A stretch of DNA of 64,000 bases from Candidatus Thorarchaeota archaeon. Lineage in GTDB: Archaea > Asgardarchaeota > Thorarchaeia > Thorarchaeales > Thorarchaeaceae. Positions 1-64,000 of this stretch are shown here, piece by piece. The position numbers and the translations under genes were made by a program. The notes beneath the pieces were generated by a model. The model was not told the DNA's origin. It did no database searches and worked only from the letters and a program-made list of their open reading frames with translations. How positions within the stretch are numbered: position 1 is the stretch's first letter; each line of letters opens with the position of its first letter. The DNA lies in assembly GCA_048882045.1 (NCBI GenBank), contig JBHLRZ010000018.1, positions 1,886-65,885 of the forward strand, given 5' to 3'.

Positions 1-526
1 CACTAGCAAGTCCATCATCAACTAGTATGATGTCCTTATGCGATGGGTCAACAATACCCACAAGATCCCTATAATCAGCTCTCCTCCGTTCTATCTGTTC
101 CTCGGTCTGTTTGACCACCATATCTATCTGTCTCTGATTCAGTCCAATTCTCCGAACTAATCGTTCATTGAGCAGCAGAGACCCATGTGAGGTGAGTGCT
201 CCAAATCCAGCCTCAGTATTTCCGGGCACTTGCAGTTTCCGAACTATGATAGAATCCAACTCAGCTCTGAGAGTTTTTGCAATCTCAACTCCAACAGGAA
301 TGCCACCATTGGGAATCGCTAGCACGACCGGACGAGTTTTGAATTCAACTTTTTTCAATTCTCGAGCAAGGACCTGTCCAGCCTCTGTTCGATTCTCATA
401 CGACTGCAATTTATCTTCATCCATCGATACGATTGGATGAAGTTCCTCATAAGGAGTACTACATATCTTGTTGTATTGAGAATAGAATGAAGGATAAGGA
501 GTGAGATACACTCCTATCCTTTTCAT
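1..526 (-). CDS. Type I phosphoribosyltransferase-domain protein (N-terminal part; 3' end runs off window)
   Basis: Minus-strand translation from the ATG at 526-524: MKRIGVYLTPYPSF...RPVVLAIPNGGIPVGVEIAKTL...ILVDDGLAS. This matches the PRTase PRPP-binding motifs (hydrophobic stretch followed by D-D-G-x-A-S-G). The start ATG overlaps the TAA stop of the upstream giant gene (TAATG). Confidence 0.6.
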   Translation of the reverse strand, partial: MKRIGVYLTPYPSFYSQYNKICSTPYEELHPIVSMDEDKLQSYENRTEAGQVLARELKKVEFKTRPVVLAIPNGGIPVGVEIAKTLRAELDSIIVRKLQVPGNTEAGFGALTSHGSLLLNERLVRRIGLNQRQIDMVVKQTEEQIERRRADYRDLVGIVDPSHKDIILVDDGLAS

Positions 527-3500
527 TATGTGGATTTAGATGCCGTTCTTCGCTTCATTAGATAGGAAATTCCAAACCAGAGTGCAGCTGCTACTCCGAC
601 ACCAACAAAGAACCCATAGTTCGCCAAGAAGTCGCCTAGTGCAAAACTAACCACTTCGAAACCAACAGGGTTTTGGATGTTGTAAGTCAGTTCAATCTCA
701 GCAATGTTGCCGGCTCCATCCACTGCTTGGATGCGAACCGAGTGCTCACCATTCTCTAGTTCTCTTGTGTCCCAGTTGAACCCGTACTCGTCAGTCAGAC
801 TTTCTTCTTCAACTACTCCATCAACAACAAGTATGAGATTATTGCATCCACTCCCTGGATCAATGCCAGTGGCATCAATCAGGACTACTCCAGTTATGAT
901 GGACCCATCATCCGGACCATTGACAACCAGTGTAGGAGCGATGTAGTCACCGACTGTGTAGCTGAGTGGTTCCGAAGCAGTACCCTCACTTGATGTCTGG
1001 GCTAAAAGGTTCGTTGCCTCGATGTAGAAGTCGACAACTGTCCCGTAGTCATGTCCAGGAATATCACCATGATACAGTGATCCTGTCAGGCTCATAGACT
1101 CCGATATCCAAGTTCCACCATCTAGTCGGTAGTATAGAGTCACACTGTCGATGCCAGACTCATCAGTGACCGCTACTGAAACCGTGACCACATCTCCATA
1201 ACCAGGAGCCATTGGTGTGATTATTGCTGCAGAGATATCAGGAGGATAACTCAGACCTGACGAATCTATGGTGTCGTAACTCAGGGGGGCAATATCAGTT
1301 CCTGCGAACGAGGGTTGCCCGAACACATCCCATGCAAGGATGAAATACTCCACGGTGGCAACTACTCCTGTTGCAGGTATGTCTGCGTAGTAGAGACCTG
1401 CTGATGGAGTCATTACAAGCAAATTCCACATACCGCCATCTATCCTGTAGGAGAGAGTCACATTGTCTATTCCTGTGGCATCATCGACTGCTACAGCAAC
1501 ACGAACGATATCATCTATCTCAGGTACTGATGGACTCAATAGAACCATTGAGAGGGTCGGACTGGCAACGTCATTCTGCACATCAATGCCTGCACTATCA
1601 GTAAGGGAGTTACCTGCTATATCGAATGCCTCAGCAATGACGGTGTGCGTTCCATTCGAAACCGTCCTGGAGTCCCAGACGAACTCAAACGGAGCAGTGT
1701 CATCTGTAGAGACCAGAGCGGCATCGACGTAGAAGTCTACATAATCAATGCCGCTTCCAACATCATCTGCTGTAGCTTGGAAAAGAATATCGCCTGAGAT
1801 GACCTCACTCTCATCTGGTTCTGTCAGTGTGACCGTTGGATTGATGTCATCGCCAATAGTGTAGGAGTACAAAGAACCTCCATTGTCATCTATTGCACTT
1901 GTTCCTCCATAGTCTGTCACGTTCACATAGAAATCAACAGTTGTGTCATATACTTGGATTGGAATCTCAGCTTCATAGTAGTCATCCGTCATCCAGACAG
2001 CATCCACTCGTTGCCATCCCAGTCCCGCATCATAATAGACTCCAACAGAATATACTCCCGAGAGTGTATCTATTGCATTCACACCAATATCAACTGGTTC
2101 ATAGTATACAGGTATCGCAGTCTGTCTCTGAACGTTGAGAACGACTGGAAGTCCGCCATCTCTGAAATGTATTTCATCGAAAATGATGGATATCTTCGAA
2201 CTGCTACCTGCATAGGCATCGATGACATATTGGGTCACATTCCATTGATGATCTCCGAACGCGGTATTTAGGTCATCAACGAGATTCCTTCGTAGATTGA
2301 ACCAAGACCCGACTGTATTCATATCATCTAATGCATAGTAAACTGAATAGCTAGAATTACTGGGTAGAGAAGTGGCATGAGCGAAATAATATCTGAGACT
2401 ATACCCTCCTTCTATGTAGAACTGAATGTATGCATAACCATTAATCGCGGTGAAATTGTCCAACCTCCACCAGAAATCTGTAAAGAGATCGGGATCAATC
2501 TTCAAATGGACATTGGTCATGGCCACCCCTGCGCCATCATTGTTCTGGATAGTAAGGTTCAGAGCATACACACCAGAATGAGAATCTGTGGTTCGGCTCA
2601 CAACACCGAGCTCGCCAGACCACATTTGCCAACTGGTCAGCTGATAGCTTGAATCTCTCCAGTCCTCTTCAAAGCCGGGATCCAAGGTTGGGTAGGTAAT
2701 GATGTTGAAATCATCCACAAGTAATTCGACTTGAGTGGCGTCTAAGTATCCTATTCTCACCTCGAACCTAACATCATAGATGACGATATCGCTATCAAAT
2801 CCAGCTATCTGAGTAATCGATCGGACATCAATAGCCTCATGTTGCCAAGTGTCTCGTGCTCCTAACTGAGACGACTGGATGTAAAAATAGTTGGTCGAAT
2901 TGCTAAACATTGAGATATCATCGTTGTATATTCCAAGATAATAATAAACATAATAGGAACCAGTGTCATTTCTACATCTGAGCCGCAGTCTGGCGAACAA
3001 GTCAGAATCTCCCACGATTGAATCAGAGTATTTCCAATCAAAAGAAACGACAATCGGATTTGTAGGATAGACACCAGAAGGATAGCTCCATGAACGGTAC
3101 AAATACATGTATCCAGGCGCAGAGGCATCTATAGCTGCAATGGACATGTTCGCTGAATAACTACCTTCTGTAGCGTCAGTACTTAAACTCAAGAAGCCAA
3201 GAGACTCTTGGTAGGTGTTCCATGAACCACCTGCTCCATCCTCAAACCCTGTATTATACATATATTCGTAGCTCGTTCCATTTGTTACTGAAATGTCATC
3301 AATATTCATTGCCGAAACTTCTGTGGACCACGAGGGAGAGATAACATAGAAGTAAACTTCACCCACGTATCTAAAGCCTGATGGCACGCCAAAGTAGTCA
3401 ACAAAGTCCTGAGTCACGTTTCGTACAAAATTATGCCAAGTGCCAATTGTGTGATTCATGAAATACCAGACCTGATTTGAACTGTTGGTGTTAGAATATG

Positions 3501-4032
3501 TTCCATATGAGAACACATAGAATATGTCGTAGTAGACTCCGCCATCAAAGGTAGATATCCAAAGATACGAATAACCTCCACGACCTAGATCAGGAGCGTT
3601 CTCAAGATAGAAATACGCATCTAGAGAAATGTCTTCATCTAGGTACGCGTATGGTGGGTTTCCAATATATTGACCAACATACGCATAGGCTTGACCGGTT
3701 TCACCCCGATCCTCAATTCGACCTGCATAGCTGCCACTATGAGTCAAGTCTTGATATGCAAGATCACTAGACATGTAGGCAGATCCATAGTACCCATATG
3801 TATCAGGTGCACCACGGAAGTCAGCTTTTTCCATCCCAGGATTTCTATTAACATTCTGTACTATAGGCCCAAGTTCTCCACTATTCGACGCTGGCATAAC
3901 CTGTTCTTCTAGCACAAATGGTTTCGACATCTGTTCAGCCATCAAGCTCATGGGGAGAGTACCAATAATGCCACTTACACCTAAGACAAGTGTCAATGCA
4001 ATTATTATAAGAATTGGACTTCGACGATTCAT
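526..4032 (-). CDS. Large secreted cell-surface protein (1168 aa): N-terminal signal peptide, Ig-like/FN3-like repeat domains, C-terminal TM anchor with basic tail
   Basis: Long ORF with N-terminal hydrophobic signal (ILIIIALTLVLGVSG) and internal ~90-aa tandem repeats (…VTDESGIDSVTLYYRLDGGTW… / …VDDATGIDNVTLSYRIDGGMW…). An Ig-like block reads (VDFYVDAALVSTDDTAPFEFVWDSRTVSNGTHTVIAEAFDIAGN). The C-terminus is a TM helix followed by KRRTASKST. Many N-x-S/T sequons. Paralog of the next gene. Confidence 0.8.
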   Translation of the reverse strand: MNRRSPILIIIALTLVLGVSGIIGTLPMSLMAEQMSKPFVLEEQVMPASNSGELGPIVQNVNRNPGMEKADFRGAPDTYGYYGSAYMSSDLAYQDLTHSGSYAGRIEDRGETGQAYAYVGQYIGNPPYAYLDEDISLDAYFYLENAPDLGRGGYSYLWISTFDGGVYYDIFYVFSYGTYSNTNSSNQVWYFMNHTIGTWHNFVRNVTQDFVDYFGVPSGFRYVGEVYFYVISPSWSTEVSAMNIDDISVTNGTSYEYMYNTGFEDGAGGSWNTYQESLGFLSLSTDATEGSYSANMSIAAIDASAPGYMYLYRSWSYPSGVYPTNPIVVSFDWKYSDSIVGDSDLFARLRLRCRNDTGSYYVYYYLGIYNDDISMFSNSTNYFYIQSSQLGARDTWQHEAIDVRSITQIAGFDSDIVIYDVRFEVRIGYLDATQVELLVDDFNIITYPTLDPGFEEDWRDSSYQLTSWQMWSGELGVVSRTTDSHSGVYALNLTIQNNDGAGVAMTNVHLKIDPDLFTDFWWRLDNFTAINGYAYIQFYIEGGYSLRYYFAHATSLPSNSSYSVYYALDDMNTVGSWFNLRRNLVDDLNTAFGDHQWNVTQYVIDAYAGSSSKISIIFDEIHFRDGGLPVVLNVQRQTAIPVYYEPVDIGVNAIDTLSGVYSVGVYYDAGLGWQRVDAVWMTDDYYEAEIPIQVYDTTVDFYVNVTDYGGTSAIDDNGGSLYSYTIGDDINPTVTLTEPDESEVISGDILFQATADDVGSGIDYVDFYVDAALVSTDDTAPFEFVWDSRTVSNGTHTVIAEAFDIAGNSLTDSAGIDVQNDVASPTLSMVLLSPSVPEIDDIVRVAVAVDDATGIDNVTLSYRIDGGMWNLLVMTPSAGLYYADIPATGVVATVEYFILAWDVFGQPSFAGTDIAPLSYDTIDSSGLSYPPDISAAIITPMAPGYGDVVTVSVAVTDESGIDSVTLYYRLDGGTWISESMSLTGSLYHGDIPGHDYGTVVDFYIEATNLLAQTSSEGTASEPLSYTVGDYIAPTLVVNGPDDGSIITGVVLIDATGIDPGSGCNNLILVVDGVVEEESLTDEYGFNWDTRELENGEHSVRIQAVDGAGNIAEIELTYNIQNPVGFEVVSFALGDFLANYGFFVGVGVAAALWFGISYLMKRRTASKST

Positions 4033-7000
4033 TCTGCACCACTCCTCCTTTTCTGAAAGATTCTTACTGCCACTATCAGAATCACAAACGTAGAGAATCC
4101 ACCAATAAAGCCGAAGGACTGCATAAAGCTGGACAATCCCTCCCCAATGGATCCAAAGACATCTGGGTTCGCTACCTGATAAACATAACTTAGAGTCATT
4201 TGATTGCCGGCTCCATCCTCAAGGACAAAGTCTACGGTGTAGTTGCCATTTGGTAATGTTGTTGTAATCCACTCTAGAGTTGCAGGAACAGTTATGCCTT
4301 CCCAGACCAATGATCCTCCAACATACAGTTCAACTGCAGCAATGCCACTTCCAGAATCACTTCCAGTGACATAGAAACTGACATTCCCTCGAACGGGATT
4401 ATTTGAAGATGGTCCAGTAACAGATAGAATGGGCAATATGGTGTCTGCTACGATGTAGCCTTCTGATGAAACCTCATTGCCAAGATTGGCTTCGAGACCT
4501 CCAGCATCAACGGCAACAATGTAGTAATCAACCTCAACACCCCAATCAGCTGCAGGAATTTCAGCTATATAGATTCCACCATCCAGACTCATTGGGACGG
4601 AAATCCAGCTTCCACTGTCCATTCTATAGAACAGAGTAACAGATTCGACATTTCTATTGTCTGTCACACTGACAGTGATAGTTACAGATTCATAGTATTC
4701 TGGGGCAACGGAATTTCTCAAGAGTCCCGAGATATATGGTGGAACGTCATCAATCATAATGCTGAATGAAAGGGGAGTGGTCGGTGAACCAGCAGTCGCG
4801 TTCTGACCAAAGACGTCATAGCCAATGATGTAGTATTCCACCTCATCAACGCCAGTCTGAGCAGGTATTGTTGTATAGAACAATGAACCAGAGTTCTGCA
4901 TGACCAACTCCTGCCAACCTATCACAGTGGTTCTGTAGTATAGAGTCACATTGTCAACACCAGTCTGATCTGTGACAGCCAGTGACACATCGACATCTTC
5001 GCCAGACCACGGAACGACAGGATCCAGAGTGATGAAGGATAATTCTGGACTCTGATGGTCATTCTGAATATCAATCCATACGGTATCAGAAGCGTAGTTA
5101 CCAGCCACGTCATATGCCCGAACTTCAATATTCATGGTTCCGTTTGGATTCGTTCTTGTGTTTCCACTGAACTCGTAGGGTGCAATGTCGTCATAGTCGA
5201 TATAGAACCCATCAATCCACATCTCAACTCGGTCTATTCCACTAGACCCAACACCGGGATCACTTGCATCGACAGCTAGAGTGGCATATCCTGCGACTAT
5301 GTCACCATCGTCATGTGAAGTTATTGCAACAACAGGGTCTACATCATCGCCAACGGTGTAACTGTAGTAGAGGGTTGAATTGAGGTACTGTGCCCAATTA
5401 CCAATTGAATCAGTTAGGGTGAAATAGTATTGCACAAGTGTACCATATGGCAGTGCAGGAATCGTTGCCTCGAAATACTCAAAGGATCCGTAGTCTTGAA
5501 TAGGAATCAGAGGTGTTTCGGTCCATGACAGACCATCATGGTATAGTAACGACCCTCCACTTCCGGTCATGTCTGTTGTGTTAATGCCAACAACTTCACT
5601 CTCGTAGTACATTGGCGTAGCAGGCCAATGATCTTCGCCAAGGAGTATAGGAGCTTTTGTATCCTGAATGAAGTGCATGTCATCAAGGAGTACAGATAAT
5701 GAATCAGTTGGTTGCGTCTGAGAATATATCACAACTCGAGTGATATTGTATAGTCCTGGACCAAAAGCAGCCTGGACATCTTGGTAAACATCCCTCACAA
5801 GATTCAACCATTGTCCTGTAACGCTGTAGTTTGCTACGGTGAAATACACATCCGTACTTGTATTGGAAAAACCATATGATGGTGGACCAGCAAGCATGTA
5901 GTATATGAATCTTGAATCATCGAGTTCAAGGTATGTCATCACAAAGCCAGATGAAACGGACAGTGAGTCAAGTTTCCACCAGAAGTCAGTGTGAAGACCA
6001 ACATCTACTGGCAAATTCATTGCTTGTGATTGAACGCCAGAAGTCACTGAACCACCAAAAAGTGTCATATTGTATGCATATTGTCCCGAATGCGAGTCTG
6101 TCGTTAGATTCGTGTAGGGATTGATACTACCGAATTCATACCATCCGGTAATAGGATTGGATGAACTATAGTAGTGATCTTGCTCGAATCCAGGATCAAA
6201 TGTTGGATAGCTCATCAGTTTGAAGTCATCAACAAGTAGAGAGATTGACGAATTGGCTCTATATCCAAGATTCACCTCAAACGAAACTTCACTTATCGTC
6301 ATTCCAGTAAAGTTGAGAGCCTCCATAATTTCATACATATCTACAGAGAAATGTTCCCAGGTTCCTCTACTCCCAAAATTATCAACTGCGATGTAGGTTG
6401 CCCATGTGTAATTACTGAACATCAAGCCAAACATGTCCATGTCTGAACCGATTATGAACACGATTGAATGTGAATCAGTCGCATTCTGAACATACACATA
6501 CATATCAGTAAACTGCGAGCCGCCGTTCCAGGAATCATAATATTTCCAGTCAAACTCAATGACCATTGAACCGGGTGACTCAGCATAGAGACCCTCTGGG
6601 TAGCCCCACCAATTTCCGAAACCGGAGTACGAACTGGAATCTTGAGAGATTGCCTTTGTGGTGACATTGATGGACCGTAGTCCGTCTGTGCTGTCAATAG
6701 ATGGTAAGATGTACGAAGGTGAGTCCGAATATGAGCCCCAATAACTACTATCACCCATTTCAAAATCGCCATTTAATAGCTCCTCGGTAGAAGTGTCATC
6801 AATTATCGAGACCTCATCAATGAAAACCTCAGAGTAAGTAGGAGGATCTTGAGGGCTATAGAGTTGGAATTGCATATAGCTAAGATACTGCCCGGGAGGA
6901 GGAGTACCAAACACACTCTCATAGTCTGCTGTGATATTCCTGCTGAAAGAATGCCAGTTGTACATTGAGCTGTTGAGAAGGAAATAGGCAGTATTGCTAC

Positions 7001-7568
7001 CGTTTCCCGGATTGTAAGCTGGACTGTGTGAAAGAAAGTAATTCATGTATCTCCATTGACTTGAGTATGTTGCTATTTGCAGGTTGAAGTATCCATTTAG
7101 TGAGGGGTCAGGCAGAGAGTTCAGGTAGTAGTACTTTGTAAAAGAAACATCTCCAGATATTGGTATTTGTCCGCTTGAGAAGCTCCTATACCACTGTGCT
7201 GTCTGAGACCATTGCGCTGTACCTTCTGAAAGTAGATATCCACCATAAGATCCACTATAGATTTTATCGGTAAACGCGGCATTCCTAATCGCGCGCCCAT
7301 AACCCCAGGTGTTCCAGTCACTCGGTACTTGATTTGATTCCAGTTTCTCGAAGCTTGGATTCAAAGCATGATTGATGAGAATCGGATCCTCACCATATGC
7401 ACTGAGAACCTGATTCACTTCAATCGGTGTACTATGCGACGTACTGACAGTATCCGTTTCCCGAACAACTACTGGATTGTTCAAAAGACACAGAATGAAA
7501 AATAGGGATATGACTCCAAAGATAGCTCTCCTCATCAGATACGACTCCTCATCATACGTGCGACCCAA
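4029..7568 (-). CDS. Large secreted cell-surface protein (1179 aa), paralog of 526..4032
   Basis: Shares blocks with 526..4032: FDWKYxDS, LLVDDF, TDFWWKLD, SYPTFDPGFE. Signal peptide, the same Ig-like repeats (VTDQTGVDNVTLYYRTTVIGW / VTDNRNVESVTLFYRMDSGSW), and a C-terminal TM plus KRRSGAE. Its TGA stop overlaps the downstream ATG (ATGA). Confidence 0.8.
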   Translation of the reverse strand: MGRTYDEESYLMRRAIFGVISLFFILCLLNNPVVVRETDTVSTSHSTPIEVNQVLSAYGEDPILINHALNPSFEKLESNQVPSDWNTWGYGRAIRNAAFTDKIYSGSYGGYLLSEGTAQWSQTAQWYRSFSSGQIPISGDVSFTKYYYLNSLPDPSLNGYFNLQIATYSSQWRYMNYFLSHSPAYNPGNGSNTAYFLLNSSMYNWHSFSRNITADYESVFGTPPPGQYLSYMQFQLYSPQDPPTYSEVFIDEVSIIDDTSTEELLNGDFEMGDSSYWGSYSDSPSYILPSIDSTDGLRSINVTTKAISQDSSSYSGFGNWWGYPEGLYAESPGSMVIEFDWKYYDSWNGGSQFTDMYVYVQNATDSHSIVFIIGSDMDMFGLMFSNYTWATYIAVDNFGSRGTWEHFSVDMYEIMEALNFTGMTISEVSFEVNLGYRANSSISLLVDDFKLMSYPTFDPGFEQDHYYSSSNPITGWYEFGSINPYTNLTTDSHSGQYAYNMTLFGGSVTSGVQSQAMNLPVDVGLHTDFWWKLDSLSVSSGFVMTYLELDDSRFIYYMLAGPPSYGFSNTSTDVYFTVANYSVTGQWLNLVRDVYQDVQAAFGPGLYNITRVVIYSQTQPTDSLSVLLDDMHFIQDTKAPILLGEDHWPATPMYYESEVVGINTTDMTGSGGSLLYHDGLSWTETPLIPIQDYGSFEYFEATIPALPYGTLVQYYFTLTDSIGNWAQYLNSTLYYSYTVGDDVDPVVAITSHDDGDIVAGYATLAVDASDPGVGSSGIDRVEMWIDGFYIDYDDIAPYEFSGNTRTNPNGTMNIEVRAYDVAGNYASDTVWIDIQNDHQSPELSFITLDPVVPWSGEDVDVSLAVTDQTGVDNVTLYYRTTVIGWQELVMQNSGSLFYTTIPAQTGVDEVEYYIIGYDVFGQNATAGSPTTPLSFSIMIDDVPPYISGLLRNSVAPEYYESVTITVSVTDNRNVESVTLFYRMDSGSWISVPMSLDGGIYIAEIPAADWGVEVDYYIVAVDAGGLEANLGNEVSSEGYIVADTILPILSVTGPSSNNPVRGNVSFYVTGSDSGSGIAAVELYVGGSLVWEGITVPATLEWITTTLPNGNYTVDFVLEDGAGNQMTLSYVYQVANPDVFGSIGEGLSSFMQSFGFIGGFSTFVILIVAVRIFQKRRSGAE

Positions 7569-7712
7569 ACGCGATTCCTGATGATTCGTGTATTTTCAAA
7601 TAACTGTTTCTTCATACAAAATTGCAACAATCAATGTATAAGGAAATAGGTAGTTCTTTGAGTGAACTATGCAATAATAAAGAAAGGGAAGGAGTGCATC
7701 AAACACTCCTTG

Positions 7713-8651
7713 CTATGTCATACTGATTAAAGGAACAGGTTCTTCTTCATCAAGCGATTTGTAATCAGAAACTGTACTTTCACGTACTAGAGTTCTATGA
7801 CCGAAGGTAATGATGATTGCAATGCAGATCGGAATCCAGAAGAGGAGAAGGAAGAAGTAGCCCATTCCATCAGGCAGTAGATGGATTACATTGATGGGAA
7901 CTATGTCACTAGCAGTGTTGCCCATTGCATGGAACAATACTGCTGCAAATACTGAACCATTAGTGTTGTTGAACACCCATGTCCTGGTAATCGATACGGG
8001 AATCCACCAGATAAAGAAGAGGACCAGTGCACGTCCCTCCCATCCAGCAAGACCTGGAATGAATGCTAAGGGAAGGTGCCAGGCTCCCTCAATCACACCT
8101 AGAATACAGGAGGAGGTCGTTGCATCAAATCGAGCCTGCAGGATTGGGAGCGCGTAGCCACGCCAACCGAACTCCTCACTCAGTCCACCATGGAGACAAC
8201 TTGCAAGGAACGGTGCCAAGAGGATCCACGGTTCACCTAACCAAATGAGATCTGGCTGTGTTCGTCCCAGAGCAAAAGCTCATATAGTCCTCATCAGCAA
8301 GAAATACATGGGATAGAAAGCCAGAATTACAATCAACCAACTAATCGTGAAACGACGACTCCAGAACTTCTTCCAAAGCGTACGCACTCCTTCTCTTCCA
8401 TTCTCGAGTCCTGCAACAACGAAACCACCAATTGTAGGTCCAAAGGGCATCAAGAGGAGGACACCGATGATTGATAGCATTGCAGAAATGTCTGCACCTG
8501 CTGTACCAACATTTTCAGGCATCTGAAGAACTCCTGAGATGAACAATGCATTGAATAGCCAAGTCCATCCGAATGCTATACCCAAGAATAGCATCAAGTT
8601 CTTCAAGTCAAAGCGACTAGCCTTATAATCCGAGTCAATAAGTGAAATCAT
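7713..8651 (-). pseudogene. CPBP-family (CAAX/Abi-type) intramembrane metalloprotease interrupted by one in-frame TGA (8280-8282)
   Basis: Two minus-strand ORFs (8280..8651 and 7713..8219) lie in the same frame, separated only by TGA. Read through, the product is about 313 aa with CPBP motifs EEFGWRGY (EExxxR) and FHAMGN. Confidence 0.6.
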
Positions 8652-8838
8652 TTTGATCGAGGATAGTGAATCTTGATTGCATTTTATTCGTCATATATTC
8701 GTAAGGGAGGTTTTTCCCAAAATAGAAGGTTAAATGTCCTCAAACTGAACTTCTAGGTTCAGGTTCATGCATTTTCGAAAACAGATTCACTATCTCCTCT
8801 TTGATGCACCCCGCAATGTATAACAGAAACAATCTAGA

Positions 8839-9843
8839 ATGCTAAGGTTGGTGTTGTGCGTGTTGGAATCTACTAAGCATCTGCTATATCTCTCACAGGC
8901 TGACGTTGAGAGTATCAACCTATCAATGAAAGAAATCATTCGTCAGCTTGAGATTGCGTTTACTGAAAAAGCTCAATCACGCGTTGAGATGCCGCCAAAA
9001 CCAGGAATACATCCAGGGAACGGAGACAACTTCATCCATGCCATGCCTGCATATATTCCGGCAATGGGATCAGCTGGTGTCAAATGGGTCAGTGGATTCC
9101 CACTGAACACAAAGAAGGGACTACCATACATATCTGGTCTGCTGATTCTGAATGATCCGGAAACTGGATTTCCAATCTCTGTGATGGATTGTGTCTGGAT
9201 CACAGCTAAGCGAACTGGTGCAGCAACTGCGATTGCAGCGAAACATCTTGCGAAACATGATGCGTCCATTGTCGGAATCCTGGGATGTGGAGTTCAGGGA
9301 CGCAGCAACATCGAAGCTCTGAGTGTTGAATTCCATCTCAGGAGAATTATGGCATATGACATTGACCCTGATATTTCCTCGAGATATGCAGAAGAGATCC
9401 ACCATCAATATGGGATAGAGGTCGAAGTGGTTGATAGACCAAAGGATGCTGTTTCTGGTTGTGACATTGTTGTGACTGCAGGTCCAATACTGAAGAAACC
9501 TCACGCGACAATCAGACAGGGATGGCTGGATGAGGGATCCTTTGCGTCATTAGTGGATTTCGATTCATACTGGCATCCTGATGCGATGAAAGAGTCAGAC
9601 AAGTTCTGTACAGATGATGTTCCACAGCTTCGACATTATCAGGAGGTTGGATATTTCCAAGACATTCCATCAATCTATGCAGAGCTTGGAGAACTTGTTG
9701 CAGGACAGAAAGTGGGTCGAGAGAATCCTAAGGAACGCACAATTACGTGCAACCTAGGTCTAGCGATGGATGACATGGCTGTTGCTCCATTAATCTATGA
9801 GAGAGCTATAGAGAAAGGCATTGGCACTTTCCTCGCTCTGTAA
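8839..9843 (+). CDS. Ornithine cyclodeaminase / mu-crystallin family NAD(P)-dependent enzyme (possibly archaeal alanine dehydrogenase type)
   Basis: Rossmann motif ILGCGVQGRSNIEA and an OCD-like N-terminus (LYLSQADVESI..MKEIIRQLEIAF). Length 334 aa. True start may be an internal Met. Confidence 0.75.
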   Translation: MLRLVLCVLESTKHLLYLSQADVESINLSMKEIIRQLEIAFTEKAQSRVEMPPKPGIHPGNGDNFIHAMPAYIPAMGSAGVKWVSGFPLNTKKGLPYISGLLILNDPETGFPISVMDCVWITAKRTGAATAIAAKHLAKHDASIVGILGCGVQGRSNIEALSVEFHLRRIMAYDIDPDISSRYAEEIHHQYGIEVEVVDRPKDAVSGCDIVVTAGPILKKPHATIRQGWLDEGSFASLVDFDSYWHPDAMKESDKFCTDDVPQLRHYQEVGYFQDIPSIYAELGELVAGQKVGRENPKERTITCNLGLAMDDMAVAPLIYERAIEKGIGTFLAL

Positions 9844-9860
9844 GTTCTTGGTGAAAGAAA

Positions 9861-11162
9861 CTATTCAGAATTTTCTCGCTTCCTGATTAGTATAATGAGT
9901 ACAATCAAACTGATGATGATAGGGATTGACACCCCAACATAAAGGGGGGGAGGTGAGATAATAGTAGTAACACTGCTCGGAGGCACATCAGTTGTTGTAG
10001 AGATATAATCGATAGATGACCAATTGAGTCTGTTGGAATTCGCTGCAGGAACAAATTCTGCTAGATAAGCTCGTGATCGTTCAACATTCAAGACTCCATA
10101 TCCTGATTTCTCATCCCACCCGGTATCGAGAATGTCCCTAGCACCCCAAACAAGAGCATCTTCAATCTGAGCATTTGATGCCCAAGGGAACTGATTCCAA
10201 AGCAGAACTGCTGAAGCCGCAACTATTGGTGTTGAACAGGACGACCCTCCGAAGGTGCCATAGGCACCAGTGGTCTGCATATATGCAGGTATGCCGCCTG
10301 CGGGACCAACTAGAAATAACTTGTCCCCGTAACCACCTTCATTATAGGTTCCACTACTGTCAAATCGTCCAATAACTCGTACAAATGGTAATGACTGAGG
10401 AACATCTTTGGGATGTAATGGATAGAGAACATTATCACAACCAGCGAAGAAAAGTGCTTGTCCACTTTCATAAAGCTCTGTAACCTTATTCCGAAGTTGA
10501 ACCAAGAGAGGATCATCTGATTCAAGCAAGTAGACTGTTGCGAGAAAACTCATTGTAAAGACCATTCTCCCAAAGCTCGTGCCCCAATCGAATATGTCTA
10601 TCAATTTCTGGAGATATGTTTGATATGAAGTCACATCCTCAACAGGATAACTACCCCAAGGCCAAGCACTGTACAAAGGAGCGTTTACTATTCCAGCCAC
10701 ACCTAGATTATTATTGATTGTAGATGCTGCCACAGATGCTACTGCTGCTTCGTGAGAGCTTGAGCTCGAGGTGGGGTATGGCAAATACGAAGTGAGATTG
10801 CTAATCCAGGAAAAGCTGACCTTCTCAGTTATGTTCAGGTCTCCATTTTGATCATCAATGATTGCTTCTCCGATTATACATAGTCCCACTGCATCAGGAG
10901 AGTAGAAGGAATAACCGTAGTCCCACACACTATGGATTCCAATTGCATCCAGATGCCAAGGGTTACCTACAGGGTCGTTTGGTCTGAACCCCTGGACAAG
11001 AGGTAGATTTCCAAATGAGTGGATTGCAATCAAGAATATCGTTGCACAAGCAAGAACGATTGTTCGTGAGAAACATGACTTTGAGTTTGTATTCCTAATG
11101 TCCATCCTAACAACCCAGTTAGAAAAAATGAAACATGTATAGAAATTAAGAACACTCATCAC
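9861..11162 (-). CDS. Subtilisin-like (S8) serine peptidase homolog, membrane anchored (N-terminal signal, C-terminal TM)
   Basis: His-region SHEAAVASVAAS..NNLGVAGIVNAPLYS and Ser-region FGGSSCSTPIVAASAVLL resemble the subtilase motifs HGTHVAG and GTSMAAPHVAG. The Asp region is atypical. C-terminal TM followed by IRKRENSE. Confidence 0.6.
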   Translation of the reverse strand: MMSVLNFYTCFIFSNWVVRMDIRNTNSKSCFSRTIVLACATIFLIAIHSFGNLPLVQGFRPNDPVGNPWHLDAIGIHSVWDYGYSFYSPDAVGLCIIGEAIIDDQNGDLNITEKVSFSWISNLTSYLPYPTSSSSSHEAAVASVAASTINNNLGVAGIVNAPLYSAWPWGSYPVEDVTSYQTYLQKLIDIFDWGTSFGRMVFTMSFLATVYLLESDDPLLVQLRNKVTELYESGQALFFAGCDNVLYPLHPKDVPQSLPFVRVIGRFDSSGTYNEGGYGDKLFLVGPAGGIPAYMQTTGAYGTFGGSSCSTPIVAASAVLLWNQFPWASNAQIEDALVWGARDILDTGWDEKSGYGVLNVERSRAYLAEFVPAANSNRLNWSSIDYISTTTDVPPSSVTTIISPPPLYVGVSIPIIISLIVLIILIRKRENSE

Positions 11163-11192
11163 AGCAAGAGAAAGGATGAAAGGACATGGAGA

Positions 11193-11801
11193 TTAGCGAA
11201 CAATACCAATTCTTACTGTTGACACGAGTGCCTCTTTGACTTTATCCCATTGGAACTTCATGCCCGCTGTTACCAAGAGGTTTGAAAGACCCCCGATTGC
11301 GCTCACCAAAATGGTTGCAACACTGTTTGCATCAACATCCTTTCGAAATTCACCAGTTTGAATTCCCTCTATAATTGCGTCCTCCAACAGTTTGATTACA
11401 GCCAGTTGCTGTTGTTTATGCTGTTTCCTCATCTTTGGTAACCTTGAGGAAGCTAACTGAAACTCCAAATCCATACGACACATTTCCTCTGAAACATCAC
11501 AAATCGAGTCAAAGACCAAATCTGCAGCTTTCTCCAATTTTGCCAAGGCTGTAGGTTCTTGATCAATTACCGATTTTAGTTGGTTGTAGTTAATAGTGGC
11601 AAATTTCTTCTGCAGTTCAAGGAATAGAGTTTCCTTGCTGTCAAAATAACCATAGATAGCCCCTTTGCTAAACCCACTCTCTTCGACAATGTCATCCATA
11701 GATGTTTCATGGTATCCCTTCTTTGAGAACATGGAAAGGGCTGCTAACATAATCTTCTCTTTCATCATAGTCTTATATTCGTCAGAGACTTTTGGAGACA
11801 A
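11193..11801 (-). CDS. TetR/AcrR family transcriptional regulator
   Basis: N-terminal HTH: KEKIMLAALSMFSKKGYHETSMDDIVEESGFSKGAIYGYFDSKETLF. Length 202 aa. TTG start preceded by GAGGTG. Sits downstream of the MFS gene on the same strand. Confidence 0.85.
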   Translation of the reverse strand: MSPKVSDEYKTMMKEKIMLAALSMFSKKGYHETSMDDIVEESGFSKGAIYGYFDSKETLFLELQKKFATINYNQLKSVIDQEPTALAKLEKAADLVFDSICDVSEEMCRMDLEFQLASSRLPKMRKQHKQQQLAVIKLLEDAIIEGIQTGEFRKDVDANSVATILVSAIGGLSNLLVTAGMKFQWDKVKEALVSTVRIGIVR

Positions 11802-11825
11802 ATCAACACCTCACTTCATATGTAT

Positions 11826-11845
11826 AAAACTGACTAGTCGGTTTA
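11826..11845. promoter_or_regulatory. Palindromic operator-like site AAAACTGACTAGTCGGTTTA immediately upstream of tetR, overlapping a TATA-like box
   Basis: Near-perfect inverted repeat (8/10 per half-site). The identical 19-mer recurs at 13335..13353. Confidence 0.55.
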
Positions 11846-11911
11846 ATATAAATCTTCTGTCCAAGGAGGGAGTAATGCCCCTGACATCTCAGGGGCAACA
11901 AAATAAACACC

Positions 11912-13276
11912 TCAATCCCTCTTATGGTCAGATTTGATCTCACCCAGGGTCATGATAGACCTGTTCATGCCACCAAAGATTCCAACGATTGCAAGGAGAA
12001 TACCTCCAATGAGATACCATGCCTGTAAACCAAAGGCTTCTCCGATGGCGCCAGCGATTGCGAGTCCAATCGGAGTCATTGCAGGTCCAAGACTGATTAA
12101 GACTGTGAATACACGTCCTTGAATAGCAGGGGGCACAATTGATTGTACAACTGCCATTATCGAACCACTTGCTAGTGGAATCATCATGCCAGCAACGAAC
12201 ATACCGACTATTGCGATCTGAATCATGTTTGAAGGAGCAAGTCCAACCAACACGATACTCGCTGAACCAAAGAGAAGAGCGACTACTGCTGTAAGCATTC
12301 TTCGTTTGAAGCCACCCCAGACACCTAGTGTGACACCTCCAAGAACCATTCCAATGCCCATCATCGACTCTATCCAAGCAAGTTCGAAAGCTCCACCTGA
12401 AAAGTGAAGGAGAACCAAGAGAGGAGTCAATGCGAATGAGGGGACTAAAACGAAGTTCGCAAACATCAATGATATAGTGATGAACTTACCACCCTTCCAG
12501 TTCTTCATATATGAGAAACCTTCGACTATGTCCTTGATGACACCTGACGCACCATTCTTGAGCTTCGACTCAACTAATGATGGTTGGGGAACATGAATCA
12601 TTAACAGGGGCAATACAGCCATTGCAGCTGTTGCAACATCCACAAGGAGGATTAATTGCATGGGGAGGAATACCAGTAGCAGAGCTCCCAAAGCTGGTGC
12701 AGCTATTCTTGCCAGTCCTTGTAGGGTCTGATACAACCCATTCATTCTTGAAAGATGCTCCTCTGGAACCATCAATGATGCAGATGCCTGGAGAGCTGGC
12801 CATTGGAAGCTGCCAAGGGTTGATCGAATTGCCATGACAGCGAATACATGAATCAGATCAACCACTCCTAAGGACCAAAGCAGAGACAAGGCAACAATTG
12901 ACAGAGCTGATAGAGTGTCTGAAGCGATCATGACTCTTTTTCGATTCCACCTATCTACGAAGGCTCCTGCAAATGGACTGACCAATACTTGAGGCAGAAT
13001 GACCATCATTGTTGCCAATGAAAGCATGACTGCACTCCCAGTCGAATAAGTAAGCCACCAGACAAGTGAAAATTGAACGAGAGCACTTCCTACTAGCGAG
13101 AAAGCCTGTCCGCCAAAGATCTTCATGTAGTCGCGGGTTTGGTTCCGCTCCATATCTGGTTTCTCAAGAGTTTCCTGAACTGTCACCGATTCAGATGGAG
13201 GAACCAGGATTGTAGCCTGATGAGTGCTTAGTGAGGCACTATCAGTTTTTGTTTCAGTTTTTGAAAGTAGAGCCAA
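11912..13276 (-). CDS. MFS transporter (efflux-type, 12 TM)
   Basis: Polytopic hydrophobic profile typical of MFS. Same strand as, and upstream of, the TetR gene. The N-terminal ~50 aa are non-hydrophobic, so the start may be internal. Confidence 0.75.
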   Translation of the reverse strand: MALLSKTETKTDSASLSTHQATILVPPSESVTVQETLEKPDMERNQTRDYMKIFGGQAFSLVGSALVQFSLVWWLTYSTGSAVMLSLATMMVILPQVLVSPFAGAFVDRWNRKRVMIASDTLSALSIVALSLLWSLGVVDLIHVFAVMAIRSTLGSFQWPALQASASLMVPEEHLSRMNGLYQTLQGLARIAAPALGALLLVFLPMQLILLVDVATAAMAVLPLLMIHVPQPSLVESKLKNGASGVIKDIVEGFSYMKNWKGGKFITISLMFANFVLVPSFALTPLLVLLHFSGGAFELAWIESMMGIGMVLGGVTLGVWGGFKRRMLTAVVALLFGSASIVLVGLAPSNMIQIAIVGMFVAGMMIPLASGSIMAVVQSIVPPAIQGRVFTVLISLGPAMTPIGLAIAGAIGEAFGLQAWYLIGGILLAIVGIFGGMNRSIMTLGEIKSDHKRD

Positions 13277-13301
13277 TTTTGTTTTCTTCCTTCGAATTAT
13301 T

Positions 13302-13353
13302 AAAACCGACTGGGCGGTTTTTATTATTAAAATAAACTGACTAGTCGGTTTAT
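13302..13353. promoter_or_regulatory. Two operator-like palindromes (AAAACCGACTGGGCGGTTT and AAACTGACTAGTCGGTTTA) in the divergent MFS/Lrp promoter region
   Basis: The second is identical to the site at 11826..11845. The first matches at 16/20 positions. A TTTATAAA box follows directly. Confidence 0.55.
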
Positions 13354-13448
13354 AAATGTTGCGTTTACCGTTAGAATCAGAATTTTGGTGTTCAGAGTTG
13401 GAACGTAATGGTTATTTCATGGAACATCTTCGTTGCGAAGGTTATACT

Positions 13449-14366
13449 ATGGATCTAGTAGACAAGAATCTCCTAACTGAGCTAACAAGAAACTGTAGAA
13501 CTTCATACCAGAATCTTAGCGTTAAGTTTGGTTTTACAGCCAATGCTGTAAGAAAACGAATTGAGAAGCTCATAGAGAATGGTACGCTTTATTCGTTCAC
13601 AATTCGACCAGCATTGAATTCAATGGATGCGAATATAGCCTTGACACTCATTGAAACAGATGGCAATGAATCAGCTGCAGAGTTCTTGAATTCGCTTGGC
13701 GAAAATGAGATGGTCGGAGAAGTCAATCCCATCGCTACCAGAGAGAGAGGTTATTACTTGGTCCTATCAGATTACATTGGGGCAGAAGGAATCATCAACC
13801 TTGGTGCTTTCTTCAGAAGGCTGAATCATGTTGAAAGAGTGACTATGCATCAAGTAGTAACGGATCAGTTTTACCATGGCAAGTTCGTTGAATTCAAACC
13901 ACTAGAGCTAAGAGTGATGAAGCATCTAATCGAAGATGCTAGGATGCCAATTAGCGAGTTAGCAGAGAGAGCGAATCTGACAGCACGTAGAGTTCGAAAC
14001 GTAATATCAAAGCTAGAAGAAGATCAAGGACTGATATTCACAATACGATGGAATACGGCAGCTGCTGGTGCTGTCAGGTTCTTTCTTGCGATCGATTACG
14101 ATTCGAAGAAGTCAGACTACGAAGTTGTGGTTAACTGGCTCCAGAAGGACTATCAAAAGGAGTTCTGGCTTTACTGGATTTCGACAAGTGAACCAATAAT
14201 CTTTGCGAGTTTTACAGTAGATTCAATTGAAGAAGCCAGAGGAATATCAATCGAGGTACAAGAGAATTCGATGGTAAAATCAGTTGGAACCTGGCTATGT
14301 TATCCACCTAGTAAATTCAAAACTTTCCCAGAGGTGTGGTTGGAAAGGCTGCTTGTTAAAGCATGA
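13449..14366 (+). CDS. Fused tandem Lrp/AsnC-family transcriptional regulator (two HTH + RAM units)
   Basis: First unit: MDLVDKNLLTELTRNCRTSYQNLSVKFGFTANAVRKRIEKLIENG. Second unit: LELRVMKHLIEDARMPISELAERANLTARRVRNVISKLEED. The ORF is open from 13356, but a TATA-like element overlaps that ATG, so 13449 (or 13419) is the more likely start. Confidence 0.7.
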   Translation: MDLVDKNLLTELTRNCRTSYQNLSVKFGFTANAVRKRIEKLIENGTLYSFTIRPALNSMDANIALTLIETDGNESAAEFLNSLGENEMVGEVNPIATRERGYYLVLSDYIGAEGIINLGAFFRRLNHVERVTMHQVVTDQFYHGKFVEFKPLELRVMKHLIEDARMPISELAERANLTARRVRNVISKLEEDQGLIFTIRWNTAAAGAVRFFLAIDYDSKKSDYEVVVNWLQKDYQKEFWLYWISTSEPIIFASFTVDSIEEARGISIEVQENSMVKSVGTWLCYPPSKFKTFPEVWLERLLVKA

Positions 14367-14492
14367 TGGAGATAATGAGTCCTAAACCATCCTTTGAATC
14401 TTCGAAGATGGTGAAACTGAGCAAAACTGCACAATCTGAAAGTTCTTTAGTTGGACATAATCAGCCCGTTGATTCAAGGACAGTAAACCAAA

Positions 14493-15770
14493 TTGATTGA
14501 AGAGGATCAAGAATTTACAGACGAGATCACTTCCAATTCAAAATACGAGGGGAGTGTTACCACTGTACTCAATCTCTCACTAGTGACATTTCTTATTCTT
14601 CTTGGTCTAAGTATGGTTGCCCCTATTCTTCCCACCTATGCGGAGAGCTTCCAAGTTTCGTACACGCTTGTGGGATTTGTTGTATCATCCTTTGCTGTCA
14701 CGCGTATGATCCTCGATATGCCAGCAGGTCTTCTCTCAAGAAGATTCGAAAAAAGGAGAATCATGATTACCGGCCTAGTGCTCCTTTCAACTTCTTCGGT
14801 TATTGCTGGTCTAGCCCCCGATTATATCACATTAGTAATTGCTAGATTGATTGAGGGGGCTGGTTCAGCTCTGTACGTAACAACAGCAACAGTGTATCTG
14901 GCTCAAATATCAGGAGAGAAAAAAAGAGGGCAATGGATGAGTCTCTATATGGGTATGCTTCTTCTTGGAGCTATCTTTGGACCCACCTTTGGAGGGATTC
15001 TTGCTGATGCTTATGACATTCGTGCACCATTTCTTGCCTATGCTGCAATCACAGGTCTTGCAGTGATTCCTACATTGATTTTACCAAATCTATCGAATTC
15101 GGGAAACACATCTGCACCTTTGCAGCTTGGAGAGATTCTTCGAGATATGCGGCAGGTCCTATCCAATTCCTCATTTCTCCTAGTTACATTTGCTGTCTTT
15201 ACGATGTTCTTTCTCCGTACAGGTGTGAGGAGCACACTAGTACCTCTATTCGCTGCAAACAACCTTGGACTAGACGCGGCGGCAATTGGACTTATTCTCA
15301 CAATTGGAGGTATAACAACTGCTCTTACAATCACACCTATGGGAAGTATTTCCGACAGAATAGGTAGAAAGACACCCCTTGCTTTTTGTCTCGTTTTATC
15401 TGCTGGAATAACCCTTCTCATTCCTTTCTCTACTGATATATTCATTCTATCAATAACAATTGGAATATACGGAGCTGTCATTGGTCTACAAGGTCCAAGT
15501 GCAGCCTATGTGACTGATCTTTCTCCCCAAGACAAATTGGAGATATCAATGGGACTCTATCGGATGATAAGCGATTTGGGATTTGTAATAGGCCCGCTTC
15601 TGCTCGGATATATAGCAGACTTGACTGCTATCCCAGTGGAAGGAGCATCACATTCAGGATTGATCACTGTAGTCCCCTTCATTGTGGTTTCAATCATTCT
15701 CATTCTTGCATTCTTTGCACTCATGAAAGCAGACGATCCAGTAAGACATAGAAACAAGACTGAAGGGTGA
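14493..15770 (+). CDS. MFS transporter
   Basis: 425 aa, about 12 TM. MFS-like loop motifs (GLLSRRFEKRRIM; DRIGRKTP). TTG start. Confidence 0.75.
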   Translation: MIEEDQEFTDEITSNSKYEGSVTTVLNLSLVTFLILLGLSMVAPILPTYAESFQVSYTLVGFVVSSFAVTRMILDMPAGLLSRRFEKRRIMITGLVLLSTSSVIAGLAPDYITLVIARLIEGAGSALYVTTATVYLAQISGEKKRGQWMSLYMGMLLLGAIFGPTFGGILADAYDIRAPFLAYAAITGLAVIPTLILPNLSNSGNTSAPLQLGEILRDMRQVLSNSSFLLVTFAVFTMFFLRTGVRSTLVPLFAANNLGLDAAAIGLILTIGGITTALTITPMGSISDRIGRKTPLAFCLVLSAGITLLIPFSTDIFILSITIGIYGAVIGLQGPSAAYVTDLSPQDKLEISMGLYRMISDLGFVIGPLLLGYIADLTAIPVEGASHSGLITVVPFIVVSIILILAFFALMKADDPVRHRNKTEG

Positions 15771-15845
15771 GTTGATGCAACCCCGTTAAGGAAGATGATA
15801 TAGCCGCTTGACTTCAATTTATATCATCAAGATATTTAGAACGCA

Positions 15846-17729
15846 GTGTCTGTGGGGTCAATGAATAATAAAGTCACTCTGTCCATAACAGTACTTGTTT
15901 TGACAGCATTCTTCTCCAGCATAACTGCACTTCTTTTCACAGTAGGACCCCAATACCCAGAGAGGATGTTTCAACCAGATCCCACTTCAGGCGAGTATGA
16001 TACGAGCTTTTGGAATCTCACGGAAGCAAGATCAGGTCCCCTCAACCTCAATAATATTTCAACAGTCATAGAGGATTACTATTGGCAAAATCAAACAATA
16101 CCATTGGAAGAGTGGCATTTTAGCTATGAGAGCGAGAAATACAGAGGGAACATCGTTAGAATCAACTCAGTGATTTTGAGAAGAGAGAACATTACTACAC
16201 CCTCACCGACCATTTTGTATCTCCATGGATATGGAGGTGAATATCAGGACTATATGGAATTATTTCGAGAGCTTGCTTCGCAAGGGTATATTGTGATGGG
16301 CATTGATCATCCGGGAAGAGGAGGGTCAACCGGTATCCCAGAGCTGACGCCCTACACATTTCTGAATGTAACAGACGGCCCCCAAGATTCGAATCTCTAT
16401 CATTCTGTTTGGGCAGGAGCTCGGGCGATAACATTACTCGAGTTAATTTCCTTTGTCAATAATAGTGCAATAGTCGTTTCAGGAGATTCGATGGGTGCTT
16501 GGACCACTCTTATAGTTTCAGCGATAGATTCACGGATAGATGGAGTGATTCCAATTATTGGAGCTGGAAATCTCATGAATTCCATAATATCAGGATCACT
16601 GATCAACAGTGTCATTGAACCTTCATACGCTTTTGACTCAACAGAGATGCAGAATATCATCAGGTGGTTTGATCCTATTGCTTATGCGAGAAACCTTACT
16701 CAACCGACACTAATGCTCTTCGGCTCCAATGACGACTTCTTCCCAATCATCTCAATGCAAGACACAATAGAAGTAATCAGTGCACCGCTCACACTGAGAG
16801 TAATCCCAAATTGGGGACACGCAATCTATGGGTCATTCTATGTTAATATCGAAAGCTGGATGGAGAGTCTTTTCCATAACGGAACTAAACTTTCAACCTT
16901 TGATGTTCGCTTCAATGAAACCTTATCGCTTCAAGGAGGGCTCGTTTCTATAAGTGCAAATACAACCTCTTCGAATAGAGCCTGGGTGTGTTGGCGTTCA
17001 GGCGAACCAGGAGCTGTGTGGCTAGTTGCAGAGATGACGCAAACGATTCAAGGAGATGTTCAGACCTACTCAGTTGATATTGCGCCACTCACCATTGGAA
17101 AAGTCACGTTCTTTGTGGTTGTGGAATTGGAGAACTCAATCATTCTTTCATCTTCAATCATGACCACCAGTGCAGGATTGATACTATTTCCAGCCCTCTT
17201 AGTTCTTTCAGGACTTTCACTTTTTGTTTTGATTAAAATAGGTGAGTGGAAACCCACGACACAAAATCTTGTACGAGAAGTACCGTATATGATTGGTATA
17301 TTCATGCTTGGCTTGGGATTTGTCCTACCGTTCATAGTCATTGAAGATAGAACTACTTTGTCTGTCCTGCAAATATTGGAGATGTATGGAAATTCATTCT
17401 TCTTGGCAGGATGGTTCCTGCCAAGTTTCATGGCTAGTGTCTGTTTTGTACTCGCGTTATCTGCATACAGACATCAGTTCCAATTTAGAGTTGCAGGAAT
17501 GCTCTGGACACCAGTCCTTGTGATATTGATCATCCTGTTCCTAATCTTATTTGGGATATTCGGATTTTTTGGAAGCATAATCCTCGTCAATTTGGGACTA
17601 GGAGGACCTATATTTTTGGCAGGAATTATTCTGATGCAACTTCTAGATAAGACTGTCAGAAGCAGATTGGAAAAGAGACTAGAGAATCTAATCGAGTTCG
17701 TAGAAGAGCTTTCAGAATCAATACCTTGA
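15846..17729 (+). CDS. Alpha/beta-hydrolase fold protein with N-terminal signal anchor and C-terminal polytopic membrane domain
   Basis: Nucleophile elbow VSGDSMGAW (G-x-S-x-G), HPGRGGSTG, and a His in NWGHAIYG. The C-terminal ~200 aa carry several TM helices. Confidence 0.65.
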   Translation: MSVGSMNNKVTLSITVLVLTAFFSSITALLFTVGPQYPERMFQPDPTSGEYDTSFWNLTEARSGPLNLNNISTVIEDYYWQNQTIPLEEWHFSYESEKYRGNIVRINSVILRRENITTPSPTILYLHGYGGEYQDYMELFRELASQGYIVMGIDHPGRGGSTGIPELTPYTFLNVTDGPQDSNLYHSVWAGARAITLLELISFVNNSAIVVSGDSMGAWTTLIVSAIDSRIDGVIPIIGAGNLMNSIISGSLINSVIEPSYAFDSTEMQNIIRWFDPIAYARNLTQPTLMLFGSNDDFFPIISMQDTIEVISAPLTLRVIPNWGHAIYGSFYVNIESWMESLFHNGTKLSTFDVRFNETLSLQGGLVSISANTTSSNRAWVCWRSGEPGAVWLVAEMTQTIQGDVQTYSVDIAPLTIGKVTFFVVVELENSIILSSSIMTTSAGLILFPALLVLSGLSLFVLIKIGEWKPTTQNLVREVPYMIGIFMLGLGFVLPFIVIEDRTTLSVLQILEMYGNSFFLAGWFLPSFMASVCFVLALSAYRHQFQFRVAGMLWTPVLVILIILFLILFGIFGFFGSIILVNLGLGGPIFLAGIILMQLLDKTVRSRLEKRLENLIEFVEELSESIP

Positions 17730-18986
17730 AACACGATGATACAGTACATAGAGAACGACTAACCAAATAGGATTGACAGGATCGAATCCAAGCAATAGGT
17801 AATGGAGAAGTATTCCAATTGTGAAGAACGCTAGTAGATTATTGGATCCGGACCAGAGATAATCCATTGTTCGATTATCATACTTAGACGTGTATAAGTC
17901 AAGCATTGATGGAGCCAGAAACGCATACCAGACTGCTAGAAATAGGAACCATGAGTCTGGATACACTAGAAGAATCAGGAAGGTCATATCTGCGAAGTGA
18001 TGAAGATAATCCTTCTCTCCTGATGGAGCTCTTACAAACTTAGCATAACTTCTCAAGAAAATGAAGCCACCTAGGATTAGGATGATGCTAATTTGGAGAA
18101 TGAACACGTCTGTTAATGGTATAAATGCCAAGATGAGTTTGGTTAGACTGGTACTATGTTGTCCTGTTAGATCCTCGAATAGATTCACTTGGATTAGTTC
18201 ACCTAATGCTTCTGGATAGACAATGAAAAACAGGATGTTGGGGACCATAGTGAGTAGAAAACCGACCAGTATTCCCGTGCATTGCTTGATTGGGATGGAG
18301 AAATGAAAGCGATCTTTCAGCGTTAGTGGAAATAGGAATGGGAAGAACAAAAGGAAGAAGGGTTTCAGAGTTATAGATAATCCAATTAGCGCACCTATGA
18401 GAAGAAAGTCTTTCCATTCTTTTCTTGTAGAAGTTTGAAGGAGAAAAAGTGCGAGCAGACTGAAGAGAATTGCGAGTTGAGTGATCTGCCCAAAAATGAT
18501 ATTGATGATATGTTGAGGTGCAATAAACACAAACAGAAGTGTCTTCTCAAAGTTCTTTGTCGTTGTTGTTACCCCTCTTTGGAAACTTATTTGGTAAACG
18601 AGATAGACAATTCCAAAATTGCAGAGCATCATGAAAGTGATATTGACCAAATAGAGACTGACCATTGGAACAACGACAAACAGCGCTGTGAACATTGCAA
18701 AGGATGGGAAATATCTGAAGGGCAGTCCATTGGGATTGACCAAATAGATGTCTGCTGGTGAATTCACAAACTTCTGACCTGCCTCATAGAAAACCCGAAA
18801 ATCAACAGTGAAGACTGTATCGAGGTATGTTCCTTGGAGAAGGAAGAAAGCAAATCCGGATAGAACACTAATATAATAGATCAGATTGAAAGCCAGACCT
18901 ACTTTCATCAGACGAGAATTTCTGAAGTATTCTATGAAGGAGGGATTGCCATCTAACTCCTGAGTCACCAGATTGGAACACCCCAC
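17718..18986 (-). CDS. Polytopic integral membrane protein (unknown function)
   Basis: 422 aa with more than 10 predicted TM segments. Overlaps the upstream gene by 22 nt, suggesting an operon. Confidence 0.5.
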   Translation of the reverse strand: MGCSNLVTQELDGNPSFIEYFRNSRLMKVGLAFNLIYYISVLSGFAFFLLQGTYLDTVFTVDFRVFYEAGQKFVNSPADIYLVNPNGLPFRYFPSFAMFTALFVVVPMVSLYLVNITFMMLCNFGIVYLVYQISFQRGVTTTTKNFEKTLLFVFIAPQHIINIIFGQITQLAILFSLLALFLLQTSTRKEWKDFLLIGALIGLSITLKPFFLLFFPFLFPLTLKDRFHFSIPIKQCTGILVGFLLTMVPNILFFIVYPEALGELIQVNLFEDLTGQHSTSLTKLILAFIPLTDVFILQISIILILGGFIFLRSYAKFVRAPSGEKDYLHHFADMTFLILLVYPDSWFLFLAVWYAFLAPSMLDLYTSKYDNRTMDYLWSGSNNLLAFFTIGILLHYLLLGFDPVNPIWLVVLYVLYHRVSRY

Positions 18987-19510
18987 AAAATAGCTTCAGC
19001 AACCAGAAGCGATAAGCCTGAGCCAATTAGGAGGCCAATCACGATAATAGCCTGTGGCCACTTATAGCGCTCGGTCCACCTAGCATCAACAAGAAAGAAT
19101 GGTAAAAACAATCCAATCACAACCATTGTCATCAGGATGAGATTGGGAGCTTGGATATAGTTACGTGCATCCATTAGGATCATATAGATAGCAACAACAA
19201 CAACGGGGGGGTGCAGGGTGCTTCTTTCAATAATACCCCATATTCGGTTAGTTTTCCAATGATCCTGATGGTTGATTCGTCGAAAGAAATTGATGTCCCA
19301 TACTGAGGTTACTACGAGAATTGGAAATGCTACCATGACCATAACATTGAATGGCCAGAATCCTAGATTAAAGACAAGAGCGAAACAAGTGTAGTAGGAG
19401 AAGAAGCGACTGAAATATCTGCGTCTGAACTGAAGATCCTCTGCTAGTTTGAACTCAACAATCCATATCCGAAAAATGAGAAAGACGATCCCCAAAAAGA
19501 GAGTGAACAC
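18965..19510 (-). CDS. Small integral membrane protein (5-6 TM)
   Basis: 181-aa hydrophobic ORF on the same strand as, and overlapping, 17718..18986. Confidence 0.45.
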   Translation of the reverse strand: MFTLFLGIVFLIFRIWIVEFKLAEDLQFRRRYFSRFFSYYTCFALVFNLGFWPFNVMVMVAFPILVVTSVWDINFFRRINHQDHWKTNRIWGIIERSTLHPPVVVVAIYMILMDARNYIQAPNLILMTMVVIGLFLPFFLVDARWTERYKWPQAIIVIGLLIGSGLSLLVAEAILWGVPIW

Positions 19511-19739
19511 TTCTGTATACCTCGATATTCTTAGCTGATAAATTCATTCAATAATTAAAGGCTTCTGGAACCAAGTGGGACATAGGTTTCCTCTCCAGGG
19601 CTTTTAATAACGTACTCTTCATGATGCAAGCTACTTCAGAGAGGATGCTTAGCAGACCTGTTTATATAAATTATCACCTATCAATATCGTTATATTTCGA
19701 TAGTATTCCAATTCGCAGACTCGTGAAAATGCGTTCCTG

Positions 19740-20693
19740 GTGATTGGAGTGAATAAGAGGAAGTATGTAAGACAGTACAAATGGTCCAACATCTATGCAA
19801 TGATGAGAGGAGGAGGAGGGAAACTAAAAGAGTGCACTGATGATTTTGAAGGACGCTTGGTCGTCATTACAGGTGCAACATCAGGAATCGGGTACGTGAC
19901 CGCGAGAGAGTACGCCTCACACGGTGCGAATCTTCTAGTAATTAATCGAGATGAAGAAAAGTCCAAAGCCCTTTGTGAGGAGATTCGACAAGAATTCCAA
20001 GTAGAATGCGATTACAAGATTGCAGATTTTTCACGGTTAACAGAAGTACGAAAAGTCGCAAAGGAACTTCTGGAATCAGACATAGACATCGATGTCCTTA
20101 TCCACAATGCTGGTATCTACTCAACAGCCAAGATAATCACAGAAGATGATAATGAGCTGGTCTTTCAGGTAGACTATCTTGCGTCTTTTGTCCTGAATTA
20201 CATCCTAAAGGAAAAATTGAAAGCTCAAGGAAAAGTACGCATCATCTTTGTCAATTCAGAAGGTCATCGCTTTGCTGTTTGGGGTATAGGACTGCATGAC
20301 CCCAAATATGAAAAACGTCGACACACCGGTTTGGGAAGCTACGGTGTAGCAAAGACAGCCCAACTTCTATCTATGCTCAGGTTTGCTGAGTATTTCGAAG
20401 ACAGCGGCGTTACCATAAACGCAATGCATCCAGGAAATGTCAAAACCAATAGTGGTTCACAAAATGGTCGGATCTATCTCTGGTATAAGAGGAACATAAT
20501 CAATCGATCTGCGAAAGATCCGCAAATATCTGCAACAGCTTTGTACTATCTCGGGGTTTCAAATGAAGTCGAGGAGATAACTGGGAAGTTCTTCAATCTG
20601 ACCACCGAAGTAGAACCCGCGCCTCCGGCATTGGACCGGGAAGTAGCAGAGGAGCTTTGGCACAAATCAATAGTGATGGCTGGTTTGGAATGA
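19740..20693 (+). CDS. Short-chain dehydrogenase/reductase (SDR) family oxidoreductase
   Basis: VVITGATSGIGYVTAREY (TGxxxGxG), NAG, and YGVAKTAQ (YxxxK). Start probably at the internal MMRGGGG. Confidence 0.8.
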   Translation: MIGVNKRKYVRQYKWSNIYAMMRGGGGKLKECTDDFEGRLVVITGATSGIGYVTAREYASHGANLLVINRDEEKSKALCEEIRQEFQVECDYKIADFSRLTEVRKVAKELLESDIDIDVLIHNAGIYSTAKIITEDDNELVFQVDYLASFVLNYILKEKLKAQGKVRIIFVNSEGHRFAVWGIGLHDPKYEKRRHTGLGSYGVAKTAQLLSMLRFAEYFEDSGVTINAMHPGNVKTNSGSQNGRIYLWYKRNIINRSAKDPQISATALYYLGVSNEVEEITGKFFNLTTEVEPAPPALDREVAEELWHKSIVMAGLE

Positions 20694-22285
20694 GTGAGAA
20701 CAAGCAGAGAACCGTCATTGTCGGCGGTGGCATGGCAGGACTGACAGCAGCTGTGTATCTAGCAAAGGAAGGACATGATATCCTTTTGTTAGAGAAGAAC
20801 AAAGAATGTGGAGGACTCCTCAATTCATTCAGTCGAAACGGATTCACATTCGATGCAGGAGCAAGATCAATCCTGAATGCAGGAGTAATTCATCCTATGT
20901 TAAGAGAACTAGGGATTGAGCTTGAATTCCTTGATAGTCCTGTATCAATAGGGATAGAGAAGGACATTATCAATCTGGATCCAAAAACAGGCTTGGATGA
21001 CTATAGACGATTGCTAGAGAAGTTGTATCCCGAAAGCGTCAACGATGTTGACAAGATCATCTCCAAAATTAAGGTGACAATGAAAGACATGGAAACTTTG
21101 TATGGAATTGATAATCCCAACTTTCGTGAAGAGAAAGACAGAGCCTATCTCAGAGAACTCCTTGCTTGGTTACCGAAATTCCTGATGGCATTACGTCGAA
21201 TAAGCAGACAGGATGAACCTGTTGAATCGTATCTTGGAAGTTTCACTTCAAATCAATCTCTCATTGATATCATAGCCCAGCATTTCTTCAAGAAGACACC
21301 TACGTCATTCGCGTTGGGTTACTTCTATTCCTATACTGATTACATGTATCCAAGGGGAGGAACGGGGGAGTTACCAAAAGCAATGGTACGAAAAATCATT
21401 GAATTGGGAGGAAAGATCCAGACTGATACTGATGTAATTGAAGTCAATCCTTCCGAAAGAATAGTGAAGGACGAGGAGGGCAACATGTATTCATTCAATA
21501 CTCTCATCTGGAGTGCTGATTTGAAAACGTTATACAGAATTTTGGATACAAGTGGGTTGGACAACGAAGTTGCTCATGAGATAAACAAACAGAAGGAGCT
21601 TCTTCTTACAAAACGAGGTTGCGATTCTGTTTATTCATTATTCATTGGTGTGGATGTGCCCTTGGAAACTTTCCGTGCTATTTCAAACGGTCACTTCTTC
21701 TATACGCCATCGAAACAGGGCTTGGGGGAGGTTCATTGGTCTGACCTCGATTCTTTGATAGCGAATTTTGAAACTAAATCAAAAGAGGACGTCTTGCAAT
21801 GGCTGGACAAGTACTGTAAATTAACGACTTATGAAATCTCGATTCCAGCATTTAGAGACTCTACATTGACTCCTGAGGGAAAAACTGGTTTGGAAATAAG
21901 TATGCTCTTCGAATATGATCTAGTAAAGAAAGTCATTGATGCGAATTGGTATGAAGAATTCCGAACTGAGATCGAGAACCGTATGTTGGAAACCATTTCA
22001 AATTCCATTTACCCAGGTTTGAAGGACAATGTAATCTTTCGAACATCTACGACACCACTCACTATTGAAAAAGTGGTTGGAACCTCAGAAGGAGCAATCG
22101 TGGGTTGGTCGTATCTATCGCCCGTTCCTGTTGTTCACGAACTCCGAAAGATTCCTAGCTCTGTTAAGACACCGATTCCAAACGTATACCAAGCAGGACA
22201 ATGGGCATATAGTCCAGCAGGTATACCTACTGCAATCATTACAGGCTGGAATGCCGCCAAAAAAGCAATGAAAACCAAAAAATGA
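20657..22285 (+). CDS. FAD/NAD(P)-binding oxidoreductase of the phytoene desaturase (CrtI-like) family
   Basis: Dinucleotide-binding N-terminus VIVGGGMAGLTAAVYLAKEGHDILLLEKNKECGGL and a C-terminal GQWAYSPAGIPTAIITG. Overlaps the SDR gene. Confidence 0.7.
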   Translation: MAQINSDGWFGMSENKQRTVIVGGGMAGLTAAVYLAKEGHDILLLEKNKECGGLLNSFSRNGFTFDAGARSILNAGVIHPMLRELGIELEFLDSPVSIGIEKDIINLDPKTGLDDYRRLLEKLYPESVNDVDKIISKIKVTMKDMETLYGIDNPNFREEKDRAYLRELLAWLPKFLMALRRISRQDEPVESYLGSFTSNQSLIDIIAQHFFKKTPTSFALGYFYSYTDYMYPRGGTGELPKAMVRKIIELGGKIQTDTDVIEVNPSERIVKDEEGNMYSFNTLIWSADLKTLYRILDTSGLDNEVAHEINKQKELLLTKRGCDSVYSLFIGVDVPLETFRAISNGHFFYTPSKQGLGEVHWSDLDSLIANFETKSKEDVLQWLDKYCKLTTYEISIPAFRDSTLTPEGKTGLEISMLFEYDLVKKVIDANWYEEFRTEIENRMLETISNSIYPGLKDNVIFRTSTTPLTIEKVVGTSEGAIVGWSYLSPVPVVHELRKIPSSVKTPIPNVYQAGQWAYSPAGIPTAIITGWNAAKKAMKTKK

Positions 22286-22306
22286 CTTTACAATGGAGAG
22301 GTCGAT

Positions 22307-22711
22307 ATGTCTGAAGTTACTGAGCTTTCACAGGGGATTGGCAAACGATTATTGATTTGGAGTATCTCCAGTATCACATTTGGGATCGTTATGTACTTTG
22401 GTTCACCAGGTACAATTCTAGGAGGAATTGGTCTTCAGGCTATCATCTGGGGAGCAATCGATGCAGCCATTGCAGCATTCATTCTTTTTAAACAGAAAGA
22501 ACAATCGGTTGAAAAAATCACAAAGACAGTTTCCATCAACATCTATTTGGACGTTATCTACCAAATTGTTGGTATTATCGTAATTGTGTTATACCTTCAA
22601 AATCCATTCTTTGTAGGTAATGGGGTAGGAGTCATCATACAAGGATTCTTTCTCTTAATATTGGACCGCTCTTACCATAGTGCACTCAGGAACATAGAAA
22701 TCTCTAATTAG
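22307..22711 (+). CDS. Small membrane protein (4 TM)
   Basis: 134-aa hydrophobic ORF 22 nt after the oxidoreductase gene. Confidence 0.45.
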   Translation: MSEVTELSQGIGKRLLIWSISSITFGIVMYFGSPGTILGGIGLQAIIWGAIDAAIAAFILFKQKEQSVEKITKTVSINIYLDVIYQIVGIIVIVLYLQNPFFVGNGVGVIIQGFFLLILDRSYHSALRNIEISN

Positions 22712-22818
22712 ATACAGTAAAGACCCAAGAAATGATCCAATTTGGGTGCATCAGGTCTTTTTAGATTGCAAGGAAACTTAATACGTATTGCAGCGAAAGA
22801 ATCAATCCGGGAGATTCG

Positions 22819-24498
22819 TTGCGATCTGAGAGAAATAGGAAATTCGTTACAGCATCTCTATTACTGATATTGATGTTGATTTTGATTGTTACTGTTCAAG
22901 AGAATCGGACACCTACTGCTACCTACGAACTCATACCAGGCAATCCGATGAATGAAGATGAGAGCATAGAGATAACCAGTTCCCAACAACCTCCAGTCAC
23001 ATCAGCCCTTCTCTTGAATGATTCGGTGCTGAGTTCTGATTCCATCTGGATCAAACAACAAAGTACAGATGGGATAGAGCAAACCTATTTTTCAAGACAG
23101 TTTCCTGCTCCTAGGATAAATGTTTCAACAATAACTCTTAGATTGTCTGCAGATGTTGTAGAGGGACCCATCAACATAAACTTGAGATATTATGATTGGT
23201 CCAGTGCCGCTAATGTAAATGGCACTACCGGAGAAACCATAGAGATTATCAAACAAATAGTCCCTGACGATTTGGGGAGGAGTGACCTGGCATGGATTAC
23301 TATTATTCTCAACTCAACAGACACGAGCGTGTTAGATCGTCTATATTTCAGTGCTAGTTTGGCATTCACAACAGACATGTTCCCCATAACTATGGACCTT
23401 CAGAGAACGAATGGCGACAGCCTCTTCGATTTACCTGAGTTCTATTCGATATTTCAAACGAATAAGCGACCCTACGTACAACTTAACGACTACACATTCT
23501 ATTTCAGTCAAATCAATGATACCATTTTCCTTCCAGCTGGAACATATTCTCTATCAGTCAGATGGTCGGGCTACCAACATTCCTTCGGCGATATCCCATT
23601 TAGCAATGAATCTCTTTATCTCGAAATGAGAATCAAGACAATTCGTCTTGATGTTGTATCTTTGCAGAAAGTGCCAGGTATAGCAATCTATGTGGGAAGT
23701 TCATTCTTAGATGAGTTCTACCATTATGAGATTTTGATTGCCGATGAACCATCGTTTTATCTCCCATCAATGAGTCACGAACCAGTCTCAGTAAGGGGAG
23801 ACGTTGATGGGTATTATTGGCCTCACCATTTCACATTCTATATGGATAACTATGAGAACCAAAACATCACTCTCGTTGTAAGTGAAAATTGGATATTGAT
23901 TGGAAATATTGCATTCACTCCTGGCAGGTTTGTGATGTTGATTGCACTCGTTTTGATATTCTTACTCACGATAGCAATAACAAGAAAGCATTTGTTGACC
24001 AGTTCGATCTATCTCCCATTTCTCTTCCTATTCCTCGGGAACATCCTGCCGATGTATCACCTTTCTCAGGTCAGGGATGGGTATCCACAGAGAATTCCAT
24101 TCTTCTCACAATATCTTGAAACGCAGACTGTGTATCCAGGGATGTCTACAGCGGTGACGAACATTAATGGTACAGCCATAACAATATCAGACGCTGGCTA
24201 TGAAGTTGCCATGCAGATTGGATTCATCTCATTGTTCTTGGTGTTCTGTGTCTTTATCACAGTGCTCTATGAGTATGTGAGGAAAGAGTCTGACTTGGCA
24301 GCTCCTGATTTTGTTGTTGTTTCATCCGTTGTTTGCACGCTGGTTATTCAATTAGTGTTCATCATCAATGTGTACCGTTTCTCAATTAATTTCTTCACCT
24401 TTTCATTGGGCCCCAGTTTGGTATTCGTTGCGTTAGCACTATGTACTTGGACCTATCTATACAAACAGCAAGGCAAGTCGATCTTCGAAACCAACTGA
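22819..24498 (+). CDS. Membrane protein: N-terminal signal anchor, extracellular beta-rich domain, C-terminal multi-TM region (paralog A)
   Basis: Shares motifs with the next gene (TMDLQRTNGDSLF vs TIDIQRTNGISLF; LPAGTYSLS vs LPFGNYTLNF). C-terminal ~170 aa hydrophobic. Confidence 0.6.
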   Translation: MRSERNRKFVTASLLLILMLILIVTVQENRTPTATYELIPGNPMNEDESIEITSSQQPPVTSALLLNDSVLSSDSIWIKQQSTDGIEQTYFSRQFPAPRINVSTITLRLSADVVEGPININLRYYDWSSAANVNGTTGETIEIIKQIVPDDLGRSDLAWITIILNSTDTSVLDRLYFSASLAFTTDMFPITMDLQRTNGDSLFDLPEFYSIFQTNKRPYVQLNDYTFYFSQINDTIFLPAGTYSLSVRWSGYQHSFGDIPFSNESLYLEMRIKTIRLDVVSLQKVPGIAIYVGSSFLDEFYHYEILIADEPSFYLPSMSHEPVSVRGDVDGYYWPHHFTFYMDNYENQNITLVVSENWILIGNIAFTPGRFVMLIALVLIFLLTIAITRKHLLTSSIYLPFLFLFLGNILPMYHLSQVRDGYPQRIPFFSQYLETQTVYPGMSTAVTNINGTAITISDAGYEVAMQIGFISLFLVFCVFITVLYEYVRKESDLAAPDFVVVSSVVCTLVIQLVFIINVYRFSINFFTFSLGPSLVFVALALCTWTYLYKQQGKSIFETN

Positions 24499-24504
24499 AT
24501 CATT

Positions 24505-24566
24505 GAAAAGAGAAAGGATGGAAGGAGGCGCGACCAACGCACCTTTGTGGGGTGTGTCACACCCAG
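24505..24566. repeat. Conserved intergenic motif, copy 1 (GAAAAGAGAAAGGATGGAAGGAGGCGCGACCAACGCACC…GGGTGTGTCACACCC)
   Basis: About 85% identical to 26306..26364. The core is shared with 27935..27968. Includes a hairpin (GGGTG-TGTCA-CACCC). Confidence 0.6.
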
Positions 24567-24610
24567 CCCGTTCGAAAGGCTTATACAGATGGCGGAGGAA
24601 ATTTCTTGCG

Positions 24611-26299
24611 GAGGAGAGGTTCATGAGCAGTAAAGCGCCATGGAGTGATGTGTTTGTATCACCTTTAACTCTGTTAATGATTATTCTGCCGATTATTGTA
24701 TTGATAACTCCACCTTTGCCTGCACCTACAGTCACTGTTGAACTAGGTGAAGACTCTGATGACCTCGAATCTCTGTCACTTACTTCAGAACCGTACTCAC
24801 CAAAGTCAATCGTGACCCTGATAAATGAAACAGCTATTGAGAATGGCAATGTCTGGAGAATGTACTTTGATAAGCAGAATGATGTAACATCATATACGCG
24901 CTATGTGAACATCCCATTGCGAAATGCAACTGAAATTATACTTGGAGCATCTTTCAATGTGGAGATTGTTCCGAGAACCATTGGTATCTTCAATGATAGA
25001 GGATCAAACACGACCACAGTCCTTGATCCTCAAAACACATCCCTGATTCTGAAACTTCAACCAGAATTGCTCTGGGAGGGTAGCTTTACAAACCTCGTTT
25101 TAAGAATACTAACAAGCATAGAGATTGGTGGTGAGAAGCTACAAGGAATTGAAATAACAGGATTCTGGCTTCAAGCAGTTTTCGATTCACCTGTTTATCC
25201 ATTAACTATAGACATTCAGAGAACCAATGGGATCAGTCTATTTTCAAATCCCATGATGCGCAATTTACGAGTGCTAAATTTGCCAGACGACATCGGTATC
25301 CCAATATTGGAGTTCATATCCAATGATTCGGTGTATTTTGGAATCTTTGCTCCAACGCAGACTAATGATACTGTGATGTTACCTTTTGGGAACTACACTT
25401 TGAATTTCACATGGATGGGCTATGAACTCAATTCGAGTATTTATTTGTTCGAAGAGCTAAACCATCTAGTCTGGCGAGTGAGATCAATAAGAATGGATGT
25501 AAGAGCTACTAGTAATGTATCCGGATATGGAGTAGACTTCCGAATTGATGGATTGTCCGCCTATCTATTATCAGAAGAACCCTCAATCCTCGTTTCACCT
25601 AAAGGAAACCGCACAATAGATATCAGGTTTCAAGGTCGTACCTGGGGTGCGACGACTAGTGTCGGAAGAAATCAGAACATCACGTTCATAGTAAATCCAA
25701 ATCTCATAATCATTGGACCAATTGCTATTCCACTCATAGAACTTATCCCATTTCTGTGTTTCCTGCTGGTGATATGTGCAATGCTTGTTGGTCTAATGTT
25801 GGGGATAGTCACTCTCAGGAAAGCACTTCCTATCTCTTTGCTTGTTTTGAGCTATATTGTTCCTTGGGTGAATTACATAGATCGAGCAAAACCCCCATAT
25901 ACAATCCTCCATGAGGGGTATTATAATCAGGTTACGCTCTACCCAAGCTCGTTGCTTTATTCAACAACAACCCCAGGCAATTTGTTGTTAATAATGCACG
26001 ATCGTCTGTATTTCTTTCCAGTAATGCTTGCGAGCATATTTCTTCTCATCATCGCTTACGCAGGAATTTCTTCAGATGAAATCGAGTCAAATCATCAATC
26101 AACAAACGGAGTATTCGCAATTTCCACTTTCCTGCTTCTCTGCCTGCAATTGTCCTTTTTCACCCACTTTTCTAGTCTAACCGCCTCCTATGGTTATACT
26201 GCAGTTGTTCCAGGGATTGCACCGTTTATTGTGTTGGCTTCCTTGTTGGTGTGGTGTCTTATCGTTCTTAAGAAACGACAGGAAGCTCATGCTGATTGA
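24611..26299 (+). CDS. Membrane protein paralog B of 22819..24498
   Basis: Probable start MSSKAPWSDVFVSPLTLLMIILPIIVLI, preceded by GGAGGAGAGG. The frame stays open back to 24503/24518, through the repeat motif. Confidence 0.6.
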   Translation, partial: EERFMSSKAPWSDVFVSPLTLLMIILPIIVLITPPLPAPTVTVELGEDSDDLESLSLTSEPYSPKSIVTLINETAIENGNVWRMYFDKQNDVTSYTRYVNIPLRNATEIILGASFNVEIVPRTIGIFNDRGSNTTTVLDPQNTSLILKLQPELLWEGSFTNLVLRILTSIEIGGEKLQGIEITGFWLQAVFDSPVYPLTIDIQRTNGISLFSNPMMRNLRVLNLPDDIGIPILEFISNDSVYFGIFAPTQTNDTVMLPFGNYTLNFTWMGYELNSSIYLFEELNHLVWRVRSIRMDVRATSNVSGYGVDFRIDGLSAYLLSEEPSILVSPKGNRTIDIRFQGRTWGATTSVGRNQNITFIVNPNLIIIGPIAIPLIELIPFLCFLLVICAMLVGLMLGIVTLRKALPISLLVLSYIVPWVNYIDRAKPPYTILHEGYYNQVTLYPSSLLYSTTTPGNLLLIMHDRLYFFPVMLASIFLLIIAYAGISSDEIESNHQSTNGVFAISTFLLLCLQLSFFTHFSSLTASYGYTAVVPGIAPFIVLASLLVWCLIVLKKRQEAHAD

Positions 26300-26305
26300 C
26301 TTCCA

Positions 26306-26364
26306 GAAAAGAGCAAGGATGGAAGGAGGTGCGACCAACGCACCCTTGCGGAGTGTGTCAGACC
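26306..26364. repeat. Conserved intergenic motif, copy 2
   Basis: GAAAAGAGCAAGGATGGAAGGAGGTGCGACCAACGCACCCTTGCGGAGTGTGTCAGACC, located just after the stop of 24611..26299. Confidence 0.6.
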
Positions 26365-26395
26365 ATAAAGATGTGATTGAGGCTCTATATGCAGG

Positions 26396-27100
26396 TCAGG
26401 AGTATCCCAGTGAAGTTCGTAAGATCTTTCTTGCAACCAATGATTGAAGAAGGAAACATAGGAGGATGGAAACGACTACAAATTTCTGCCCTATCGTCAC
26501 AACTAATGATAACTGTACAGAACCAGCTTGATACATTGAATATAGGAAGAAACTAAGAACTAGTCCAAGAGCAACATAGACAGCAGCATATCGATTTGGA
26601 TAACTTTGAGACCATAGTATAGCAGACGTGTGAAAGACAACAATAGGAAGTCCTGAAACAAAAGCTAGAGCACCAAACATCAGATGAGTTTCCATGAACA
26701 GGTCCGATGGTGTTAGAGCTCCGCCAATAAAAGTCAGTGCAAAGAACACACCGATAATGGACCCAAGGACACTGAGTACAAATTGCAGTTTCTCGCCTTC
26801 GAATAATCTGGGAAATGCTATGAAATATGGGACCAACAAAACACCTGTGAAAAGCAATGATACGTTGAATGTGAAGGAAGATACCAGGTTAGGAACATTA
26901 GAATATGCAGTCGTGCGACCTAGGTCACTGAAGAAATTGTAGAGTAATGAGAAACCTGGTGAATTTGGGTCAACTGAAGTGCCTCCAGCATATGTTAGGA
27001 CTGCAACTGGTAGCAAAAGTAAAGCCTGTATCATGCCAATCACGCAAAGGGTAAAGGAATTCTCTTTCCAATTGAGTCTAAAGCTCATCATCATTATCAT
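26396..27100 (-). CDS. Integral membrane protein (6 TM), unknown function
   Basis: 234-aa hydrophobic ORF. Overlaps the upstream RDD gene by 23 nt. Confidence 0.5.
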   Translation of the reverse strand: MIMMMSFRLNWKENSFTLCVIGMIQALLLLPVAVLTYAGGTSVDPNSPGFSLLYNFFSDLGRTTAYSNVPNLVSSFTFNVSLLFTGVLLVPYFIAFPRLFEGEKLQFVLSVLGSIIGVFFALTFIGGALTPSDLFMETHLMFGALAFVSGLPIVVFHTSAILWSQSYPNRYAAVYVALGLVLSFFLYSMYQAGSVQLSLVVTIGQKFVVVSILLCFLLQSLVARKILRTSLGYS

Positions 27101-27911
27101 CCCACCATTTTACACCTGAACTACCATCATCTATCAAGAATGAATCCGATTTCTCTCGTGTGAGAGGTTTCTTATAGTATGAGTCCTTTGTCACTGCTCC
27201 TGCGAGTTGTTGCGTCAACCGAATCTGTCCTAGCTCTTCACTTCTGGAATTAAAGACATATACAAAATAGCCTAGAATCAAATCCAAGAGCAGAAAACAC
27301 TTGCCAATAGCATTGATACTCGCTTCTTTCAATGAGAGTGATCTGCTCATACTCTCATGCATTGTTTCCAAACCCAGAACCAGACGACCTGGTGTCTTCC
27401 CTCCAAAATACGCCTCAAACGTAAAGAAGTATGAAAAACCAACAACTACTACAAGAAGCATTGGTCGCCAAAAATCAAAAACACCAAAAAGCAGAATCTC
27501 TAGGGTCAGGAATGAGATGGCACTTATTGCAAAACCCATAATCAATGTCAGGATAGCTGTAACAGGAGTATAGGGAGCATACGTGAGGGCAAGGAGAATA
27601 GGAGAAATATAAGCTGGATCAATTCCACTCCAAACTATATCAAAGATGAAACATACAAATGACACATCAATATATGCTGCAACACACCTTACAAGTACCT
27701 TTGCGAGATATGTTTCAGACTTCTTACTGAAAATCCTCTCACCAATAACAAGGACAAAGACAGCCAATAATGCTAGACCTCCAAAGAGGAGGGCGAAAGC
27801 GAATACAATTGCATTTGGATCAATCAACAAGAAAGACCTCGCGGTTACCTCTAAGCGCGTTTTGAATAATTCGAGAATTTGTATAAATAACCTAGGATTC
27901 TTGACCTTCAA
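27078..27911 (-). CDS. RDD-family membrane protein
   Basis: Motifs RCVAAYIDVSF and FEAYFGGKTPGRLVLGL fit the RDD signature (R..A..iD … gqTpGkr..Gl). Acidic C-terminal tail. Confidence 0.55.
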   Translation of the reverse strand: MKVKNPRLFIQILELFKTRLEVTARSFLLIDPNAIVFAFALLFGGLALLAVFVLVIGERIFSKKSETYLAKVLVRCVAAYIDVSFVCFIFDIVWSGIDPAYISPILLALTYAPYTPVTAILTLIMGFAISAISFLTLEILLFGVFDFWRPMLLVVVVGFSYFFTFEAYFGGKTPGRLVLGLETMHESMSRSLSLKEASINAIGKCFLLLDLILGYFVYVFNSRSEELGQIRLTQQLAGAVTKDSYYKKPLTREKSDSFLIDDGSSGVKWWDDNDDEL

Positions 27912-27934
27912 ACTATTATGTCCTATATTGAGTT

Positions 27935-27968
27935 GAAAGGAGCAAGGATGGAAGGAGGTTGCGACCAG
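27935..27968. repeat. Conserved intergenic motif, copy 3 (truncated)
   Basis: GAAAGGAGCAAGGATGGAAGGAGGTTGCGACCAG. Sits between the RDD gene start and the pckG stop. Confidence 0.5.
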
Positions 27969-28020
27969 CTCAAAGAGTTATAGGTTGCAACTCTGTAGCA
28001 ACCTCAGTCTCTATACCTTA

Positions 28021-29928
28021 TCAAAGAAAGGTAGATGGTTTTATACAGTCACCATACTTACTTTGCGCATTTAAGAGCCTCTTCCTCTGTTCTTCAAGAA
28101 TATCAAACAGTAACTGAGGGGTATCATCAACAGTTTCCTTGTAGATCTTCGTGATTCTGTCAATCTTCCGGAGGAGTTCTGGAACTCGAGTTGTGAACTG
28201 GGTTTCATACTCATCAAGGGAGTATTCTTTGTCAAGATGAGAATGGAATAGCACATGTAGATCGTCATAGAGTGGAATGAATCCAGTAGGAGTTTCAATA
28301 GCGTCTACTTCATCATGGGCACGTAGTTCCATCCATTTCAACCAAACTGTCTTGTCGAGTTTGTCAGTGATAAAATCACCATTCTCATCTTTGAGGAAGT
28401 AGTTTACGGCAAAGATTGGAGGAACCTCATTTGCAGTTTCTGCAAAATCGAGATGATTCTGAATGTATTTTCCCAGTGGTATTGATATGAAATCGAGGTT
28501 CGAAAAAGGCTGGAACTTACGTACTCCACTAGGGCCGAGTATTGCTGCTGTGGTCTCAGACTCTAGACTGGCACCCATTGTTATTACTCCGTGGTTCCAA
28601 TCGAGTGACTGTTGGACTGGCACCCAAGTGTCCTTATCACGACCTCCATAGATAATGCCTTGAATTTGAACTCCACGAGGATCATCCAATGAACCGTCAA
28701 GGTTCGCCAATCCGTCCAGACCAATTGTGTATCGTGCGTTCTTGTTGGCATAGGGAATCTCTTCGCCATCGCGATCGACTTTTCCAGTAAACCATTCACC
28801 TGAGTGATTAATCCCGCTTTCGGGTGGTTCAAATCCATCATCCAACCATCGAGGTTCAGCATCCTCCGTAATCAGGACGTTCGAGAAGATTGCAGGTTTT
28901 TTTGTATGGAGAACATCCCAGATGACAGGGTCGTCTTTCTGTGTGACCGATCGGATAATCCCAAAGATTCCGCGCTCCACATTGACACCGCGAATTTTAC
29001 CGTCCATCACTTTCAGGTAGGTTAAGTCATCACCCACAATTGAATTTCCACGGACCATTGATGTGCTTGTCTTGCCGCAGCCTGAGGGAAATGCTCCTGT
29101 GAAGTATGTCTTTCTACCTGATGGTCCATGCACAGCCATCAGAAACATATGTTCTGCTAGCCATCCTTCACGATTTGCTTTTCGTATCGCTAGGCGAAGT
29201 GCTAGCTTCTTCAATCCGATTGTATTTCCTGCATACTGTGTGTTCATGCTATATACGGTGTTGTCTTTGTAGTCAATCATGACTCCTCGTTTCTTCCAGT
29301 CGATACTGACTGAGTGCATCAACTTTCCAGAAGAGTGGAGCATCCAGAAGATTTCCTTGTCATCAGGAAGTCTTCTAAAGTAATCATAGCCGCGTCTATA
29401 CAAGAGATCCTCACTATGAGCGACATAGAAGGAATCTGTGATTTGTACAACTGGCACAGAGAAAGGTGAGTCGAGGGGACCCAGACAGAAAAATCTGACA
29501 ACCATCTTCTTGTGGTCCATACTTCCTGACAAACGTTTTCGGACTATCTCGAGACCCTTGTCACGGTCCATCTGCGTGAGCTGCTTTCCCAAGTTATCAC
29601 CCTTGGGTGTGAGGTAGATTGTGGTTTCTTTGTCGCGAGCCTGATCATGAAAACCATCGAAGTGGACTGTGTGGTATGGATTCGCTAAAGGGGTCTCCTC
29701 ACCACGAGCAATTGCAGTCCTGCGAATGTACTCCGTGTCCATCTTTGAATCGTTGCAGATGAACACCTTCATTGGTTTGCACAACTGAATAGCTTCAGCC
29801 ACAAATTTGTGGACTTTTCTATTTGGAATAGCGAGTAGTTTTCTGAAGTTTGCATCAGTCAGTGCATTTTCCAATATTTCCATGGTTTGATTCATGGTTT
29901 GTACCTCGTTAGCGCAATGCCTTAGCAT
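28021..29928 (-). CDS. pckG: Phosphoenolpyruvate carboxykinase (GTP)
   Basis: P-loop GAFPSGCGKTSTSM (cf. FPSACGKTN), IIYGGRD, and overall GTP-PEPCK architecture. 635 aa. Alternative starts at MNQTMEIL. Confidence 0.85.
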   Translation of the reverse strand: MLRHCANEVQTMNQTMEILENALTDANFRKLLAIPNRKVHKFVAEAIQLCKPMKVFICNDSKMDTEYIRRTAIARGEETPLANPYHTVHFDGFHDQARDKETTIYLTPKGDNLGKQLTQMDRDKGLEIVRKRLSGSMDHKKMVVRFFCLGPLDSPFSVPVVQITDSFYVAHSEDLLYRRGYDYFRRLPDDKEIFWMLHSSGKLMHSVSIDWKKRGVMIDYKDNTVYSMNTQYAGNTIGLKKLALRLAIRKANREGWLAEHMFLMAVHGPSGRKTYFTGAFPSGCGKTSTSMVRGNSIVGDDLTYLKVMDGKIRGVNVERGIFGIIRSVTQKDDPVIWDVLHTKKPAIFSNVLITEDAEPRWLDDGFEPPESGINHSGEWFTGKVDRDGEEIPYANKNARYTIGLDGLANLDGSLDDPRGVQIQGIIYGGRDKDTWVPVQQSLDWNHGVITMGASLESETTAAILGPSGVRKFQPFSNLDFISIPLGKYIQNHLDFAETANEVPPIFAVNYFLKDENGDFITDKLDKTVWLKWMELRAHDEVDAIETPTGFIPLYDDLHVLFHSHLDKEYSLDEYETQFTTRVPELLRKIDRITKIYKETVDDTPQLLFDILEEQRKRLLNAQSKYGDCIKPSTFL

Positions 29929-29972
29929 GCCGAGTCAAAGACTTGAATATAATATCGTCGCCAGCTGCAATC

Positions 29973-32117
29973 CTATTTTCGCTTGATTACAAAGACAACA
30001 AACAGTACCGCAACCACAGCTCCAATCCCAATCAATCCAAGTGTAAGTACGTCAGGGCTCGTAAGCCCTCCGTCTGTTGATGTCGGAGACTCGGTTCCAG
30101 TCGGGATTGTGGTAGTACTTGTAGTTATTGTTTCTGTAGTTGTTTCAGTTGTGGTGAATCCTTCCACAGTGACTTCAACATGATCTGAAACAGTGTTTCC
30201 AGCACTATCAAGCAGAACGATTGTAAAGGTATATGTTCCAGAACTCAAGTCATCAAGTGAGTATTCAATCTGAGTCATTTCTAAACTCCAAATACCGACT
30301 TCTACAGAAATACCATCCTTCAAGATTTCATAGCTGAGTGGATTTAGGTCATAGACATTCCAGACAATGGAAAAACCAATTTCTCCCTCTTGGAAGACTA
30401 TATCCTCTGGGGAATCAACAGATGGAATAGTCGTGTCCACTACTGAGATAGTAAGGACATGTGAAACATAGTTATCAGAGGGATCATATGCTCTAACTTC
30501 GATGTGGTATACATCTAAACTCAATGGGATAGTATTCTCCATTAATCCGTCATTGATTATGAAATCGCTGCTGTTTACCCACCACCTATTGATGCCATAG
30601 TAATCCGTAGCAAACAGCTGATAGGATAATGAGGACCCACTCTCAATGATTTGGTCCTCTGGAGTTTCTACCCATTCTGGACTCGTGGTATCGTGGATAT
30701 TCACAATCACCTCATCAGTTGTTGAGATTCCACTGAGAGTTGAAACAGAAACAGAATATGTGTAGGTCCCAGGATCTAGATCAAAGAAGGGAGTTGAAAC
30801 ATTTCTTCCATCCCAAGTATCCTCTTGGAGGATGTCACTGTTCAAAGAAATAGAGAAGCAACATGGTCGGAATGCAGATGCTGACCAATCGATGACACCA
30901 CTTGCTGGTGCTTCGAGAATCAAGTCAACTGGTGAGCTTAGGTAGAGTATGTACCGAGGATCATTATCCGAACTACCTCGATCTCCAGAGATCTTGTATG
31001 TCGAGGTTCCAGTATAATCTGACCAAGCATTTGTATCCCAATTATTCACCAGACCTTTGATAGGTCCTCCAACGAAATCTATTGCATTTGATCCAGAACT
31101 GAATCCAATCTCGTTGTAATGTACTGATGCACCAGTAACTCCGATTAGGTATAAACCAACTCCCGAGTTCTTAAAGACAGTATTATTAAGAATCGAAATG
31201 TCCTGACTGTCCTTCAGATGGATTCCGTAATCAGAATTTAATCTGACATTGTTTGACTGGAGAGTCCCCGTATTAACCTCATAGAGTGATATTCCAGACT
31301 TGTTTTTGATTAGTTCAGAAGATGTGACATTGCAGTCTTGAGAATAGGCGATATAAACACCATATTGGGAGTATTGAACTAGGTTGCTTTCAGACGTGCA
31401 TCGCAGACCATTGTGGAAGTAGATACCGAATATTGCACTCATTACATCATTTGAATAGGTGATGGCTTCAACACTATTGATGATAAGAATGCCATAATCA
31501 CTGTCATCAATTACATTGTTTGCTATATCTGTATAATCTGTCTTTGAAAGATGGATTCCGTAGTCAGATTTCTTGATGTCATTACCTTTTACTGATATCC
31601 AAGTGGATTGTGTAATGTATATACCAGTTCCAAGCCTCGAGAACCTGTTGTTTTCGAATTTGCCTGTTTCCGATTTCTGAACAGAAATTCCAGCAGCGAG
31701 GAAATGGATGTAGGAATTATTTACTACCCCGTTAGTCACCTTTTCGAGGTAGATACCTGTACCAGTCTTATCATCCCAGGATGTCAGTTCACAGTTCTCA
31801 ATAACAAAGAAAACCGATGTGGAAACTATGCTGATGCAAGGATTATCAAACCAGCCATTATTGATTAGAAGATCCTTGATCAAGTAGGGAGATACCTTGG
31901 ACCCATTTCCCTCAAAACCAAGATCCTTGAAGTCATTATCACTGGATATTGAGATTGGAGCATGAGGTGTCAATGACGGGGAATACAACTTGTCGGATGG
32001 AGGACTGGATTCAAGAACCGTTGAGAAGGGGGCTAATGTTAGGGAGAGAGAAAAGAGAATAACAATACTGATACAAATAGCAAGAATTCTTCCTCTACAG
32101 GTCACTCTTTTCTGCAA
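29973..32117 (-). CDS. Secreted surface protein with right-handed parallel beta-helix (PbH1) repeats, Ig-like domains, Thr-rich linker and C-terminal TM anchor
   Basis: Repeats of the type NNVIDDSDYGILIINS and NNTVFKNSGVGLYLIG. A TTTETTTETITTSTTTIPTGTESPTSTDGG linker, then TM and KRK. Confidence 0.7.
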   Translation of the reverse strand: MQKRVTCRGRILAICISIVILFSLSLTLAPFSTVLESSPPSDKLYSPSLTPHAPISISSDNDFKDLGFEGNGSKVSPYLIKDLLINNGWFDNPCISIVSTSVFFVIENCELTSWDDKTGTGIYLEKVTNGVVNNSYIHFLAAGISVQKSETGKFENNRFSRLGTGIYITQSTWISVKGNDIKKSDYGIHLSKTDYTDIANNVIDDSDYGILIINSVEAITYSNDVMSAIFGIYFHNGLRCTSESNLVQYSQYGVYIAYSQDCNVTSSELIKNKSGISLYEVNTGTLQSNNVRLNSDYGIHLKDSQDISILNNTVFKNSGVGLYLIGVTGASVHYNEIGFSSGSNAIDFVGGPIKGLVNNWDTNAWSDYTGTSTYKISGDRGSSDNDPRYILYLSSPVDLILEAPASGVIDWSASAFRPCCFSISLNSDILQEDTWDGRNVSTPFFDLDPGTYTYSVSVSTLSGISTTDEVIVNIHDTTSPEWVETPEDQIIESGSSLSYQLFATDYYGINRWWVNSSDFIINDGLMENTIPLSLDVYHIEVRAYDPSDNYVSHVLTISVVDTTIPSVDSPEDIVFQEGEIGFSIVWNVYDLNPLSYEILKDGISVEVGIWSLEMTQIEYSLDDLSSGTYTFTIVLLDSAGNTVSDHVEVTVEGFTTTETTTETITTSTTTIPTGTESPTSTDGGLTSPDVLTLGLIGIGAVVAVLFVVFVIKRK

Positions 32118-32457
32118 TTATTCGCCTCCAAGGCACGAGGAGGCGCGGCCACTCATGTTTGCGTGTCTGCACTCGTTTTACTTGTAGATATTTCATGTCT
32201 TAAGCTTCATAGTAAAAGCCATCTCCGATTTCCTTATCCAAAAATCGAAAATATCATATCAAGAATCGCAAAATGTTGTCAAATATCGCACTAAACCTAT
32301 CTCATTGCGCATGCTTTGCTGGAGAGGAAAGTAGTGAATGTTTTTTGCCTCATTATGTTCATTGAAAAATGTCACTGACGACAAGACTAAAATGTGAGAG
32401 AGAAGCGACAACGGCTCAGAAGCTTGAGGTCAGGTAGAAACCATTGTTGGTGATTCT

Positions 32458-34641
32458 ATGTTGAAGGAGTTCAACTATGATATACCGAAGATTGAGCGTG
32501 GATATGCAAATCAGACGCTCTATGTGAATCTAGGCAGCAAAGAAATCAAAATCAAACCTGTTGATGACAAGATGAAGGAAACCTTCACAGGAGGGAAGGG
32601 TTTCGATCTGTGGCTCATGTGGAACGCCCTGCCCAAAGACCGGATTGTCAAATGGGATGACGAAGAGAACGTGATATGCATAGCGACTGGACCTCTCGGG
32701 GGAGTGACCCAGTACCCTGGTGCAGGTAAATCGATAGTCACTTCAATTTCCCCAACAACTGGGATTGCAATAGACAGCAATGTGGGAGGATATGCTGGTC
32801 CAAACCTGAAGTTTGCAGGTTTTGACGCAATGGAGATTCAGGGCAAGGCAGAGAAAGACATCTACATCTTTATTGATGGAGACCATGGTAAGATTGAGAT
32901 TCACGATGCAGAAGACCTCCCGGATACCGCATATGAAATTACCCGAGTCCTTTCTGAGCGGCACACCGAGAAGGAGGGAAAAGATATGGCTGTCGTGACA
33001 TCTGGTCCTGCAGCAGAACACGCTTGGATGGGTTGCCTGAACTTCAGCTGGTGGGATATGAGGCGGAATATTCCGCGGTACAAACAGGCGGGAAGGGGAG
33101 GAATTGGGACTGTCTTTAGGAATAAGAAGATCAAGGCAATCGTGATGAAGAAGGAAAAGATCACTCTCGATATGAATGGACCAGCAGACATAGATGCCAT
33201 CAAGGAAGTTGGTCGCGACCACTCTGGCGAGATTCTTGAGCTAGACAAAGTACAGAACAGAATGAGAGTGATTGGTACTGTACACCTTCCATCCATTATG
33301 GATGAGTTCGACCTTCTTCCAACTCGTAACTTTAGGACAGGCAGTGACCCTGAGGCAAAGAACATCTTTGGTGAGGTCTGGGAGGAGATATTCACCAATT
33401 CTGGCAAGGGCTGGGACGGATGCTGGAGACCCTGTGCGATCAACTGCTCACACTGCATCGAAGGATTCGTTCCTAAGACTGGGCCATTCAAAGGCAAGAA
33501 CGTTCTCGTAGATGGGCCAGAGTATGAAACAATTGCTGGCTGTGGGTCCAACCTTGGGATTTTCGACCCACACTATGTTGCTGAGTTGAATTTTTACTGC
33601 GATGCGTACGGGATTGACACCATTAGCTTCGGTACGACCATGGGTTTCGTCATGGAGCTCTTTGAAGAGGGTCACATTGACGAGAAGGCAACAGGAGGCC
33701 ACAAACTCCAGTGGGGAGCTTCTGAAGAAACTCTCGCGATATTGCATGAGATGGCTGAAGGCAAAGGCTTTGGTGCTGAGCACTTCGGGAAGGGAAGCCA
33801 CTATCTCAAGGGATACTTCGGTGACAAGTTCGGTGTCGACAAACAAGTAATGCAGGACATAGCTATGGAACATAAGGGCCTTGAGTACTCAGAGTATGTA
33901 ACGAAAGAGAGTCTTGCGCAGCAGGGTGGGTACGGTCTCACGCTGAAAGGACCACAGCATGATGAGGCTTGGTTGATCTTCATGGATCAGGTTCATAATT
34001 ACATTCCAACCTTTGAGGACAAGGCAGAGGCGCTTCATTACTTCCCAATGTGGCGTACATGGTTTGGGCTCAATGGACTCTGCAAGCTGCCTTGGAACGA
34101 TGTTGTACCAGCGGACAACGCAGACACTGATGAACCAGCCAAGGTCCCTGGGCATGTGGCATTCTACGCAAGGTTCTTCGAAGCCATGACAGGAAAGCCC
34201 ACAAAGGGAGATGACCTGATTACAATGTCCGAGAAGGTCTACAATTTCCAGAGGATATTCAATATCCGACAAGGGAAGGGTCTCAGAATACACGATTCGT
34301 TCATACCCTATAGGAGTGCGGGACCAGTGACTGACTGGGAGTACGAGTCAAGGGCTGACCGTTATGATGAGCAGCTCAAGGAGATGGGTGTGGACATCTC
34401 AGGAATGAACACCTCTGAGAAGAACAAGAAGCTTCGTGAGTATAGAGAGGAGCAGTATCGACTCCTTACTGATGCAGCCTACAAACGAAGAGGTTGGACT
34501 CGAAATGGTGTTCCCACTATGGACAATGTGAAGAAGCTGGGAATCGATTGGATTCCAGAAGTCATAGACATTGTGAAGAAGTATGAAGGAACAGAACCGC
34601 CTAAGGAAACACTACCAGCCTCTGATGAAGCTTGGAAATAG
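32458..34641 (+). CDS. Aldehyde:ferredoxin oxidoreductase (AOR) family tungsten/molybdopterin enzyme (long, 727 aa; GAPOR/FOR-like size)
   Basis: AOR N-terminal domain (NLGSKEIKIKPVDDKMKETFTGGKGFDLWLMWNAL), a Cys cluster (DGCWRPCAINCSHC), and the C-terminal motif DAYGIDTISFGTTMGFVMELFEEG. Confidence 0.8.
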   Translation: MLKEFNYDIPKIERGYANQTLYVNLGSKEIKIKPVDDKMKETFTGGKGFDLWLMWNALPKDRIVKWDDEENVICIATGPLGGVTQYPGAGKSIVTSISPTTGIAIDSNVGGYAGPNLKFAGFDAMEIQGKAEKDIYIFIDGDHGKIEIHDAEDLPDTAYEITRVLSERHTEKEGKDMAVVTSGPAAEHAWMGCLNFSWWDMRRNIPRYKQAGRGGIGTVFRNKKIKAIVMKKEKITLDMNGPADIDAIKEVGRDHSGEILELDKVQNRMRVIGTVHLPSIMDEFDLLPTRNFRTGSDPEAKNIFGEVWEEIFTNSGKGWDGCWRPCAINCSHCIEGFVPKTGPFKGKNVLVDGPEYETIAGCGSNLGIFDPHYVAELNFYCDAYGIDTISFGTTMGFVMELFEEGHIDEKATGGHKLQWGASEETLAILHEMAEGKGFGAEHFGKGSHYLKGYFGDKFGVDKQVMQDIAMEHKGLEYSEYVTKESLAQQGGYGLTLKGPQHDEAWLIFMDQVHNYIPTFEDKAEALHYFPMWRTWFGLNGLCKLPWNDVVPADNADTDEPAKVPGHVAFYARFFEAMTGKPTKGDDLITMSEKVYNFQRIFNIRQGKGLRIHDSFIPYRSAGPVTDWEYESRADRYDEQLKEMGVDISGMNTSEKNKKLREYREEQYRLLTDAAYKRRGWTRNGVPTMDNVKKLGIDWIPEVIDIVKKYEGTEPPKETLPASDEAWK

Positions 34642-34680
34642 ACAGAAGTGTATCCTGTTTCTCAGAAGGTTCAGAGGAAA

Positions 34681-35421
34681 TTAAATTCCTCTTACCTGTA
34701 ATCTCTTCCAATATAGGACTCCTATGATGGCTATTTCAATTGCAATCCCAAATATAATTAAAATTTCCAATGGAGCGATTGGTAAAACTCCATAGATTGG
34801 GTCATAGGAATCAAGATTGCATTCAACAAGTTCCCGTGTAGATGCTGAGGAAGACCCATCACCCCATTGAGAACATACACGTTTTATTAGAACACCATAG
34901 TGGATATCGTAGTAATAGAAATGATAGTGGGCGGAATCTGAGCTGTAGTCTTTTCGAGCAACCCAGCAGGTGAAATCACCTGCTTCTGTTTCAATGTTTC
35001 GGGATGCGGATATAATTTCACAGATGCCTTCACCTGGAATGGTTACATTTCCATTCCTAGACCAATGAGAAACATTCATCCAAAGTGGGTGTAGAGGTCC
35101 AAAATCAGCTCCCACAGAATCCACAGCATACCACTCAGGTAAAGTAACCTCAGCTTCTTCCGTACCGTCATCATCAGTTATCTGTAATGAAATGATTGAA
35201 TCTTTTGTAATCCAACCATTGACGAAATAATCGTATGCTCTGAGGTTTCCTGTACTAGCTCCAAATTGTTGATAGGCTTCATATTTCAAATTAAGTCCGA
35301 TTGGAAATTCAGGAGATTCGATAGCATGAGCCGTATGAAGTGGTACAAAACAAGTAAGAATCAAGACACCGAACAATAGTATACATGAGTGTCCCATCCT
35401 TCGAACCCCACTCATCCTCAT
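34681..35421 (-). CDS. Small secreted anchored protein, member of the EFPIG/DFPIG paralog family (C-terminal Glu-containing TM)
   Basis: Signal peptide, then AIESPEFPIGLNLKY. The LPEWYAVD block resembles 38318..39031. C-terminus: APLEILIIFGIAIEIAIIGVLYWKRLQVRGI. The ORF is open up to 35454 (GTG). Confidence 0.6.
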   Translation of the reverse strand: MRMSGVRRMGHSCILLFGVLILTCFVPLHTAHAIESPEFPIGLNLKYEAYQQFGASTGNLRAYDYFVNGWITKDSIISLQITDDDGTEEAEVTLPEWYAVDSVGADFGPLHPLWMNVSHWSRNGNVTIPGEGICEIISASRNIETEAGDFTCWVARKDYSSDSAHYHFYYYDIHYGVLIKRVCSQWGDGSSSASTRELVECNLDSYDPIYGVLPIAPLEILIIFGIAIEIAIIGVLYWKRLQVRGI

Positions 35422-35467
35422 GTGACATACTCTTGAGTGGAAATAAATCCTCACTTTTCTTCAAAGA

Positions 35468-35641
35468 GATGTTGCAGCATACACGCAACGAGGTTGGACA
35501 CGGAATGGTGTGCCCACTATGGGCAAGGTGAAGAAACTGGGTTTTGACGGGATCTCTGAGGTGATAGACATTATGAAGAAGCATGAAGGAACAGAACCTC
35601 CGAAGGAAACACTACCAGCCTTTGATGAAGCATGGAAATAG
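35468..35641 (+). pseudogene. Remnant of an AOR gene 3' end (last ~55 codons), about 82% nt identity to 34477..34641
   Basis: Translates in frame to …RGWTRNGVPTMGKVKKLGFDGISEVIDIMKKHEGTEPPKETLPAFDEAWK*, against …RGWTRNGVPTMDNVKKLGIDWIPEVIDIVKKYEGTEPPKETLPASDEAWK* for the intact gene. Confidence 0.8.
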
Positions 35642-35775
35642 AAGCAGATGTAAGAGGAGTATAATACCAACCCTCACCTTTCTAATCTTTATTAGATAGG
35701 AATGTCAGTGGATAGTGTAATTTTGTACTGAAAAATATCCTGGACTCCGATAAACAATCATAAGGATAGTCATGG

Positions 35776-36747
35776 ATGGCGGAATCCTTTTTGCTAACCA
35801 CGCACTCTTTTATGCGGGCATTCGCAATGCGGAGCATTATCAAAGGATTATCATTCTTTATACTCATTCTTCTACTACTAACTTCACCTACAGATATGCT
35901 GACTGAAAAAGCCAGAACTGTGAGATATATCACAGCAGGAGGGTCAGTATCAACTTCAGATCCTTACGGATTTATCAAAATAAGGGGTGGAGAATATATT
36001 GTTAAAAACGGTGTCTGGGGAGCAGAAACCTCACAGACAGTAACTGTACCAGACACCGATGTTTGCAAATTCAGTGTGACACATTCAGAACACTCTCAAG
36101 ACCATGTTGCTTCTTACGCATCTATCGGCAAAGGTTCTTGTTGGAGTCTGACAACTTCAGGTTGGAAATCAATACTCATCAATGATCTTGAATATGTGTC
36201 TTTCAATTGGAGTGTAAATAATTATCGTCCATCTGGAGTATATTGTATTATGGCTGAATCTTGGTTCAGCTCAAGGCTTGACACAAGCTCGGGTTACTCT
36301 GGCGGAGGGGAACTGCTGATTTGGCTTGATACACAAGGGATGGTTCCAGGGGGAAGTAAGGTCGGTGATTTCGGTTCTTATGAAGTCTGGTACGACTTAG
36401 TTGATCATAACTACATATGTTATCACATGACCGGACAAAACTCAGCTGAGATTAACCTCCTTGACTTCATCAATGATGCTGTAAGTAGGGGATATCTCAA
36501 CTCAACATGGTATTTACATGATATTGAAGCTGGATTTGAAATCTGTAGTGGGGGTGAGGGGCTCCTGCTTGAGTCATTCAATGTTTCAGTCAAAGAAAAT
36601 ACATCAGCTACATCTTCATCAGCTACATCAACTACATCTTCATCAACCACATCAGCGGAGTTTCCTGACATTTTACTAAATCTAGGAATCAGTGGACTGC
36701 TGGTTATAGTTATTATACTGATTGTACTAAAACTCAAGAAAAAGTGA
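35776..36747 (+). CDS. Glycoside hydrolase family 12-like endo-beta-1,4-glucanase with signal peptide, Ser/Thr-rich linker and C-terminal TM anchor
   Basis: GGGELLIWLDTQGMVPGGSKVGDFGSYEVWYD and IEAGFEICSG align to the GH12 catalytic blocks (YELMIWL…PIGS…TWELWYG … QFGTEPFTG). Linker TSATSSSATSTTSSSTTSAE, then TM and KLKKK. Confidence 0.7.
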   Translation: MAESFLLTTHSFMRAFAMRSIIKGLSFFILILLLLTSPTDMLTEKARTVRYITAGGSVSTSDPYGFIKIRGGEYIVKNGVWGAETSQTVTVPDTDVCKFSVTHSEHSQDHVASYASIGKGSCWSLTTSGWKSILINDLEYVSFNWSVNNYRPSGVYCIMAESWFSSRLDTSSGYSGGGELLIWLDTQGMVPGGSKVGDFGSYEVWYDLVDHNYICYHMTGQNSAEINLLDFINDAVSRGYLNSTWYLHDIEAGFEICSGGEGLLLESFNVSVKENTSATSSSATSTTSSSTTSAEFPDILLNLGISGLLVIVIILIVLKLKKK

Positions 36748-36774
36748 GATCAGGCAGCAATTGATGACATCAGA

Positions 36775-36816
36775 TGGGAAACACTACCCGCATCGGGTAG
36801 AGCATGGAATTAATGA
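36775..36816 (+). pseudogene. Second, shorter remnant of the AOR 3' end (…ETLPASGRAWN*)
   Basis: GGAAACACTACC is shared exactly with the AOR gene end. The in-frame translation ETLPASGRAWN* compares with ETLPASDEAWK*. Confidence 0.5.
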
Positions 36817-36860
36817 ATAACGATGAGGGTTATGGGATCATCAATCACCCTTTTCATTTC

Positions 36861-37670
36861 CTATCCTTTGTCTGTTGATTGTTTCCATACACAAAACAGC
36901 ACTATGATCATACACTCAATAACTATTCCAGCACTGAGAATGACATTAATGTCCATCGAAGGCGGCTCAGTTCTTGAAGTGGGACTAGTTGTATAGGTTG
37001 TTGAGGTAGTGGTGGTGGTTGGAATGGTAGTGGTTGTAGTTGTTTGAAGCAGCGGAGCATAGTTGTGAAGATTGGTATCCATGAGGAAAAGATCCGATTT
37101 TTCAAACGGAGAACTTCCGTCAGTGCTGTTCGTTTCTCTGTCGTAGTCTACTAATATTCCAAGAAATGAATGATACCCGAGCATTGTTTTGATAACAAGA
37201 TTGCCACTCTGCGTTTCGTTCCAAAGGAGGAACCACTCATAGGATCCCTCTGCTGTTGATGTGAGACCCGTATGATGAACTACGTAGTTAATTCCAGAGA
37301 ATTCGTACATATCGTCGATTTCCCAATATGCAACATTTCTCCATATTGGGGGATTCCCTGGAATATCGATATGAACATCGTGGAGAGGTTGAACTAAAGT
37401 CGTTGTATCGCCATCATGATTTCTCGAATATTCAACAACTCTGTTTAGTTCGTCAATCCAACTCGTGAAATCGTAAGTGATGTCATATTCATAATCTGGA
37501 TAGTCATAGGGATCATCGATGTACACAGCGATATTGTAATGCATATGCAAACCAATTGGAAAGTCATCACCTTGGGCATCTACAATTGGACAAGTAATAG
37601 AGCCTATTAGAAGTAGTGCGATGATTATTGACAGGAGTGTATCCCCCAGGCTTTTTGACATCCTGACCAC
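36861..37670 (-). CDS. Small secreted anchored protein, DFPIG paralog family
   Basis: Signal peptide, then AQGDDFPIGLHMHYNI…YEYDITYDF. Thr-rich linker. C-terminus: PSMDINVILSAGIVIECMIIVLFCVWKQSTDKG. Confidence 0.65.
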   Translation of the reverse strand: MVRMSKSLGDTLLSIIIALLLIGSITCPIVDAQGDDFPIGLHMHYNIAVYIDDPYDYPDYEYDITYDFTSWIDELNRVVEYSRNHDGDTTTLVQPLHDVHIDIPGNPPIWRNVAYWEIDDMYEFSGINYVVHHTGLTSTAEGSYEWFLLWNETQSGNLVIKTMLGYHSFLGILVDYDRETNSTDGSSPFEKSDLFLMDTNLHNYAPLLQTTTTTTIPTTTTTSTTYTTSPTSRTEPPSMDINVILSAGIVIECMIIVLFCVWKQSTDKG

Positions 37671-37837
37671 CCATTTTCTAATTGAATATCATCCTTAAGC
37701 GTGATATACCTTGTCAATTCGATTTCTCTTTCTATGGGAATAGGGATTTGTCTGGTATCACCCATTTCTACCTTTCAACTAGTTCGAATAAAGCAACTAT
37801 CAAAGGATTCTTTACGCTAAAACGCTAAAGATTTCAG

Positions 37838-38227
37838 TTGATTAAAATGAAAACAGTAGGTTATTTCGACGGTACAGATTCGATTCTTCTCACAAAATTA
37901 GCAGCACAGGGTTTCTGTACAGTCCCGCTTGGAAACGAAATGGATGGTTATGGGAAAATTGCATCTTTCATAGAACCTGGTGCAGTGGACATTATAATTG
38001 CCTACCTTCACAAATTACTACCGCCCCATAAGGACGACAAGAGGGTCATTCCAACCCCAGTGAATCTTCTTCATGCAGCCAATTCATATAACATACCAAT
38101 ATTCGTTATAGTCCCAAAGGAGCTACACAAGGAAGCTAAGAAGCAACTAGGAGAGGCTGCGGATTTTGTTAGAATGGTGACTCCTGAAGATCTTGAAGAA
38201 GAAGTCCGCAAGGAACTGAAAATCTAG
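37838..38227 (+). CDS. Small cytoplasmic protein of unknown function (129 aa)
   Basis: Non-hydrophobic ORF with alternating alpha/beta character, sitting between family members. No motif I recognise. Confidence 0.4.
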   Translation: MIKMKTVGYFDGTDSILLTKLAAQGFCTVPLGNEMDGYGKIASFIEPGAVDIIIAYLHKLLPPHKDDKRVIPTPVNLLHAANSYNIPIFVIVPKELHKEAKKQLGEAADFVRMVTPEDLEEEVRKELKI

Positions 38228-38317
38228 TATCCCTGCGTGAACAAGCTTTGGTTAAAAAGAAGCAGACCAAAAAAAGACCAACTTTGACCAATCTAATCGT
38301 AGGTCATGTCAACTCCT

Positions 38318-39031
38318 CTACTCTCTAAAACGGTATGCTATCAGGTAAACTATAACAACAATTTCGACGAGGAAACCAAATAGGTAAGACACTGGAATAT
38401 TAGAGTCATTAAGTCCTTGATCAGTAATAGTAAATTCAACTTCGCCAGGATAGTACATCAATTGGATTGTATACACTGTGCTGTTAGGGTATCTAGTATG
38501 ATAGTCATATTGTCTGATGCGGTTTGTTTGAGAATCATAGAAAAGATTCTCGGAGATGATAAATCCTACATCAGGAGTCGTCCTGTTTATCGCCACCATG
38601 TCAAATGAAACATAATTAACTGAGAAGTTGAACAACCAAGAATCAGGATCCGTGAAGACCATACCTGATTCGAATGCTGATACATCTAGCCATATAGGAC
38701 AGTATGGCCACCTTTCTACGATGTTCCCCTCAGTGTCAACTACAGCCCACTCTGGAATCCTAAGACGATACTCTTGAATTGCAGAGTTGTTGGTCACTTT
38801 GATTACTGCAATCCCGTCAGTGGGGGACCAGACATCAACTTCAAACTTCACGTAAGTAGCCCAATCTCCACTACTGTGGTAGTATTCATAGTAGGCAGTC
38901 TTCCCGGGATAAAGAGTACCCGATACTGGTTGAATCAGTGTTATTGTAAGAGTCAGACATAGTAGCGTTATTGGAATGATCAGATTTCTGGGAAATTGCC
39001 TGGGTCTTCTAAATGTCGTACAATACCTCAA
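38318..39031 (-). CDS. Small secreted anchored protein, distant member of the family (no Thr linker)
   Basis: A TTG start at 39031 gives the signal peptide MRYCTTFRRPRQFPRNLIIPITLLCLTLTITLIQPVSG. The IPEWAVVD block matches 34681's LPEWYAVD. C-terminus: FGFLVEIVVIVYLIAYRFRE. The ORF is open to 39193 but would then overlap the upstream gene by 136 nt. Confidence 0.5.
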   Translation of the reverse strand: MRYCTTFRRPRQFPRNLIIPITLLCLTLTITLIQPVSGTLYPGKTAYYEYYHSSGDWATYVKFEVDVWSPTDGIAVIKVTNNSAIQEYRLRIPEWAVVDTEGNIVERWPYCPIWLDVSAFESGMVFTDPDSWLFNFSVNYVSFDMVAINRTTPDVGFIISENLFYDSQTNRIRQYDYHTRYPNSTVYTIQLMYYPGEVEFTITDQGLNDSNIPVSYLFGFLVEIVVIVYLIAYRFRE

Positions 39032-39057
39032 GACTGACTCCTCAAATTCATCTTCTA

Positions 39058-39900
39058 TCACACTTCCTTCTTCTTTCGAGTATATAGTATCCATACAATG
39101 ACTAGCTCCACGACTATTGATGCGAGAATGACTACATCGAGAGTAGGTAATGTGAATTGCTGAGAAGTGGTGGTGGTGGTTCTCGGAGGCCAAATGGAAG
39201 ATGTTTGAGTAGTCGTAGTAGTTGAAGTAGGAGTGGGAGTCGGAGGTATGAATTCTTCGATATTTCCAGACACAAGTTCAAAGATGCCTTGGCCATAGAG
39301 TTGGTTTTCCAAAGGGAGACTTGCATTAATGTATTCGATTATGCCTATTATCGCCATTCCCGAAAACGAGTCATAGTAGACATAAGTCAAGTTACGCAGA
39401 TCACCGAATCCCCAAAAATACTCCAGTTCGTAACAATCATACCCTGAATCATAATCAAGGTGTATATAGTCGATGACCCAATGGTTTCTACTTCCTATGA
39501 CATAGGGTTCTCCCAGAGTGACCTGAGACACATCAATCCAAAGTGGCCACAGGAACAACCCTGGTAGCTCTAGAAAACTATTAGGAAATTCTGCAACATA
39601 TGTGTGGTTATACTCACTGAGTATGGATGTGCTAGGTTGATAGGTCACATTACTGAAACAATTGAATTTGATTTCTACCAAATCTGCATCGTAATCTATC
39701 CACCTTGTGAAGTTGTATCTATATGTGAGAGTTTCAGAAAAATTGCCTATGTAACTCTCGTATTCCCAATAGTAGTCAAGAAATAGACCCACTGGTAACT
39801 GATTGGTTTGAGCAAAGGTGTTAGTAGTGAAATTGGCTGAAAGAAGTCCAAGAATAATTGTCAGCACAACAATACTGTGTTTCCTATACTTTCGCCACAT
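39058..39900 (-). CDS. Small secreted anchored protein, paralog family
   Basis: Signal peptide, then AQTNQLPVGLFLDYYWEY…YRYNFTRWIDYD. Linker PTPTPTSTTTTTQTSS…TTTTTSQQ. C-terminus: PTLDVVILASIVVELVIVWILYTRKKKEV. Confidence 0.65.
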   Translation of the reverse strand: MWRKYRKHSIVVLTIILGLLSANFTTNTFAQTNQLPVGLFLDYYWEYESYIGNFSETLTYRYNFTRWIDYDADLVEIKFNCFSNVTYQPSTSILSEYNHTYVAEFPNSFLELPGLFLWPLWIDVSQVTLGEPYVIGSRNHWVIDYIHLDYDSGYDCYELEYFWGFGDLRNLTYVYYDSFSGMAIIGIIEYINASLPLENQLYGQGIFELVSGNIEEFIPPTPTPTSTTTTTQTSSIWPPRTTTTTSQQFTLPTLDVVILASIVVELVIVWILYTRKKKEV

Positions 39901-39938
39901 CTTACCTCACTATTTTCACTTCAAATCTTGATAGCAAG

Positions 39939-40748
39939 CTACTCCTTTCGTTTCAAAAACGTCAATATGATGACAAGTTCTACAAATATTGCCGCTACAA
40001 AAACTATGTCTAAAGTAGGAATTTGATATGATTCCGTTGTTGGTGTCGTAGTAGGAGGTGTGGTAGGAGGTGTGGTCTGTCCTGGGGATGTAGTAGACGT
40101 TGGTGATGTGGGATCAGTGGTTGGGATTGTAGTTGTTTGAGTTGTTGGAATGACGAAATCAGGAGGATTGAAAACATTGAAGTTTCCTGAAAGAACGAAT
40201 GAGCTGTATATTCTCGACCAGTTTCCAGATACGCTTGTTTCCCAATGTGTATAATCAAGTAACAATCCTAATTGTGTGTGATAATACAGGTCTGTTGCAT
40301 TCTCCCATCCATCTTGTTCAAGGATGTACTCAAGTCGGAAACATTCAACGTCGCCAAATGTACCCATGAAATGGTCCACAATTTGGATGATTTGATATTG
40401 AATTCCTGAAATCTGAATAACATGATATAGGTCCCACGTTGAAACATCCATCCAAAGATATGGTTGCTCAGCTAAAGGAAGACGAACCTCGAGGAAAGAC
40501 TGGTTATAATTCACGGAGTCTCTTTCATATTCTAGCTGCAGAGTGCTCAGGTTGGTCCATCGAATGAAATCGTATGTAATCTCGTATTCTGGAATCTCAG
40601 GAGTGTATTGAAAGAATACATTTGTGATGTAAAGAAGATTCATCCCGATAGGAAAGTCATCACGTTGAGCATCGGTGGGCATAACCCACACACTAAGAAG
40701 AAGGATTCCAAATACAAAAGCCACAACAGCAGTCTCTCCCTTCCTCAA
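39939..40748 (-). CDS. Small secreted anchored protein, DFPIG paralog family
   Basis: AQRDDFPIGMNLLYI…YEITYDFIRW. Pro/Thr-rich linker. C-terminus: PTLDIVFVAAIFVELVIILTFLKRKE. Confidence 0.65.
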   Translation of the reverse strand: MRKGETAVVAFVFGILLLSVWVMPTDAQRDDFPIGMNLLYITNVFFQYTPEIPEYEITYDFIRWTNLSTLQLEYERDSVNYNQSFLEVRLPLAEQPYLWMDVSTWDLYHVIQISGIQYQIIQIVDHFMGTFGDVECFRLEYILEQDGWENATDLYYHTQLGLLLDYTHWETSVSGNWSRIYSSFVLSGNFNVFNPPDFVIPTTQTTTIPTTDPTSPTSTTSPGQTTPPTTPPTTTPTTESYQIPTLDIVFVAAIFVELVIILTFLKRKE

Positions 40749-40865
40749 TATCCCAAACCTTCTTCCAGTACTAGCATCACGTGAGATGTGATATACTTTT
40801 ACTCCAACAACTGGAAAACTCTTTATCCTCCCAGTACACAGGAGAAAATGAGCTGAGGCTGATTC

Positions 40866-42128
40866 ATGACAATGGAAGGGGAAGTAAAAACAAAGAAGAA
40901 TTCGAAAAAAGAAGTGGGCCTTTGGGTCTATCTCGTCTTTTTCGTGGGTTTATTTTTGATATGTATAGCTTTTTCTCTGGCAGGTGTTTCGACCATTCAA
41001 GAAATCTCACTTACGCATATTTCGTCATCTATATTCTTCTCCCTGTTGGGTGTAATCTTCCTGATGTGCTGGATGTTAGTCCCGCCAGAATCTGAAGAGT
41101 CAAAACAGAGAAGGAAAGAGGAACGAGAGCAGCGTAGACAAGCTGAAATCGCGAGATTCAGGAAAGCGGAAGAGGCACGACGTGAGGCTTTGGATCGCAG
41201 GAGAAGGAGACTCGTCGATGAGACAGTTGTCAGAAGAGGTTATCCATCGACGGCAAAGAAACCGATACCGGGTATAACTCATGCCCTATCAGATGTCAGG
41301 AGAGTTCCACCTACCAAGACTACTGAGGGAGTCGAGGTTAGAAGAGGTGGTGAATTCATTGGGAACCGAATGAGGTTCAAGGTCAAGGTTCTCAACGACT
41401 CCTCTTACATTATAACTGATGTCACAGTGTATCTCTTGTCGTATCCAAAGGATGCCCTGAGGTTCGCAGGAGAAGATCATGACATTTTCTTCGCCAAGAT
41501 AGAACCTGGGGGTTTCAGAAGCCCTACATTTGACTTTCTCCCGACCCAAGATTGCGTAAAGGGAGAGATTGTTGCAGGTGTTTCATACATGGATATGCGT
41601 GGTCAACCTCATACTCTCACAGCAAAGCCGTTTGTTATCCGCTCTGTATGCGATCTATTGTTGCCTCAACAAGTGACACCAGAAGACTTCAAGTTGAAAC
41701 TCAAAGATCTTGAATGCGGAGAGATTGCCATCAAAATAGAAGAGTGGACACCAAAGGAGATGTTCGAGAAATCATTGAGAATTGTTGATGAGTCAAACTT
41801 CTTCGAAGTAAGTAGTCACTCAGAAGAAACAGATGGTGTATTCTTTGGGAAGATTGTTGGCTTTGCGAAAGGGAAATACACAGGAAAGGATGTGGGAGTG
41901 GAGATCACGGTAACCGGACCAGTCGGAGTCAAAGGATCTTCTTGCACAATCCAAGTGTCTGGAGAAGACCAAGCGATGATTTTGCCTGCAATCGATGACC
42001 TACGTGAACGTCTGAGTGCATGGCTATGTCCGATGTGCTCAAGTCCCTTGCCCATAGCGAATGTTGAAGACTTGCGTAAAGGCAACGTCGTGAAATGCCA
42101 ATTCTGTGGAGTTTCGATTGGTCGATAG
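40866..42128 (+). CDS. Membrane-anchored protein (2 N-terminal TM, basic coiled-coil-like segment, conserved ~280-aa domain, C-terminal CPxC…CxFCG zinc ribbon); paralog 1 of 3
   Basis: Conserved blocks: RRGGEFIGNRMRFKVKVLNDSSY, IEPGGFRSPTFDFLPTQDCVKGEIVAGVSY, FVIRSVCDLLLP, GKYTGK, IQVSGEDQAMILPAIDDLRERLSAWLCPMCSS…KCQFCGVSIGR. Confidence 0.7.
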   Translation: MTMEGEVKTKKNSKKEVGLWVYLVFFVGLFLICIAFSLAGVSTIQEISLTHISSSIFFSLLGVIFLMCWMLVPPESEESKQRRKEEREQRRQAEIARFRKAEEARREALDRRRRRLVDETVVRRGYPSTAKKPIPGITHALSDVRRVPPTKTTEGVEVRRGGEFIGNRMRFKVKVLNDSSYIITDVTVYLLSYPKDALRFAGEDHDIFFAKIEPGGFRSPTFDFLPTQDCVKGEIVAGVSYMDMRGQPHTLTAKPFVIRSVCDLLLPQQVTPEDFKLKLKDLECGEIAIKIEEWTPKEMFEKSLRIVDESNFFEVSSHSEETDGVFFGKIVGFAKGKYTGKDVGVEITVTGPVGVKGSSCTIQVSGEDQAMILPAIDDLRERLSAWLCPMCSSPLPIANVEDLRKGNVVKCQFCGVSIGR

Positions 42129-42144
42129 GATTCTGTTGAAACGG

Positions 42145-43341
42145 ATGATTATCATGTCACAACAAACTCGGAAACAAGAATCGCAAGCGGAATTTGAATC
42201 CGAGTTTGAAAAAGATAAACCTGTAAATGTTGTAGTACTCGGAGTATGTTTCATTATAATTGTAGTAACAACTATGGTTGTGTTGGTTACGGTCTACTCT
42301 GTACCTTTTACGTTTGAGCAATATATGGTGGTTGTGGCAATTGTTGTTTGCTTTACTTTGGTTTGCTATTGTGCGAAATATTATCCCTTAGATGATAAAA
42401 TATCAGATGGGGAAAGCATGGAGCAACACTACCTGAAAGCAAGAGATACCGCACGGACATATGTTAGACCAAAGAAACCAATCCCGGGAGTAATCAAAAG
42501 TATTGCACCAGTCAAACCTCCACCTACAAAGAGAGAGAACTTGGTCAAAGTTCTCAGAGGTGGTGAGTTCATAGGAAACCGTATGAGGTTCAAAGTGAAG
42601 GTCATCAACGATTCTTCATTCATCCTCTCTGATGTCACAGTATATTTGTTGTCCTACCCAAATGATGCACTCCGTTTCGCAGGGGAAGAAAATCATGTCT
42701 TCTTCTCAAAGATTGAACCAGGAGGTTTTAGAAGCCCAACATTCGACTTCCTACCTACTCAAGATTGTGTCAGAGGAGATATTGTTGCAGGCGTTTCGTA
42801 CATTGACGAGAGGGGAAATCCAAAAGCTCTAACAACCCGTCCGTTTGTGATTCGTTCTGTTTGCGACCTTCTTTTGCCTGAGCAAGTGACACCAGTGGAT
42901 TTCGAGCTCAGATTGAAGGATTTGGAATGTGGTGAAATCACTGTAAAGATTGAAGAATGGACTCCCCAAGAGATGTTTGACAAAGTACTTCGTATCTTGG
43001 ATGAGTCAAATTTCTATGAAGTGAAGAGTGAACTGAAAACAATCGATGAAGTTGTATTTGCTGAGATATCTGGATATGCAAAGGGAAAATACACGGGCAA
43101 GAATATTGCAGTCGAGATTAGTGTGACAGGGCCTGAACGAGTCAACGGTGCTACTTGCAAGATTCAGGTTTCTGGGGAGGACCAAGCAATGATTCTCCCA
43201 GCTATTGATGACCTACGTGAGAGACTGAATGCATGGCTTTGTCCTCAATGCAACAGCTCATTGACACTGGAAAATGTCGTGAATCTTAGGAGAGGAGAAG
43301 TGGTACAATGTCCCTTCTGTGGCATCTCTATAGGACGCTGA
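42145..43341 (+). CDS. Paralog 2 of the membrane-anchored Zn-ribbon protein family
   Basis: About 75% identical to paralog 1 across the conserved domain. Ends CPQCNSS…QCPFCGISIGR. N-terminal anchor is divergent. The frame is open from a GTG at 42106 that overlaps paralog 1. Confidence 0.7.
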   Translation: MIIMSQQTRKQESQAEFESEFEKDKPVNVVVLGVCFIIIVVTTMVVLVTVYSVPFTFEQYMVVVAIVVCFTLVCYCAKYYPLDDKISDGESMEQHYLKARDTARTYVRPKKPIPGVIKSIAPVKPPPTKRENLVKVLRGGEFIGNRMRFKVKVINDSSFILSDVTVYLLSYPNDALRFAGEENHVFFSKIEPGGFRSPTFDFLPTQDCVRGDIVAGVSYIDERGNPKALTTRPFVIRSVCDLLLPEQVTPVDFELRLKDLECGEITVKIEEWTPQEMFDKVLRILDESNFYEVKSELKTIDEVVFAEISGYAKGKYTGKNIAVEISVTGPERVNGATCKIQVSGEDQAMILPAIDDLRERLNAWLCPQCNSSLTLENVVNLRRGEVVQCPFCGISIGR

Positions 43342-43383
43342 TAGTCAAACCATTATTAGGTAGGTTGTTATTCAGATAATATA

Positions 43384-44295
43384 ATGCAAGTACTTGACCC
43401 ATACGTCTTTGGATTGCTCAGCGCGGTAGCAGCAACGATTTTCTTTGGAGTGACGAATATCATCTACCTGAAATTGAGTGAAGACATCAATGTGATGGAC
43501 ATCATGTTCACGCGTATTTGGGTTAGTCTTCCTCTTGCATTTACATTTGCAGTCGGGTCGATTGGTAGTCTCAATATAGTGATCCCTGCAAGCGCAATGC
43601 TGCCTCTTTCAGTGTCGATGATTATAGGAATTGTGATTGGAGATGCGATGTACTTCTTGAGTCAGGAGAGAATCGGAGTTTCTAGAGCATTTCCAATCGC
43701 AATGAGCTATCCTCTTCTTGTCTATTTACTCACCGCACTATTTCTTGGAGAACCTGTTATTGTTCAGAGAATAGTTGGAGCAGTGGCTACCGTCATCGGG
43801 GTTTCTGTAATAGCCAGAGCTGAACATATAGATAGTTCGAACACAGATGGTCGTTGGTCCGATCGAGAAAGAAGGATTGGTTTCATTCTGGCAATATTCA
43901 CAGCCCTTGCATGGGCACTAAGTGATGCCATATTCCAGTTTGGACTTATTTCCGTTGGTGCGGCTGAAAGTAATTATTTCCGTTTGTTAGTTGTTTCAAT
44001 CATATTAATTCCAGTCTTCATCATCTCTTTAAGAGGAGGAAGAAAACTCCCAACAAGAAGTATCACAGGAAAGGCTCTACTTACAGGTCTCTTTGGTGTG
44101 GGTTTTAGCTTGATTGCTTATAGCTACGCTGTAAAATTCATAGGAGCCACTGTGACTTCTGTCATCGTAGCTGCGGCACCTGTGTTCACTGCACCCCTAT
44201 CAGTGCTCTACCTTGGAGAGGACGTCAATTGGAAGGTGGCAATCGGGACTCTTCTTACAATAATAGGAGTAGTTCTTGTAGTATTCATATTTTGA
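43384..44295 (+). CDS. DMT-superfamily (EamA-like) transporter
   Basis: 303 aa, 10 TM, two EamA-like halves. Inserted between paralogs 2 and 3. Confidence 0.65.
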   Translation: MQVLDPYVFGLLSAVAATIFFGVTNIIYLKLSEDINVMDIMFTRIWVSLPLAFTFAVGSIGSLNIVIPASAMLPLSVSMIIGIVIGDAMYFLSQERIGVSRAFPIAMSYPLLVYLLTALFLGEPVIVQRIVGAVATVIGVSVIARAEHIDSSNTDGRWSDRERRIGFILAIFTALAWALSDAIFQFGLISVGAAESNYFRLLVVSIILIPVFIISLRGGRKLPTRSITGKALLTGLFGVGFSLIAYSYAVKFIGATVTSVIVAAAPVFTAPLSVLYLGEDVNWKVAIGTLLTIIGVVLVVFIF

Positions 44296-44355
44296 CTCGA
44301 TGATTTTATAGGCGCTCCCGAGGTTCTTTTATCAGGTATGGTGAGCTAAGTAACA

Positions 44356-45468
44356 ATGCAAGTAGAAGGAGCTTTGTTATCCATTGCGGCGTTCATTATC
44401 ATCTTCGCCGTCATTGTATTTGCGCTATACATCTGTGGGTCATCAGATGATGATATAATGCTCACCAGTCAAGAGAGAGGATATATACCACAGAGTGTTC
44501 GACATGAGTTTCCAATTCTAGGTCAACGATCTGAAGATTATGGAGGACGAGCAAGAGAACAGATCTTGAGGGATTACTTACCAACGAAACGCCCAATCGC
44601 AGGTGTATCAAGAGCTGTCACTGTTTTGAAGAGACCTCCTGCAATGGATGACATAAAAGCTAAGAAGACCGTTGAAGTCAGAAGAGGTGGGGAGTTCATA
44701 GGGAACCGGATGCGTTTCAAAGTAAAAGTGTTGAATAACACAGAGTACACTATTACTGATGTCACAGTGTTCCTTATCTCATATCCAACTGAAACATTAA
44801 GGATTGATGCAAGTGAGCATTCCACTCGTTTTCCCAAGATCGAGCCTGAGGGATTCAGAAGTCCGACATTCGATTTCCTACCGACCCAGGACTGTGTGAA
44901 GGGAGAGATTGTCGCTGGTGTATCATACATCGACTACAGGGGGACTCCTCATTCACTCAATACCAAACCTTTCACTATACGTTCAGTCTGTGATTTATTG
45001 ATGCCCGATAAAATCACAGCTGAAGACTTTGAGCTCAAATTGAAGGATCTAGAATGTGGGGAATTGATCGTAAAGGTAATTGATTGGACTCCTTCCGAGA
45101 TGTTTGACAAGTCACTGAGAATTCTAACAGATGCCAATTTCTATGAAGTCAGCAGTGAGATGACTGAGAATGATGGCATCACATACGCTACAATAACTGG
45201 ATTCGCAAAGGGGAAGTATACAGGAAAACAGGTAGCAGCCAAGATTGCTATCACTGGTCCAGCTGGAAAACCTGGGGCATCTTGTACCATACAAGTATCA
45301 GGCGAAGATCAAGCAATGATACTGCCTGCCATTGATGATCTGAGAGAACGACTCAGTGCGTGGATGTGTCCCAATTGCTCTAGTCCGATTTCTATAGAGA
45401 ATGTAGAGAAACTCAGAGAGGGTAAAATTGTGACATGTCTCTTCTGTGACGCTTCAATTGGAAGATAG
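44356..45468 (+). CDS. Paralog 3 of the membrane-anchored Zn-ribbon protein family (single N-terminal TM)
   Basis: Same conserved domain (RRGGEFIGNRMRFKVKVLNNTEY … CPNCSSPISIENVEKLREGKIVTCLFCDASIGR). Confidence 0.7.
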   Translation: MQVEGALLSIAAFIIIFAVIVFALYICGSSDDDIMLTSQERGYIPQSVRHEFPILGQRSEDYGGRAREQILRDYLPTKRPIAGVSRAVTVLKRPPAMDDIKAKKTVEVRRGGEFIGNRMRFKVKVLNNTEYTITDVTVFLISYPTETLRIDASEHSTRFPKIEPEGFRSPTFDFLPTQDCVKGEIVAGVSYIDYRGTPHSLNTKPFTIRSVCDLLMPDKITAEDFELKLKDLECGELIVKVIDWTPSEMFDKSLRILTDANFYEVSSEMTENDGITYATITGFAKGKYTGKQVAAKIAITGPAGKPGASCTIQVSGEDQAMILPAIDDLRERLSAWMCPNCSSPISIENVEKLREGKIVTCLFCDASIGR

Positions 45469-45501
45469 TTCAATGTAGTTGGGACTCATGTCCAAATCCG
45501 C

Positions 45502-46173
45502 TTATACAAATCCTCGACCGGGTCCAGTCCCGAGCCTGAGCTGGGCATAGCGAGCATCATCGTGAGGTTTGGCACCTTGGAGCTGCCGCTGATACTTTTT
45601 GAATTCATCCTCACAAGTAGATTCAAGCTGGAATTTGGAAACATTAAGTCTGATTTCCTTTTTTCCGATTGATTCGATGAAGTGCGGAGGAACAAGGAGG
45701 TCAATGTCAGGTTGTGCCCCTAGTCTCTCAAGAATTTCTTCAAGGAATCCGCCACCCAGCACGAGCCACATCATATTGTCTTCGTCGAACCATATGTCAA
45801 TGACAAATCCAATCTTGAAATTGTCATCGTCAACAACCTTAATTTCTGACAGTCTTGTGAAGGGTATATCATCGGAACACAAGACACCTGGATCCATCTT
45901 GTTCTTCAGGGTATCACCATCTACCTTTAGATACACCTTGTCTGAAATCGAATCAACATCCTCTAAACTTACAACTGGGTCAATATCTGGCTTTAATCCG
46001 ATTGACTCCAAGAGTTCCTCAACTCGTCCACCTCCTAAGACTAAGTACTTCGGATTCAGTGTGTTTGCGGTGCAGTCAAAGATCCAGTCTATAACTTCCC
46101 CGACAGTATCTCCATCAGAGTCGATAACATCTTTTCCTCTGATATCACTGTACTTTAGCTCGACACATTTCAT
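45502..46173 (-). CDS. Tandem PRC-barrel domain protein
   Basis: Two repeats with the PRC-barrel signature: DVIDSDGDTVGEVIDWIFD…YLVLGGG and VVDDDNFKIGFVIDIWFDEDNMMWLVLGGG. The opposite-strand ORF is a low-complexity shadow. Confidence 0.65.
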   Translation of the reverse strand: MKCVELKYSDIRGKDVIDSDGDTVGEVIDWIFDCTANTLNPKYLVLGGGRVEELLESIGLKPDIDPVVSLEDVDSISDKVYLKVDGDTLKNKMDPGVLCSDDIPFTRLSEIKVVDDDNFKIGFVIDIWFDEDNMMWLVLGGGFLEEILERLGAQPDIDLLVPPHFIESIGKKEIRLNVSKFQLESTCEDEFKKYQRQLQGAKPHDDARYAQLRLGTGPGRGFV

Positions 46174-46305
46174 CTGTCCTAACCTCTTTATTCATTCACA
46201 ATAGTTAACATTTAAGGTTTCGCTTTAAGTCAACTGAAAGATACTAAATTGGTGGGTACATACCTACTGAAAAAGGATTGGGAGCCCTTGGCATGGGCTC
46301 GATTA

Positions 46306-46608
46306 CTAATAGACCTCGCGTGGACTCTCTCTTAGGCGATCGGGTAGCTGGCCACCCTCACCTAAGACTTCAAGTTCATGGTCTCTTCCGTAGCGACCAC
46401 CGTCATTACATAAGAAACCTGTCTTAGTTATACCTCGAGCCTGACGCTCCGCGGCACGTCTGGTAATCATAGTCTTCCCGGATGGCACTGTCATAATCAA
46501 CTTCTTCTGCGCTTCGTCTATGACAAGCAATATTGTGTCATCACTTGCATTACGAGAGGTCTCGAAGAATTGGGAGGTTGACTCGTTAAACTCTAGATAT
46601 ACTGGCAT
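46306..46608 (-). CDS. Hypothetical small protein (100 aa); possibly a degraded P-loop ATPase remnant
   Basis: ILLVIDEAQ followed by SGKTMIT. GC-rich, hairpin-forming sequence at its 3' end. Whether it is a real gene is uncertain. Confidence 0.25.
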   Translation of the reverse strand: MPVYLEFNESTSQFFETSRNASDDTILLVIDEAQKKLIMTVPSGKTMITRRAAERQARGITKTGFLCNDGGRYGRDHELEVLGEGGQLPDRLRESPREVY

Positions 46609-46700
46609 TCGGAATCTTAGCCTCCAACTGGCTAGTTCACCATGAATGGTTTCTGGGCGTATATTAATGAATCTCGCGCGAGTCTATCAAACGAATTCTG

Positions 46701-47432
46701 TTACAAAAGATGTGCAGTTCCACAGTGAGCACACACAACAGCATCATCAAACTCTCCCGGTAGCGGAAGAGGTGCACCGCAATTCTGACATTTGAGGTCT
46801 CGAATCTCTGATCGTTTCTCCTTTGGAATATTGAGTTTGAATACTCGGTCTGCTACATCTTGAATCGACTTACCAATCTTCTGTGCAGCTCTTGCTATCG
46901 AACTTCGTTCAGGATCAGTAAGAGAACCCAACCCAACAGCTTGGAAGAAACTGTCGATTACTTTACCAATCTTTCCAAAAATGGAGCCAGCTTTCCATGC
47001 CATGACATCAGATACGTGGAGTTCAAGAAGTTCTGAATCTGGATGACCAGGTATCTCGTATCCTCTCTTCCAGTCAACACGGCCCTCTCGTTTCGATGAA
47101 AGTGTATGACCACACTTAGGACAGAACATCTGCCATTCCTTGCCGAAGAATCCCTTCCGCTTCTTACGTTCTCCAACATTATACCAGCATCTCTTGTGAG
47201 CTATGCTCTCGCAGTTAGGGCATGAAAAGAGATGATATTGGTCCGGTTTAGCCTTCTCACCACGACCTGAGAATACCTTAAGATATGTCAAGTCATCATT
47301 TGTATAGTTGAGAAGATACCTGCCACAGATAAAGCATGTTCTACCATCAAGTTTGTTCAATTTCTCTGGAGTCAGTCGCAATCCTCTATACCTCATACTC
47401 ACAGTGAACATTAAGCAATAAGAATCTTGCAT
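46701..47432 (-). CDS. Multi-zinc-finger protein: N-terminal C4HC3 (PHD/RING-variant-like) spacing plus C-terminal CxxC…CxxC zinc ribbon
   Basis: CFIC…(34)…CPNC-x4-H-x2-C…(21)…CPKC, and at the C-terminus CQNCGAPL…CAHCGT. Confidence 0.55.
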   Translation of the reverse strand: MQDSYCLMFTVSMRYRGLRLTPEKLNKLDGRTCFICGRYLLNYTNDDLTYLKVFSGRGEKAKPDQYHLFSCPNCESIAHKRCWYNVGERKKRKGFFGKEWQMFCPKCGHTLSSKREGRVDWKRGYEIPGHPDSELLELHVSDVMAWKAGSIFGKIGKVIDSFFQAVGLGSLTDPERSSIARAAQKIGKSIQDVADRVFKLNIPKEKRSEIRDLKCQNCGAPLPLPGEFDDAVVCAHCGTAHLL

Positions 47433-47499
47433 CCTGTGAATCTAGAACAACACCTTTCGCAAAGATCAGATATTATGATACTGGGTTTAATTAGGTAGA

Positions 47500-48174
47500 A
47501 TGGAATGTAATCGATGGCGGTTGTACATCATGTTTGAGTACGTCCAAGAGCGGGAAGCAAGCACTAGACTCACACCTAGGACTATGGTTTATGTCGTAAT
47601 AACTGGAGAATCTGACAGCGAAGATTCAGAAGAGCTGTCAGAGAAGGGAAAGAACCAGGTTATGGAGATTGCTCTGTCTCGTGTTGTCGCTGGAGTGAGG
47701 AGAATCTACTCTTCAACATCCAAACTTGCTGCAGCCACGTCAAAGATATTAGCTGAGGAATTCAACGCAAAGGTCCAGAAGAAAGAATGCCTTGATGACG
47801 TAGTTCTTGGAAAGAAGGATAATGTTCAAGAGAACCTAACAAAGATGTGGAAAGACCTTGACTATGTACCCCCTGATGGAGAAGCATTCTCGTTTGCTCG
47901 TGACAGAATTGGTTATTGTCTTAATGAATTGGCAATTAAGCATCAGGATGATGTCTTCGCTGTAGTTACTCATCCTCTGATTGGATTCCTGTTTTATACA
48001 CTCGTGACCGCAGCACCTCTTGATGTCGATGCGTGGCTTGCCTCTGGACATGCATCATGTGCATCGTATGAGTATTCTCGGAAAGGGTGGATCGAAGTGA
48101 TGCCTCCTGATAATAGCTTCCTGAGTGATCCGACGACAGTTGCAGATTCATTTCCAGAAGGTTACTTCGATTGA
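47500..48174 (+). CDS. Histidine phosphatase (phosphoglycerate-mutase-like) superfamily homolog lacking the catalytic RHG motif
   Basis: Fold-level blocks: VVITGES (in place of RHGE), IYSSTSKLAAATSKIL, VVTHPLIGFLFY. Confidence 0.4.
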   Translation: MECNRWRLYIMFEYVQEREASTRLTPRTMVYVVITGESDSEDSEELSEKGKNQVMEIALSRVVAGVRRIYSSTSKLAAATSKILAEEFNAKVQKKECLDDVVLGKKDNVQENLTKMWKDLDYVPPDGEAFSFARDRIGYCLNELAIKHQDDVFAVVTHPLIGFLFYTLVTAAPLDVDAWLASGHASCASYEYSRKGWIEVMPPDNSFLSDPTTVADSFPEGYFD

Positions 48175-48242
48175 AGGAAAAATAAGAGCGGTGTAGGTCA
48201 GACCGAGGTCCGACCTTGTTCACCGCATTGTGTTAGGTATTT

Positions 48243-51200
48243 CTACCTTCTTCTATAGAGGACACAAACAATGACCACTAGAGCAACAACACCACCAACA
48301 ATCAAGTAGAGAGTCATTGGATTGCCATCACCAGAGTAGGGAGTAGTTGGTGTAGTTCCAGGAGGTCCTTGTGCACTTGTGTATGCTACAAAGATTGGGT
48401 CACAGATGATATCATGACCTCCCCAGTTTTTGTAACCAGCTGTCATGAATAGCATGGATGCTTCAACATTCCAATTGGTCACAGAACTTCCTGAAGCAGA
48501 TTCATACATCAGACTGAAGGCTCCTATCGGAGCTGTGGAAGATCCTGAAGTATGGGAACTGCCATCATAGCCCCAAATATATGGGAGTCCGCCCATTTCT
48601 ACACTTGCATAGGGATTGTTTTCAGCTCCGAACTCATAGTAGTCTGCATTTTGGCTTGCACCATTGTTATCAGTAACAGGTTGATCACCAGCAGTATATC
48701 GTGTGACCGTTCCTGTGGCAAGAACTCCAAAGAAGTTCACAGCCAGACTTCGTCCGTCTAACACAGAATTATCAAAGTCATAGAGAGTCCAGTCACCAAT
48801 TGTCTGGTCAATCTTGAACGACACAGCATGATTCCAAGTCAATGGATCCGCAGCATCATAGTTGACCATATCAACATTGAAGCTGATATCAAATGCCATC
48901 TCGTCGACTATAGCGCTTGTGACCCAGTAGTCGAAGTTGGTTGCATTTAGACCAACGGCGCCCTCATAGGACTGTCTGAAATCCCAAGCACCTCTCAATG
49001 CTGATGAGTGTTCTACTTTCAATGGATAAATGGTCACATTCACATCAGTGATGGTAACCCCAAAGGTAACCTCAGTATCAGGACTGACTTGCACGTTGCC
49101 CGAGTTATTTGTAGCGCCAAATGGTCTACGGAGCGAGACTGCTCCGACCTCATCAACCAAGACGAGGTGTGTGACTTCGTCAGTCACCACCTGCCCTCCT
49201 TCAATTGAGAAATCTGGAGCACTCTCGGACGGGCCGAGACCATCATTGAAGATGAGTAATCCAGCGTATTGCGATCTGAAGTGTGCCAGTGTTGCTTGAT
49301 CTTCAGCGATACCTACCCAGAAGTTCTGAGTAGTTCCCCAAGCAAACCATGTAGTAGTCCACTTACCTTGTTCTAGACCGGGAATAGCTGTTATATCAAG
49401 TGTCCAGTTCCTGGAAAGCCAAGAAACGTACTCATAACCCGGTGTTGGTAGATTGTTATCAAAGTCAGCCCACATCAGATTTTGAATGTCAGCCATCTCA
49501 CTTGCACTAATTGATGATCCATCAGAGGCGTGATACCAGTAGAAGGTTTCGTTGGCGTTAAACCAGATATTCTGTTCTACAACACCCATCCAGTTCTGAG
49601 ACCAGAATTCATCTCCAGGTGCACCAGGTGAAGGATCAAAGCCAACACCTACCAACATTCCTTCAACTGTCACATTGCCCCAGTCTTCCCAATAACCAGT
49701 CCTTTTGATATAGTATTGGTCATCTACTGTGAAGATATTTCCATCGAGGTCGATAGCACCGTTCTCCGTCACAATCCAAATAGGAGGTGTGTAGGAGGGC
49801 ACTTCACCAAGACGGAGGTGTCGTGGACTCCAGAGAATGTCATCTGAAACATCGATAACATTGTAGTAATCTGTCCAAGTGGCAATTAGAGCATTATACT
49901 GTTCAACTGTAAGTTCAGTACCATTCAGATGGTCTGGGAAGGCCCAATCTGTTCCATTCCACCATCGAACATTCTGAATCAGACCTACTTTAATTGAGGC
50001 TTTATCAATGACCATATCAGGTGCTTCAGCATCAAAGCTGAACTCGACAATGACAGTCGAAAGGTCATCACCAAGTTTGATTACGAAGCCAGATACTGTC
50101 AAATGATTTGCAGGAATTGAGATAGGTCCCCATAGTTTACCAAGTTCTCTTGAATACATTGTTATTTTGTACTGACTAGATGTTGAATGAGTGCCTAATT
50201 CATAATCGAGAATCGCCGTATGTGTGATATCAACTCTCCAATAATGAGTGGCATTACCATCCATTATTGAACCATGAACTTCGATGGTCACATCCTTTAG
50301 TTCTGAAGTGATGTTAAAGAAAGCGCTTGGCTCAGGTTCAATTACCAAAGAACCATCTATCAAATTGACATCTCTGTGAACCAATATTGTTAGATTCAAT
50401 GGATCGCCCTGTAGAGCATTATTAGCAATCTGACCTATATCATCGAAAACAAACGCTTCTATGAAAGTTGTACGAAATGAAAACTTCAATGTCTGACGGT
50501 CAGAGATCTCAGGTCGAGCAATAATGGGATTACCGCTGGTATCAAGAACAGTGACGAGATCCATTATGGGTTGCACAGTCCCACCATATTCCAATCCTGG
50601 ATCGAGATCCGTTTCATTTGTGAAATATCCAGCCCACTGAACTCTATGACCTGCATCAAAGACTCCTGTGAGAACAGGATCCTCAACATAGTATGTGCTT
50701 AGGTCAATTGTTGAGTTTTCGATAATTGAGAATACGGGGAACCACATCATGATTCCGCCACCAAGATCGATTGGGTCCCAAGTTAGGTTGAGGTATCCAG
50801 CTACTGGAAATGCACCAGTAGAATTTAGAATGAATACCATTGTTGGTAGTAGTTCGAAAGTCCTATTGGAGAACTTGAGATCTCTATCAAATAAAGCAGA
50901 AGGTCCCTCAGAATCCAATCTGTCGGGATAGGACCAAGTCACATTGATTTTGTATTGCGCATCAAAGGTAAGTTGTTCAACTAATGGAATTAGACAACTT
51001 CCAATCTCAGCTGACGACCGCATTCTAAGTATGAAGGTGTCATTGACATCTGCATAGTGCAGAATTCTTCCAGTTTCATCAACGATGTCTGCATAGTAGT
51101 AATCAGGTAGGGAAAAATCTAGTGGATTAACTGCCATTCCAAGTCCAATTGGAGGAGTTCCATATCTTCCAGCTACTGAAGCTGTCAACCATGAGGACGA

Positions 51201-51806
51201 AACGGGTCTTCCATTTGTATCAATCACCTGCATACCGGTTGTAAGTATCATTGGTGCAAGTGCAATCTCATATGTGATAGCAAAAACTACATTATAGAAA
51301 TCAGCTTCTTCTGTGAAATCGGAGTTCGATGAATCTAGAGACATGAACCTCGCCGGTTGTGGTTCTTCAGAGCCTGGTACATATCTGAAACCTAGACTGT
51401 TCCATTCATTTGAAGTGGCATTGTATTCCAATCCAAATACTGGAGCTCTTGGACCTGCTCTTGTACCCCAGAACTGAATTACATCTAGAATATTACCTTC
51501 ACCAAGGAATGACTTTGGAATGATCATATTTACGGTAAGGTCCATTCCAACTTCAATCCTATAGCTGTTTTCTGCAATATCTGTCCCATTGTCATATTCT
51601 ATCCAGATGTCTGGTTGTGGGCCAAATATCCAGTCGGAGTGTTGTTCAGAATGTTCGAATTGTCGTGTATCATTAGCAACCTCCCAAGCAACATGTAAAA
51701 CTGGATCACGTTGACTCTGAGCGATAGCAGGACTAATCGAGCCAACAACACTCACGAGCAGTATAACGATTAGTGTTATTGTGTAAACTTTCCTCATTTT
51801 ATCCAC
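48243..51806 (-). CDS. Large secreted surface protein (1187 aa) with C-terminal TM anchor (…LYLIVGGVVALVVIVCVLYRRR)
   Basis: Signal peptide MRKVYTITLIVILLVSVVGSISPAIA. Sequon-rich. Not a paralog of the 526/4029 pair. Confidence 0.75.
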   Translation of the reverse strand: MDKMRKVYTITLIVILLVSVVGSISPAIAQSQRDPVLHVAWEVANDTRQFEHSEQHSDWIFGPQPDIWIEYDNGTDIAENSYRIEVGMDLTVNMIIPKSFLGEGNILDVIQFWGTRAGPRAPVFGLEYNATSNEWNSLGFRYVPGSEEPQPARFMSLDSSNSDFTEEADFYNVVFAITYEIALAPMILTTGMQVIDTNGRPVSSSWLTASVAGRYGTPPIGLGMAVNPLDFSLPDYYYADIVDETGRILHYADVNDTFILRMRSSAEIGSCLIPLVEQLTFDAQYKINVTWSYPDRLDSEGPSALFDRDLKFSNRTFELLPTMVFILNSTGAFPVAGYLNLTWDPIDLGGGIMMWFPVFSIIENSTIDLSTYYVEDPVLTGVFDAGHRVQWAGYFTNETDLDPGLEYGGTVQPIMDLVTVLDTSGNPIIARPEISDRQTLKFSFRTTFIEAFVFDDIGQIANNALQGDPLNLTILVHRDVNLIDGSLVIEPEPSAFFNITSELKDVTIEVHGSIMDGNATHYWRVDITHTAILDYELGTHSTSSQYKITMYSRELGKLWGPISIPANHLTVSGFVIKLGDDLSTVIVEFSFDAEAPDMVIDKASIKVGLIQNVRWWNGTDWAFPDHLNGTELTVEQYNALIATWTDYYNVIDVSDDILWSPRHLRLGEVPSYTPPIWIVTENGAIDLDGNIFTVDDQYYIKRTGYWEDWGNVTVEGMLVGVGFDPSPGAPGDEFWSQNWMGVVEQNIWFNANETFYWYHASDGSSISASEMADIQNLMWADFDNNLPTPGYEYVSWLSRNWTLDITAIPGLEQGKWTTTWFAWGTTQNFWVGIAEDQATLAHFRSQYAGLLIFNDGLGPSESAPDFSIEGGQVVTDEVTHLVLVDEVGAVSLRRPFGATNNSGNVQVSPDTEVTFGVTITDVNVTIYPLKVEHSSALRGAWDFRQSYEGAVGLNATNFDYWVTSAIVDEMAFDISFNVDMVNYDAADPLTWNHAVSFKIDQTIGDWTLYDFDNSVLDGRSLAVNFFGVLATGTVTRYTAGDQPVTDNNGASQNADYYEFGAENNPYASVEMGGLPYIWGYDGSSHTSGSSTAPIGAFSLMYESASGSSVTNWNVEASMLFMTAGYKNWGGHDIICDPIFVAYTSAQGPPGTTPTTPYSGDGNPMTLYLIVGGVVALVVIVCVLYRRR

Positions 51807-51880
51807 CTCACCAAAAGCCCAGCGTGCCGCAACCTCTATGTGGTGGCAATGGGATGCTGGCTCTTGATTTCGTGTTCATC

Positions 51881-51897
51881 AAAGGTTCAAATCCTTT
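51881..51897 (+). other. tRNA T-arm-like hairpin (AAAGG-TTCAAAT-CCTTT) without a recognisable full cloverleaf
   Basis: GGTTCAAATCC matches the T-loop consensus. I could not find a 5' acceptor partner for the flanking TGATCTC. Confidence 0.2.
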
Positions 51898-52031
51898 TGA
51901 TCTCTGATGGAAAAAACCGAATAACTGCACATAATCATTTGAAAAATTGCATATAATGTATTATGGATGAATCATCTATAGCTCAATAATGAATGCTGTG
52001 TAATACATTATGTCCATGTAGTATGTAACTA

Positions 52032-52307
52032 ATGCATAAAGACTACAAACGAATTATCAATACTCGTTATCTCAATGCTAAGGAATCTACTCGTTTTGCA
52101 ATGTCTTCATTCATCAGTAGATTACCTGATAATCCAGAACCTGTTGACCCTCTCTATCCTGATGAAGAACAAAAGAGACTAAAACAGATAGGTGGTATTC
52201 TATTAGTATTGTTAGATCAATACTATGGTACTTGGAATCTTGGAGTGTTCCTAATCATAGTAGGTGTTATTGTATATCTGCTTGTAGAAAGAGAAATTAA
52301 AATATAA
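52032..52307 (+). CDS. Hypothetical small protein with C-terminal TM (91 aa)
   Basis: Isolated ORF in the 650-bp AT-rich intergenic region. C-terminal hydrophobic helix. Confidence 0.3.
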   Translation: MHKDYKRIINTRYLNAKESTRFAMSSFISRLPDNPEPVDPLYPDEEQKRLKQIGGILLVLLDQYYGTWNLGVFLIIVGVIVYLLVEREIKI

Positions 52308-52454
52308 AACTCCTATCTCCCTTTCTTGTCAATTATCAAGTATATCAGAACTGTGACCATTTTCATCTATAATTGATAGTTTCTAGCTGTCACCCTCATG
52401 CATCTTAGTACGGATATTTAGTGACTTCTATATTATCACTTACTATAGTCACAA

Positions 52455-53729
52455 TTGTACGATACCTATTACATCATAGTTCCTTATCTATTAGTTATTA
52501 CAAATATTCGGATGGTGGAAGTCTTAATGAAACGCGAAACGAAACTAGTCATACTAGGAATTTCATTTACTGCCATCATCTTCCTCGGTCTTCTGCCATT
52601 TCAAGCACTAGCAGTTACAAGGCCTCAAAATTGGCCTAGTTGGGATATTTGGAGGGATACCACTCCCGAAGCTCAGGGTTTGGATTCGAGCAAGATAGAG
52701 GAGATGTATGGTTTCATTGAAGCAAACGAAATCAATATTCAAAGTGTGTTGATTATTCGAAATGGATACATAGTGAATGAGGAATATCTCTACAACTCAA
52801 TAAGGCTGGAGGAAAAAAGTTACTACTGGCCCGAAGCCGATCCATATTGGGAGCTGAGAGACGGCAGACTACATCATGTTTGGAGTGTAACAAAATCTGT
52901 TGTATCTCTGCTAGTGGGAATAGCCATAGAAGAGGGATATTTCGATTTAGACACTAAGTTCTTCGATGTGTTCCCGGAGAAGTGGGATTCCTCGAAATAT
53001 GGTGATCCTGTGTATTTTGATGCCAAGAGAGACATAACCGTGGAGAACCTGCTTCTACAAAACGCTGGTATTCAATGGAATGAGTTCGATCCAACGACCA
53101 CTTACGAATGGACAGTCGATGGCTTTAGTCTCGATTACTATCTAACGAAACCAATGGATTATCTGCCAGGTACAGAAGATCCTCTTGCTTGGACATATTC
53201 AAGTGGTAATGTAGAAATGCTGTCTGTTATTCTCGCAAATAAGACCGGGATGACAATGGCTCAATTTGCTCGAGAGTACTTGTTCAGACCCCTTAAAATC
53301 CGAGATAACGAATGGGATTGGATGTACGGCCCTTCGGCATGGGGAACAGGAAATCTTGCGGTCAAGTATCACGGTGGATTCGGGCTTTTCATGACACATA
53401 GAGCGATGGCACGATTCGGATTAATGCTTTTGAATCAGGGAAAGTGGCATGGAAGGCAAGTTGTTTCAGAAGATTGGGCTGTAACATCAACGAGTGCTCT
53501 AATAGACAGATTGCTGTTTGGTGTATTTCCAATTCACTATGGATATCTTTGGTGGGTTACTCCTGGGAAATATTATCAAGCATTCGGGGCAAATACACAG
53601 CGGATAATTGTAATTCCGGATTATGACATTGTGGTGGTCTTCACTGCTAATGATCCAAATGATTTGATGTGGTCTGGTCCCGTCGATAGTATGCTCGTTG
53701 ATTCATTCATCATACCTGCAGTTCTCTAG
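52455..53729 (+). CDS. Beta-lactamase / PBP-related serine hydrolase with N-terminal membrane anchor
   Basis: S-x-x-K (VWSVTKSVV), Y-x-N (YSSGN), and HGG in place of KTG. Start probably at MKRETKL (~52527). Confidence 0.75.
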   Translation: MYDTYYIIVPYLLVITNIRMVEVLMKRETKLVILGISFTAIIFLGLLPFQALAVTRPQNWPSWDIWRDTTPEAQGLDSSKIEEMYGFIEANEINIQSVLIIRNGYIVNEEYLYNSIRLEEKSYYWPEADPYWELRDGRLHHVWSVTKSVVSLLVGIAIEEGYFDLDTKFFDVFPEKWDSSKYGDPVYFDAKRDITVENLLLQNAGIQWNEFDPTTTYEWTVDGFSLDYYLTKPMDYLPGTEDPLAWTYSSGNVEMLSVILANKTGMTMAQFAREYLFRPLKIRDNEWDWMYGPSAWGTGNLAVKYHGGFGLFMTHRAMARFGLMLLNQGKWHGRQVVSEDWAVTSTSALIDRLLFGVFPIHYGYLWWVTPGKYYQAFGANTQRIIVIPDYDIVVVFTANDPNDLMWSGPVDSMLVDSFIIPAVL

Positions 53730-53914
53730 TACAGCCACTGATGGGGATAAAGAATGTATTCGGGTAAAAAGCACTGGGAATCATACAGATGAATATCGTA
53801 TTGAAGCTCTCACTGACAAGACAAATGATATGGCGGTTGCTATCGCATAGATGACAGTGTCGATATGATCGCACGACTATTCTTCAGTTTCTTGTCAGTG
53901 GAGCACTTTTGTAA

Positions 53915-55945
53915 CTATAGCTCATCAAAATAGACTCTGAGGAGTTCAGCAACACTTCGTGCACTAGATGCAACGCCGCGGTCTCTGTGAGGCTTTGAGC
54001 CATCAAACATTCCAGAAACAGTCCCCAAACAGCCTCGCCGGACGGCGTTCAGGACAGGGCGGAAGATTCTCTCCTCAGCTTTCTTCTTGTTTTCATCTGT
54101 CCGACCATTCACATTGAGCCAAGCTGAGATATATGGTCCAATCAACCATGGATGGACAGTTCCTTGGTGTGTTGAGGCTGCCCTGCTCTTGGGACCACCA
54201 GTATAGGCTCGAGCATATCTTGGGTCAGAAGGTGCGAGTGTCCGCAAGCCAAACGGAGTTAGTAGTTCCTTTGTCACAACTTTAAGGACTGAGTTCGCCT
54301 TGATGTCATCCAGGAGAGGATATTGTAGACTAATGGCAAAAATCTGGTTTGGACGGATTGACTTGTCAGACTCTTCATCAGTAACAACATCGTAGAGGTA
54401 ACCAAGTTCATCATCCCAAAACGTCTGCTCAAATGCTTCTCTGATCCATTGTGCGACTGCTTGGAACTCGTAGGGGTCTCGGCCAACAAGTGTTGACATC
54501 TCACCCATAGCCATTAGGACGTTATACCAGAGAGCATTAACTTCAACACACTTACCGATTCTCGGTGTTGCCCTCCAATCTCCTAGCTGTTCATTCATCC
54601 ATGAAACTTCAACTCCCTCGATTCCAGAGATTATGAGCCCATCGTGATCTTCATGGATGTTATACTTTGTACCAATTCGATATGCCGCAACAATCGACTC
54701 CATTGTGTCCCATATGATTCCACGGAGAAACTCAACGTCACTTGTGCACTCGATGTATTTTCGAACAGCCATGATGAACCACAAAGATGCATCGACGGAA
54801 TCATACTCGGGCTGAATTCCTTTGTCAGGGAAGTCGTTGGGAACAAGCCCATAACGAGCATAACGAGCGTATGTAGTGAGTACTGCTCTTGCATCTTGAA
54901 ATCGTGCAATAGACATAGTTAGTCCTGGGAGGGAAATTAGGGCGTCGAGGCCAATATCCGCCAGTTCATGGTACCCAGCGATGATCGACCGCATCTTGGT
55001 CGAAGCGCGATCCACAATGAAAGTATCAGCATCAAGGATGAGCCACTCAATGTCCTCATCCCGCTCTCTAGAAGTCATTGCATAGGCCCTGTCGTTCAAA
55101 ATCTTTCTCCTTCGAAGCTCCTCAAACCTCAGTTTAGCGAAATCTTTCCGTTCTGCCTTAGTGAGATTTCCCAGACTCTTCATCAGCCCCTTTCTTGTTG
55201 ATGCAACAGCAAAGAGGAAGGAGAGGAAGTGAGATCCGGGTTCCAAAACAGTGTGAAAGACCCCGGGAATTATCATCTCTTCTTCATGAGGAAGACCCAT
55301 AGCCTTGTCTTTCCGATATATCTGTGGCTCGGTAGTTCTGATTTCACTAGGCATGAATTCTGCATCAGGAGTGTAAGCATACATCCAAGGCGTGTTAGGT
55401 CGATCATCAAATGAGTAGTATGAATGATCGTCGACGACTTCTATCTCAGGTGTGAAGTCAAGATGTGGTGGACGAGCATGAAGATCTCTACAAGTCTGAA
55501 ACGGTGTGACAGTCAGAACAGTTTCTTCAGTGTTAGATATCTCATAATTAATCACTGTCAAGTTTTTTCGATAAGCCATGAAGACCGTCTTCTCAAGCTC
55601 GACAGACCCCGTCTTGTATACCATCTGTGGAAGAGGATTAAGCTCGAAACGATTGAGATATCTATAACCTCGGTGGGTTACACCAGATGTCGTCTGTTCA
55701 GTGCTAAGGTTGCATTCACCTTCTCTGTTAATGAGCGCTTCATCAAGGCGTGAGAGTGTCAACCACCTATCAACCGGGGGGCTCAGTGAAGAAACTAGGA
55801 GGCCATGATATCCTCTAGTATTGAGACCAACAATTGAGGAAGATGTATAGCCACCTAGACCGTTTGCATACAGCCACTCGAAAGTGACTGCTCTATTCAG
55901 TCTAAGGTCAGCATCTTCCAGGGTAATCACTAGTTGGAGCTCCAT
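53915..55945 (-). CDS. Archaeal-type glycogen debranching enzyme (amylo-alpha-1,6-glucosidase, GDE_N+GDE_C)
   Basis: N-terminus FEWLYANGLGGYTSSSIVGLNTRGYHGLLVSS, typical of the GDE N-terminal domain. 676 aa. Confidence 0.8.
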   Translation of the reverse strand: MELQLVITLEDADLRLNRAVTFEWLYANGLGGYTSSSIVGLNTRGYHGLLVSSLSPPVDRWLTLSRLDEALINREGECNLSTEQTTSGVTHRGYRYLNRFELNPLPQMVYKTGSVELEKTVFMAYRKNLTVINYEISNTEETVLTVTPFQTCRDLHARPPHLDFTPEIEVVDDHSYYSFDDRPNTPWMYAYTPDAEFMPSEIRTTEPQIYRKDKAMGLPHEEEMIIPGVFHTVLEPGSHFLSFLFAVASTRKGLMKSLGNLTKAERKDFAKLRFEELRRRKILNDRAYAMTSRERDEDIEWLILDADTFIVDRASTKMRSIIAGYHELADIGLDALISLPGLTMSIARFQDARAVLTTYARYARYGLVPNDFPDKGIQPEYDSVDASLWFIMAVRKYIECTSDVEFLRGIIWDTMESIVAAYRIGTKYNIHEDHDGLIISGIEGVEVSWMNEQLGDWRATPRIGKCVEVNALWYNVLMAMGEMSTLVGRDPYEFQAVAQWIREAFEQTFWDDELGYLYDVVTDEESDKSIRPNQIFAISLQYPLLDDIKANSVLKVVTKELLTPFGLRTLAPSDPRYARAYTGGPKSRAASTHQGTVHPWLIGPYISAWLNVNGRTDENKKKAEERIFRPVLNAVRRGCLGTVSGMFDGSKPHRDRGVASSARSVAELLRVYFDEL

Positions 55946-56075
55946 CCAAATTTTCGTGTGTTTGTGCTATCGAAAATTGAACACTTTAAGGGTTGTGTCA
56001 CGTTGCCACATGCAGACAGTCATTGACTTAAGGGAGTCAGTGTTTGAAGTTCAAAGTCTGGAGCCTTGTTAAGAA

Positions 56076-57359
56076 GTGACGATTGACCATGACTCAAACA
56101 TTCTGAATATGCAATTAGTTGAGGGTATGTCAATCGAGAGAATTCGATTTGGTCTCAGTGCTAACCTAAGACGTCTAGCTGTGGTGACAGGCATTGCACA
56201 ATTCTGTATGAGTGTGTGGGCTTGGCAATTTGGTATATTCCTGCAGGCGACAGTGGATGAAGTGTGGCAGATTGGACTGACTTTCTCAACTGGGACATTT
56301 GCATCAATCATTGGCTTCGCAATATCTGGCACGATTGCTGATTACATAGGAAGGAAAAACGTGATGGTCTTCGCCTTCTTACCGATGTTCGTAGGACTTG
56401 TTACACTCCGTTTCTTTCCTGTATGGCCATGGATTCCTCTCGAGTATGCAACAATCCAGATAGGATGGTCATTCATTTTGATAATGACAAGTGCGATTCC
56501 TGCGGACGAGCTTGCACAAACGGGAGGAGAGAACGCAGTCCGGACCTTCAACATGGTCCTCCTACCAGCATTCCTGGTAGATGGAACTAGTCCTGTAATT
56601 GCTGGTTTCCTTCTCAACTTGGGATATGTGGCTGGGGACCTTCACCTCATGGCTGCAATAGGTACAATGGTTGCAGTAGTATCAACTCAGAGGGGAATAA
56701 GAGAGTCGCTATCTGGAGAAATCATTCAAAAGGCCAAGTCAGGTTCGGTCATTGCGCTCAGGGGACTTGGTCGTAACTTTTGGATATTCGTATCAGGAAT
56801 GTTTGGTTTTGTTTTTCTGATGAATCTAGCATTCCCCTACTTAGGCAATCTTGTTGTAAGTGAGTGGGGTCTCAGCGAGTCAATCTATGCGTTTGCATGG
56901 AGTGGCTGGTCACTCACATGTGTCATTTTGATGTATGGAATTGGAACAGCTACTGACAGAAATATTAGAGCAGCCTTGATTGTGGGAACGTTCTCAACAG
57001 CATTAATTGTTGGACTCTATTCATATGGCACATCAGTATTGGATCTAGTCATCTTGAACATCCTACTTGCTGCTCCAATTGTGATTTGGAGTGGAGCAGA
57101 AAAGACCTTGGCAGTAAATGGTGTTTCCAACGAGATGAAAGGACGTGCTCTCGGTGCATATCAGCTCGTTATGAGTACAACTCGACTATTTGCTCAGTCT
57201 ATTGGAGCAATACTTTGGGATACTCTTGGGAGTTTGAGAGCTGTGTATGGGGTTGCGAGTATTCTTGGAATGGTCATTGTTATAGGGATTACCTATGCGC
57301 TTATGACCTTGAAGCTGGAATACAGAGGAGAAACCGATACACTCACAGATTCCGAGTAA
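56076..57359 (+). CDS. MFS transporter
   Basis: 12-TM profile with loop DYIGRKNVM. GTG start. Probable ATG at 56109. Confidence 0.7.
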   Translation: MTIDHDSNILNMQLVEGMSIERIRFGLSANLRRLAVVTGIAQFCMSVWAWQFGIFLQATVDEVWQIGLTFSTGTFASIIGFAISGTIADYIGRKNVMVFAFLPMFVGLVTLRFFPVWPWIPLEYATIQIGWSFILIMTSAIPADELAQTGGENAVRTFNMVLLPAFLVDGTSPVIAGFLLNLGYVAGDLHLMAAIGTMVAVVSTQRGIRESLSGEIIQKAKSGSVIALRGLGRNFWIFVSGMFGFVFLMNLAFPYLGNLVVSEWGLSESIYAFAWSGWSLTCVILMYGIGTATDRNIRAALIVGTFSTALIVGLYSYGTSVLDLVILNILLAAPIVIWSGAEKTLAVNGVSNEMKGRALGAYQLVMSTTRLFAQSIGAILWDTLGSLRAVYGVASILGMVIVIGITYALMTLKLEYRGETDTLTDSE

Positions 57360-57378
57360 TGTTCTTATCTTCGTTTAC

Positions 57379-59340
57379 GTGATTGAGGGACATGATTGGA
57401 GTTCTCGAGGGATGAGTATGGAAGAAGATGACTCTTCGTTTATTGGACGCCGACTGAAGCAGACGGGAGACCTATTGCTTGGTGGTGCTCAGAAACAGGT
57501 CGTCGATTACAGGAGCAAGTTCGAGGGGCTTGTGGGAGCCTATGATGATTTCCTCTCGAACCTGCTTGTATCTTACAGTGATGCATTATTCAATCTCGAC
57601 TTTGTTGACAAGTTCTTTGGCAAAAGAAAACTGGCTTTCGCTGGAATCGATGGTACGGTACTAAAGTATGATGTCTTTGACCTCGTGGTCTTCTTTGCAG
57701 GAGCCTATAGTTCACACGGGGGCATAGTAATAGAGGAATCTGGAGAGGGGAAAATCACCTATGATGAGAAATATTTGGAAAAAGGGATGGGAGTATCAAG
57801 TGTCCTTCCGGTATACATCAACGAAATACCTCTCATTGATCAAACACTACTCGTACGTAGCGAGGATGGTCTTATCGACAATTCGATAACATTCACTGAT
57901 GCATGGGTTGTTGATAATTCTGCTTTTGCAGACTATCTGATGGGACTTGCAGAGTTCTACCTTGGATACAAGTTGGTCAGTATTGAAAATCCAGTGGATA
58001 TCTTACTGATTGATCGTGTGTTCTCCTCAGAAATAGCTTCATTCTATGCTGAAACCTCAGACTTCCGGCTGAGCCTTGATCACGAGTGTGGGATTATCGG
58101 ACATAAGATAGATGGTCAACCTTTCAACAAGACAGAGTGGGTCAATGCAAGGAAGTTGTTTGGAAATCTAGACCTCGGTACACCACCTGCTAGAGGAGAG
58201 TTTCTGTTGTCGAGAGTTGTGACAGAACTCCTTAATGAAACGAGTCACTCAATGACCAGGGATGAGATAGCTGCAAGACTCTGGTTGAAAGACGAGTTTC
58301 ATCTAGCAAGACTCGACAAAGAACTCGAGAAAGGAATCAGAGGTTCTGGAGAGGCGGAAGGCATCATCATTCGCAAGGGAAAACAATTCATCGTGAAGCC
58401 GCAGTATAAGGACATCAAATCACGAGTGAGGAAACTTGTTGAAGAGGTCTGTGAGAGGATGTTCTCAGCAGACCCCAATGTGTCCTACGAAGAGAGGTTC
58501 AAGATTGATGGACGTTGGATCACGACAAATGACCTTGCGTTCCTGTCACTCATGTCGTTGTATCTCATGGTTGAGAAATGTTGGGAGAACCCGACACTGC
58601 TGGTTGGAGTGGCAAAGGACACTTCTGCACGAGACCTCAAGAGACAGGTTCTACCTGTATTGAATTACGTTGGTCGATTCAATGGTGGTTTTGGAGATAA
58701 GGGACAGGATACACCTGACACAGATCGCATGATACTCCAATGGATTTCTCTTCAGGAACAAGAAAAGATCAAGGTCCCATGGTCAACGGTAGAGTATGAT
58801 ACAGCGTTCAAGACAATCATACCTCATTACAAAAGAACACCCGGGCTTGTTTCAGGAGCCCGTCGAAACCAGATATCTCTAGAGAAGACATTCGCCAAGT
58901 CCTACTTCCAGCTGTGTCAGGCTGCTTCCGATCCCAAACTTCGAAGCAATGTACTACTCTATGACAGGTTGATATATCCGGAGTTTGATTGTGGAACAGA
59001 CAGACTAACGACTCTCCCACACGAGTATGAGAACAGGCCAGATAGTCCTGAACCTGTTGAGGTAGTCTTCTATGAGGGTGTAGACAACCAAGTTCAATCA
59101 TTCATAATTACTCTGTTCAAGGGAATGACCAGCACGAGTATTCCCGAACTCTTTGGGCACATCCGTCCGCTGTATATAGCTGACAAAGTAGCCAAATATT
59201 ACTGGAGCCAGTTCAAGGGAATGGTCGAGAGTACTGGCGTTTGGCTGGTCAATCGCCAAGATCTGAGAGAATTCCTATTCTATCTTAGTAGCTTTAGAGA
59301 AAGGAGGTCAAGTGTTGAGCAATCAAGAAAGACAAACTAG
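57379..59340 (+). CDS. NurA-like nuclease domain protein (653 aa) with long uncharacterised C-terminal extension
   Basis: KLAFAGIDGTVLKYD resembles NurA motif I (aaVDGS). Overlaps the downstream HerA-like gene by 29 nt. Confidence 0.45.
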   Translation: MIEGHDWSSRGMSMEEDDSSFIGRRLKQTGDLLLGGAQKQVVDYRSKFEGLVGAYDDFLSNLLVSYSDALFNLDFVDKFFGKRKLAFAGIDGTVLKYDVFDLVVFFAGAYSSHGGIVIEESGEGKITYDEKYLEKGMGVSSVLPVYINEIPLIDQTLLVRSEDGLIDNSITFTDAWVVDNSAFADYLMGLAEFYLGYKLVSIENPVDILLIDRVFSSEIASFYAETSDFRLSLDHECGIIGHKIDGQPFNKTEWVNARKLFGNLDLGTPPARGEFLLSRVVTELLNETSHSMTRDEIAARLWLKDEFHLARLDKELEKGIRGSGEAEGIIIRKGKQFIVKPQYKDIKSRVRKLVEEVCERMFSADPNVSYEERFKIDGRWITTNDLAFLSLMSLYLMVEKCWENPTLLVGVAKDTSARDLKRQVLPVLNYVGRFNGGFGDKGQDTPDTDRMILQWISLQEQEKIKVPWSTVEYDTAFKTIIPHYKRTPGLVSGARRNQISLEKTFAKSYFQLCQAASDPKLRSNVLLYDRLIYPEFDCGTDRLTTLPHEYENRPDSPEPVEVVFYEGVDNQVQSFIITLFKGMTSTSIPELFGHIRPLYIADKVAKYYWSQFKGMVESTGVWLVNRQDLREFLFYLSSFRERRSSVEQSRKTN

Positions 59341-61234
59341 CCGAAGTCTTTTCACAGACTTTGATGGAGCCTTCGAAGGAAGGTTGGCAAGGGTCATCTC
59401 TGTGGCTGCAAATTACACTTCTGAATGGGCGGGTTCAGCAGCTCGATATGACTGTCGGATCAAGATTCGATACAACAAGGAGCTGATGGCTCAGCTAGAG
59501 GAAGGCATGTTGTTAGCTGTGAAAAACTTCAGAGGACAGTCAAAGAGAGCCATTAGTGAGGGCATCGTACGTTATACTGTCATGGTAATTAGTAAGGTGT
59601 GGCCACTTCACTATGGCCTTGGCGGAGTAAGTGACAGCCATTACTACCCTCTACAAATGGAAATAATCGAACAGTCTGTTCCTGATTGGTCGACTGACGA
59701 CCAGGCAACTATGATGGTCCAAATGAATGCTGTTCCGATCAACTACGACCTCATTATCGACAAAAAAGGAGAGATAGAGTTCAGAAAGGGATTCTCATAT
59801 CCATTGGTTGGCGAGAAAGCTCATGTCATTGACTTGGAAACTGTCGATCTCATCTACAATGACAAGGTGAAGAAAGCTATGGGATTTGCCAAGAAGACAA
59901 CATCAGAAGACCCCAAGAAAGATCCTAGAGTTGGAGTACTCAGGATGTTCATGGAATCGGATCACCAGGTCCCAATCTATGTCGATTTGGCGAAGCTTGT
60001 CAGATACCACTTTGGTGTATTCAGCTTCACAGGCGGCGGAAAAAGCAATCTGATGTCTAATCTATTCAGACGAATCCTCTATCACGATAAGGACACTAAA
60101 CTTGTGTTATTCGATATCTCGTGTGAGTATCCCTTCTTGCTTAGTGATGTCTTCATGGATCCCAAAATCCAAAGTACCATAGTTTTGGAGGAGGACCCCA
60201 AGACCCCAGAAAACTTCGCTCGCTCAGTTGTCAAACCACGAGACTTCGAAGAAGATCCTCGAGCCAATGACATCTTGAGGGCTATATATGACACTGGAAA
60301 AGTCACATTCTACAACCGACCACTCACACAAGTTCCAACATATGGTAGCCTCTTACAGGAGATGCGAGGGTTGCGGACAGAGAACTCTGGTAGACCTACA
60401 TATGTTCAAGCAATGGATGAGCTCATAGACTTCCTTGCTTCATATGTGAATTCTACAGGTAAGACTGAGCATGAAGAGATTGACGATGCTTTTGTGGATC
60501 TACTTGACCAAGAGGCACGAAAAGCTATCGCGACATTTCAAGTCCATGACAAATCTACACTTTATGCATGGGCCACAACAAGGAATACCCTCAAGAAGGT
60601 TCTTTCAAGAGCTAAAAGTGCAAAGCAAACTGGTGTAACCATCAAGGAACTGATGAAGAAGTTCAGTGGTCCTGAACGAGTTATCTGCATCTCCATAGCA
60701 GATCCAGACACTCTTCGAGACCTAGTCATCAAACTGACAAGTGCAGCACTTCGATATCGAAAACGCAGCTTTGAAATTAAACCCCATATTCTGTTCGTCT
60801 TTGATGAGGCTCAAGAGTTCATCCCATCAGGTGCAAGTGGCCATCTAGCACAGACGAGTGCAGCAGTAGAAAGACTCCTTCGGCAGGGGAGAAAGTATGG
60901 TCTCGGAGGAGCTATTGCAACCCAGAGGATAGCGTATCTCAATACGAACATACTTCAGCAGCTACACACCTTCTTTGTTGGGACATTACCTCGTCCCTAT
61001 GACCGGACTGTGGTGAGTAGTTCATTTCAGATCGACCTGAGTATCCTTGACAAGACCCTAGATTTCCCACCTGGGTCGTGGTTGTTATCAAGTTACATCG
61101 CCACCGGACTTGACAGCGTTCCAGTCTTTGTCAAAGCGGACAACTCAGAGGATGTTTTGAGGAAACATATTGCATCAATCGCATCCAGCGCTAAGAAAGG
61201 AGCGTCTGATTCGGAACAGACCAAACTAGAATGA
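59312..61234 (+). CDS. herA: HerA-like (DUF87 / FtsK-HerA superfamily) ATPase
   Basis: HAS-barrel-like N-terminus, Walker A FSFTGGGKSN, Walker B ILFVFDEAQEF, and the HerA-type GLGGAIATQRIAYLNTNILQQ. GTG start 5 nt after AAGGAGGT. Confidence 0.8.
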   Translation: MLSNQERQTSRSLFTDFDGAFEGRLARVISVAANYTSEWAGSAARYDCRIKIRYNKELMAQLEEGMLLAVKNFRGQSKRAISEGIVRYTVMVISKVWPLHYGLGGVSDSHYYPLQMEIIEQSVPDWSTDDQATMMVQMNAVPINYDLIIDKKGEIEFRKGFSYPLVGEKAHVIDLETVDLIYNDKVKKAMGFAKKTTSEDPKKDPRVGVLRMFMESDHQVPIYVDLAKLVRYHFGVFSFTGGGKSNLMSNLFRRILYHDKDTKLVLFDISCEYPFLLSDVFMDPKIQSTIVLEEDPKTPENFARSVVKPRDFEEDPRANDILRAIYDTGKVTFYNRPLTQVPTYGSLLQEMRGLRTENSGRPTYVQAMDELIDFLASYVNSTGKTEHEEIDDAFVDLLDQEARKAIATFQVHDKSTLYAWATTRNTLKKVLSRAKSAKQTGVTIKELMKKFSGPERVICISIADPDTLRDLVIKLTSAALRYRKRSFEIKPHILFVFDEAQEFIPSGASGHLAQTSAAVERLLRQGRKYGLGGAIATQRIAYLNTNILQQLHTFFVGTLPRPYDRTVVSSSFQIDLSILDKTLDFPPGSWLLSSYIATGLDSVPVFVKADNSEDVLRKHIASIASSAKKGASDSEQTKLE

Positions 61235-61295
61235 AACTCACGTGGTATTTTTATCACCTGAAGAAGACTCGATGGTGCAGAAATGAGGCAGGCTG

Positions 61296-61859
61296 ATGAT
61301 TATCGACTATGGATGCAGGACGGTAGGTGTCAAAGTTGTTTTCTTCGGACCAGCCATGAGTGGAAAGACTACTGCAATCCATTGGCTGTTCAAAAGCCTC
61401 GGTGTTGAGGAGGTCACATCTATTGAGAATACGATCGGTCGTACTCTATTCATGGACTTTGGAGTGATTCCGTTCTCCCTCGGTGACTCTTGGACAATCA
61501 ATGCTCATGTTTGGTCAGCAACAGGACAGGACTTCTACAGGTCAACAAGGGAGGTGGTTCTGGTTGGTGCGGATGGAATCATCTTCGTAGCAGATGCACA
61601 AGAACATCTCCAAGAGGAGAATGTGAAGAGTTGGCAAGAGCTGGTTTCGACTATGGCAGAGAATAAGGAGCTACTCCCTCTTGTCGTCTTCCTCAACAAA
61701 ACAGACCTCATGGACATAGTAACTGAGGAAGACCTTCGAAGTCATCTTCGCATTCCTACTTCTATCCCAATATTCAAGGGAATTGCTCGTGACGGGCACA
61801 ATGCCATTGAAACATTTCAGTGGTTATTTCAGACTGCGATGAAAGCCAATTTTACTTAG
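61296..61859 (+). CDS. MglA-like small Ras-superfamily GTPase
   Basis: G1 KVVFFGPAMSGKTT, RTLFMDF, G3 WSATGQDFY, GADGIIFVADAQ, G4 LNKTDL. Closely parallels MglA blocks (KIVYYGPGLCGKTT / TLFFDF / TVPGQVFY / NKRDL). Confidence 0.75.
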   Translation: MIIDYGCRTVGVKVVFFGPAMSGKTTAIHWLFKSLGVEEVTSIENTIGRTLFMDFGVIPFSLGDSWTINAHVWSATGQDFYRSTREVVLVGADGIIFVADAQEHLQEENVKSWQELVSTMAENKELLPLVVFLNKTDLMDIVTEEDLRSHLRIPTSIPIFKGIARDGHNAIETFQWLFQTAMKANFT

Positions 61860-62584
61860 TTCTCATCTAGTTCAGGCATAGACATTATCGCTGATACATC
61901 CCTAGTATTCGCGAGTTCTCCGAGAAGATGTCCGGCTCGCCTAGCTTTGGTCGCGAGGTATTCCTGACTGAATTCTGTAGGGATTGTGATGAGAGGGAGT
62001 CGTTCGACAATCTTGATCCCAGCCTGTGTTAGTTGACGAATCTTCTCAGGATTGTTTGTGAGAAGTTTGATTGATTTTATCTGAAGGTTGTTCAGAATGT
62101 TTACAGCTATTCCGTAATCACGCTCATCTGGTTTGTATCCGAGGTGAATGTTTGCATCTACAGTATCAAGACCTTGATCCTGTAGAGCGTATGCTCGTAT
62201 CTTCTCAGCGAGACCTATGTTACGACCTTCCTGACGAAGATAAAGGACTACGCCGGTTCCCTCATTCTCAATAATCTTCAGAGCCTCGAGAAGTTGGTCA
62301 CGACAATCACATCTGTTGCTGCCCATCACATCTCCTGTCAAGCATTCAGAATGTACACGAGTCACAACACCCTCCTTCCCTACAACATCACCCTTGGCAA
62401 TTGCAGTGTGTTCTTTGCCATCACAAGGACTGACAAACCCAGCAACTTGGAAATTTCCAAATCTGCTAGGAAGATCAGCGATGGCAACAAGCTGGACACA
62501 ACATTCGTCAGTCGCACACACTTGTTTTTCACTAGCTTCAATCAATTGGTCAATCTGTTCAGGAGATAGTTTCATGGATTTCAC
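61856..62584 (-). CDS. ribA: GTP cyclohydrolase II
   Basis: RVHSECLTGDVMGSNRCDCRDQL…YLRQEGRNIGL…KIRAYALQDQGLDTV…ERDYGIA…IKLLTNNPEKI matches RibA end to end. Confidence 0.9.
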   Translation of the reverse strand: MKSMKLSPEQIDQLIEASEKQVCATDECCVQLVAIADLPSRFGNFQVAGFVSPCDGKEHTAIAKGDVVGKEGVVTRVHSECLTGDVMGSNRCDCRDQLLEALKIIENEGTGVVLYLRQEGRNIGLAEKIRAYALQDQGLDTVDANIHLGYKPDERDYGIAVNILNNLQIKSIKLLTNNPEKIRQLTQAGIKIVERLPLITIPTEFSQEYLATKARRAGHLLGELANTRDVSAIMSMPELDEN

Positions 62585-62706
62585 CTGTGTCGGTGTATCG
62601 GCTCCTATACATTGCTATCATATATCTTTGGATTCTGCAGTAAATCCGGCATTGCTATATACCACATTAGCAAGCCCGAATTCAGCAAATTCAGAGAGGA
62701 CATCTG

Positions 62707-63771
62707 ATGACACGTAATCATACCAGTGCTGTTGAGAAGAGTGAAGCTTGGTTGAAGGAGAATGTCAAACGCTATGCCTTCAAGAAGCTCGAAAGGGAAA
62801 TAATCCTGACAGGAGCCTGTGTTGAATGCGGATCCTGCGTAGAGGGCTGTCCAGTTGACGCTCTTACTGGAGAATATGTTGAGAGTAAGTACACACCAAC
62901 CCTAACTGGAAAATGTACAGCATGTGGCATATGTTACGCCATGTGTCCACGTACTTCCTTTGTTGAGGAGGAAAATGTCGGAGAGTACCTAAGTGTTTGG
63001 AAAGTTAGGTCTCTTGGAGACCATTCACGTCAAGATGGCGGAGGAGCCACTGCAATCCTTGGATATATGCTTGAGAGTGGAGCTATCGAAGGTGCTGTTG
63101 TAGTGGGGCAGTCAGATGAGCCATGGAAGCCTATAGCGAAACTAGTCAGGAACAGAGATGAACTATTAGAGAGTGGAGGGACAATTTATACTCATGCTCC
63201 TATCTTACAAGCGATGTTGGGCGGATTCAAGGAAGGACTATCATCTATCGCAGTAGTTGGCACATCTTGCAACATCGAAGCGGTCACTAAGATGCAAAAC
63301 CATCCTGCAGGTCTCTTCAACGTTGACAAGGAAGCGAGCGTGTTCAAAGTCAACCTCTTCTGTATGGAATCATTCAATTATGACAAGTTGAAAGCATTCT
63401 TGAAGAGTGAAGGAGTGGATATAGCAAAGGTAGATCGATTCGCAATCTCCAAGGGACAGTTCATGGTAACTGTTGGTGATGAAGAGAAGAGTTGGCCCGT
63501 TGCAGATCTAAATGCTATCGCCGCAACCTCCTGCTCATATTGTCTTGATTTGACAGGAATGAACTCAGACATCTCCTGTGGTAACATCGGTTCAGATGAG
63601 GGATGGACAACTGTCATAGTCAGGAGCAAGCAAGGCGAGAAAATCTTCAAAGAAGTCATCAAAGCAGGACTTGTTGAAGCTGAGGAAATTGATGAAAAGG
63701 AATTTGCAGCTGTTGTCAATACAGCCCGGTCAAAAAGACACAAGCTGTACAAGCTAGAACCTCATCACTAG
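62707..63771 (+). CDS. FrhB/FdhB-family protein (coenzyme F420 hydrogenase/dehydrogenase beta-subunit-like) with N-terminal 2x[4Fe-4S] ferredoxin domain
   Basis: CVECGSCVEGCP and CTACGICYAMCP clusters, then ATAILGYMLESGAIEGAVVVGQSDEPW…GGTIYTHAP, typical of the FrhB N-terminal domain. Confidence 0.7.
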   Translation: MTRNHTSAVEKSEAWLKENVKRYAFKKLEREIILTGACVECGSCVEGCPVDALTGEYVESKYTPTLTGKCTACGICYAMCPRTSFVEEENVGEYLSVWKVRSLGDHSRQDGGGATAILGYMLESGAIEGAVVVGQSDEPWKPIAKLVRNRDELLESGGTIYTHAPILQAMLGGFKEGLSSIAVVGTSCNIEAVTKMQNHPAGLFNVDKEASVFKVNLFCMESFNYDKLKAFLKSEGVDIAKVDRFAISKGQFMVTVGDEEKSWPVADLNAIAATSCSYCLDLTGMNSDISCGNIGSDEGWTTVIVRSKQGEKIFKEVIKAGLVEAEEIDEKEFAAVVNTARSKRHKLYKLEPHH

Positions 63772-63817
63772 TAAAGAAATGAAGTGAGAGGTTACTCTCC
63801 CACTCGTTCATGTTCAG

Positions 63818-64000
63818 TTACCTTCTGCGCATGAAGACTACAGCAGCAATGATTGCTATCACAGCAACTCCAGCTCCAATGATGAGGAGAGTGGTATCGC
63901 CTCCACCATCAGTTGTTGTGGGAGTAGGATCGGATGTTGTAGGTGTAGTAGATTCAGGAGGTACGATATCTATTGTGTCCTTCACAACTATGTTGTCAAC
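63818..64000 (-). CDS. C-terminal end of another secreted surface protein (Thr/Pro linker + TM anchor + RRR); 5' part lies outside the window
   Basis: Minus-strand translation: …VDNIVVKDTIDIVPPESTTPTTSDPTPTTTDGGGDTTLLIIGAGVAVIAIIAAVVFMRRR*. Confidence 0.6.
   Translation of the reverse strand, partial: VDNIVVKDTIDIVPPESTTPTTSDPTPTTTDGGGDTTLLIIGAGVAVIAIIAAVVFMRRR

What the first reader, a model, noticed from the sequence alone, without database searches (positions are those of the whole stretch)
34477..36816. Serial remnants of the AOR gene 3' end bracket two small gene cassettes
The last ~165 nt of the AOR gene (…GTEPPKETLPASDEAWK*) recur about 1 kb downstream at 35468..35641 with ~82% identity, in frame and ending in a stop. 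They recur again as a ~40-nt relic at 36775..36816 (ETLPASGRAWN*). Each copy is followed by a different gene: the minus-strand anchored family member 34681..35421, then the GH12-like glucanase 35776..36747. Decreasing similarity with distance is what successive site-specific insertions into the 3' end of AOR would produce. In that model each event supplies a new intact 3' end and displaces the old one, as integrative elements do when they target tRNA or protein-gene 3' ends. No integrase is present in the window. This could therefore reflect an old, decayed integration hotspot, a cassette-exchange mechanism, or partial AOR duplication and deletion.
Basis: seen in the sequence. Interest (0 to 1): 0.6.

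Follow-up and report, generated by a model that had tools for sequence, protein, structure and literature searches.

The report
Serial relics of overwritten AOR gene ends
Downstream of a conserved aldehyde:ferredoxin oxidoreductase (AOR) gene in a Thorarchaeota (Asgard archaeon) genome lie two leftover copies of the gene's own 3' end, most likely scars of repeated gene imports from related archaea that each overwrote the gene's end and pushed the old end downstream, with no sign of an integrase.

Summary
The last 171 nt of AOR plus its stop recur exactly 1000 nt downstream (145/173, 84%). A 36-nt relic (28/36) follows the GH12 gene, and random 64-kb sequences never exceed 25/36.

Copy 1 and copy 2 differ by 17 synonymous and 11 nonsynonymous changes (dN/dS about 0.13). 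They therefore diverged mainly as functional gene ends in different lineages, not by duplication and decay in place.

Comparison with 115 related AOR loci shows:
- The stretch after AOR is a hypervariable island, mostly of membrane-anchored proteins.
- At least 12 other lineages carry AOR 3' relics there, with start points from about -18 to beyond -200.
- L053 and L026 form an occupied/empty pair: GH12 arrived together with a replaced AOR tail and left an approximately 20-nt relic.
- L110 shares only its AOR tail, terminator and GH12 with L053.
- No integrase was found near any locus.

Best explanation: serial displacement by recombination anchored in AOR with an illegitimate distal joint (HFIR-like). 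This resembles rhs and T6SS effector-immunity arrays in bacteria. This is a new member of a known kind, of moderate interest.

The parts
32458..34641 (+). Intact aldehyde:ferredoxin oxidoreductase (AOR) gene, 727 aa. It is the conserved left anchor of the variable island.
   Evidence: Pfam AFOR_N E 3e-51 and AFOR_C E 6e-87. Orthologues at 73-91% aa identity in about 55 Thorarchaeota genomes.
34470..34642 (+). Copy 1: the current, functional 3' end of AOR (last 56 codons plus stop). Inferred to be the most recently imported end.
   Evidence: Repeat family D1. Its 6 differences from the orthologue consensus all fall at variable positions.
34674..34691 (+). Hairpin GAGGAAATTAAATTCCTC after the AOR stop. 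Inferred AOR terminator, overlapping the fam1 stop codon.
   Evidence: Read from the sequence. Comparable GAGGAG...CTCCTC hairpins followed by a T-rich run lie after the AOR stop in many orthologous loci. Function is inferred.
34681..35421 (-). fam1: 246-aa protein with a signal peptide and a C-terminal membrane anchor. It is the cargo of the latest event and a diverged paralogue (22-31% identity) of four genes at 36861-40748.
   Evidence: No Pfam hit. Paralogue alignment. No homologue other than itself among 5.8e9 proteins.
35470..35642 (+). Copy 2: the displaced former 3' end of AOR (171 nt plus stop), now non-functional.
   Evidence: 84% identical to copy 1. dN/dS 0.13, with about 9 copy-2-specific replacements at positions invariant in orthologues. 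Colinear with the AOR end, terminator and GH12 of L053.
35643..35775 (+). Former AOR terminator region (AGAGGAGTATAATAC...) plus the GH12 upstream region.
   Evidence: Aligns base for base with the AOR-to-GH12 intergenic region of L053 and L084.
35776..36747 (+). GH12-like glycoside hydrolase with a Ser/Thr-rich linker and a C-terminal anchor. It is the cargo of the earlier event.
   Evidence: PF01670 E 6e-11. About 89% nt identical to L053 GH12 over 35776-36600, although the copy-1 AOR tail is only about 72% identical to L053's. Lies directly after AOR in L053, L084, L085/L086 and L110.
36760..36774 (+). 15-nt relic (ATTGATGACATCAGA, IDDIR) of a p411/p420-family gene 3' end. It was carried in with the GH12 block.
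   Evidence: Window-L085 homology runs to 36774. In L085 the same bases, 12 nt after the GH12 stop, begin a 45-codon p411-like 3' fragment.
36777..36813 (+). Copy 3: the oldest AOR 3' relic (last 11 codons plus stop, ETLPASGRAWN*).
   Evidence: 28/36 to copies 1 and 2. Chance maximum 25/36 in 300 random windows.
36861..37670 (-). fam2: anchored-family gene that followed AOR before the two imports. The order relic, fam2-like, p129 is also seen in L024.
   Evidence: Synteny table. L024 ORFs.

Best explanation
AOR is the conserved left border of a hypervariable island that mostly encodes membrane-anchored proteins in Thorarchaeota.

Proposed mechanism. DNA from diverged relatives enters the island by recombination. 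The left end is a homologous crossover inside AOR. The right end is an illegitimate, non-homologous joint. This is homology-facilitated illegitimate recombination (HFIR), producing 'sequential displacement'. Each event overwrites the resident AOR 3' end with the donor's, brings in the donor's downstream gene, and strands whatever lay to the right of the distal joint. When that joint falls inside the resident AOR 3' end, a truncated relic remains.

Inferred history of the window:
1. In a donor lineage, GH12 settled after AOR and truncated a p411-like gene. L085 preserves this state.
2. An AOR-end / terminator / GH12 block carrying 15 nt of that p411 relic was joined at -36 of the resident AOR. 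This left copy 3 in front of fam2.
3. An AOR-end (copy 1) / terminator / fam1 block was joined at -171 of the then-resident end. This left copy 2.

What is shown and what is inferred:
- Shown: the repeats, their coding-type divergence, the colinear blocks, and the occupied/empty and mosaic comparisons in relatives.
- Inferred: the enzymology (host RadA-type recombination plus end-joining or microhomology), the order of events, and where each event took place.
For: 1. Divergence pattern. Copy 1 versus copy 2 shows 17 synonymous and 11 nonsynonymous differences (pS 0.45, pN 0.085, dN/dS about 0.13). About 9 of the nonsynonymous changes are copy-2-specific hits at positions invariant in orthologues. 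Most divergence therefore accrued while both were functional gene ends in separate lineages. The same signature appears elsewhere:
- L028: 9 synonymous, 0 nonsynonymous, 1 nonsense.
- L035: a 28-nt relic whose 4 differences are all synonymous.

2. Colinear block. Window 35467-36614 is one HSP with L053 12013-13180, covering the AOR end, terminator and GH12. Identity is 65% in the AOR part and about 89% in the GH12 body.

3. Occupied/empty pair. L053 and L026 are about 91% identical across AOR and downstream. L053 carries a 1126-nt GH12 insert directly after the AOR stop.
- The L053 AOR is 98% identical to L026 over 11500-11899.
- It shows 9, 15 and 30 mismatches per 100 nt in the last 280 nt.
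- That tail lies in the top 3% of 239 windows.
- After GH12 sits an approximately 20-nt relic of the old AOR end.

4. Mosaic. The L110 AOR body is about 73% identical to L053. Its last 100 nt are 89% identical, and the following GH12 85-93%.

5. Recurrence. Relics recur on the same strand downstream of AOR in L006, L007, L020, L024, L028, L035, L048, L051, L053, L054, L094/L105 and L095, and each has a different 5' limit.

6. Other truncated genes. Other plus-strand genes in the island survive as 3' portions, as a left-anchored process predicts: p411 in L054 and L085, p370 in L063, p420 in L022.

7. No integrase.

8. Known mechanism and outcome in bacteria: PMC5361080 and the HFIR papers it cites.
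Against: - No relative closer than about 80% nt identity was found for the window's lineage. The crossover inside the window's own AOR upstream of copy 1 could therefore not be mapped. Which copy is 'donor' is inferred by analogy with L053/L026 and L110.
- Microhomology at the window's distal joints cannot be assessed without the donor sequences.
- For the fam1 event alone, integration of a circularised fragment by a single homologous crossover would give the same structure.
- HFIR has, to my knowledge, been demonstrated experimentally only in naturally transformable bacteria, and DNA uptake routes in Asgard archaea are unknown.
- L051 and L054 carry internal AOR fragments rather than 3'-terminal ones. 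These need an extra deletion or a different origin.
- The integrase screen has limits. It covered only ORFs of at least 150 aa that lack a window homologue, within 7 kb.
Confidence: 0.7

Rival explanations
1. Campbell-type insertion. A fragment (AOR 3' end plus neighbouring gene) loops out or circularises. It then integrates by a single homologous crossover within the AOR 3' end, duplicating the homologous segment. The direct repeats would then allow repeated excision and reinsertion without a dedicated recombinase.
For: The window's copy 1 and copy 2 are equal-length direct repeats flanking a 1000-nt unit that holds one gene with its own upstream 48 nt. The foreign-allele signature is equally expected under this model.
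Against: In L053 the imported AOR tail is at least 190 nt long, but the relic is only about 20 nt. The L035 relic is 28 nt and copy 3 is 36 nt. Unequal arms are not what a single crossover produces unless deletions followed. No circular form or junction has been seen.
Confidence: 0.13
2. Site-specific integration. Integrative elements with an integrase target an att site in the AOR 3' end and carry their own copy of it. The integrases were later lost.
For: Serial, same-strand relics that all reach the stop codon, together with a restored intact gene end, are what tRNA- or gene-3'-end-targeting elements leave.
Against: - No integrase or recombinase was found among the intervening genes.
- None was found among 66 representatives of ORFs within 7 kb downstream of AOR in 57 loci.
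- Relic 5' limits are scattered from -18 to beyond -200.
- Left junctions are crossovers at different positions.
- Cargo is a single ordinary island gene.
- No AOR-tail fragment was found in 2.9 million viral contigs.
- Other island genes are truncated in the same manner.
Confidence: 0.07
3. Local origin. This means a tandem duplication of AOR (or of its 3' end with a neighbouring gene) followed by deletion and neutral decay, or the capture of a fragment from a paralogous AOR elsewhere in the genome.
For: The island is full of paralogues (fam1-5, several p420/p411/p370-like genes), so duplication is active here. L051 and L054 carry internal AOR fragments.
Against: - dN/dS of 0.13 lies far below the roughly 0.5 expected if one copy had been a pseudogene since the duplication. 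That would predict about 35 nonsynonymous differences, against 11 observed.
- Copy 1 and copy 2 are as diverged as orthologues from different species.
- No second full AOR exists in any of the 115 loci.
- Copy 2 is colinear with an AOR-terminator-GH12 block that exists as the live arrangement in other genomes.
Confidence: 0.05

Closest known systems
Sequential displacement of T6SS effector-immunity modules in Vibrio cholerae, and C-terminal displacement at rhs loci (Kirchberger et al. 2017, PMC5361080; Jackson et al. 2009 as cited there)
   Same: A conserved upstream gene part serves as the homologous anchor. The incoming module replaces the 3' part and shifts the old 3' end and downstream genes backwards. 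Successive events build strings of orphaned 3' fragments. No integrase is involved, and HFIR is the proposed mechanism.
   Different: The anchor here is a metabolic enzyme gene whose tail is conserved, not a polymorphic toxin with variable C-termini. The cargo is membrane-anchored proteins and a glycoside hydrolase, not immunity genes, and there is no sign that the relics are reused. The host is an Asgard archaeon.
Homology-facilitated illegitimate recombination in transformable bacteria (de Vries & Wackernagel 2002; Prudhomme et al. 2002; Meier & Wackernagel 2003; cited via PMC5361080)
   Same: A one-sided homologous anchor is combined with an illegitimate distal joint close to the anchor. 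Foreign DNA is inserted and nearby recipient sequence is substituted or left as a stump.
   Different: Those cases are laboratory demonstrations with defined donors. Here the process is inferred from comparative genomics, the uptake route is unknown, and microhomology at the joints was not resolvable.
Flexible genomic islands bounded by conserved genes, and tandem accretion of elements at tRNA/att sites (from my own knowledge of the literature, e.g. work by Rodriguez-Valera and colleagues; not looked up here)
   Same: A hypervariable stretch enriched in cell-surface genes lies next to a conserved gene. Repeated additions at one border leave partial copies of the border sequence.
   Different: Additive tRNA islands are built by integrase-bearing elements with a fixed att core. 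Neither feature is present here.

Membership tests
Integrase-mediated integrative element targeting a gene 3' end | Tyrosine or serine recombinase gene within or next to the inserted DNA | tested here: not met
   Pfam scan of window genes and of genes between AOR and relics in 8 loci found none. PHROG scan of 66 representatives from 57 loci found 24 families, none of them an integrase.
Integrase-mediated integrative element targeting a gene 3' end | Fixed att core, meaning the same repeat boundary or crossover in independent events | tested here: not met
   Relic 5' limits are about -18, -28, -31, -36, -66, -95, -110, -171 and beyond -200. Crossovers lie at about -100 in L110 and about -190 to -280 in L053.
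Integrase-mediated integrative element targeting a gene 3' end | Free element (virus or plasmid) carrying the attP copy of the gene end | tested here: inconclusive
   No AOR-tail fragment was found in IMG/VR viral contigs. Plasmids and unbinned circular contigs were not searched.
HFIR / sequential displacement array | 3' part of the anchor gene is donor-derived, with a recombination breakpoint inside the anchor contiguous with the insert | tested here: met
   L053 versus L026 and L110 versus L053. For the window itself only indirect support is available, namely dN/dS of 0.13, because no close relative exists.
HFIR / sequential displacement array | Truncated remnant of the resident gene lies immediately distal to the inserted DNA, at non-specific positions | tested here: met
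   Window copies 2 and 3, plus relics in at least 12 other lineages. Other plus-strand genes are truncated in the same way.
HFIR / sequential displacement array | Older relics lie further from the anchor and are more decayed | tested here: met
   Copy 2 is 173 nt at 84% identity. Copy 3 is 36 nt at 78%, where copy 2 scores 94% over the same bases. A nested p411 relic lies between GH12 and copy 3.
HFIR / sequential displacement array | Short microhomology at the illegitimate joint | tested here: inconclusive
   In L053 an 11-nt CGATGAAGCTT occurs at both ends of the insert, but this may simply be the relic itself. The window joints cannot be judged without donor sequences.
HFIR / sequential displacement array | Dependence on host homologous recombination and DNA uptake | not testable with these tools
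   This needs genetics in a tractable archaeon or population time series.
Integron-type cassette array | Integron integrase plus attC-like structured sites at cassette ends | tested here: not met
   No integrase was found. Cassette right ends share no sequence. The only recurrent hairpin is the AOR terminator.
Polymorphic toxin / orphan C-terminus array (rhs, CDI) | Variable toxic C-terminal domains, each followed by a cognate immunity gene | tested here: not met
   The AOR tails are conserved in sequence. AOR is an AFOR-family oxidoreductase. The following genes are unrelated to one another and one lies on the opposite strand.
Tandem duplication followed by decay | Copies diverge neutrally after duplication, and relatives retain a full second copy | tested here: not met
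   dN/dS is 0.13. None of the 115 loci has a second full AOR.

The most novel reading that the evidence does not exclude
The AOR 3' end with its terminator hairpin could be a dedicated landing site. Small single-gene cassettes for surface proteins would then be exchanged between Thorarchaeota lineages by a still unidentified, trans-acting, integrase-unlike machinery, in effect an Asgard counterpart of an integron. The direct AOR-tail repeats would allow cassettes to excise and move. My evidence does not exclude a trans-encoded factor elsewhere in the genome. It also does not explain why so many distal joints fall inside the last 200 nt of AOR.
Probability: 0.06. Interest if true: 0.75.

Novelty: new member of a known kind. 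Interest (0 to 1): 0.4.

Why it matters
How Asgard archaea, the closest prokaryotic relatives of eukaryotes, acquire and exchange genes is largely unknown, and none of these lineages can be manipulated genetically. This locus is a readable record of that process. It holds nested scars of at least three import events. Relatives supply an occupied/empty site pair and mosaic AOR genes. Together these show recombination between lineages that differ by 10-25% in nucleotide sequence, anchored in a conserved metabolic gene and delivering cell-surface genes.

The locus offers a concrete place to measure gene flow in Thorarchaeota populations. It also explains why assemblies break here: L024 has a scaffold gap and L028 a contig end at the repeat. 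Finally, it warns annotators that the 40-43-aa ORF in copy 2 is a relic, not a gene. It does not reveal a new molecular machine.

Tried and rejected
- tRNA and Rfam scans of the window found nothing, so there is no RNA-gene att site.
- The viral-contig scan with the AOR tail found nothing.
- A sliding identity profile of the window's AOR against 19 orthologues showed about 80% identity throughout with no drop at 34470. No relative is close enough to map a breakpoint in the window itself.
- Ranking of copy 1 and copy 2 against orthologous tails was indecisive. Each copy's best match is the other copy (84%), then L028 and L007 at about 82%.
- A search for the fam1 donor found no homologue other than fam1 itself.
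- A shared -170/-171 boundary in the window and L028 first looked like a fixed att edge. L028's second copy in fact extends further upstream, so that idea was dropped.
- The similarity of 'AGAGGAGTAT' after several AOR stops looked like a cassette-end motif. It is the AOR terminator hairpin, which is widespread after the AOR stop.
- A search for relics on the upstream side of AOR, around the NosD-like insert, found none.
- The sigma-70 promoter/terminator scan was uninformative for an archaeon.
- L054 versus L023 did not clarify the origin of the internal AOR fragment in L054.

Full report
**1. The observation**

The region was read and all ORFs listed. AOR occupies 32458-34641 and matches Pfam AFOR_N and AFOR_C.

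Exact alignment and the repeat finder agree:
- 34470-34642 recurs at 35470-35642. The match is ungapped, 145/173 identical (84%), and exactly 1000 nt downstream.
- 36777-36812 matches the last 36 nt of both copies at 28/36.

Both longer copies are in frame and end in TAG. The short one reads ETLPASGRAWN*.

The short copy is not a chance match. The next-best 36-mer anywhere in the window scores 22/36, and 300 Markov-1 random 64-kb sequences never exceeded 25/36. No other copy exists in the window.

Between the copies lie two genes:
- A minus-strand gene for a signal-peptide and C-terminal-anchor protein (fam1, 34681-35421, no Pfam hit).
- A GH12-like hydrolase (35776-36747, PF01670).

Four diverged fam paralogues follow.

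The same arrangement was assembled from four sequencing runs and in two NCBI MAGs at 99.92-100% identity. It is not an assembly chimera.

**2. The organism and the neighbourhood**

AOR orthologues at 73-91% aa identity come from Thorarchaeota (Asgard) MAGs. I fetched 74 loci from species-representative genomes and 41 from metagenomes.

Synteny tables show a conserved PEPCK-like gene upstream. In a subset of genomes a NosD/beta-helix surface protein is inserted between it and AOR. Downstream, the interval between AOR and an EamA transporter / 223-aa gene is highly variable. It holds different mixtures of:
- fam genes;
- a 129-aa gene (p129);
- several p420/p411/p370-family genes;
- GH12;
- TPR, GNAT and other genes.

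None of the 115 loci has a second full AOR.

**3. The remnants recur in other lineages**

Scanning every locus with the AOR C-terminus and with each locus's own AOR 3' end found same-strand relics downstream of AOR in many lineages:
- L028: 110 nt or more, 91% identical, running into the contig end.
- L020: 110 nt after p129.
- L007: 31 nt after p129, at the same position as in L020.
- L094/L105: after p129.
- L024: about 95 nt after an unknown minus-strand gene. The AOR itself is interrupted by a 100-N scaffold gap.
- L006: after a TPR gene.
- L048: between two fam genes.
- L095: 16 codons.
- L035: 28 nt, only 51 nt after the stop.
- L051 and L054: internal AOR fragments.

Relics that reach the stop codon end there. 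Their 5' limits all differ, from about -18 to beyond -200.

**4. The copies diverged as working genes**

A Nei-Gojobori count over the 56 shared codons of copy 1 and copy 2 gives 17 synonymous and 11 nonsynonymous differences (pS 0.45, pN 0.085, dN/dS about 0.13). About 9 of the nonsynonymous changes are copy-2-specific and hit positions invariant in all orthologues.

Had copy 2 been a pseudogene ever since a local duplication, roughly 35 nonsynonymous differences would be expected. The pattern instead fits two alleles that diverged under purifying selection in separate lineages to pS of about 0.4. Copy 2 then underwent a short period of neutral decay.

L028 shows the same pattern (9 synonymous, 0 nonsynonymous, one nonsense), as does L035 (4 of 4 differences synonymous).

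Copy 1 and copy 2 are as far apart as orthologues from different species. One of them therefore came in from another lineage.

**5. Natural experiments in relatives**

*(a) A colinear block.* Window 35467-36614 is a single colinear match to L053 12013-13180, spanning the AOR end, terminator hairpin, intergenic region and GH12. The GH12 body is about 89% identical, although the copy-1 AOR tail is only about 72% identical to L053's and copy 2 only 65%. GH12 has therefore moved between lineages recently.

*(b) An occupied/empty pair.* L053 and L026 are about 91% identical through AOR and downstream. L053 has a 1126-nt GH12 insert directly after the AOR stop.
- The L053 AOR is 98% identical to L026 over 11500-11899.
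- Mismatches then rise to 9, 15 and 30 per 100 nt in the last 280 nt.
- That tail is in the top 3% of 239 windows across the 10.7-kb alignment.
- Right after GH12 in L053 comes CGATGAAGCTTTTCGTTAAGAATTACC. This is a relic of the old AOR end plus its downstream bases (compare L026 CTGATGAAGCCTGGATATAGGATTCGC). The GH12 ORF reads into it.

The arrival of GH12 thus replaced the AOR tail and left a stump, at a different joint (-18) from the window's (-36).

*(c) A mosaic AOR.* The AOR body of L110 is about 73% identical to L053 but 82-88% identical to L085. Its last 100 nt are 89% identical to L053, and the adjoining GH12 is 85-93% identical. The AOR tail, terminator and GH12 therefore travelled together, with a homologous crossover about 100 nt before the stop.

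*(d) A nested relic.* In L085/L086, whose AOR is 91-92% aa identical to the window's, AOR is followed directly by GH12. Twelve nt after the GH12 stop comes a 45-codon 3' fragment of a p411-like gene. Window-L085 homology (87%) runs past the GH12 stop to 36774. It includes ATTGATGACATCAGA, the first 15 nt of that same p411 relic, after which the window jumps into copy 3. The window thus carries a stratigraphy of GH12, p411 relic, AOR relic.

*(e) Other truncated genes.* Elsewhere in the island, other plus-strand genes survive as 3' portions (p411 in L054, p370 in L063, p420 in L022). This is expected if replacement proceeds rightwards from the AOR anchor and ends at an arbitrary joint.

**6. 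No integrase**

- Pfam scans of the window genes and of the genes lying between AOR and relics in eight loci found no recombinase.
- I clustered all 295 ORFs of at least 90 aa within 7 kb downstream of AOR in 57 loci into 103 clusters. The 66 representatives of at least 150 aa from clusters without a window homologue were scanned.
- PHROGs gave 24 families, all of which were listed. None was an integrase and one was a transposase.
- The Pfam top 25 of 81 families showed none either.
- No AOR-tail fragment occurs in IMG/VR viral contigs.
- There are no tRNA or Rfam hits in the window.

**7. Mechanism**

The best-supported model is serial displacement by homology-facilitated illegitimate recombination:
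- A homologous crossover occurs inside the conserved AOR.
- Donor sequence then runs through the donor's AOR end, terminator and neighbouring gene.
- An illegitimate distal joint closes the event.
- A joint inside the resident AOR 3' end leaves a relic.

Two such events explain copies 2 and 3. Which enzymes act, how DNA enters the cell, and whether the events happened in this lineage or were inherited or transferred as a block are all inferences.

For the fam1 event alone, a single-crossover (Campbell-type) insertion of a circularised fragment cannot be excluded. It fits poorly elsewhere, because imported tails are much longer than the relics (L053, L035, copy 3).

**8. Comparison with what is known**

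The closest described phenomena are the sequential displacement of T6SS effector-immunity modules in Vibrio cholerae and C-terminal displacement at rhs loci. Both leave strings of orphaned 3' regions and have been attributed to HFIR (PMC5361080, and the HFIR papers cited there).

The differences here are:
- The anchor is a metabolic gene with a conserved tail.
- The cargo is membrane-anchored proteins and a glycoside hydrolase.
- The host is an Asgard archaeon.

It is not a member of the integrative-element, integron or polymorphic-toxin families, because the defining features of each were tested and not met.

**9. Verdict**

- This is a new instance, in Thorarchaeota, of a known evolutionary process.
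- It is useful as a readable record of inter-lineage recombination in Asgard archaea, but it is not a new kind of system.
- Interest is about 0.4.

Noticed in passing
window 34681-35421, 36861-37670, 38318-39193, 39058-39900, 39939-40748 (all minus strand): Five highly diverged paralogues (22-31% aa identity). They share a signal peptide, an FP(I/V)GL..Y motif, a P(L/I)W.(N/D)VS motif, a Thr-rich linker and a C-terminal membrane anchor. None has a Pfam hit. fam1 has no homologue other than itself among 5.8e9 proteins. This looks like a fast-evolving Thorarchaeota surface-protein family.
   Followed up: partly
window 29973-32117 (-): A 714-aa NosD/beta-helix protein with a Thr-rich linker and C-terminal anchor sits between the PEPCK-like gene and AOR. 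It is present there in only a subset of Thorarchaeota genomes (for example L008, L012, L024, L048, L090) and absent in most. This is a second variable slot, on the other side of AOR. No gene relics were found around it.
   Followed up: partly
window 40866-42128, 42106-43341, 44356-45468; L002, L003, L009, L012, L067 and others: The p420, p411 and p370 proteins cluster as one family (single-linkage blastp). p420, p411 and p370 C-terminal queries all hit the same Cys-rich (CPxC...CxFC) 45-codon fragment in L085. The family is present in 2-4 copies per island in many genomes. Its 3' fragments are scattered in the island (L022, L054, L063, L085). Function unknown.
   Followed up: no
window 37838-38227 (+); L004, L007, L011, L014, L020, L022, L051, L052, L063, L087, L089, L093, L094: A conserved 126-129-aa protein (p129, no Pfam hit) is the commonest immediate downstream neighbour of AOR across Thorarchaeota. 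It is often followed by a gene relic (AOR tail in L007, L020 and L094; p370 3' fragment in L063; p420 3' fragment in L022).
   Followed up: partly
L024 11936-12035; L028 contig end at 3606: A 100-N scaffold gap (L024) and a contig end (L028) fall exactly in the duplicated AOR 3' end. The repeat breaks short-read assemblies, so relics are probably under-counted in MAGs.
   Followed up: no
L053 13266-13286: In L053 the GH12 ORF runs into the relic of the old AOR end and terminates there (...NDEAFR*). A few codons of a displaced gene end have thus been co-opted as the C-terminus of the incoming gene.
   Followed up: partly
L053 vs L026, L053 coordinates 10200-10399, 11300-11499, 14460-14720: In addition to the tail, there are short patches of 14-40% divergence within otherwise 95-98% identical sequence. 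This suggests frequent small homologous-recombination imports across AOR and its surroundings.
   Followed up: no
L082/L083 4953-5903: A GH12 gene 83% nt identical to the window's lies in an unrelated context, next to FTR/MCH methanopterin-pathway genes, with homology limited to the ORF. More distant homologues are mostly bacterial (Spirochaetales, Actinomycetes). The gene appears mobile beyond the AOR locus.
   Followed up: no
window 35510-35641 (+): A 43-aa ORF lies in copy 2. A 40-aa version, at about window 35519-35641, is called as a gene in the public assemblies. It is merely the in-frame remnant of the AOR tail and should not be annotated as a protein.
   Followed up: yes
one of the 66 representative ORFs downstream of AOR (locus not identified): A single strong transposase hit (phrog_2199, E 8.5e-63) shows that an IS element sits in the island of one genome. 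I did not determine which locus.
   Followed up: no

Follow-up and report, generated by a model that had tools for sequence, protein, structure and literature searches.

Why do five small cell-surface proteins encoded next to each other in a Thorarchaeota genome all carry a glutamate in the middle of their C-terminal transmembrane (TM) helix? The window, i.e., the whole stretch of 64,000 nucleotides of Candidatus Thorarchaeota archaeon DNA analysed here, contains five genes, A to E, all on the minus strand. As proposed in a first-pass annotation of this DNA, they represent a tandem family; all five ORFs exist and their products align as paralogues with 14-29% identity:

34681-35421, minus strand: paralogue A, 246 aa (model P0014), most likely starting with the ATG at 35421 of an ORF that reaches 35454; FPIG and PEWYAVD motifs, no stalk; TM helix 220-237 (window 34711-34764) with Glu229 (codon GAA, 34735-34737)
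36861-37670, minus strand: paralogue B, 269 aa; FPIG motif, Thr-rich stalk 206-240; TM helix 243-260 (window 36891-36944) with Glu252 (codon GAG, 36915-36917)
38318-39061, minus strand: paralogue C, 247 aa, in agreement with NCBI model P0007; PEWxxVD subtype, no Thr-rich stalk; TM helix 224-241 (window 38339-38392) with Glu233 (codon GAA, 38363-38365)
39058-39900, minus strand: paralogue D, 280 aa (model P0011); LPVG replaces FPIG, Thr/Pro stalk 215-253; TM helix 256-273 (window 39082-39135) with Glu265 (codon GAG, 39106-39108)
39939-40748, minus strand: paralogue E, 269 aa from a TTG start (database model P0001 begins 8 codons later); predicted signal peptide, FPIG ectodomain at residues 28-198, Thr/Pro stalk 199-245, TM helix 248-265 and tail KRKE; the anchor helix IVFVAAIFVELVIILTFL is encoded at 39954-40007, with Glu257 (codon GAA) at 39978-39980

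Of the gene starts given at first, that of C at 39193 had to be replaced by the GTG at 39061, where a GTGA overlap with the stop codon of D was found, and for A position 35421 is the most likely one. As D follows downstream of E after a gap of only 38 nt, both genes probably belong to the same operon. All five proteins begin with a signal-peptide-like N-terminus, continue with an all-beta ectodomain and end in a TM helix, which carries the Glu at its middle, and a basic tail. Signal peptides were predicted because the N-termini show an n-h-c pattern and AxA-like sites and form a helix in the AF2 models. The conserved N-terminal block originally ascribed to all members was found to vary, with FPIG present in A, B, and E and PEWxxVD restricted to A and C, while D carries LPVG and C YP-G. 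Similarly, the Thr/Pro-rich linker reported for most members is present in 3 of the 5 paralogues (B, D, and E) and missing in A and C, and the prefix P-[TS]-[LM]-D-[IV], thought to precede every anchor, was observed in B, D, and E only and is weak family-wide. Alignments of 5 and of 10 sequences left the P and G of FPIG, two Trp, a Val, a Tyr and the TM Glu as invariant positions.

The mid-helix Glu itself withstood the correction of gene starts and the multiple alignment. In A-E it is the 10th residue of an 18-residue hydrophobic span, which is followed by K/R, with 4-10 residues between helix and C-terminus. It is invariant in the five paralogues and all close homologues and is encoded by GAA in A, C, and E and by GAG in B and D. 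Such a motif could simply be a compositional property of anchored proteins in this genome. Within the window, Glu was found in 5/5 family anchors versus 0/7 other C-terminal anchors. Including the related loci (approximately 150 kb of Thorarchaeota DNA), it was present in 9/9 distinct family members versus 0/9 other C-terminally anchored ORFs (Fisher p of about 2e-5). Judged from these anchors, the Glu is family-specific beyond chance and not compositional.

An exhaustive profile search yielded 83 cluster representatives, all unnamed or annotated as Asgard "hypothetical". The family appears to be Asgard-specific and so far undescribed. Tandem copies were again observed in other genomes, all with the same helix face. 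A C-terminal TM segment was recognised in 77 full-length sequences, mostly cluster representatives at 50% identity, and 46 of them keep the mid-helix Glu. In the ectodomain tree, the Glu-anchored sequences fall essentially into a single clade, and about 4 genuine changes of state were counted; a sister clade carries plain anchors or a TM helix followed by a cytoplasmic RING-like finger. Several lineages nested in the Glu clade (P0039, P0046, P0051, and P0079) have lost the Glu, which is therefore not indispensable for the fold. These losses, together with a sister clade that functions with plain anchors, would fit a Glu without a specific role, inherited and tolerated in a family of fast-evolving surface proteins whose anchors merely anchor. 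Nevertheless, 46 sequences, most of them cluster representatives, have retained this energetically costly residue while their ectodomains drifted to 23% identity, and both Glu codons are in use. Moreover, the helix around the Glu is conserved. Conserved positions of the Glu-aligned anchors are -11, -7, -4 (Gly), -3 (Ile), 0, +3, +4 (Ile) and +7. Among 51 such anchors, position -4 holds Gly in 37 and Gly, Ala or Ser in 48, position -3 Ile in 44, position +4 Ile in 39, position -7 Leu in 34 and position +11 K/R in 44; beyond the hydrophobic span, K/R at +9 to +12 is followed by 0-10 more residues. The power spectrum of anchor conservation peaks at 100 degrees per residue (permutation p=0.002; 0.01 without the Glu column), p-values that are optimistic because the sequences share descent, and the conservation moment calculated without the Glu points 1.8 degrees off it. 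Within the Glu clade, pairwise identity of the anchor (34%; 30% without Glu) exceeds that of the ectodomain (23%). In the sister clade, plain anchors share 15% identity, though their ectodomains are equally diverged (26%). In the light of this periodic and elevated conservation of the flanking face, we regard a Glu without a role as clearly improbable.

What, then, does the conserved face do? The first-pass annotation had considered helix-helix association as well as a processing or sorting signal. The latter would make the Glu helix the recognition site of an archaeosortase-like transpeptidase, a rhomboid, a CPBP or another intramembrane protease, which would cut off the anchor or exchange it, e.g., for a lipid. 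In favor of this idea, the hydrophobic helix of the anchors is succeeded by a cluster of basic residues at the very C-terminus, and together with the stalk this gives the tripartite look common to PGF-CTERM and PEP-CTERM signals, which likewise follow a Thr/Pro-rich region in secreted surface proteins (PMC6098224). A mid-helix acid with a Gly four residues earlier could also destabilise the helix for intramembrane cleavage, and a split Rce1-like CPBP gene is located at 7713-8651, 26 kb off. However, known sortase-type signals carry their tripeptide at the outer helix boundary, serve many unrelated cargoes and need a cognate sortase, none of which was seen in the window or the related loci. The Glu lies 9-10 residues deep, conservation extends along a whole-helix face, and the motif goes with a single ectodomain family. 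No PGF, PEP or similar signature was detected at the extracytoplasmic edge of the family anchors, and the NCBIfam CTERM models did not match A-E even at E<=1, in line with the first reading that this is no PGF-CTERM signature. Sortase, archaeosortase and rhomboid genes, whose co-occurrence had been suggested as worth a search, were not found among the 46 window ORFs (Pfam) or the called genes of the five related loci. A 2018 review places the known archaeosortases in a subset of the Euryarchaeota (PMC6098224). An archaeosortase/exosortase signal is not supported, given the missing edge motif and the absence of the Glu anchor from unrelated families (0/9, window and related loci), and we consider enzymatic recognition of the helix in general unlikely. 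Of the two initial suggestions association was retained, and the conserved helix face is most likely a docking surface for other helices in the membrane and not a sorting tag, as far as its pattern of conservation can tell.

We cautiously favor, at slightly above even, that the Glu-centred face of the anchor serves as a lateral helix-helix association interface, either for self- or hetero-oligomers or for another membrane partner. In the anchors, a central ionisable residue comes together with conservation confined to the face that includes it and with a small side chain at a distance of one helical turn. Tightly packed helices typically have such a small residue at i-4 relative to a polar one. 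In bitopic TM helices, ionisable or polar residues are known to drive association, as in the KDD/DxxxT assembly of immune receptors (PMC13107469). In the proposed course of events, a Sec-type signal peptide would direct export of the beta domain of approximately 165 aa, resulting in a type I (bitopic) cell-surface protein whose mature N-terminus would start at the [DE][DE]FPIG motif. In some members, the Thr/Pro-rich stalk would space the domain from the membrane and is probably O-glycosylated. The 18-residue TM helix would retain the protein, with 4-10 mostly basic residues left in the cytoplasm. The packing face L(-11) L(-7) G(-4) I(-3) E(0) I/V(+3) I(+4) L(+7) would hold a buried, probably protonated or ion-paired Glu at its center, and via this face the paralogues would associate with one another, as homo- or hetero-oligomers, or with one common membrane partner. 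The family with its architecture, the invariance and family-specificity of the Glu and the periodic conservation on one face are shown by the data; we infer secretion, glycosylation and membrane association via this face.

The closest functional parallels are found among immune receptors (TCR-CD3, KIR/NKG2C-DAP12, and NKG2D-DAP10), single-pass proteins with an extracellular binding domain and a very short tail, in which one mid-membrane ionisable residue governs lateral assembly and many diverged ligand-binding chains share one TM determinant (PMC13107469). In contrast to the archaeal family, which has no sequence relationship to them, they place the basic residue on the ligand-binding chain and the acidic ones on the signalling dimer, while here the acid resides on the binding-type chain and the whole helix face is conserved, not the charge alone. 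It counts against the association proposal that the TM helices of the proteins encoded by neighbouring genes contain no conserved basic residue. The nearest eukaryotic analogue of the Glu is Glu-176 of Nav beta3, an auxiliary subunit of voltage-gated sodium channels. In this type I protein, whose ectodomain is rich in beta structure, the single TM helix contains a highly conserved Glu at an unusual place, and this Glu tunes the interaction with a membrane partner (PMC6926464). It was dispensable for self-oligomerisation and binding and modulated function (PMC6926464), which also counts against the proposal; Nav beta3 is, however, eukaryotic, has an Ig domain and a longer tail and is not homologous to the archaeal family.

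Association might also take the form of a homo-oligomeric bundle with a Glu ring that binds or conducts cations or protons, a small channel or pH/ion sensor working, by analogy, like phospholamban or viroporin bundles. The heptad-like a/d pattern of Leu/Ile around the central polar residue resembles Leu/Ile-zipper TM bundles. Acidic residues of DAP12 TM trimers and tetramers are known to coordinate K+ or Ca2+ (PMC13107469). Nevertheless, we regard such a conducting or sensing bundle as very unlikely; as the helix is aliphatic throughout except for a single polar position, there is no polar pathway, and a large variable ectodomain on a stalk is unexpected for a simple channel.

The genes located within and next to the cluster were inspected as well:

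35776-36747, plus strand: GH12 endoglucanase-like gene, embedded in the cluster and not a family member; Ser/Thr stalk and plain C-terminal anchor without Glu
37838-38227, plus strand: gene of a 129-aa cytoplasmic protein between B and the C-D-E operon
40866-42128, plus strand: NB1, conserved neighbour divergent from E
42106-43341, plus strand: NB2, a paralogue of NB1
43384-44295: EamA transporter gene, preceding NB3
44356-45468, plus strand: NB3, the third paralogue; shares 66% identity with NB1 and lies past the EamA transporter gene

The GH12 assignment proved genuine, with 43.3 bits against Pfam PF01670 (cut-off 27; positions 2-206 of 207) and E-values of 1e-38 to 1e-40 against the GH12 cellulases 3wx5, 1h0b, and 2bw8 in the PDB. 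The protein has the stalk attributed to it, but its anchor lacks the Glu. The gene is missing in the orthologous loci, where other genes take its place, and the earlier idea of a surface layer specialised for polysaccharide interaction is therefore unsupported. In a broader sense, A-E resemble SlaB of Sulfolobus, the haloarchaeal S-layer glycoprotein and CbsA, which combine a signal peptide, a beta-rich ectodomain, a Ser/Thr-rich, O-glycosylated stalk and a C-terminal TM anchor (PMC6098224). These proteins differ in that their anchors lack a conserved mid-helix acid, their ectodomains are unrelated and A-E, at about 250 aa, are far smaller; the weak NCBIfam match of their C-terminal part to CbsA is due to stalk-anchor composition only. 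The related loci contain a gene of 126-129 aa at the syntenic position of 37838-38227, matched by position and length only. In NB1, N-terminal TM helices are followed by a cytoplasmic domain of approximately 290 aa and, at the C-terminus, by a CxxC...CxxC zinc ribbon. NB1 may be functionally linked to the anchor family; the N-terminal TM regions of NB1-3 are uncharged and poorly conserved.

Structure prediction for the ectodomain, as recommended in the first-pass annotation, gave an all-beta model of high confidence (pLDDT 94), according to which the approximately 165 aa would form a 10-strand antiparallel beta sheet. Pfam and NCBIfam returned zero matches above threshold for A-E, and the ectodomain was unmatched by Pfam in all 73 family members. 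The family profile reached E-values of 0.003 or worse in the ectodomain region against the PDB, e.g., with complement receptor type 1, none of them significant, and Foldseek found no significant PDB match to the model. Using Foldseek E<1e-3 and a TM-score of about 0.5 or more as criterion for fold membership, the best matches (LolA, NE2245, ependymin-like EPD-BCP1, LmcA, Ycf58, and nitrobindin) remained non-significant with E-values of 0.002-0.02, TM-scores of 0.17-0.40 and rmsd >7.5 Å. The matched proteins all bind hydrophobic ligands in a curved, antiparallel meander sheet, but no sequence signal links LolA/LolB-like or lipocalin/FABP-like open barrels to the ectodomain, and at these values a common fold was not demonstrable. 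By sequence and model, the ectodomain of the family appears to be novel.

The sister clade places this ectodomain in another context. Cytoplasmic tails comprise 4-21 aa in the Glu clade, while members of the sister clade possess long tails with RING-like or zinc-ribbon domains; zf-RING_2 was matched by 8/73 family members, and the family profile detected the TM helix and RING of ZNRF3 with E=5.5e-4. The order of family ectodomain, TM helix and cytoplasmic RING-H2-like finger parallels the PA-TM-RING/ZNRF3-RNF43 E3 ligases and makes these relatives candidates for an E3-ligase-like architecture. The likeness is confined to the sister clade; A-E lack the RING tail, and the family ectodomain is unrelated to the PA domain. 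By analogy to the TM charges of TCR alpha, the Glu might flag unassembled chains for retention or degradation in an assembly-dependent quality control, a flag that membrane RING proteins, e.g., the RING-tailed relatives, might recognise. TM charges of immune receptors act as assembly and degradation signals (PMC13107469), ubiquitin systems are encoded in Asgard genomes (PMC9192718), and the family has RING-tailed members of its own. Still, the argument is purely analogical, and RING-tailed and Glu-anchored members neither co-occur nor lie adjacent in the loci examined, so that we give quality control a very slim chance indeed. Since tails of the sister clade carry RING-like or zinc-ribbon domains, our data suggest that the ectodomain acts as a module for sensing or binding, elsewhere wired straight to a cytoplasmic effector. 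In the Glu-anchored proteins the cytoplasmic tail is too short to act, and under the association proposal any coupling to the cell interior would have to go through the helix interface.

A total of five related minus-strand genes was found in the window; their products are referred to as A to E.

34681-35421, minus strand, family protein A
36861-37670, minus strand, family protein B
38318-39061, minus strand, family protein C
39058-39900, minus strand, family protein D
39939-40748, minus strand, family protein E

The first-pass annotation had described five related genes with a common Glu anchor, and this is real: A to E align over their full length (14-29% identity), and the P and G of FPIG, two Trp, one Val, one Tyr and one Glu of the C-terminal segment are invariant across the paralogue alignments. 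For C, a 291-aa ORF overlaps D; the start was corrected to the GTG at 39061, whose TG also belongs to the TGA stop of D (GTGA, 39058-39061), and the corrected protein of 247 aa equals the NCBI model 'MAG: hypothetical protein ACFFF9_10285 [Candidatus Thorarchaeota archaeon]'. The start of A is probably the ATG at 35421, giving 246 aa as in the database representative P0014. E, D and C follow each other head to tail with a 38-nt gap (E/D) and a 4-nt overlap (D/C) and look like a single operon, within which the GTGA overlap of the C start with the D stop suggests translational coupling. Plus-strand genes, one for a 129-aa protein and one for a GH12 enzyme, set B and A apart from E-D-C. Each of the five proteins begins with a basic n-region, a hydrophobic h-region and an AxA-like site, and [DE][DE]FPIG starts 4-6 residues past this site (variants LPVG in D and YP-G in C). 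The ectodomain comprises about 165 residues, and a Thr/Pro-rich stretch of 35-47 residues is confined to B, D and E. The C-terminal hydrophobic span is 18 residues long, carries the Glu at its 10th position (codon GAG in B and D, GAA in the other three) and is followed by 4-10 mostly basic residues.

In order to judge the specificity of the Glu, the other anchors were compared. A hydrophobic helix with a basic tail also terminates seven further ORFs of the window, including two giant Ig-domain proteins, a subtilase, a NosD-like beta-helix protein and the GH12 enzyme, and the core of this helix is free of acidic residues in all seven. Over about 150 kb, made up of the window and related Thorarchaeota loci, the Glu was present in 9/9 distinct family members recognized by the family HMM versus 0/9 other C-terminally anchored ORFs (Fisher p about 2e-5). 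The Glu is kept after start correction and absent from the unrelated anchors, so that neither of the two outcomes named as refuting in the first-pass annotation came about. The Glu-anchored tandem family is a real and statistically solid observation. Five large secreted proteins are encoded on the minus strand at 526-4032, 4029-7568, 48243-51806, 29973-32117 and 9861-11162, most of them with Thr-rich stalks; they comprise Big_7 Ig-domain giants, a Pfam-less 1187-aa protein, the NosD-like beta-helix protein and the subtilase. Plain C-terminal anchors were found in four of them, the exception being 526-4032, which was not flagged as anchored. The stalk-plus-anchor design is thereby shown to be general in this genome, the Glu not. 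With an anchor-only profile of the 29-aa segment, padded to 40 columns, 548 word candidates were obtained from the database and none scored at E<=10, an outcome that is uninformative as to a Glu anchor on unrelated ectodomains and does not count as negative evidence.

No Pfam or NCBIfam model matched the family proteins, and the family profile found no significant ectodomain relative in the PDB. Word-indexed searches recovered only a few homologues, and each of them has the Glu. HMMER, run exhaustively with a 10-sequence profile over 1.84 billion cluster representatives, found 83 at E<=1e-3, 40 of them at <=1e-10. The only source names were 'hypothetical protein', from Asgard MAGs (Candidatus Thorarchaeota or Promethearchaeota). 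A scan of GTDB species representatives added one genome only, a metagenome scan four more loci. Among 77 full-length sequences with a detected C-terminal TM segment, mostly HMMER representatives, a mid-helix Glu was present in 46 and an Asp in 1; the remaining 30 had no acidic residue. In a neighbour-joining tree of the ectodomain columns nearly all Glu-anchored sequences (the Glu clade) fell into one part and those with plain or RING-tailed anchors (the sister clade) into another, and parsimony of the anchor state required six changes, two of them scoring errors. This split and the few state changes argue that the Glu anchor is an old, clade-defining trait, retained during ectodomain drift.

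Conservation within the anchor was analyzed as information content per position for 51 anchors aligned on the Glu.

Conserved anchor positions (0, invariant Glu; minus, toward the ectodomain; plus, toward the C-terminal basic tail)
-11: Leu
-7: Leu (34/51)
-4: Gly (37/51); Gly, Ala or Ser (48/51)
-3: Ile (44/51)
-1: Ile or Val
0: Glu
+3: Ile or Val
+4: Ile (39/51)
+7: Leu
+10/+11: Arg or Lys

The i, i+3/4, i+7 spacing of these positions looks like a single face of an alpha-helix. The Fourier power of conservation over positions -11 to +8 had its maximum at exactly 100 degrees per residue (p 0.002 by permutation; 0.01 with the Glu column neutralised), and the conservation moment computed without the Glu pointed 1.8 degrees off it. 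Pairwise identity within the Glu clade was 34% for the anchor (30% without the Glu) versus 23% for the ectodomain. For the sister clade, with equally diverged ectodomains (26%), the plain anchors reached 15%; the Glu-clade anchors are thus twice as conserved. The proposed anchor prefix P-[TS]-[LM]-D-[IV] survived only as a weak preference at the helix N-cap (Leu at -11, Thr, Asp or Asn at -10). A to E belong to a family of bitopic surface proteins that is specific to Asgard archaea and so far undescribed, and its distinctive TM face, centred on the Glu, is strongly conserved.

Within a single-pass helix that is otherwise aliphatic, a Glu comes at a cost, except where it is buried against another helix, protonated and hydrogen-bonded, or ion-paired. 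Lateral helix-helix association in the membrane, with the Glu-centred face as interface, would fit the anchor best, because the Glu is invariant and central on a single conserved face with a small residue one turn earlier, because this one face is shared by all the diverged paralogues, and because so short a cytoplasmic tail could not act alone. Helix association had been suggested in the first-pass annotation and gained new support from the Glu-centred periodicity and the anchor conservation. As one face was kept across the paralogues, with no independent drift, a common partner or hetero-oligomers would be slightly favoured over purely private homo-oligomers. The second function suggested there, a processing or sorting signal, was weakened and is disfavoured by several observations: the conserved element lies away from the helix edge, the motif is not common to unrelated cargo, no CTERM model of NCBIfam matched, and no candidate enzyme is encoded nearby. 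Neither the Pfam scans of the window ORFs nor the called genes of the related loci revealed a sortase, archaeosortase or rhomboid gene, and the sole intramembrane-protease-like gene of the window, an Rce1-like CPBP gene (7713-8651, minus strand), is possibly split and 26 kb off. Its CPBP domain is located in a 168-aa ORF (7713-8219, minus), with a 123-aa ORF (8280-8651, minus) just upstream; the two may represent a split or frameshifted gene. A 2018 review places the known archaeosortases in a subset of Euryarchaeota (PMC6098224). A parallel to association through the Glu anchor is provided by immune-receptor modules, which assemble via charges inside the membrane (PMC13107469). The sodium-channel beta3 subunit likewise has a conserved TM Glu (Glu-176), which tuned function and was unneeded for binding or oligomerisation (PMC6926464), and we are therefore cautious not to over-read the Glu anchor.

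The surroundings of the family genes were inspected as well.

35776-36747, plus strand, GH12 endoglucanase-like gene
40866-42128, plus strand, neighbour paralogue NB1
42106-43341, plus strand, neighbour paralogue NB2
44356-45468, plus strand, neighbour paralogue NB3

The NB proteins (370-420 aa; NB1 and NB3 66% identical) belong to a very conserved Thorarchaeota family. One or more TM helices at the N-terminus are followed by about 290 aa of cytoplasmic domain, and a CxxC...CxxC zinc ribbon forms the C-terminus. Pfam and NCBIfam gave no relative for them, nor did the PDB sequence search with NB1. In all loci with enough flank an NB-type gene directly adjoins the first family gene, usually divergent and once convergent, with three to five NB paralogues per locus. 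Between genomes, the NB protein is 72% identical (to its orthologue in the related locus L006), the family proteins 27%. As the NB TM segments are poorly conserved and have no basic residue, nothing in their sequence marks the NB protein as partner of the Glu, and the adjacency may be mere inherited synteny. A complementary basic residue in TM helices was absent from the conserved neighbours; among the window proteins, scattered multi-pass candidates lie far off.

Related Thorarchaeota loci retain the backbone PRC-barrel ... EamA ... family gene(s) ... 126-aa gene ... DUF1847/AOR ... NosD-like ... PEPCK, with one to two family genes in tandem versus five here. The intervening genes vary, an LRR protein or a 243-aa gene taking the place of GH12 at other loci. 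GH12 itself is real (Pfam 43 bits; PDB cellulases at E 1e-40, 3wx5 at E 9e-41) and membrane-anchored via a Ser/Thr stalk and a plain C-terminal anchor. Because it is limited to this locus and plainly anchored, a polysaccharide-utilisation unit was rejected, and the surface layer for polysaccharide interaction envisaged earlier found no support. The remaining window ORFs with Pfam matches (AOR, PEPCK, MFS and EamA transporters, large Ig-/beta-helix surface proteins, an Arf/Ras-like small GTPase, a HerA-like ATPase) form a typical Asgard mix. The GTPase (61296-61859, plus; Arf/Ras/Roc-like) is a eukaryote-signature protein typical of Asgard archaea and adjoins the HerA-like (DUF87) ATPase (59312-61234, plus). 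A 243-aa cytoplasmic protein (46701-47432, minus) has several CxxC pairs and C-terminal sub-threshold matches to Prok-RING_1 and double zinc ribbons; a 219-236 aa gene beside the PRC-barrel gene of related loci is its counterpart by position and length alone. Three Pfam-less proteins of 560-650 aa are encoded at 22819-24498, 24503-26299 and 57379-59340 (all plus), the second ending in a plain C-terminal anchor.

In the sister clade, about nine sequences of the non-acidic-anchor set, all outside the window and with plain TM segments (P0041, P0044, P0048, P0058, P0060, P0064, P0066, P0068, P0075), carry cytoplasmic tails of 83-290 residues ending in a RING-H2-like C-x2-C ... C-x2-C ... H-x2-H ... 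C-x2-C finger. Pfam zf-RING_2 was matched by 8/73 family members (best E 1e-6), the TM plus RING part of human ZNRF3 matches the family profile (E 5.5e-4), and one member of the RING-tailed clade has added HEAT repeats. These Asgard relatives resemble receptor-type transmembrane RING proteins. A Rosetta-stone link between their cytoplasmic part and the adjacent TM-zinc-ribbon neighbours was rejected, as no similarity was found. For the fold, AlphaFold2 gave a mediocre full-length model with 10 sequences as input (pLDDT 71; N-terminal helix, all-beta core, disordered stalk, C-terminal helix). Confidence was high (pLDDT 94.2, pTM 0.88) for a model of the ectodomain alone from a 73-sequence alignment; in this model ten long strands run antiparallel as a meander. 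Foldseek against the PDB gave nothing below E 1e-3, with LolA, a LolA-superfamily protein, ependymin-like EPD-BCP1, LmcA, Ycf58 and nitrobindin on top (E 0.002-0.02, TM-scores 0.17-0.40), and a viral structure library gave no match. We therefore call the predicted fold no more than a curved antiparallel sheet that faintly resembles carriers of lipids or hydrophobic ligands.

The joining of the same ectodomain to a RING-like finger in the sister clade suggests a binding or sensing module. It also led us to raise a reading that we regard as rather improbable: the Glu-anchored proteins would be ligand-binding subunits of split modular Asgard surface receptors, in which many fast-evolving ectodomains, five of them at this locus, would dock via one conserved charged TM face onto a signalling or effector chain that they have in common. 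The RING-fused sister clade would then represent the single-chain form, and Asgard archaea would have a counterpart of the eukaryotic principle by which receptors assemble through intramembrane charge pairing, here with a RING/ubiquitin-type output. Candidates for the common chain would be the highly conserved TM-plus-zinc-ribbon proteins, adjacent at all loci with enough flank, or another TM protein with a buried basic residue.

Asgard archaea are the closest prokaryotic relatives of eukaryotes, and to our knowledge almost nothing is known about their cell surface. Anchored surface proteins with polar-residue TM interfaces are already known as a kind, and the family is another variant. Newly defined is an Asgard-restricted family of small surface proteins with at least 83 sequence clusters and no Pfam, NCBIfam or PDB relative, whose most conserved element is the TM helix face around the buried Glu, not the exposed domain. 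Should the Glu be a mere tolerated quirk, the outcome reduces to a new family annotation; were the split-receptor reading true, the interest of the family would be higher than moderate. If the face is an assembly interface, it would offer a simple testable handle for finding membrane complexes on Asgard cells. The RING-finger-wired relatives hint at receptor-like transmembrane RING proteins predating the origin of eukaryotes.

Follow-up and report, generated by a model that had tools for sequence, protein, structure and literature searches.

In eukaryotic vesicle coats, the appendages, or ears, serve as recruitment hubs. In the AP-2 alpha and beta2 subunits, as in COPI beta and gamma, the ear is a beta-sandwich followed by a platform, placed after a flexible hinge and carried on the HEAT-solenoid trunk of a heterotetramer. 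Platform and sandwich bear the pockets for peptide ligands of the FxDxF, DP[FW] and WxxF types. The BBSome subunits BBS1 and BBS9 harbor a GAE-plus-platform arrangement, which follows beta-propellers within a soluble coat-like complex. Appendage domains act as interaction hubs, binding accessory proteins by their short peptide motifs (PMC10936438). Archaeal forms have been reported in two surveys. In Asgard archaea, the Alpha_adaptinC2 domain (PF02883) was described as a set of sparsely distributed standalone domains (Eme et al. 2023, Nature 618:992, PMC10307638; Supplementary file 5). Makarova et al. 2024 (mBio 15:e00335-24, PMC10936438) then reported archaeal adaptin appendage regions with IG-like and TBP-like subdomains, including arCOG15284, the appendage proteins of Meth_adaptin ESCRT loci. 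One Methanosalsum appendage protein carries an additional zinc ribbon, another is linked via a transmembrane (TM) segment to a GOLD domain, and the Asgard versions, in multidomain Vps28-C/longin proteins, occur together with TPR, IG-like and HTH/PCI domains (PMC10936438).

The window analyzed here, a stretch of 64,000 nucleotides from a Candidatus Thorarchaeota contig, carries three paralogous genes around a gene for an EamA transporter, and the three plus-strand open reading frames listed in an earlier note on this DNA are confirmed. Copy 1 (40866..42128) encodes 420 residues, copy 2 (42106..43341) encodes 411 residues when read from the GTG at 42106, and copy 3 (44356..45468) encodes 370 residues. 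The ATG at 42145 is the more likely start of copy 2, giving 398 residues; P0113, itself of 398 residues, is an exact substring of copy 2 at an offset of 13, and both hydrophobic segments remain with this start. For copy 1, the NCBI annotation gives 354 residues from M67, which would lose the N-terminal hairpin, whereas another gene caller gives 420. The long form and its anchor stand, since the hairpin, down to the motif MT.EGE, is kept in the positional orthologs. Start-codon correction thus leaves anchors in copies 1 and 2, the point on which the proposed topology had been made to depend.

All three proteins have in common a C-terminal module of about 265 residues that is 63-73% identical. 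Between copies, identity over the last 275 residues is 73, 68 and 63% (57% for whole proteins), so that the conserved domain first noted is borne out and its figure of roughly 75% is slightly high. The database holds 347 homologs, the best 120 of which are 53-100% identical, and dozens of columns are invariant across an alignment of 106 sequences. The window copies are matched one by one by positional orthologs in another Thorarchaeota genome, with identities of 91, 81 and 79%. Since these orthologs are closer than the window paralogs are to each other, the duplications are old, and the idea of a recent triplication has to be given up.

The N-terminal anchors differ, as had been proposed. Copies 1 and 2 each have two hydrophobic segments, which in copy 1 form a two-TM hairpin at about residues 17-72 (nt 40914-41081), flanked at both cytoplasmic ends by lysine-rich and arginine-rich stretches, and which in copy 2 lie at about residues 40-92 of the 411-residue numbering (nt 42223-42381). 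Copy 3 has a single segment at its extreme N-terminus, where AlphaFold2 predicts a helix at residues 2-28 (nt 44359-44439). The anchor is followed by a linker, charged and E/R/K-rich in copy 1 (residues 73-155, nt 41082-41330) and predicted to be disordered in copy 3 (residues 29-105, nt 44440-44670). A basic, coiled-coil-like stretch had been claimed for every copy, but the E/R/K-rich stretch is found only in copy 1, and its length differs among orthologs. The otherwise variable linker harbors a short conserved motif, K-R-P-I-[PA]-G-V, at 44587..44607 on the plus strand (copy 3 residues 78-84); at this place copy 1 has KKPIPGI and copy 2 has KKPIPGV. Over 106 sequences I81 and G83 never vary, and P80 and V84 hardly do; in the AlphaFold2 model of copy 3 the pLDDT around this motif is below 50.

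At the other end, each module closes with the C4 zinc ribbon that had been recognized earlier (copy 1 residues 388-420, nt 42027-42125; copy 2 residues 379-411, nt 43240-43338; copy 3 residues 338-370, nt 45367-45465). All four cysteines are invariant, in the pattern CPxC-x19-CxFC; the spacer is 19 residues long and not 17, and the ending CxFCG-x-SIGR does not extend to copy 3, which terminates in CLFCDASIGR. When all three copies were scanned against Pfam and NCBIfam, the only matches were weak ones to zinc ribbons. One of these in copy 1, to Vps36-NZF-N (E 0.008, below the cut-off), reflects generic ribbon similarity; this identity was rejected because copies 2 and 3 lack the match and because NZF fingers have a cysteine spacer shorter than 19 residues.

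Between linker and ribbon, the AlphaFold2 model of copy 3 predicts an N-terminal Ig-like beta-sandwich (residues 106-217, nt 44671-45006) followed directly by a TBP-like alpha/beta platform (residues 222-335, nt 45019-45360). Alignment with copy 3 and its model places the corresponding region of copy 1 at residues 156-387 (nt 41331-42026), and the module of copy 2 starts at about residue 147 (nt 42544). The module is modeled with a pLDDT of about 80-95 and the linker with values below 50; the whole-chain pTM is only 0.51 because the disordered linker lowers it. In Foldseek searches with this model, the best 14 matches were all adaptin or COPI appendages, aligned over about 240 columns with E values from 2.8e-11 to 1.8e-07 and a target-normalized TM-score of up to 0.71. 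Sandwich and platform align jointly, and in order, to the solved ears, outranking every single-domain match, and the BBSome domains match more weakly than the AP and COPI ears. The module is thus predicted to adopt the two-subdomain adaptin/COPI appendage fold. The earlier note had speculated on a faint resemblance to beta-sandwiches of the mu-homology type, but there was no match to the family model (Adap_comp_sub, PF00928) or to mu-subunit structures.

The window proteins depart from the eukaryotic ears in several respects. The module carries its extra C-terminal zinc ribbon, and the proteins lack the HEAT/ARM trunk (Adaptin_N) behind which the ear stands in the heterotetramer, having TM anchors instead. 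Direct sequence similarity is undetectable: neither PF02883 nor PF09066 (B2-adapt-app_C) matched any of the three copies in Pfam searches up to an E value of 1, and searches of PDB sequences with a single protein and with a family profile found nothing relevant and no adaptin chain. The tie to the eukaryotic ears would therefore run via the predicted structure and a transitive, partly sub-threshold chain of sequence matches.

That chain passes through the Asgard proteins of Eme et al. With a profile built from 144 module regions, Hel- and Lokiarchaeales proteins among the PF02883 entries consulted in that list reached 54.1, 50.1, 39.7 and 37.4 bits, and a Thorarchaeota-only HMM scored 32.3 and 25.9 bits on Asgard proteins from the same entries; the best score in a shuffle control (n=100) was 3.0 bits. 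Three of the Loki proteins from these entries match PF02883 in current Pfam at E of about 1e-3, with 19.4-19.8 bits against a cut-off of 27.6. The likeness extends to organization, as the consulted entries include Lokiarchaeales proteins of about 330 residues in which sandwich, platform and a CxxC...CxxC ribbon follow one another, and Helarchaeales membrane proteins in which the module comes behind the final TM segment. By these profile comparisons the window proteins belong to the same sequence family as the Asgard Alpha_adaptinC2 proteins listed in the entries consulted. They differ from that set in giving no PF02883 signal up to an E value of 1 and in forming a conserved multi-paralog locus with EamA; the PF02883 entries in the passages covered are from Loki- or Helarchaeales, with none from Thorarchaeia.

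The predicted fold also agrees with the appendage regions of Makarova et al., comprising IG-like and TBP-like parts with an optional C-terminal zinc ribbon. The kinds of fusion reported there (TPR, IG-like, HTH/PCI) recur in the window family, arCOG15284 having been compared by its description only. However, those proteins were defined by ESCRT (Vps4/ESCRT-III) neighborhoods or ESCRT domains, whereas the window has no ESCRT gene. In the main text, the supplementary passages on adaptin or Thorarchae and the full Table S3, that survey does not link an appendage protein to Thorarchaeota. The domain itself is therefore already known, as it shares a family with the Eme proteins and resembles these appendage regions, and the earlier suggestion of an undescribed system without a named family does not hold. 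What the window reveals is a Thorarchaeota subfamily missed by Pfam.

Membrane attachment appears to be the rule in this family. The module lies behind TM segments in around 72% of 148 family representatives, after a linker with a median of 55 residues. In 40 of the 148, a signal or anchor segment and a large ectodomain precede the TM segment and module, and a further 41 combine a multipass region with the module and 26 a short anchor with it. The ectodomains include Big_13, PKD, beta-propeller, beta-helix/NosD, LVIVD, FG-GAP and SBP_bac_5 types. Soluble relatives have the module fused to HEAT, TPR, LRR, PCI/winged-helix or EAP30/Vps36 domains; P0243, a distant member, has about 200 residues of HEAT repeats ahead of it, and the EAP30/Vps36 fusion occurs in a distant relative from a protein cluster that includes a Njordarchaeum protein. 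The zinc ribbon, the family topology and the cytosolic-type fusion partners argue against an extracellular module, which was rejected. Judged from the same features, including the invariant ribbon cysteines, and from the lysine-rich and arginine-rich flanks of the copy 1 hairpin, the module would be a cytoplasmic tail, which favors the membrane-tethered cytoplasmic domain proposed earlier. Since the module elsewhere tails receptors and multipass proteins or joins scaffolds, the window copies can be seen as its stand-alone, anchor-only versions.

Taken together, we consider it rather probable that the three genes encode old appendage-like paralogs serving as a membrane-tethered, cytoplasmic protein-interaction hub. 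As members of a Thorarchaeota subfamily of Asgard adaptin-appendage-like proteins, they would be tied to the cytoplasmic membrane through no more than a minimal anchor at the N-terminus, which is a two-TM hairpin for copies 1 and 2 and one helix for copy 3. A linker, flexible, charged and some 55-85 residues long, would then present, on the cytoplasmic side, a rigid module of Ig-like sandwich, alpha/beta platform (in AP-2/COPI ear order) and C4 ribbon. At the inner face of the membrane this module would recruit or cluster soluble partners, much as an adaptin hinge-plus-ear does. The same module tails many Asgard surface receptors and multipass proteins and is also joined to HEAT, TPR, LRR and ESCRT-II-type domains. 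The adaptor or scaffold role put forward at the outset is consistent with the ear-like predicted fold.

The paralogs are probably co-expressed with the transporter encoded among them. The transporter gene (43384..44295, plus strand, 303 residues) lies 42 nt past copy 2 and 60 nt ahead of copy 3, and its product has two EamA repeats (PF00892, E 2.5e-35, 122 bits against a cut-off of 28.2), in agreement with the DMT transporter recognized there before. All four genes lie on the same strand with gaps of 17-60 nt. In 26 of 48 loci from species-level Thorarchaeota genomes, all of one class, a module gene comes after EamA, either immediately or past one small surface-protein gene. The genome scan used Thorarchaeota-specific peptide patterns and so does not bound the taxonomic range of the family.

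This arrangement lends some credit to a different, though unlikely, explanation, in which the paralogs are not general hubs but dedicated accessory or regulatory subunits that gate, stabilize or position the EamA transporter. The adjacency persists despite variation in paralog number (1-5) and in other neighbors, and many family members have the module fused to multipass membrane domains. However, none of 10 multipass fusions scanned contained EamA or another known transporter domain, more distant module genes do without EamA, and since all loci come from one class the synteny could be explained by shared ancestry. Copy 3 may also have its own promoter, as it is preceded by a TATA-like TTTTATAGG. 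A second conserved type of Thorarchaeota locus, which carries double-module proteins, likewise has no EamA; its neighbors are M28 peptidases, HD_assoc, a flavoprotein, DUF2070, PadR and an ABC transporter, with no trafficking or ESCRT genes among them.

The wider neighborhood is conserved in part. Upstream, a Thorarchaeota-only protein of 126 residues with a predicted CheY-like (flavodoxin-like) fold (37847..38227, plus strand) heads the syntenic block in many genomes. It is followed by three small predicted surface proteins of about 269-291 residues (38318..40748, minus strand), each with a Thr/Pro-rich stalk and a C-terminal TM segment. They have no Pfam match, two of the three are related (E 1e-12), and their relatives are interspersed with module genes at other loci; a search for their fusion to the module gave only a 13-bit match through the low-complexity stalk and TM segment, which is not counted as evidence. 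Downstream, a convergent minus-strand block encodes a PRC-barrel protein (45502-46173, Pfam PRC 2.1e-12), a 100-residue protein (46306-46608) and a multi-zinc-ribbon protein (46701-47432; Prok-RING_1 1.7e-05 and DZR 4.3e-05, both below cut-off). The position of this block (45502..47432) behind the module genes is conserved, with about 3 kb sometimes inserted between the two. A functional module of the paralogs with EamA, PRC-barrel and multi-zinc-finger genes had been envisaged; the gene order is indeed conserved across Thorarchaeota, but the last two genes lie on the opposite strand. Pfam scans of the large open reading frames found no ESCRT, coat or longin gene in the window, and its sole small GTPase is 16 kb away. 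These results, like those for the second locus type, speak against the hub reading.

Because Ig-sandwich and helix-grip folds are both common, convergence of each half of the module is conceivable. The ear likeness would then be convergent, a generic Ig-like domain and a KA1- or Bet v 1-type helix-grip domain binding a membrane lipid or small ligand as a sensor or anchor at the membrane surface. We find this improbable in view of the joint, ordered alignment to solved ears described above, the independent if weak PF02883 matches of relatives at the homologous position, and fusion partners that are protein-scaffold domains and an ESCRT-II domain. Still less probable is that the proteins, tethered at the membrane until a signal there frees or activates them, bind nucleic acid or regulate transcription by way of the ribbon and the TBP-like platform. 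The ribbon does weakly match TFIIB, TFS4 and LysW-type ribbons and the platform is TBP-like (helix-grip), as Makarova et al. describe for the distal appendage subdomain (PMC10936438), but all DNA-binding families fall below significance, the closest structural matches are protein-binding ears, and the locus has no protease or sigma/anti-sigma-type partner.

The hub reading can be extended further, to a module that corresponds in archaea to the adaptin/COPI ear and gives Asgard membrane proteins a cytoplasmic tail of their own for sorting or recruitment, in a primitive cargo-adaptor network predating the heterotetrameric adaptors. Hundreds of receptors, multipass and anchor-only proteins would then bear the ear themselves, and soluble relatives with HEAT, TPR or ESCRT-II-type domains would connect them to membrane-remodeling machinery. 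We hold this extension to be improbable, and put it forward as speculation.

In published surveys, Asgard ears are sparse standalone domains or parts of soluble ESCRT-related proteins. To these the locus adds a whole Pfam-invisible Thorarchaeota subfamily, under strong purifying selection and with several old paralogs per genome, and a dominant family architecture that, judged from sequence, is a membrane-tethered cytoplasmic module, often after large ectodomains. The proteins provide clonable candidates for identifying the binding partners of an archaeal ear and for learning whether the surface receptors of Asgard archaea couple to intracellular machinery. Even if their function should prove unrelated to trafficking, more than 500 clusters of hypothetical proteins would still gain a useful annotation.

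Copies 1-3 represent a membrane-tethered Thorarchaeota variant, invisible to Pfam, of the adaptin-appendage-like proteins already reported from Asgard archaea. The three open reading frames are present where an earlier note, made from the sequence alone, had placed them, on the forward strand at 40866-42128 (copy 1, 420 aa), 42106-43341 (copy 2, 411 aa) and 44356-45468 (copy 3, 370 aa), with an EamA transporter gene (Pfam EamA, E 2.5e-35) at 43384-44295 between copies 2 and 3. The paralogs share 57% identity overall and 63-73% over their last 275 residues. As judged from sequence conservation they are real genes, because 347 homologs are found in the databases (the best 120 at 53-100% identity) and dozens of columns are invariant in a 106-sequence alignment of homologs. 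All named homologs belong to the Thorarchaeota or Promethearchaeota, and hence to the Asgard archaea, and a Candidatus Thorarchaeota MAG encodes a protein identical to copy 3 (NCBI MFW9812844.1). The copies are under strong purifying selection and their paralogy is ancient. The triplication, which had been taken for recent, is old because the positional orthologs of the three copies (91, 81 and 79% identity) are each closer than any pair within the window.

By hydrophobicity, copies 1 and 2 each carry two TM-like segments, and copy 3 carries one at its extreme N-terminus. In the NCBI record copy 1 starts at M67 and is 354 aa long, which cuts off the hairpin, whereas another gene caller gives 420 aa. 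The N-terminal 66 residues are conserved from the very start in positional orthologs, and the M67 start is probably a mis-called start codon; a conserved two-TM hairpin encoded at 40866-41063 is thus missing from the public annotation. For copy 2 the probable start is ATG 42145, which gives 398 aa and retains both hydrophobic segments, so the anchors of copies 1 and 2 persist after start-codon correction. The earlier description is real and correct in outline, with some details to be amended: the cysteine spacer of the zinc ribbon is 19 residues rather than 17, the CxFCG-x-SIGR ending ascribed to every copy reads CLFCDASIGR at the C-terminus of copy 3, and the basic E/R/K-rich stretch ascribed to each is found in copy 1 only, with a length that differs among orthologs.

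Pfam and NCBIfam searches with copies 1-3 returned weak zinc-ribbon matches and nothing further, and sequence searches of the PDB found nothing relevant, whether a single protein or the family profile served as query. An AlphaFold2 model of copy 3 was built on the 106-sequence alignment and has a mean pLDDT of 77.9, rising to about 80-95 across the module. It comprises a TM helix (residues 2-28), a low-confidence linker (about 30-100), a beta-sandwich (106-217), an alpha/beta domain (222-335) and a small zinc ribbon (338-370). Structural comparison matched the model to the appendages of AP-2 beta2 (3h1z, score 14.4), AP-2 alpha (1w80, 14.0, 178 residues aligned) and gamma-COP (1r4x, 13.5), and to the platform only of the AP-4 beta appendage (2mj7, 12.8, 134 of 141 residues aligned). 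Foldseek agreed independently: every one of its 14 best matches is an appendage of an adaptin or of COPI, with about 240 columns aligned, E-values from 2.8e-11 to 1.8e-07 and a target-normalised TM-score of up to 0.71. Because of these matches, the module is predicted to be a complete two-subdomain ear, sandwich then platform, with an extra C-terminal C4 ribbon. The faint association with adaptors in the earlier note pointed to the right machinery, while the mu-homology domain it had in mind does not fit and is rejected as the identity of the module in favor of the ear fold.

Two sets of conserved residues stand out. The motif K-R-P-I-[PA]-G-V, encoded at 44587-44607 in copy 3 and at equivalent positions in copies 1 and 2, is almost invariant among 106 Thorarchaeota sequences within a disordered, otherwise variable linker, and may be a short linear docking motif. 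Outside the zinc ribbon, C180 (44893-44895, motif QDC) and C212 (44989-44991, VCDLL) of copy 3 are nearly invariant in 93 very diverse family members and are absent from soluble Lokiarchaeales relatives.

Archaeal adaptin appendage regions have been described as IG-like plus TBP-like subdomains, including one Methanosalsum protein with a zinc ribbon, another region joined to a GOLD domain via a TM linker, and multidomain proteins of Asgard archaea in which it is found alongside Vps28-C, longin, TPR, IG-like and HTH/PCI domains (Makarova et al. 2024, PMC10936438). The sequences considered from Supplementary file 5 of Eme et al. 2023 (PMC10307638), listed there as standalone Alpha_adaptinC2 domains, are of two kinds, namely Lokiarchaeales proteins of ~330 aa with sandwich, platform and CxxC...CxxC ribbon, and Helarchaeales membrane proteins of ~495 aa with the module after the last TM segment. 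Against these Loki- and Helarchaeales sequences a broad profile, for which 144 module regions were taken from the wider family, scored 54.1, 50.1, 39.7 and 37.4 bits, and a Thorarchaeota-only profile up to 32.3 bits; the best of 100 shuffled control sequences reached 3.0 bits. In current Pfam, three of the Loki proteins match PF02883 (Alpha_adaptinC2) at the homologous position, with E about 1e-3 and 19.4-19.8 bits against a cut-off of 27.6. As the profile scores lie far above the shuffles and the PF02883 matches fall at the homologous position, the window proteins belong, on sequence grounds, to the same family. The domain is consequently largely known already, and the claim of an undescribed system does not stand. 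The Thorarchaeota subfamily itself gives no signal at all against PF02883. No Thorarchaeota protein with an appendage region appears in the main text or Table S3 of Makarova et al. 2024, or in its supplementary passages on adaptin and Thorarchae. In the portion of the Eme et al. 2023 table considered, PF02883 entries are all Loki- or Helarchaeales, with no hint of a Thorarchaeota appendage protein, and a structure-based survey of Asgard archaea from 2026 mentions neither appendages nor adaptins in its main text.

A full HMMER scan of 1.84 billion cluster representatives recovered the module in 541 clusters with E no higher than 1e-3, 163 of which lie at or below 1e-30, usually at the C-terminus of host proteins of up to 2867 aa, with named members in Thor-, Hel-, Loki- and Njordarchaeota. 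Architecture was classed for 148 of the 150 best-scoring representatives among the matches listed. Forty of these 148 have an N-terminal signal or anchor, a large ectodomain, one TM segment and the module; 41 have a multipass membrane domain before it; 26 have a short anchor, as in the window copies; and 34 lack a TM segment. The linker between TM segment and module has a median length of 55 residues; 96 of the 148 have the zinc ribbon, and 6 carry two modules in tandem. The ectodomains are built of modules typical of extracellular proteins (Big_13, PKD, beta-propellers, beta-helix/NosD, LVIVD, FG-GAP, SBP_bac_5), and in soluble members the module is joined to HEAT repeats, TPR, LRR, PCI/winged-helix or an EAP30/Vps36-family (ESCRT-II type) domain. 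These architectures and fusion partners, together with four invariant cysteines, place the module on the cytoplasmic side of the membrane. The window proteins consist of an anchor, a flexible linker and a cytoplasmic ear-like module with zinc ribbon. Such a cytoplasmic tail of membrane proteins is not discussed in the sections covered of the literature on archaeal appendage regions.

Two soluble database proteins deserve mention. P0240 (780 aa), which shares a 90% cluster with Candidatus Njordarchaeum guaymaensis MDO8135975.1, holds the module (about 369-601) between N-terminal winged-helix/HTH regions and a C-terminal EAP30/Vps36-family domain (E 1.5e-09); no other direct link of ESCRT-II type was found in this sequence family. 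P0243 (705 aa, JGI metagenome) has ~200 residues of HEAT repeats, the module at about 215-442 and a ~260-aa C-terminal region; its HEAT part (HEAT_2 7.7e-29, weak Adaptin_N 0.006) is short and generic. No appendage domain directly downstream of Adaptin_N was found in Asgard archaea by Eme et al. 2023.

The module genes sit in a block that recurs in many Thorarchaeota genomes and runs from AFOR through a 126-aa protein, small surface proteins, module genes, EamA and further module genes to a PRC-barrel protein, a 100-aa protein, a multi-zinc-ribbon protein, a histidine phosphatase and a giant surface protein. Each locus has 1 to 5 module paralogs. The genes for the PRC, 100-aa and zinc-ribbon proteins run convergently to the module genes and in some genomes lie ~3 kb away; their link to the paralogs is one of synteny and is unproven. 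The small predicted surface proteins of the window (38318-40748, reverse strand) are three in tandem and without Pfam match, each with a Thr/Pro-rich stalk, a C-terminal TM segment and a tail that is short and basic. In other loci of Thorarchaeota, relatives of their genes separate EamA from module genes, and a search for fusions to the module gave none that convinced. The ear-like module is absent from three giant proteins, 1168-1187 aa long and predicted to lie at the surface (526-7568 and 48243-51806, both reverse strand); the first two have Big_7, and the third has no Pfam match and ends in a TM segment followed by RRR. The 64-kb window contains no ESCRT genes. At 59312-61859 (forward strand), 16 kb downstream of the module genes and with no evident link to them, a HerA-like ATPase (DUF87, 4.1e-16) is directly followed by a small Arf/Ras-family GTPase (Arf 8.5e-11). 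A second locus that is conserved in Thorarchaeota (L040-L051, for example L045 at 6504-10742) contains the gene for a ~760-aa protein in which the ear-plus-ribbon module occurs twice in tandem, beside that for a ~620-aa relative, flanked by M28 peptidases, HD_assoc, DUF2070, a flavoprotein, PadR and an ABC transporter.

The analogy to ears, along with the domains fused to the module across the family, suggests that the module is a protein-interaction platform held at the inner face of the membrane, where it would recruit or cluster soluble partners. The window copies would be anchor-only versions that may act together, perhaps also with EamA. That they are dedicated accessory subunits of EamA is a rather unlikely alternative, although in 26 of 48 loci from species-representative genomes a module gene comes right after EamA or is separated from it by a single small surface-protein gene. 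A convergent lipid- or ligand-binding module, made of a sandwich and a helix-grip, is less probable still, set beside a model whose closest structures are appendages, and a membrane-tethered nucleic-acid regulator is very improbable. What makes the finding valuable is the membrane-tail architecture seen across the whole family, the extension of that family to Thorarchaeota, and a set of concrete candidates with which the binding partners of an archaeal ear can be sought.
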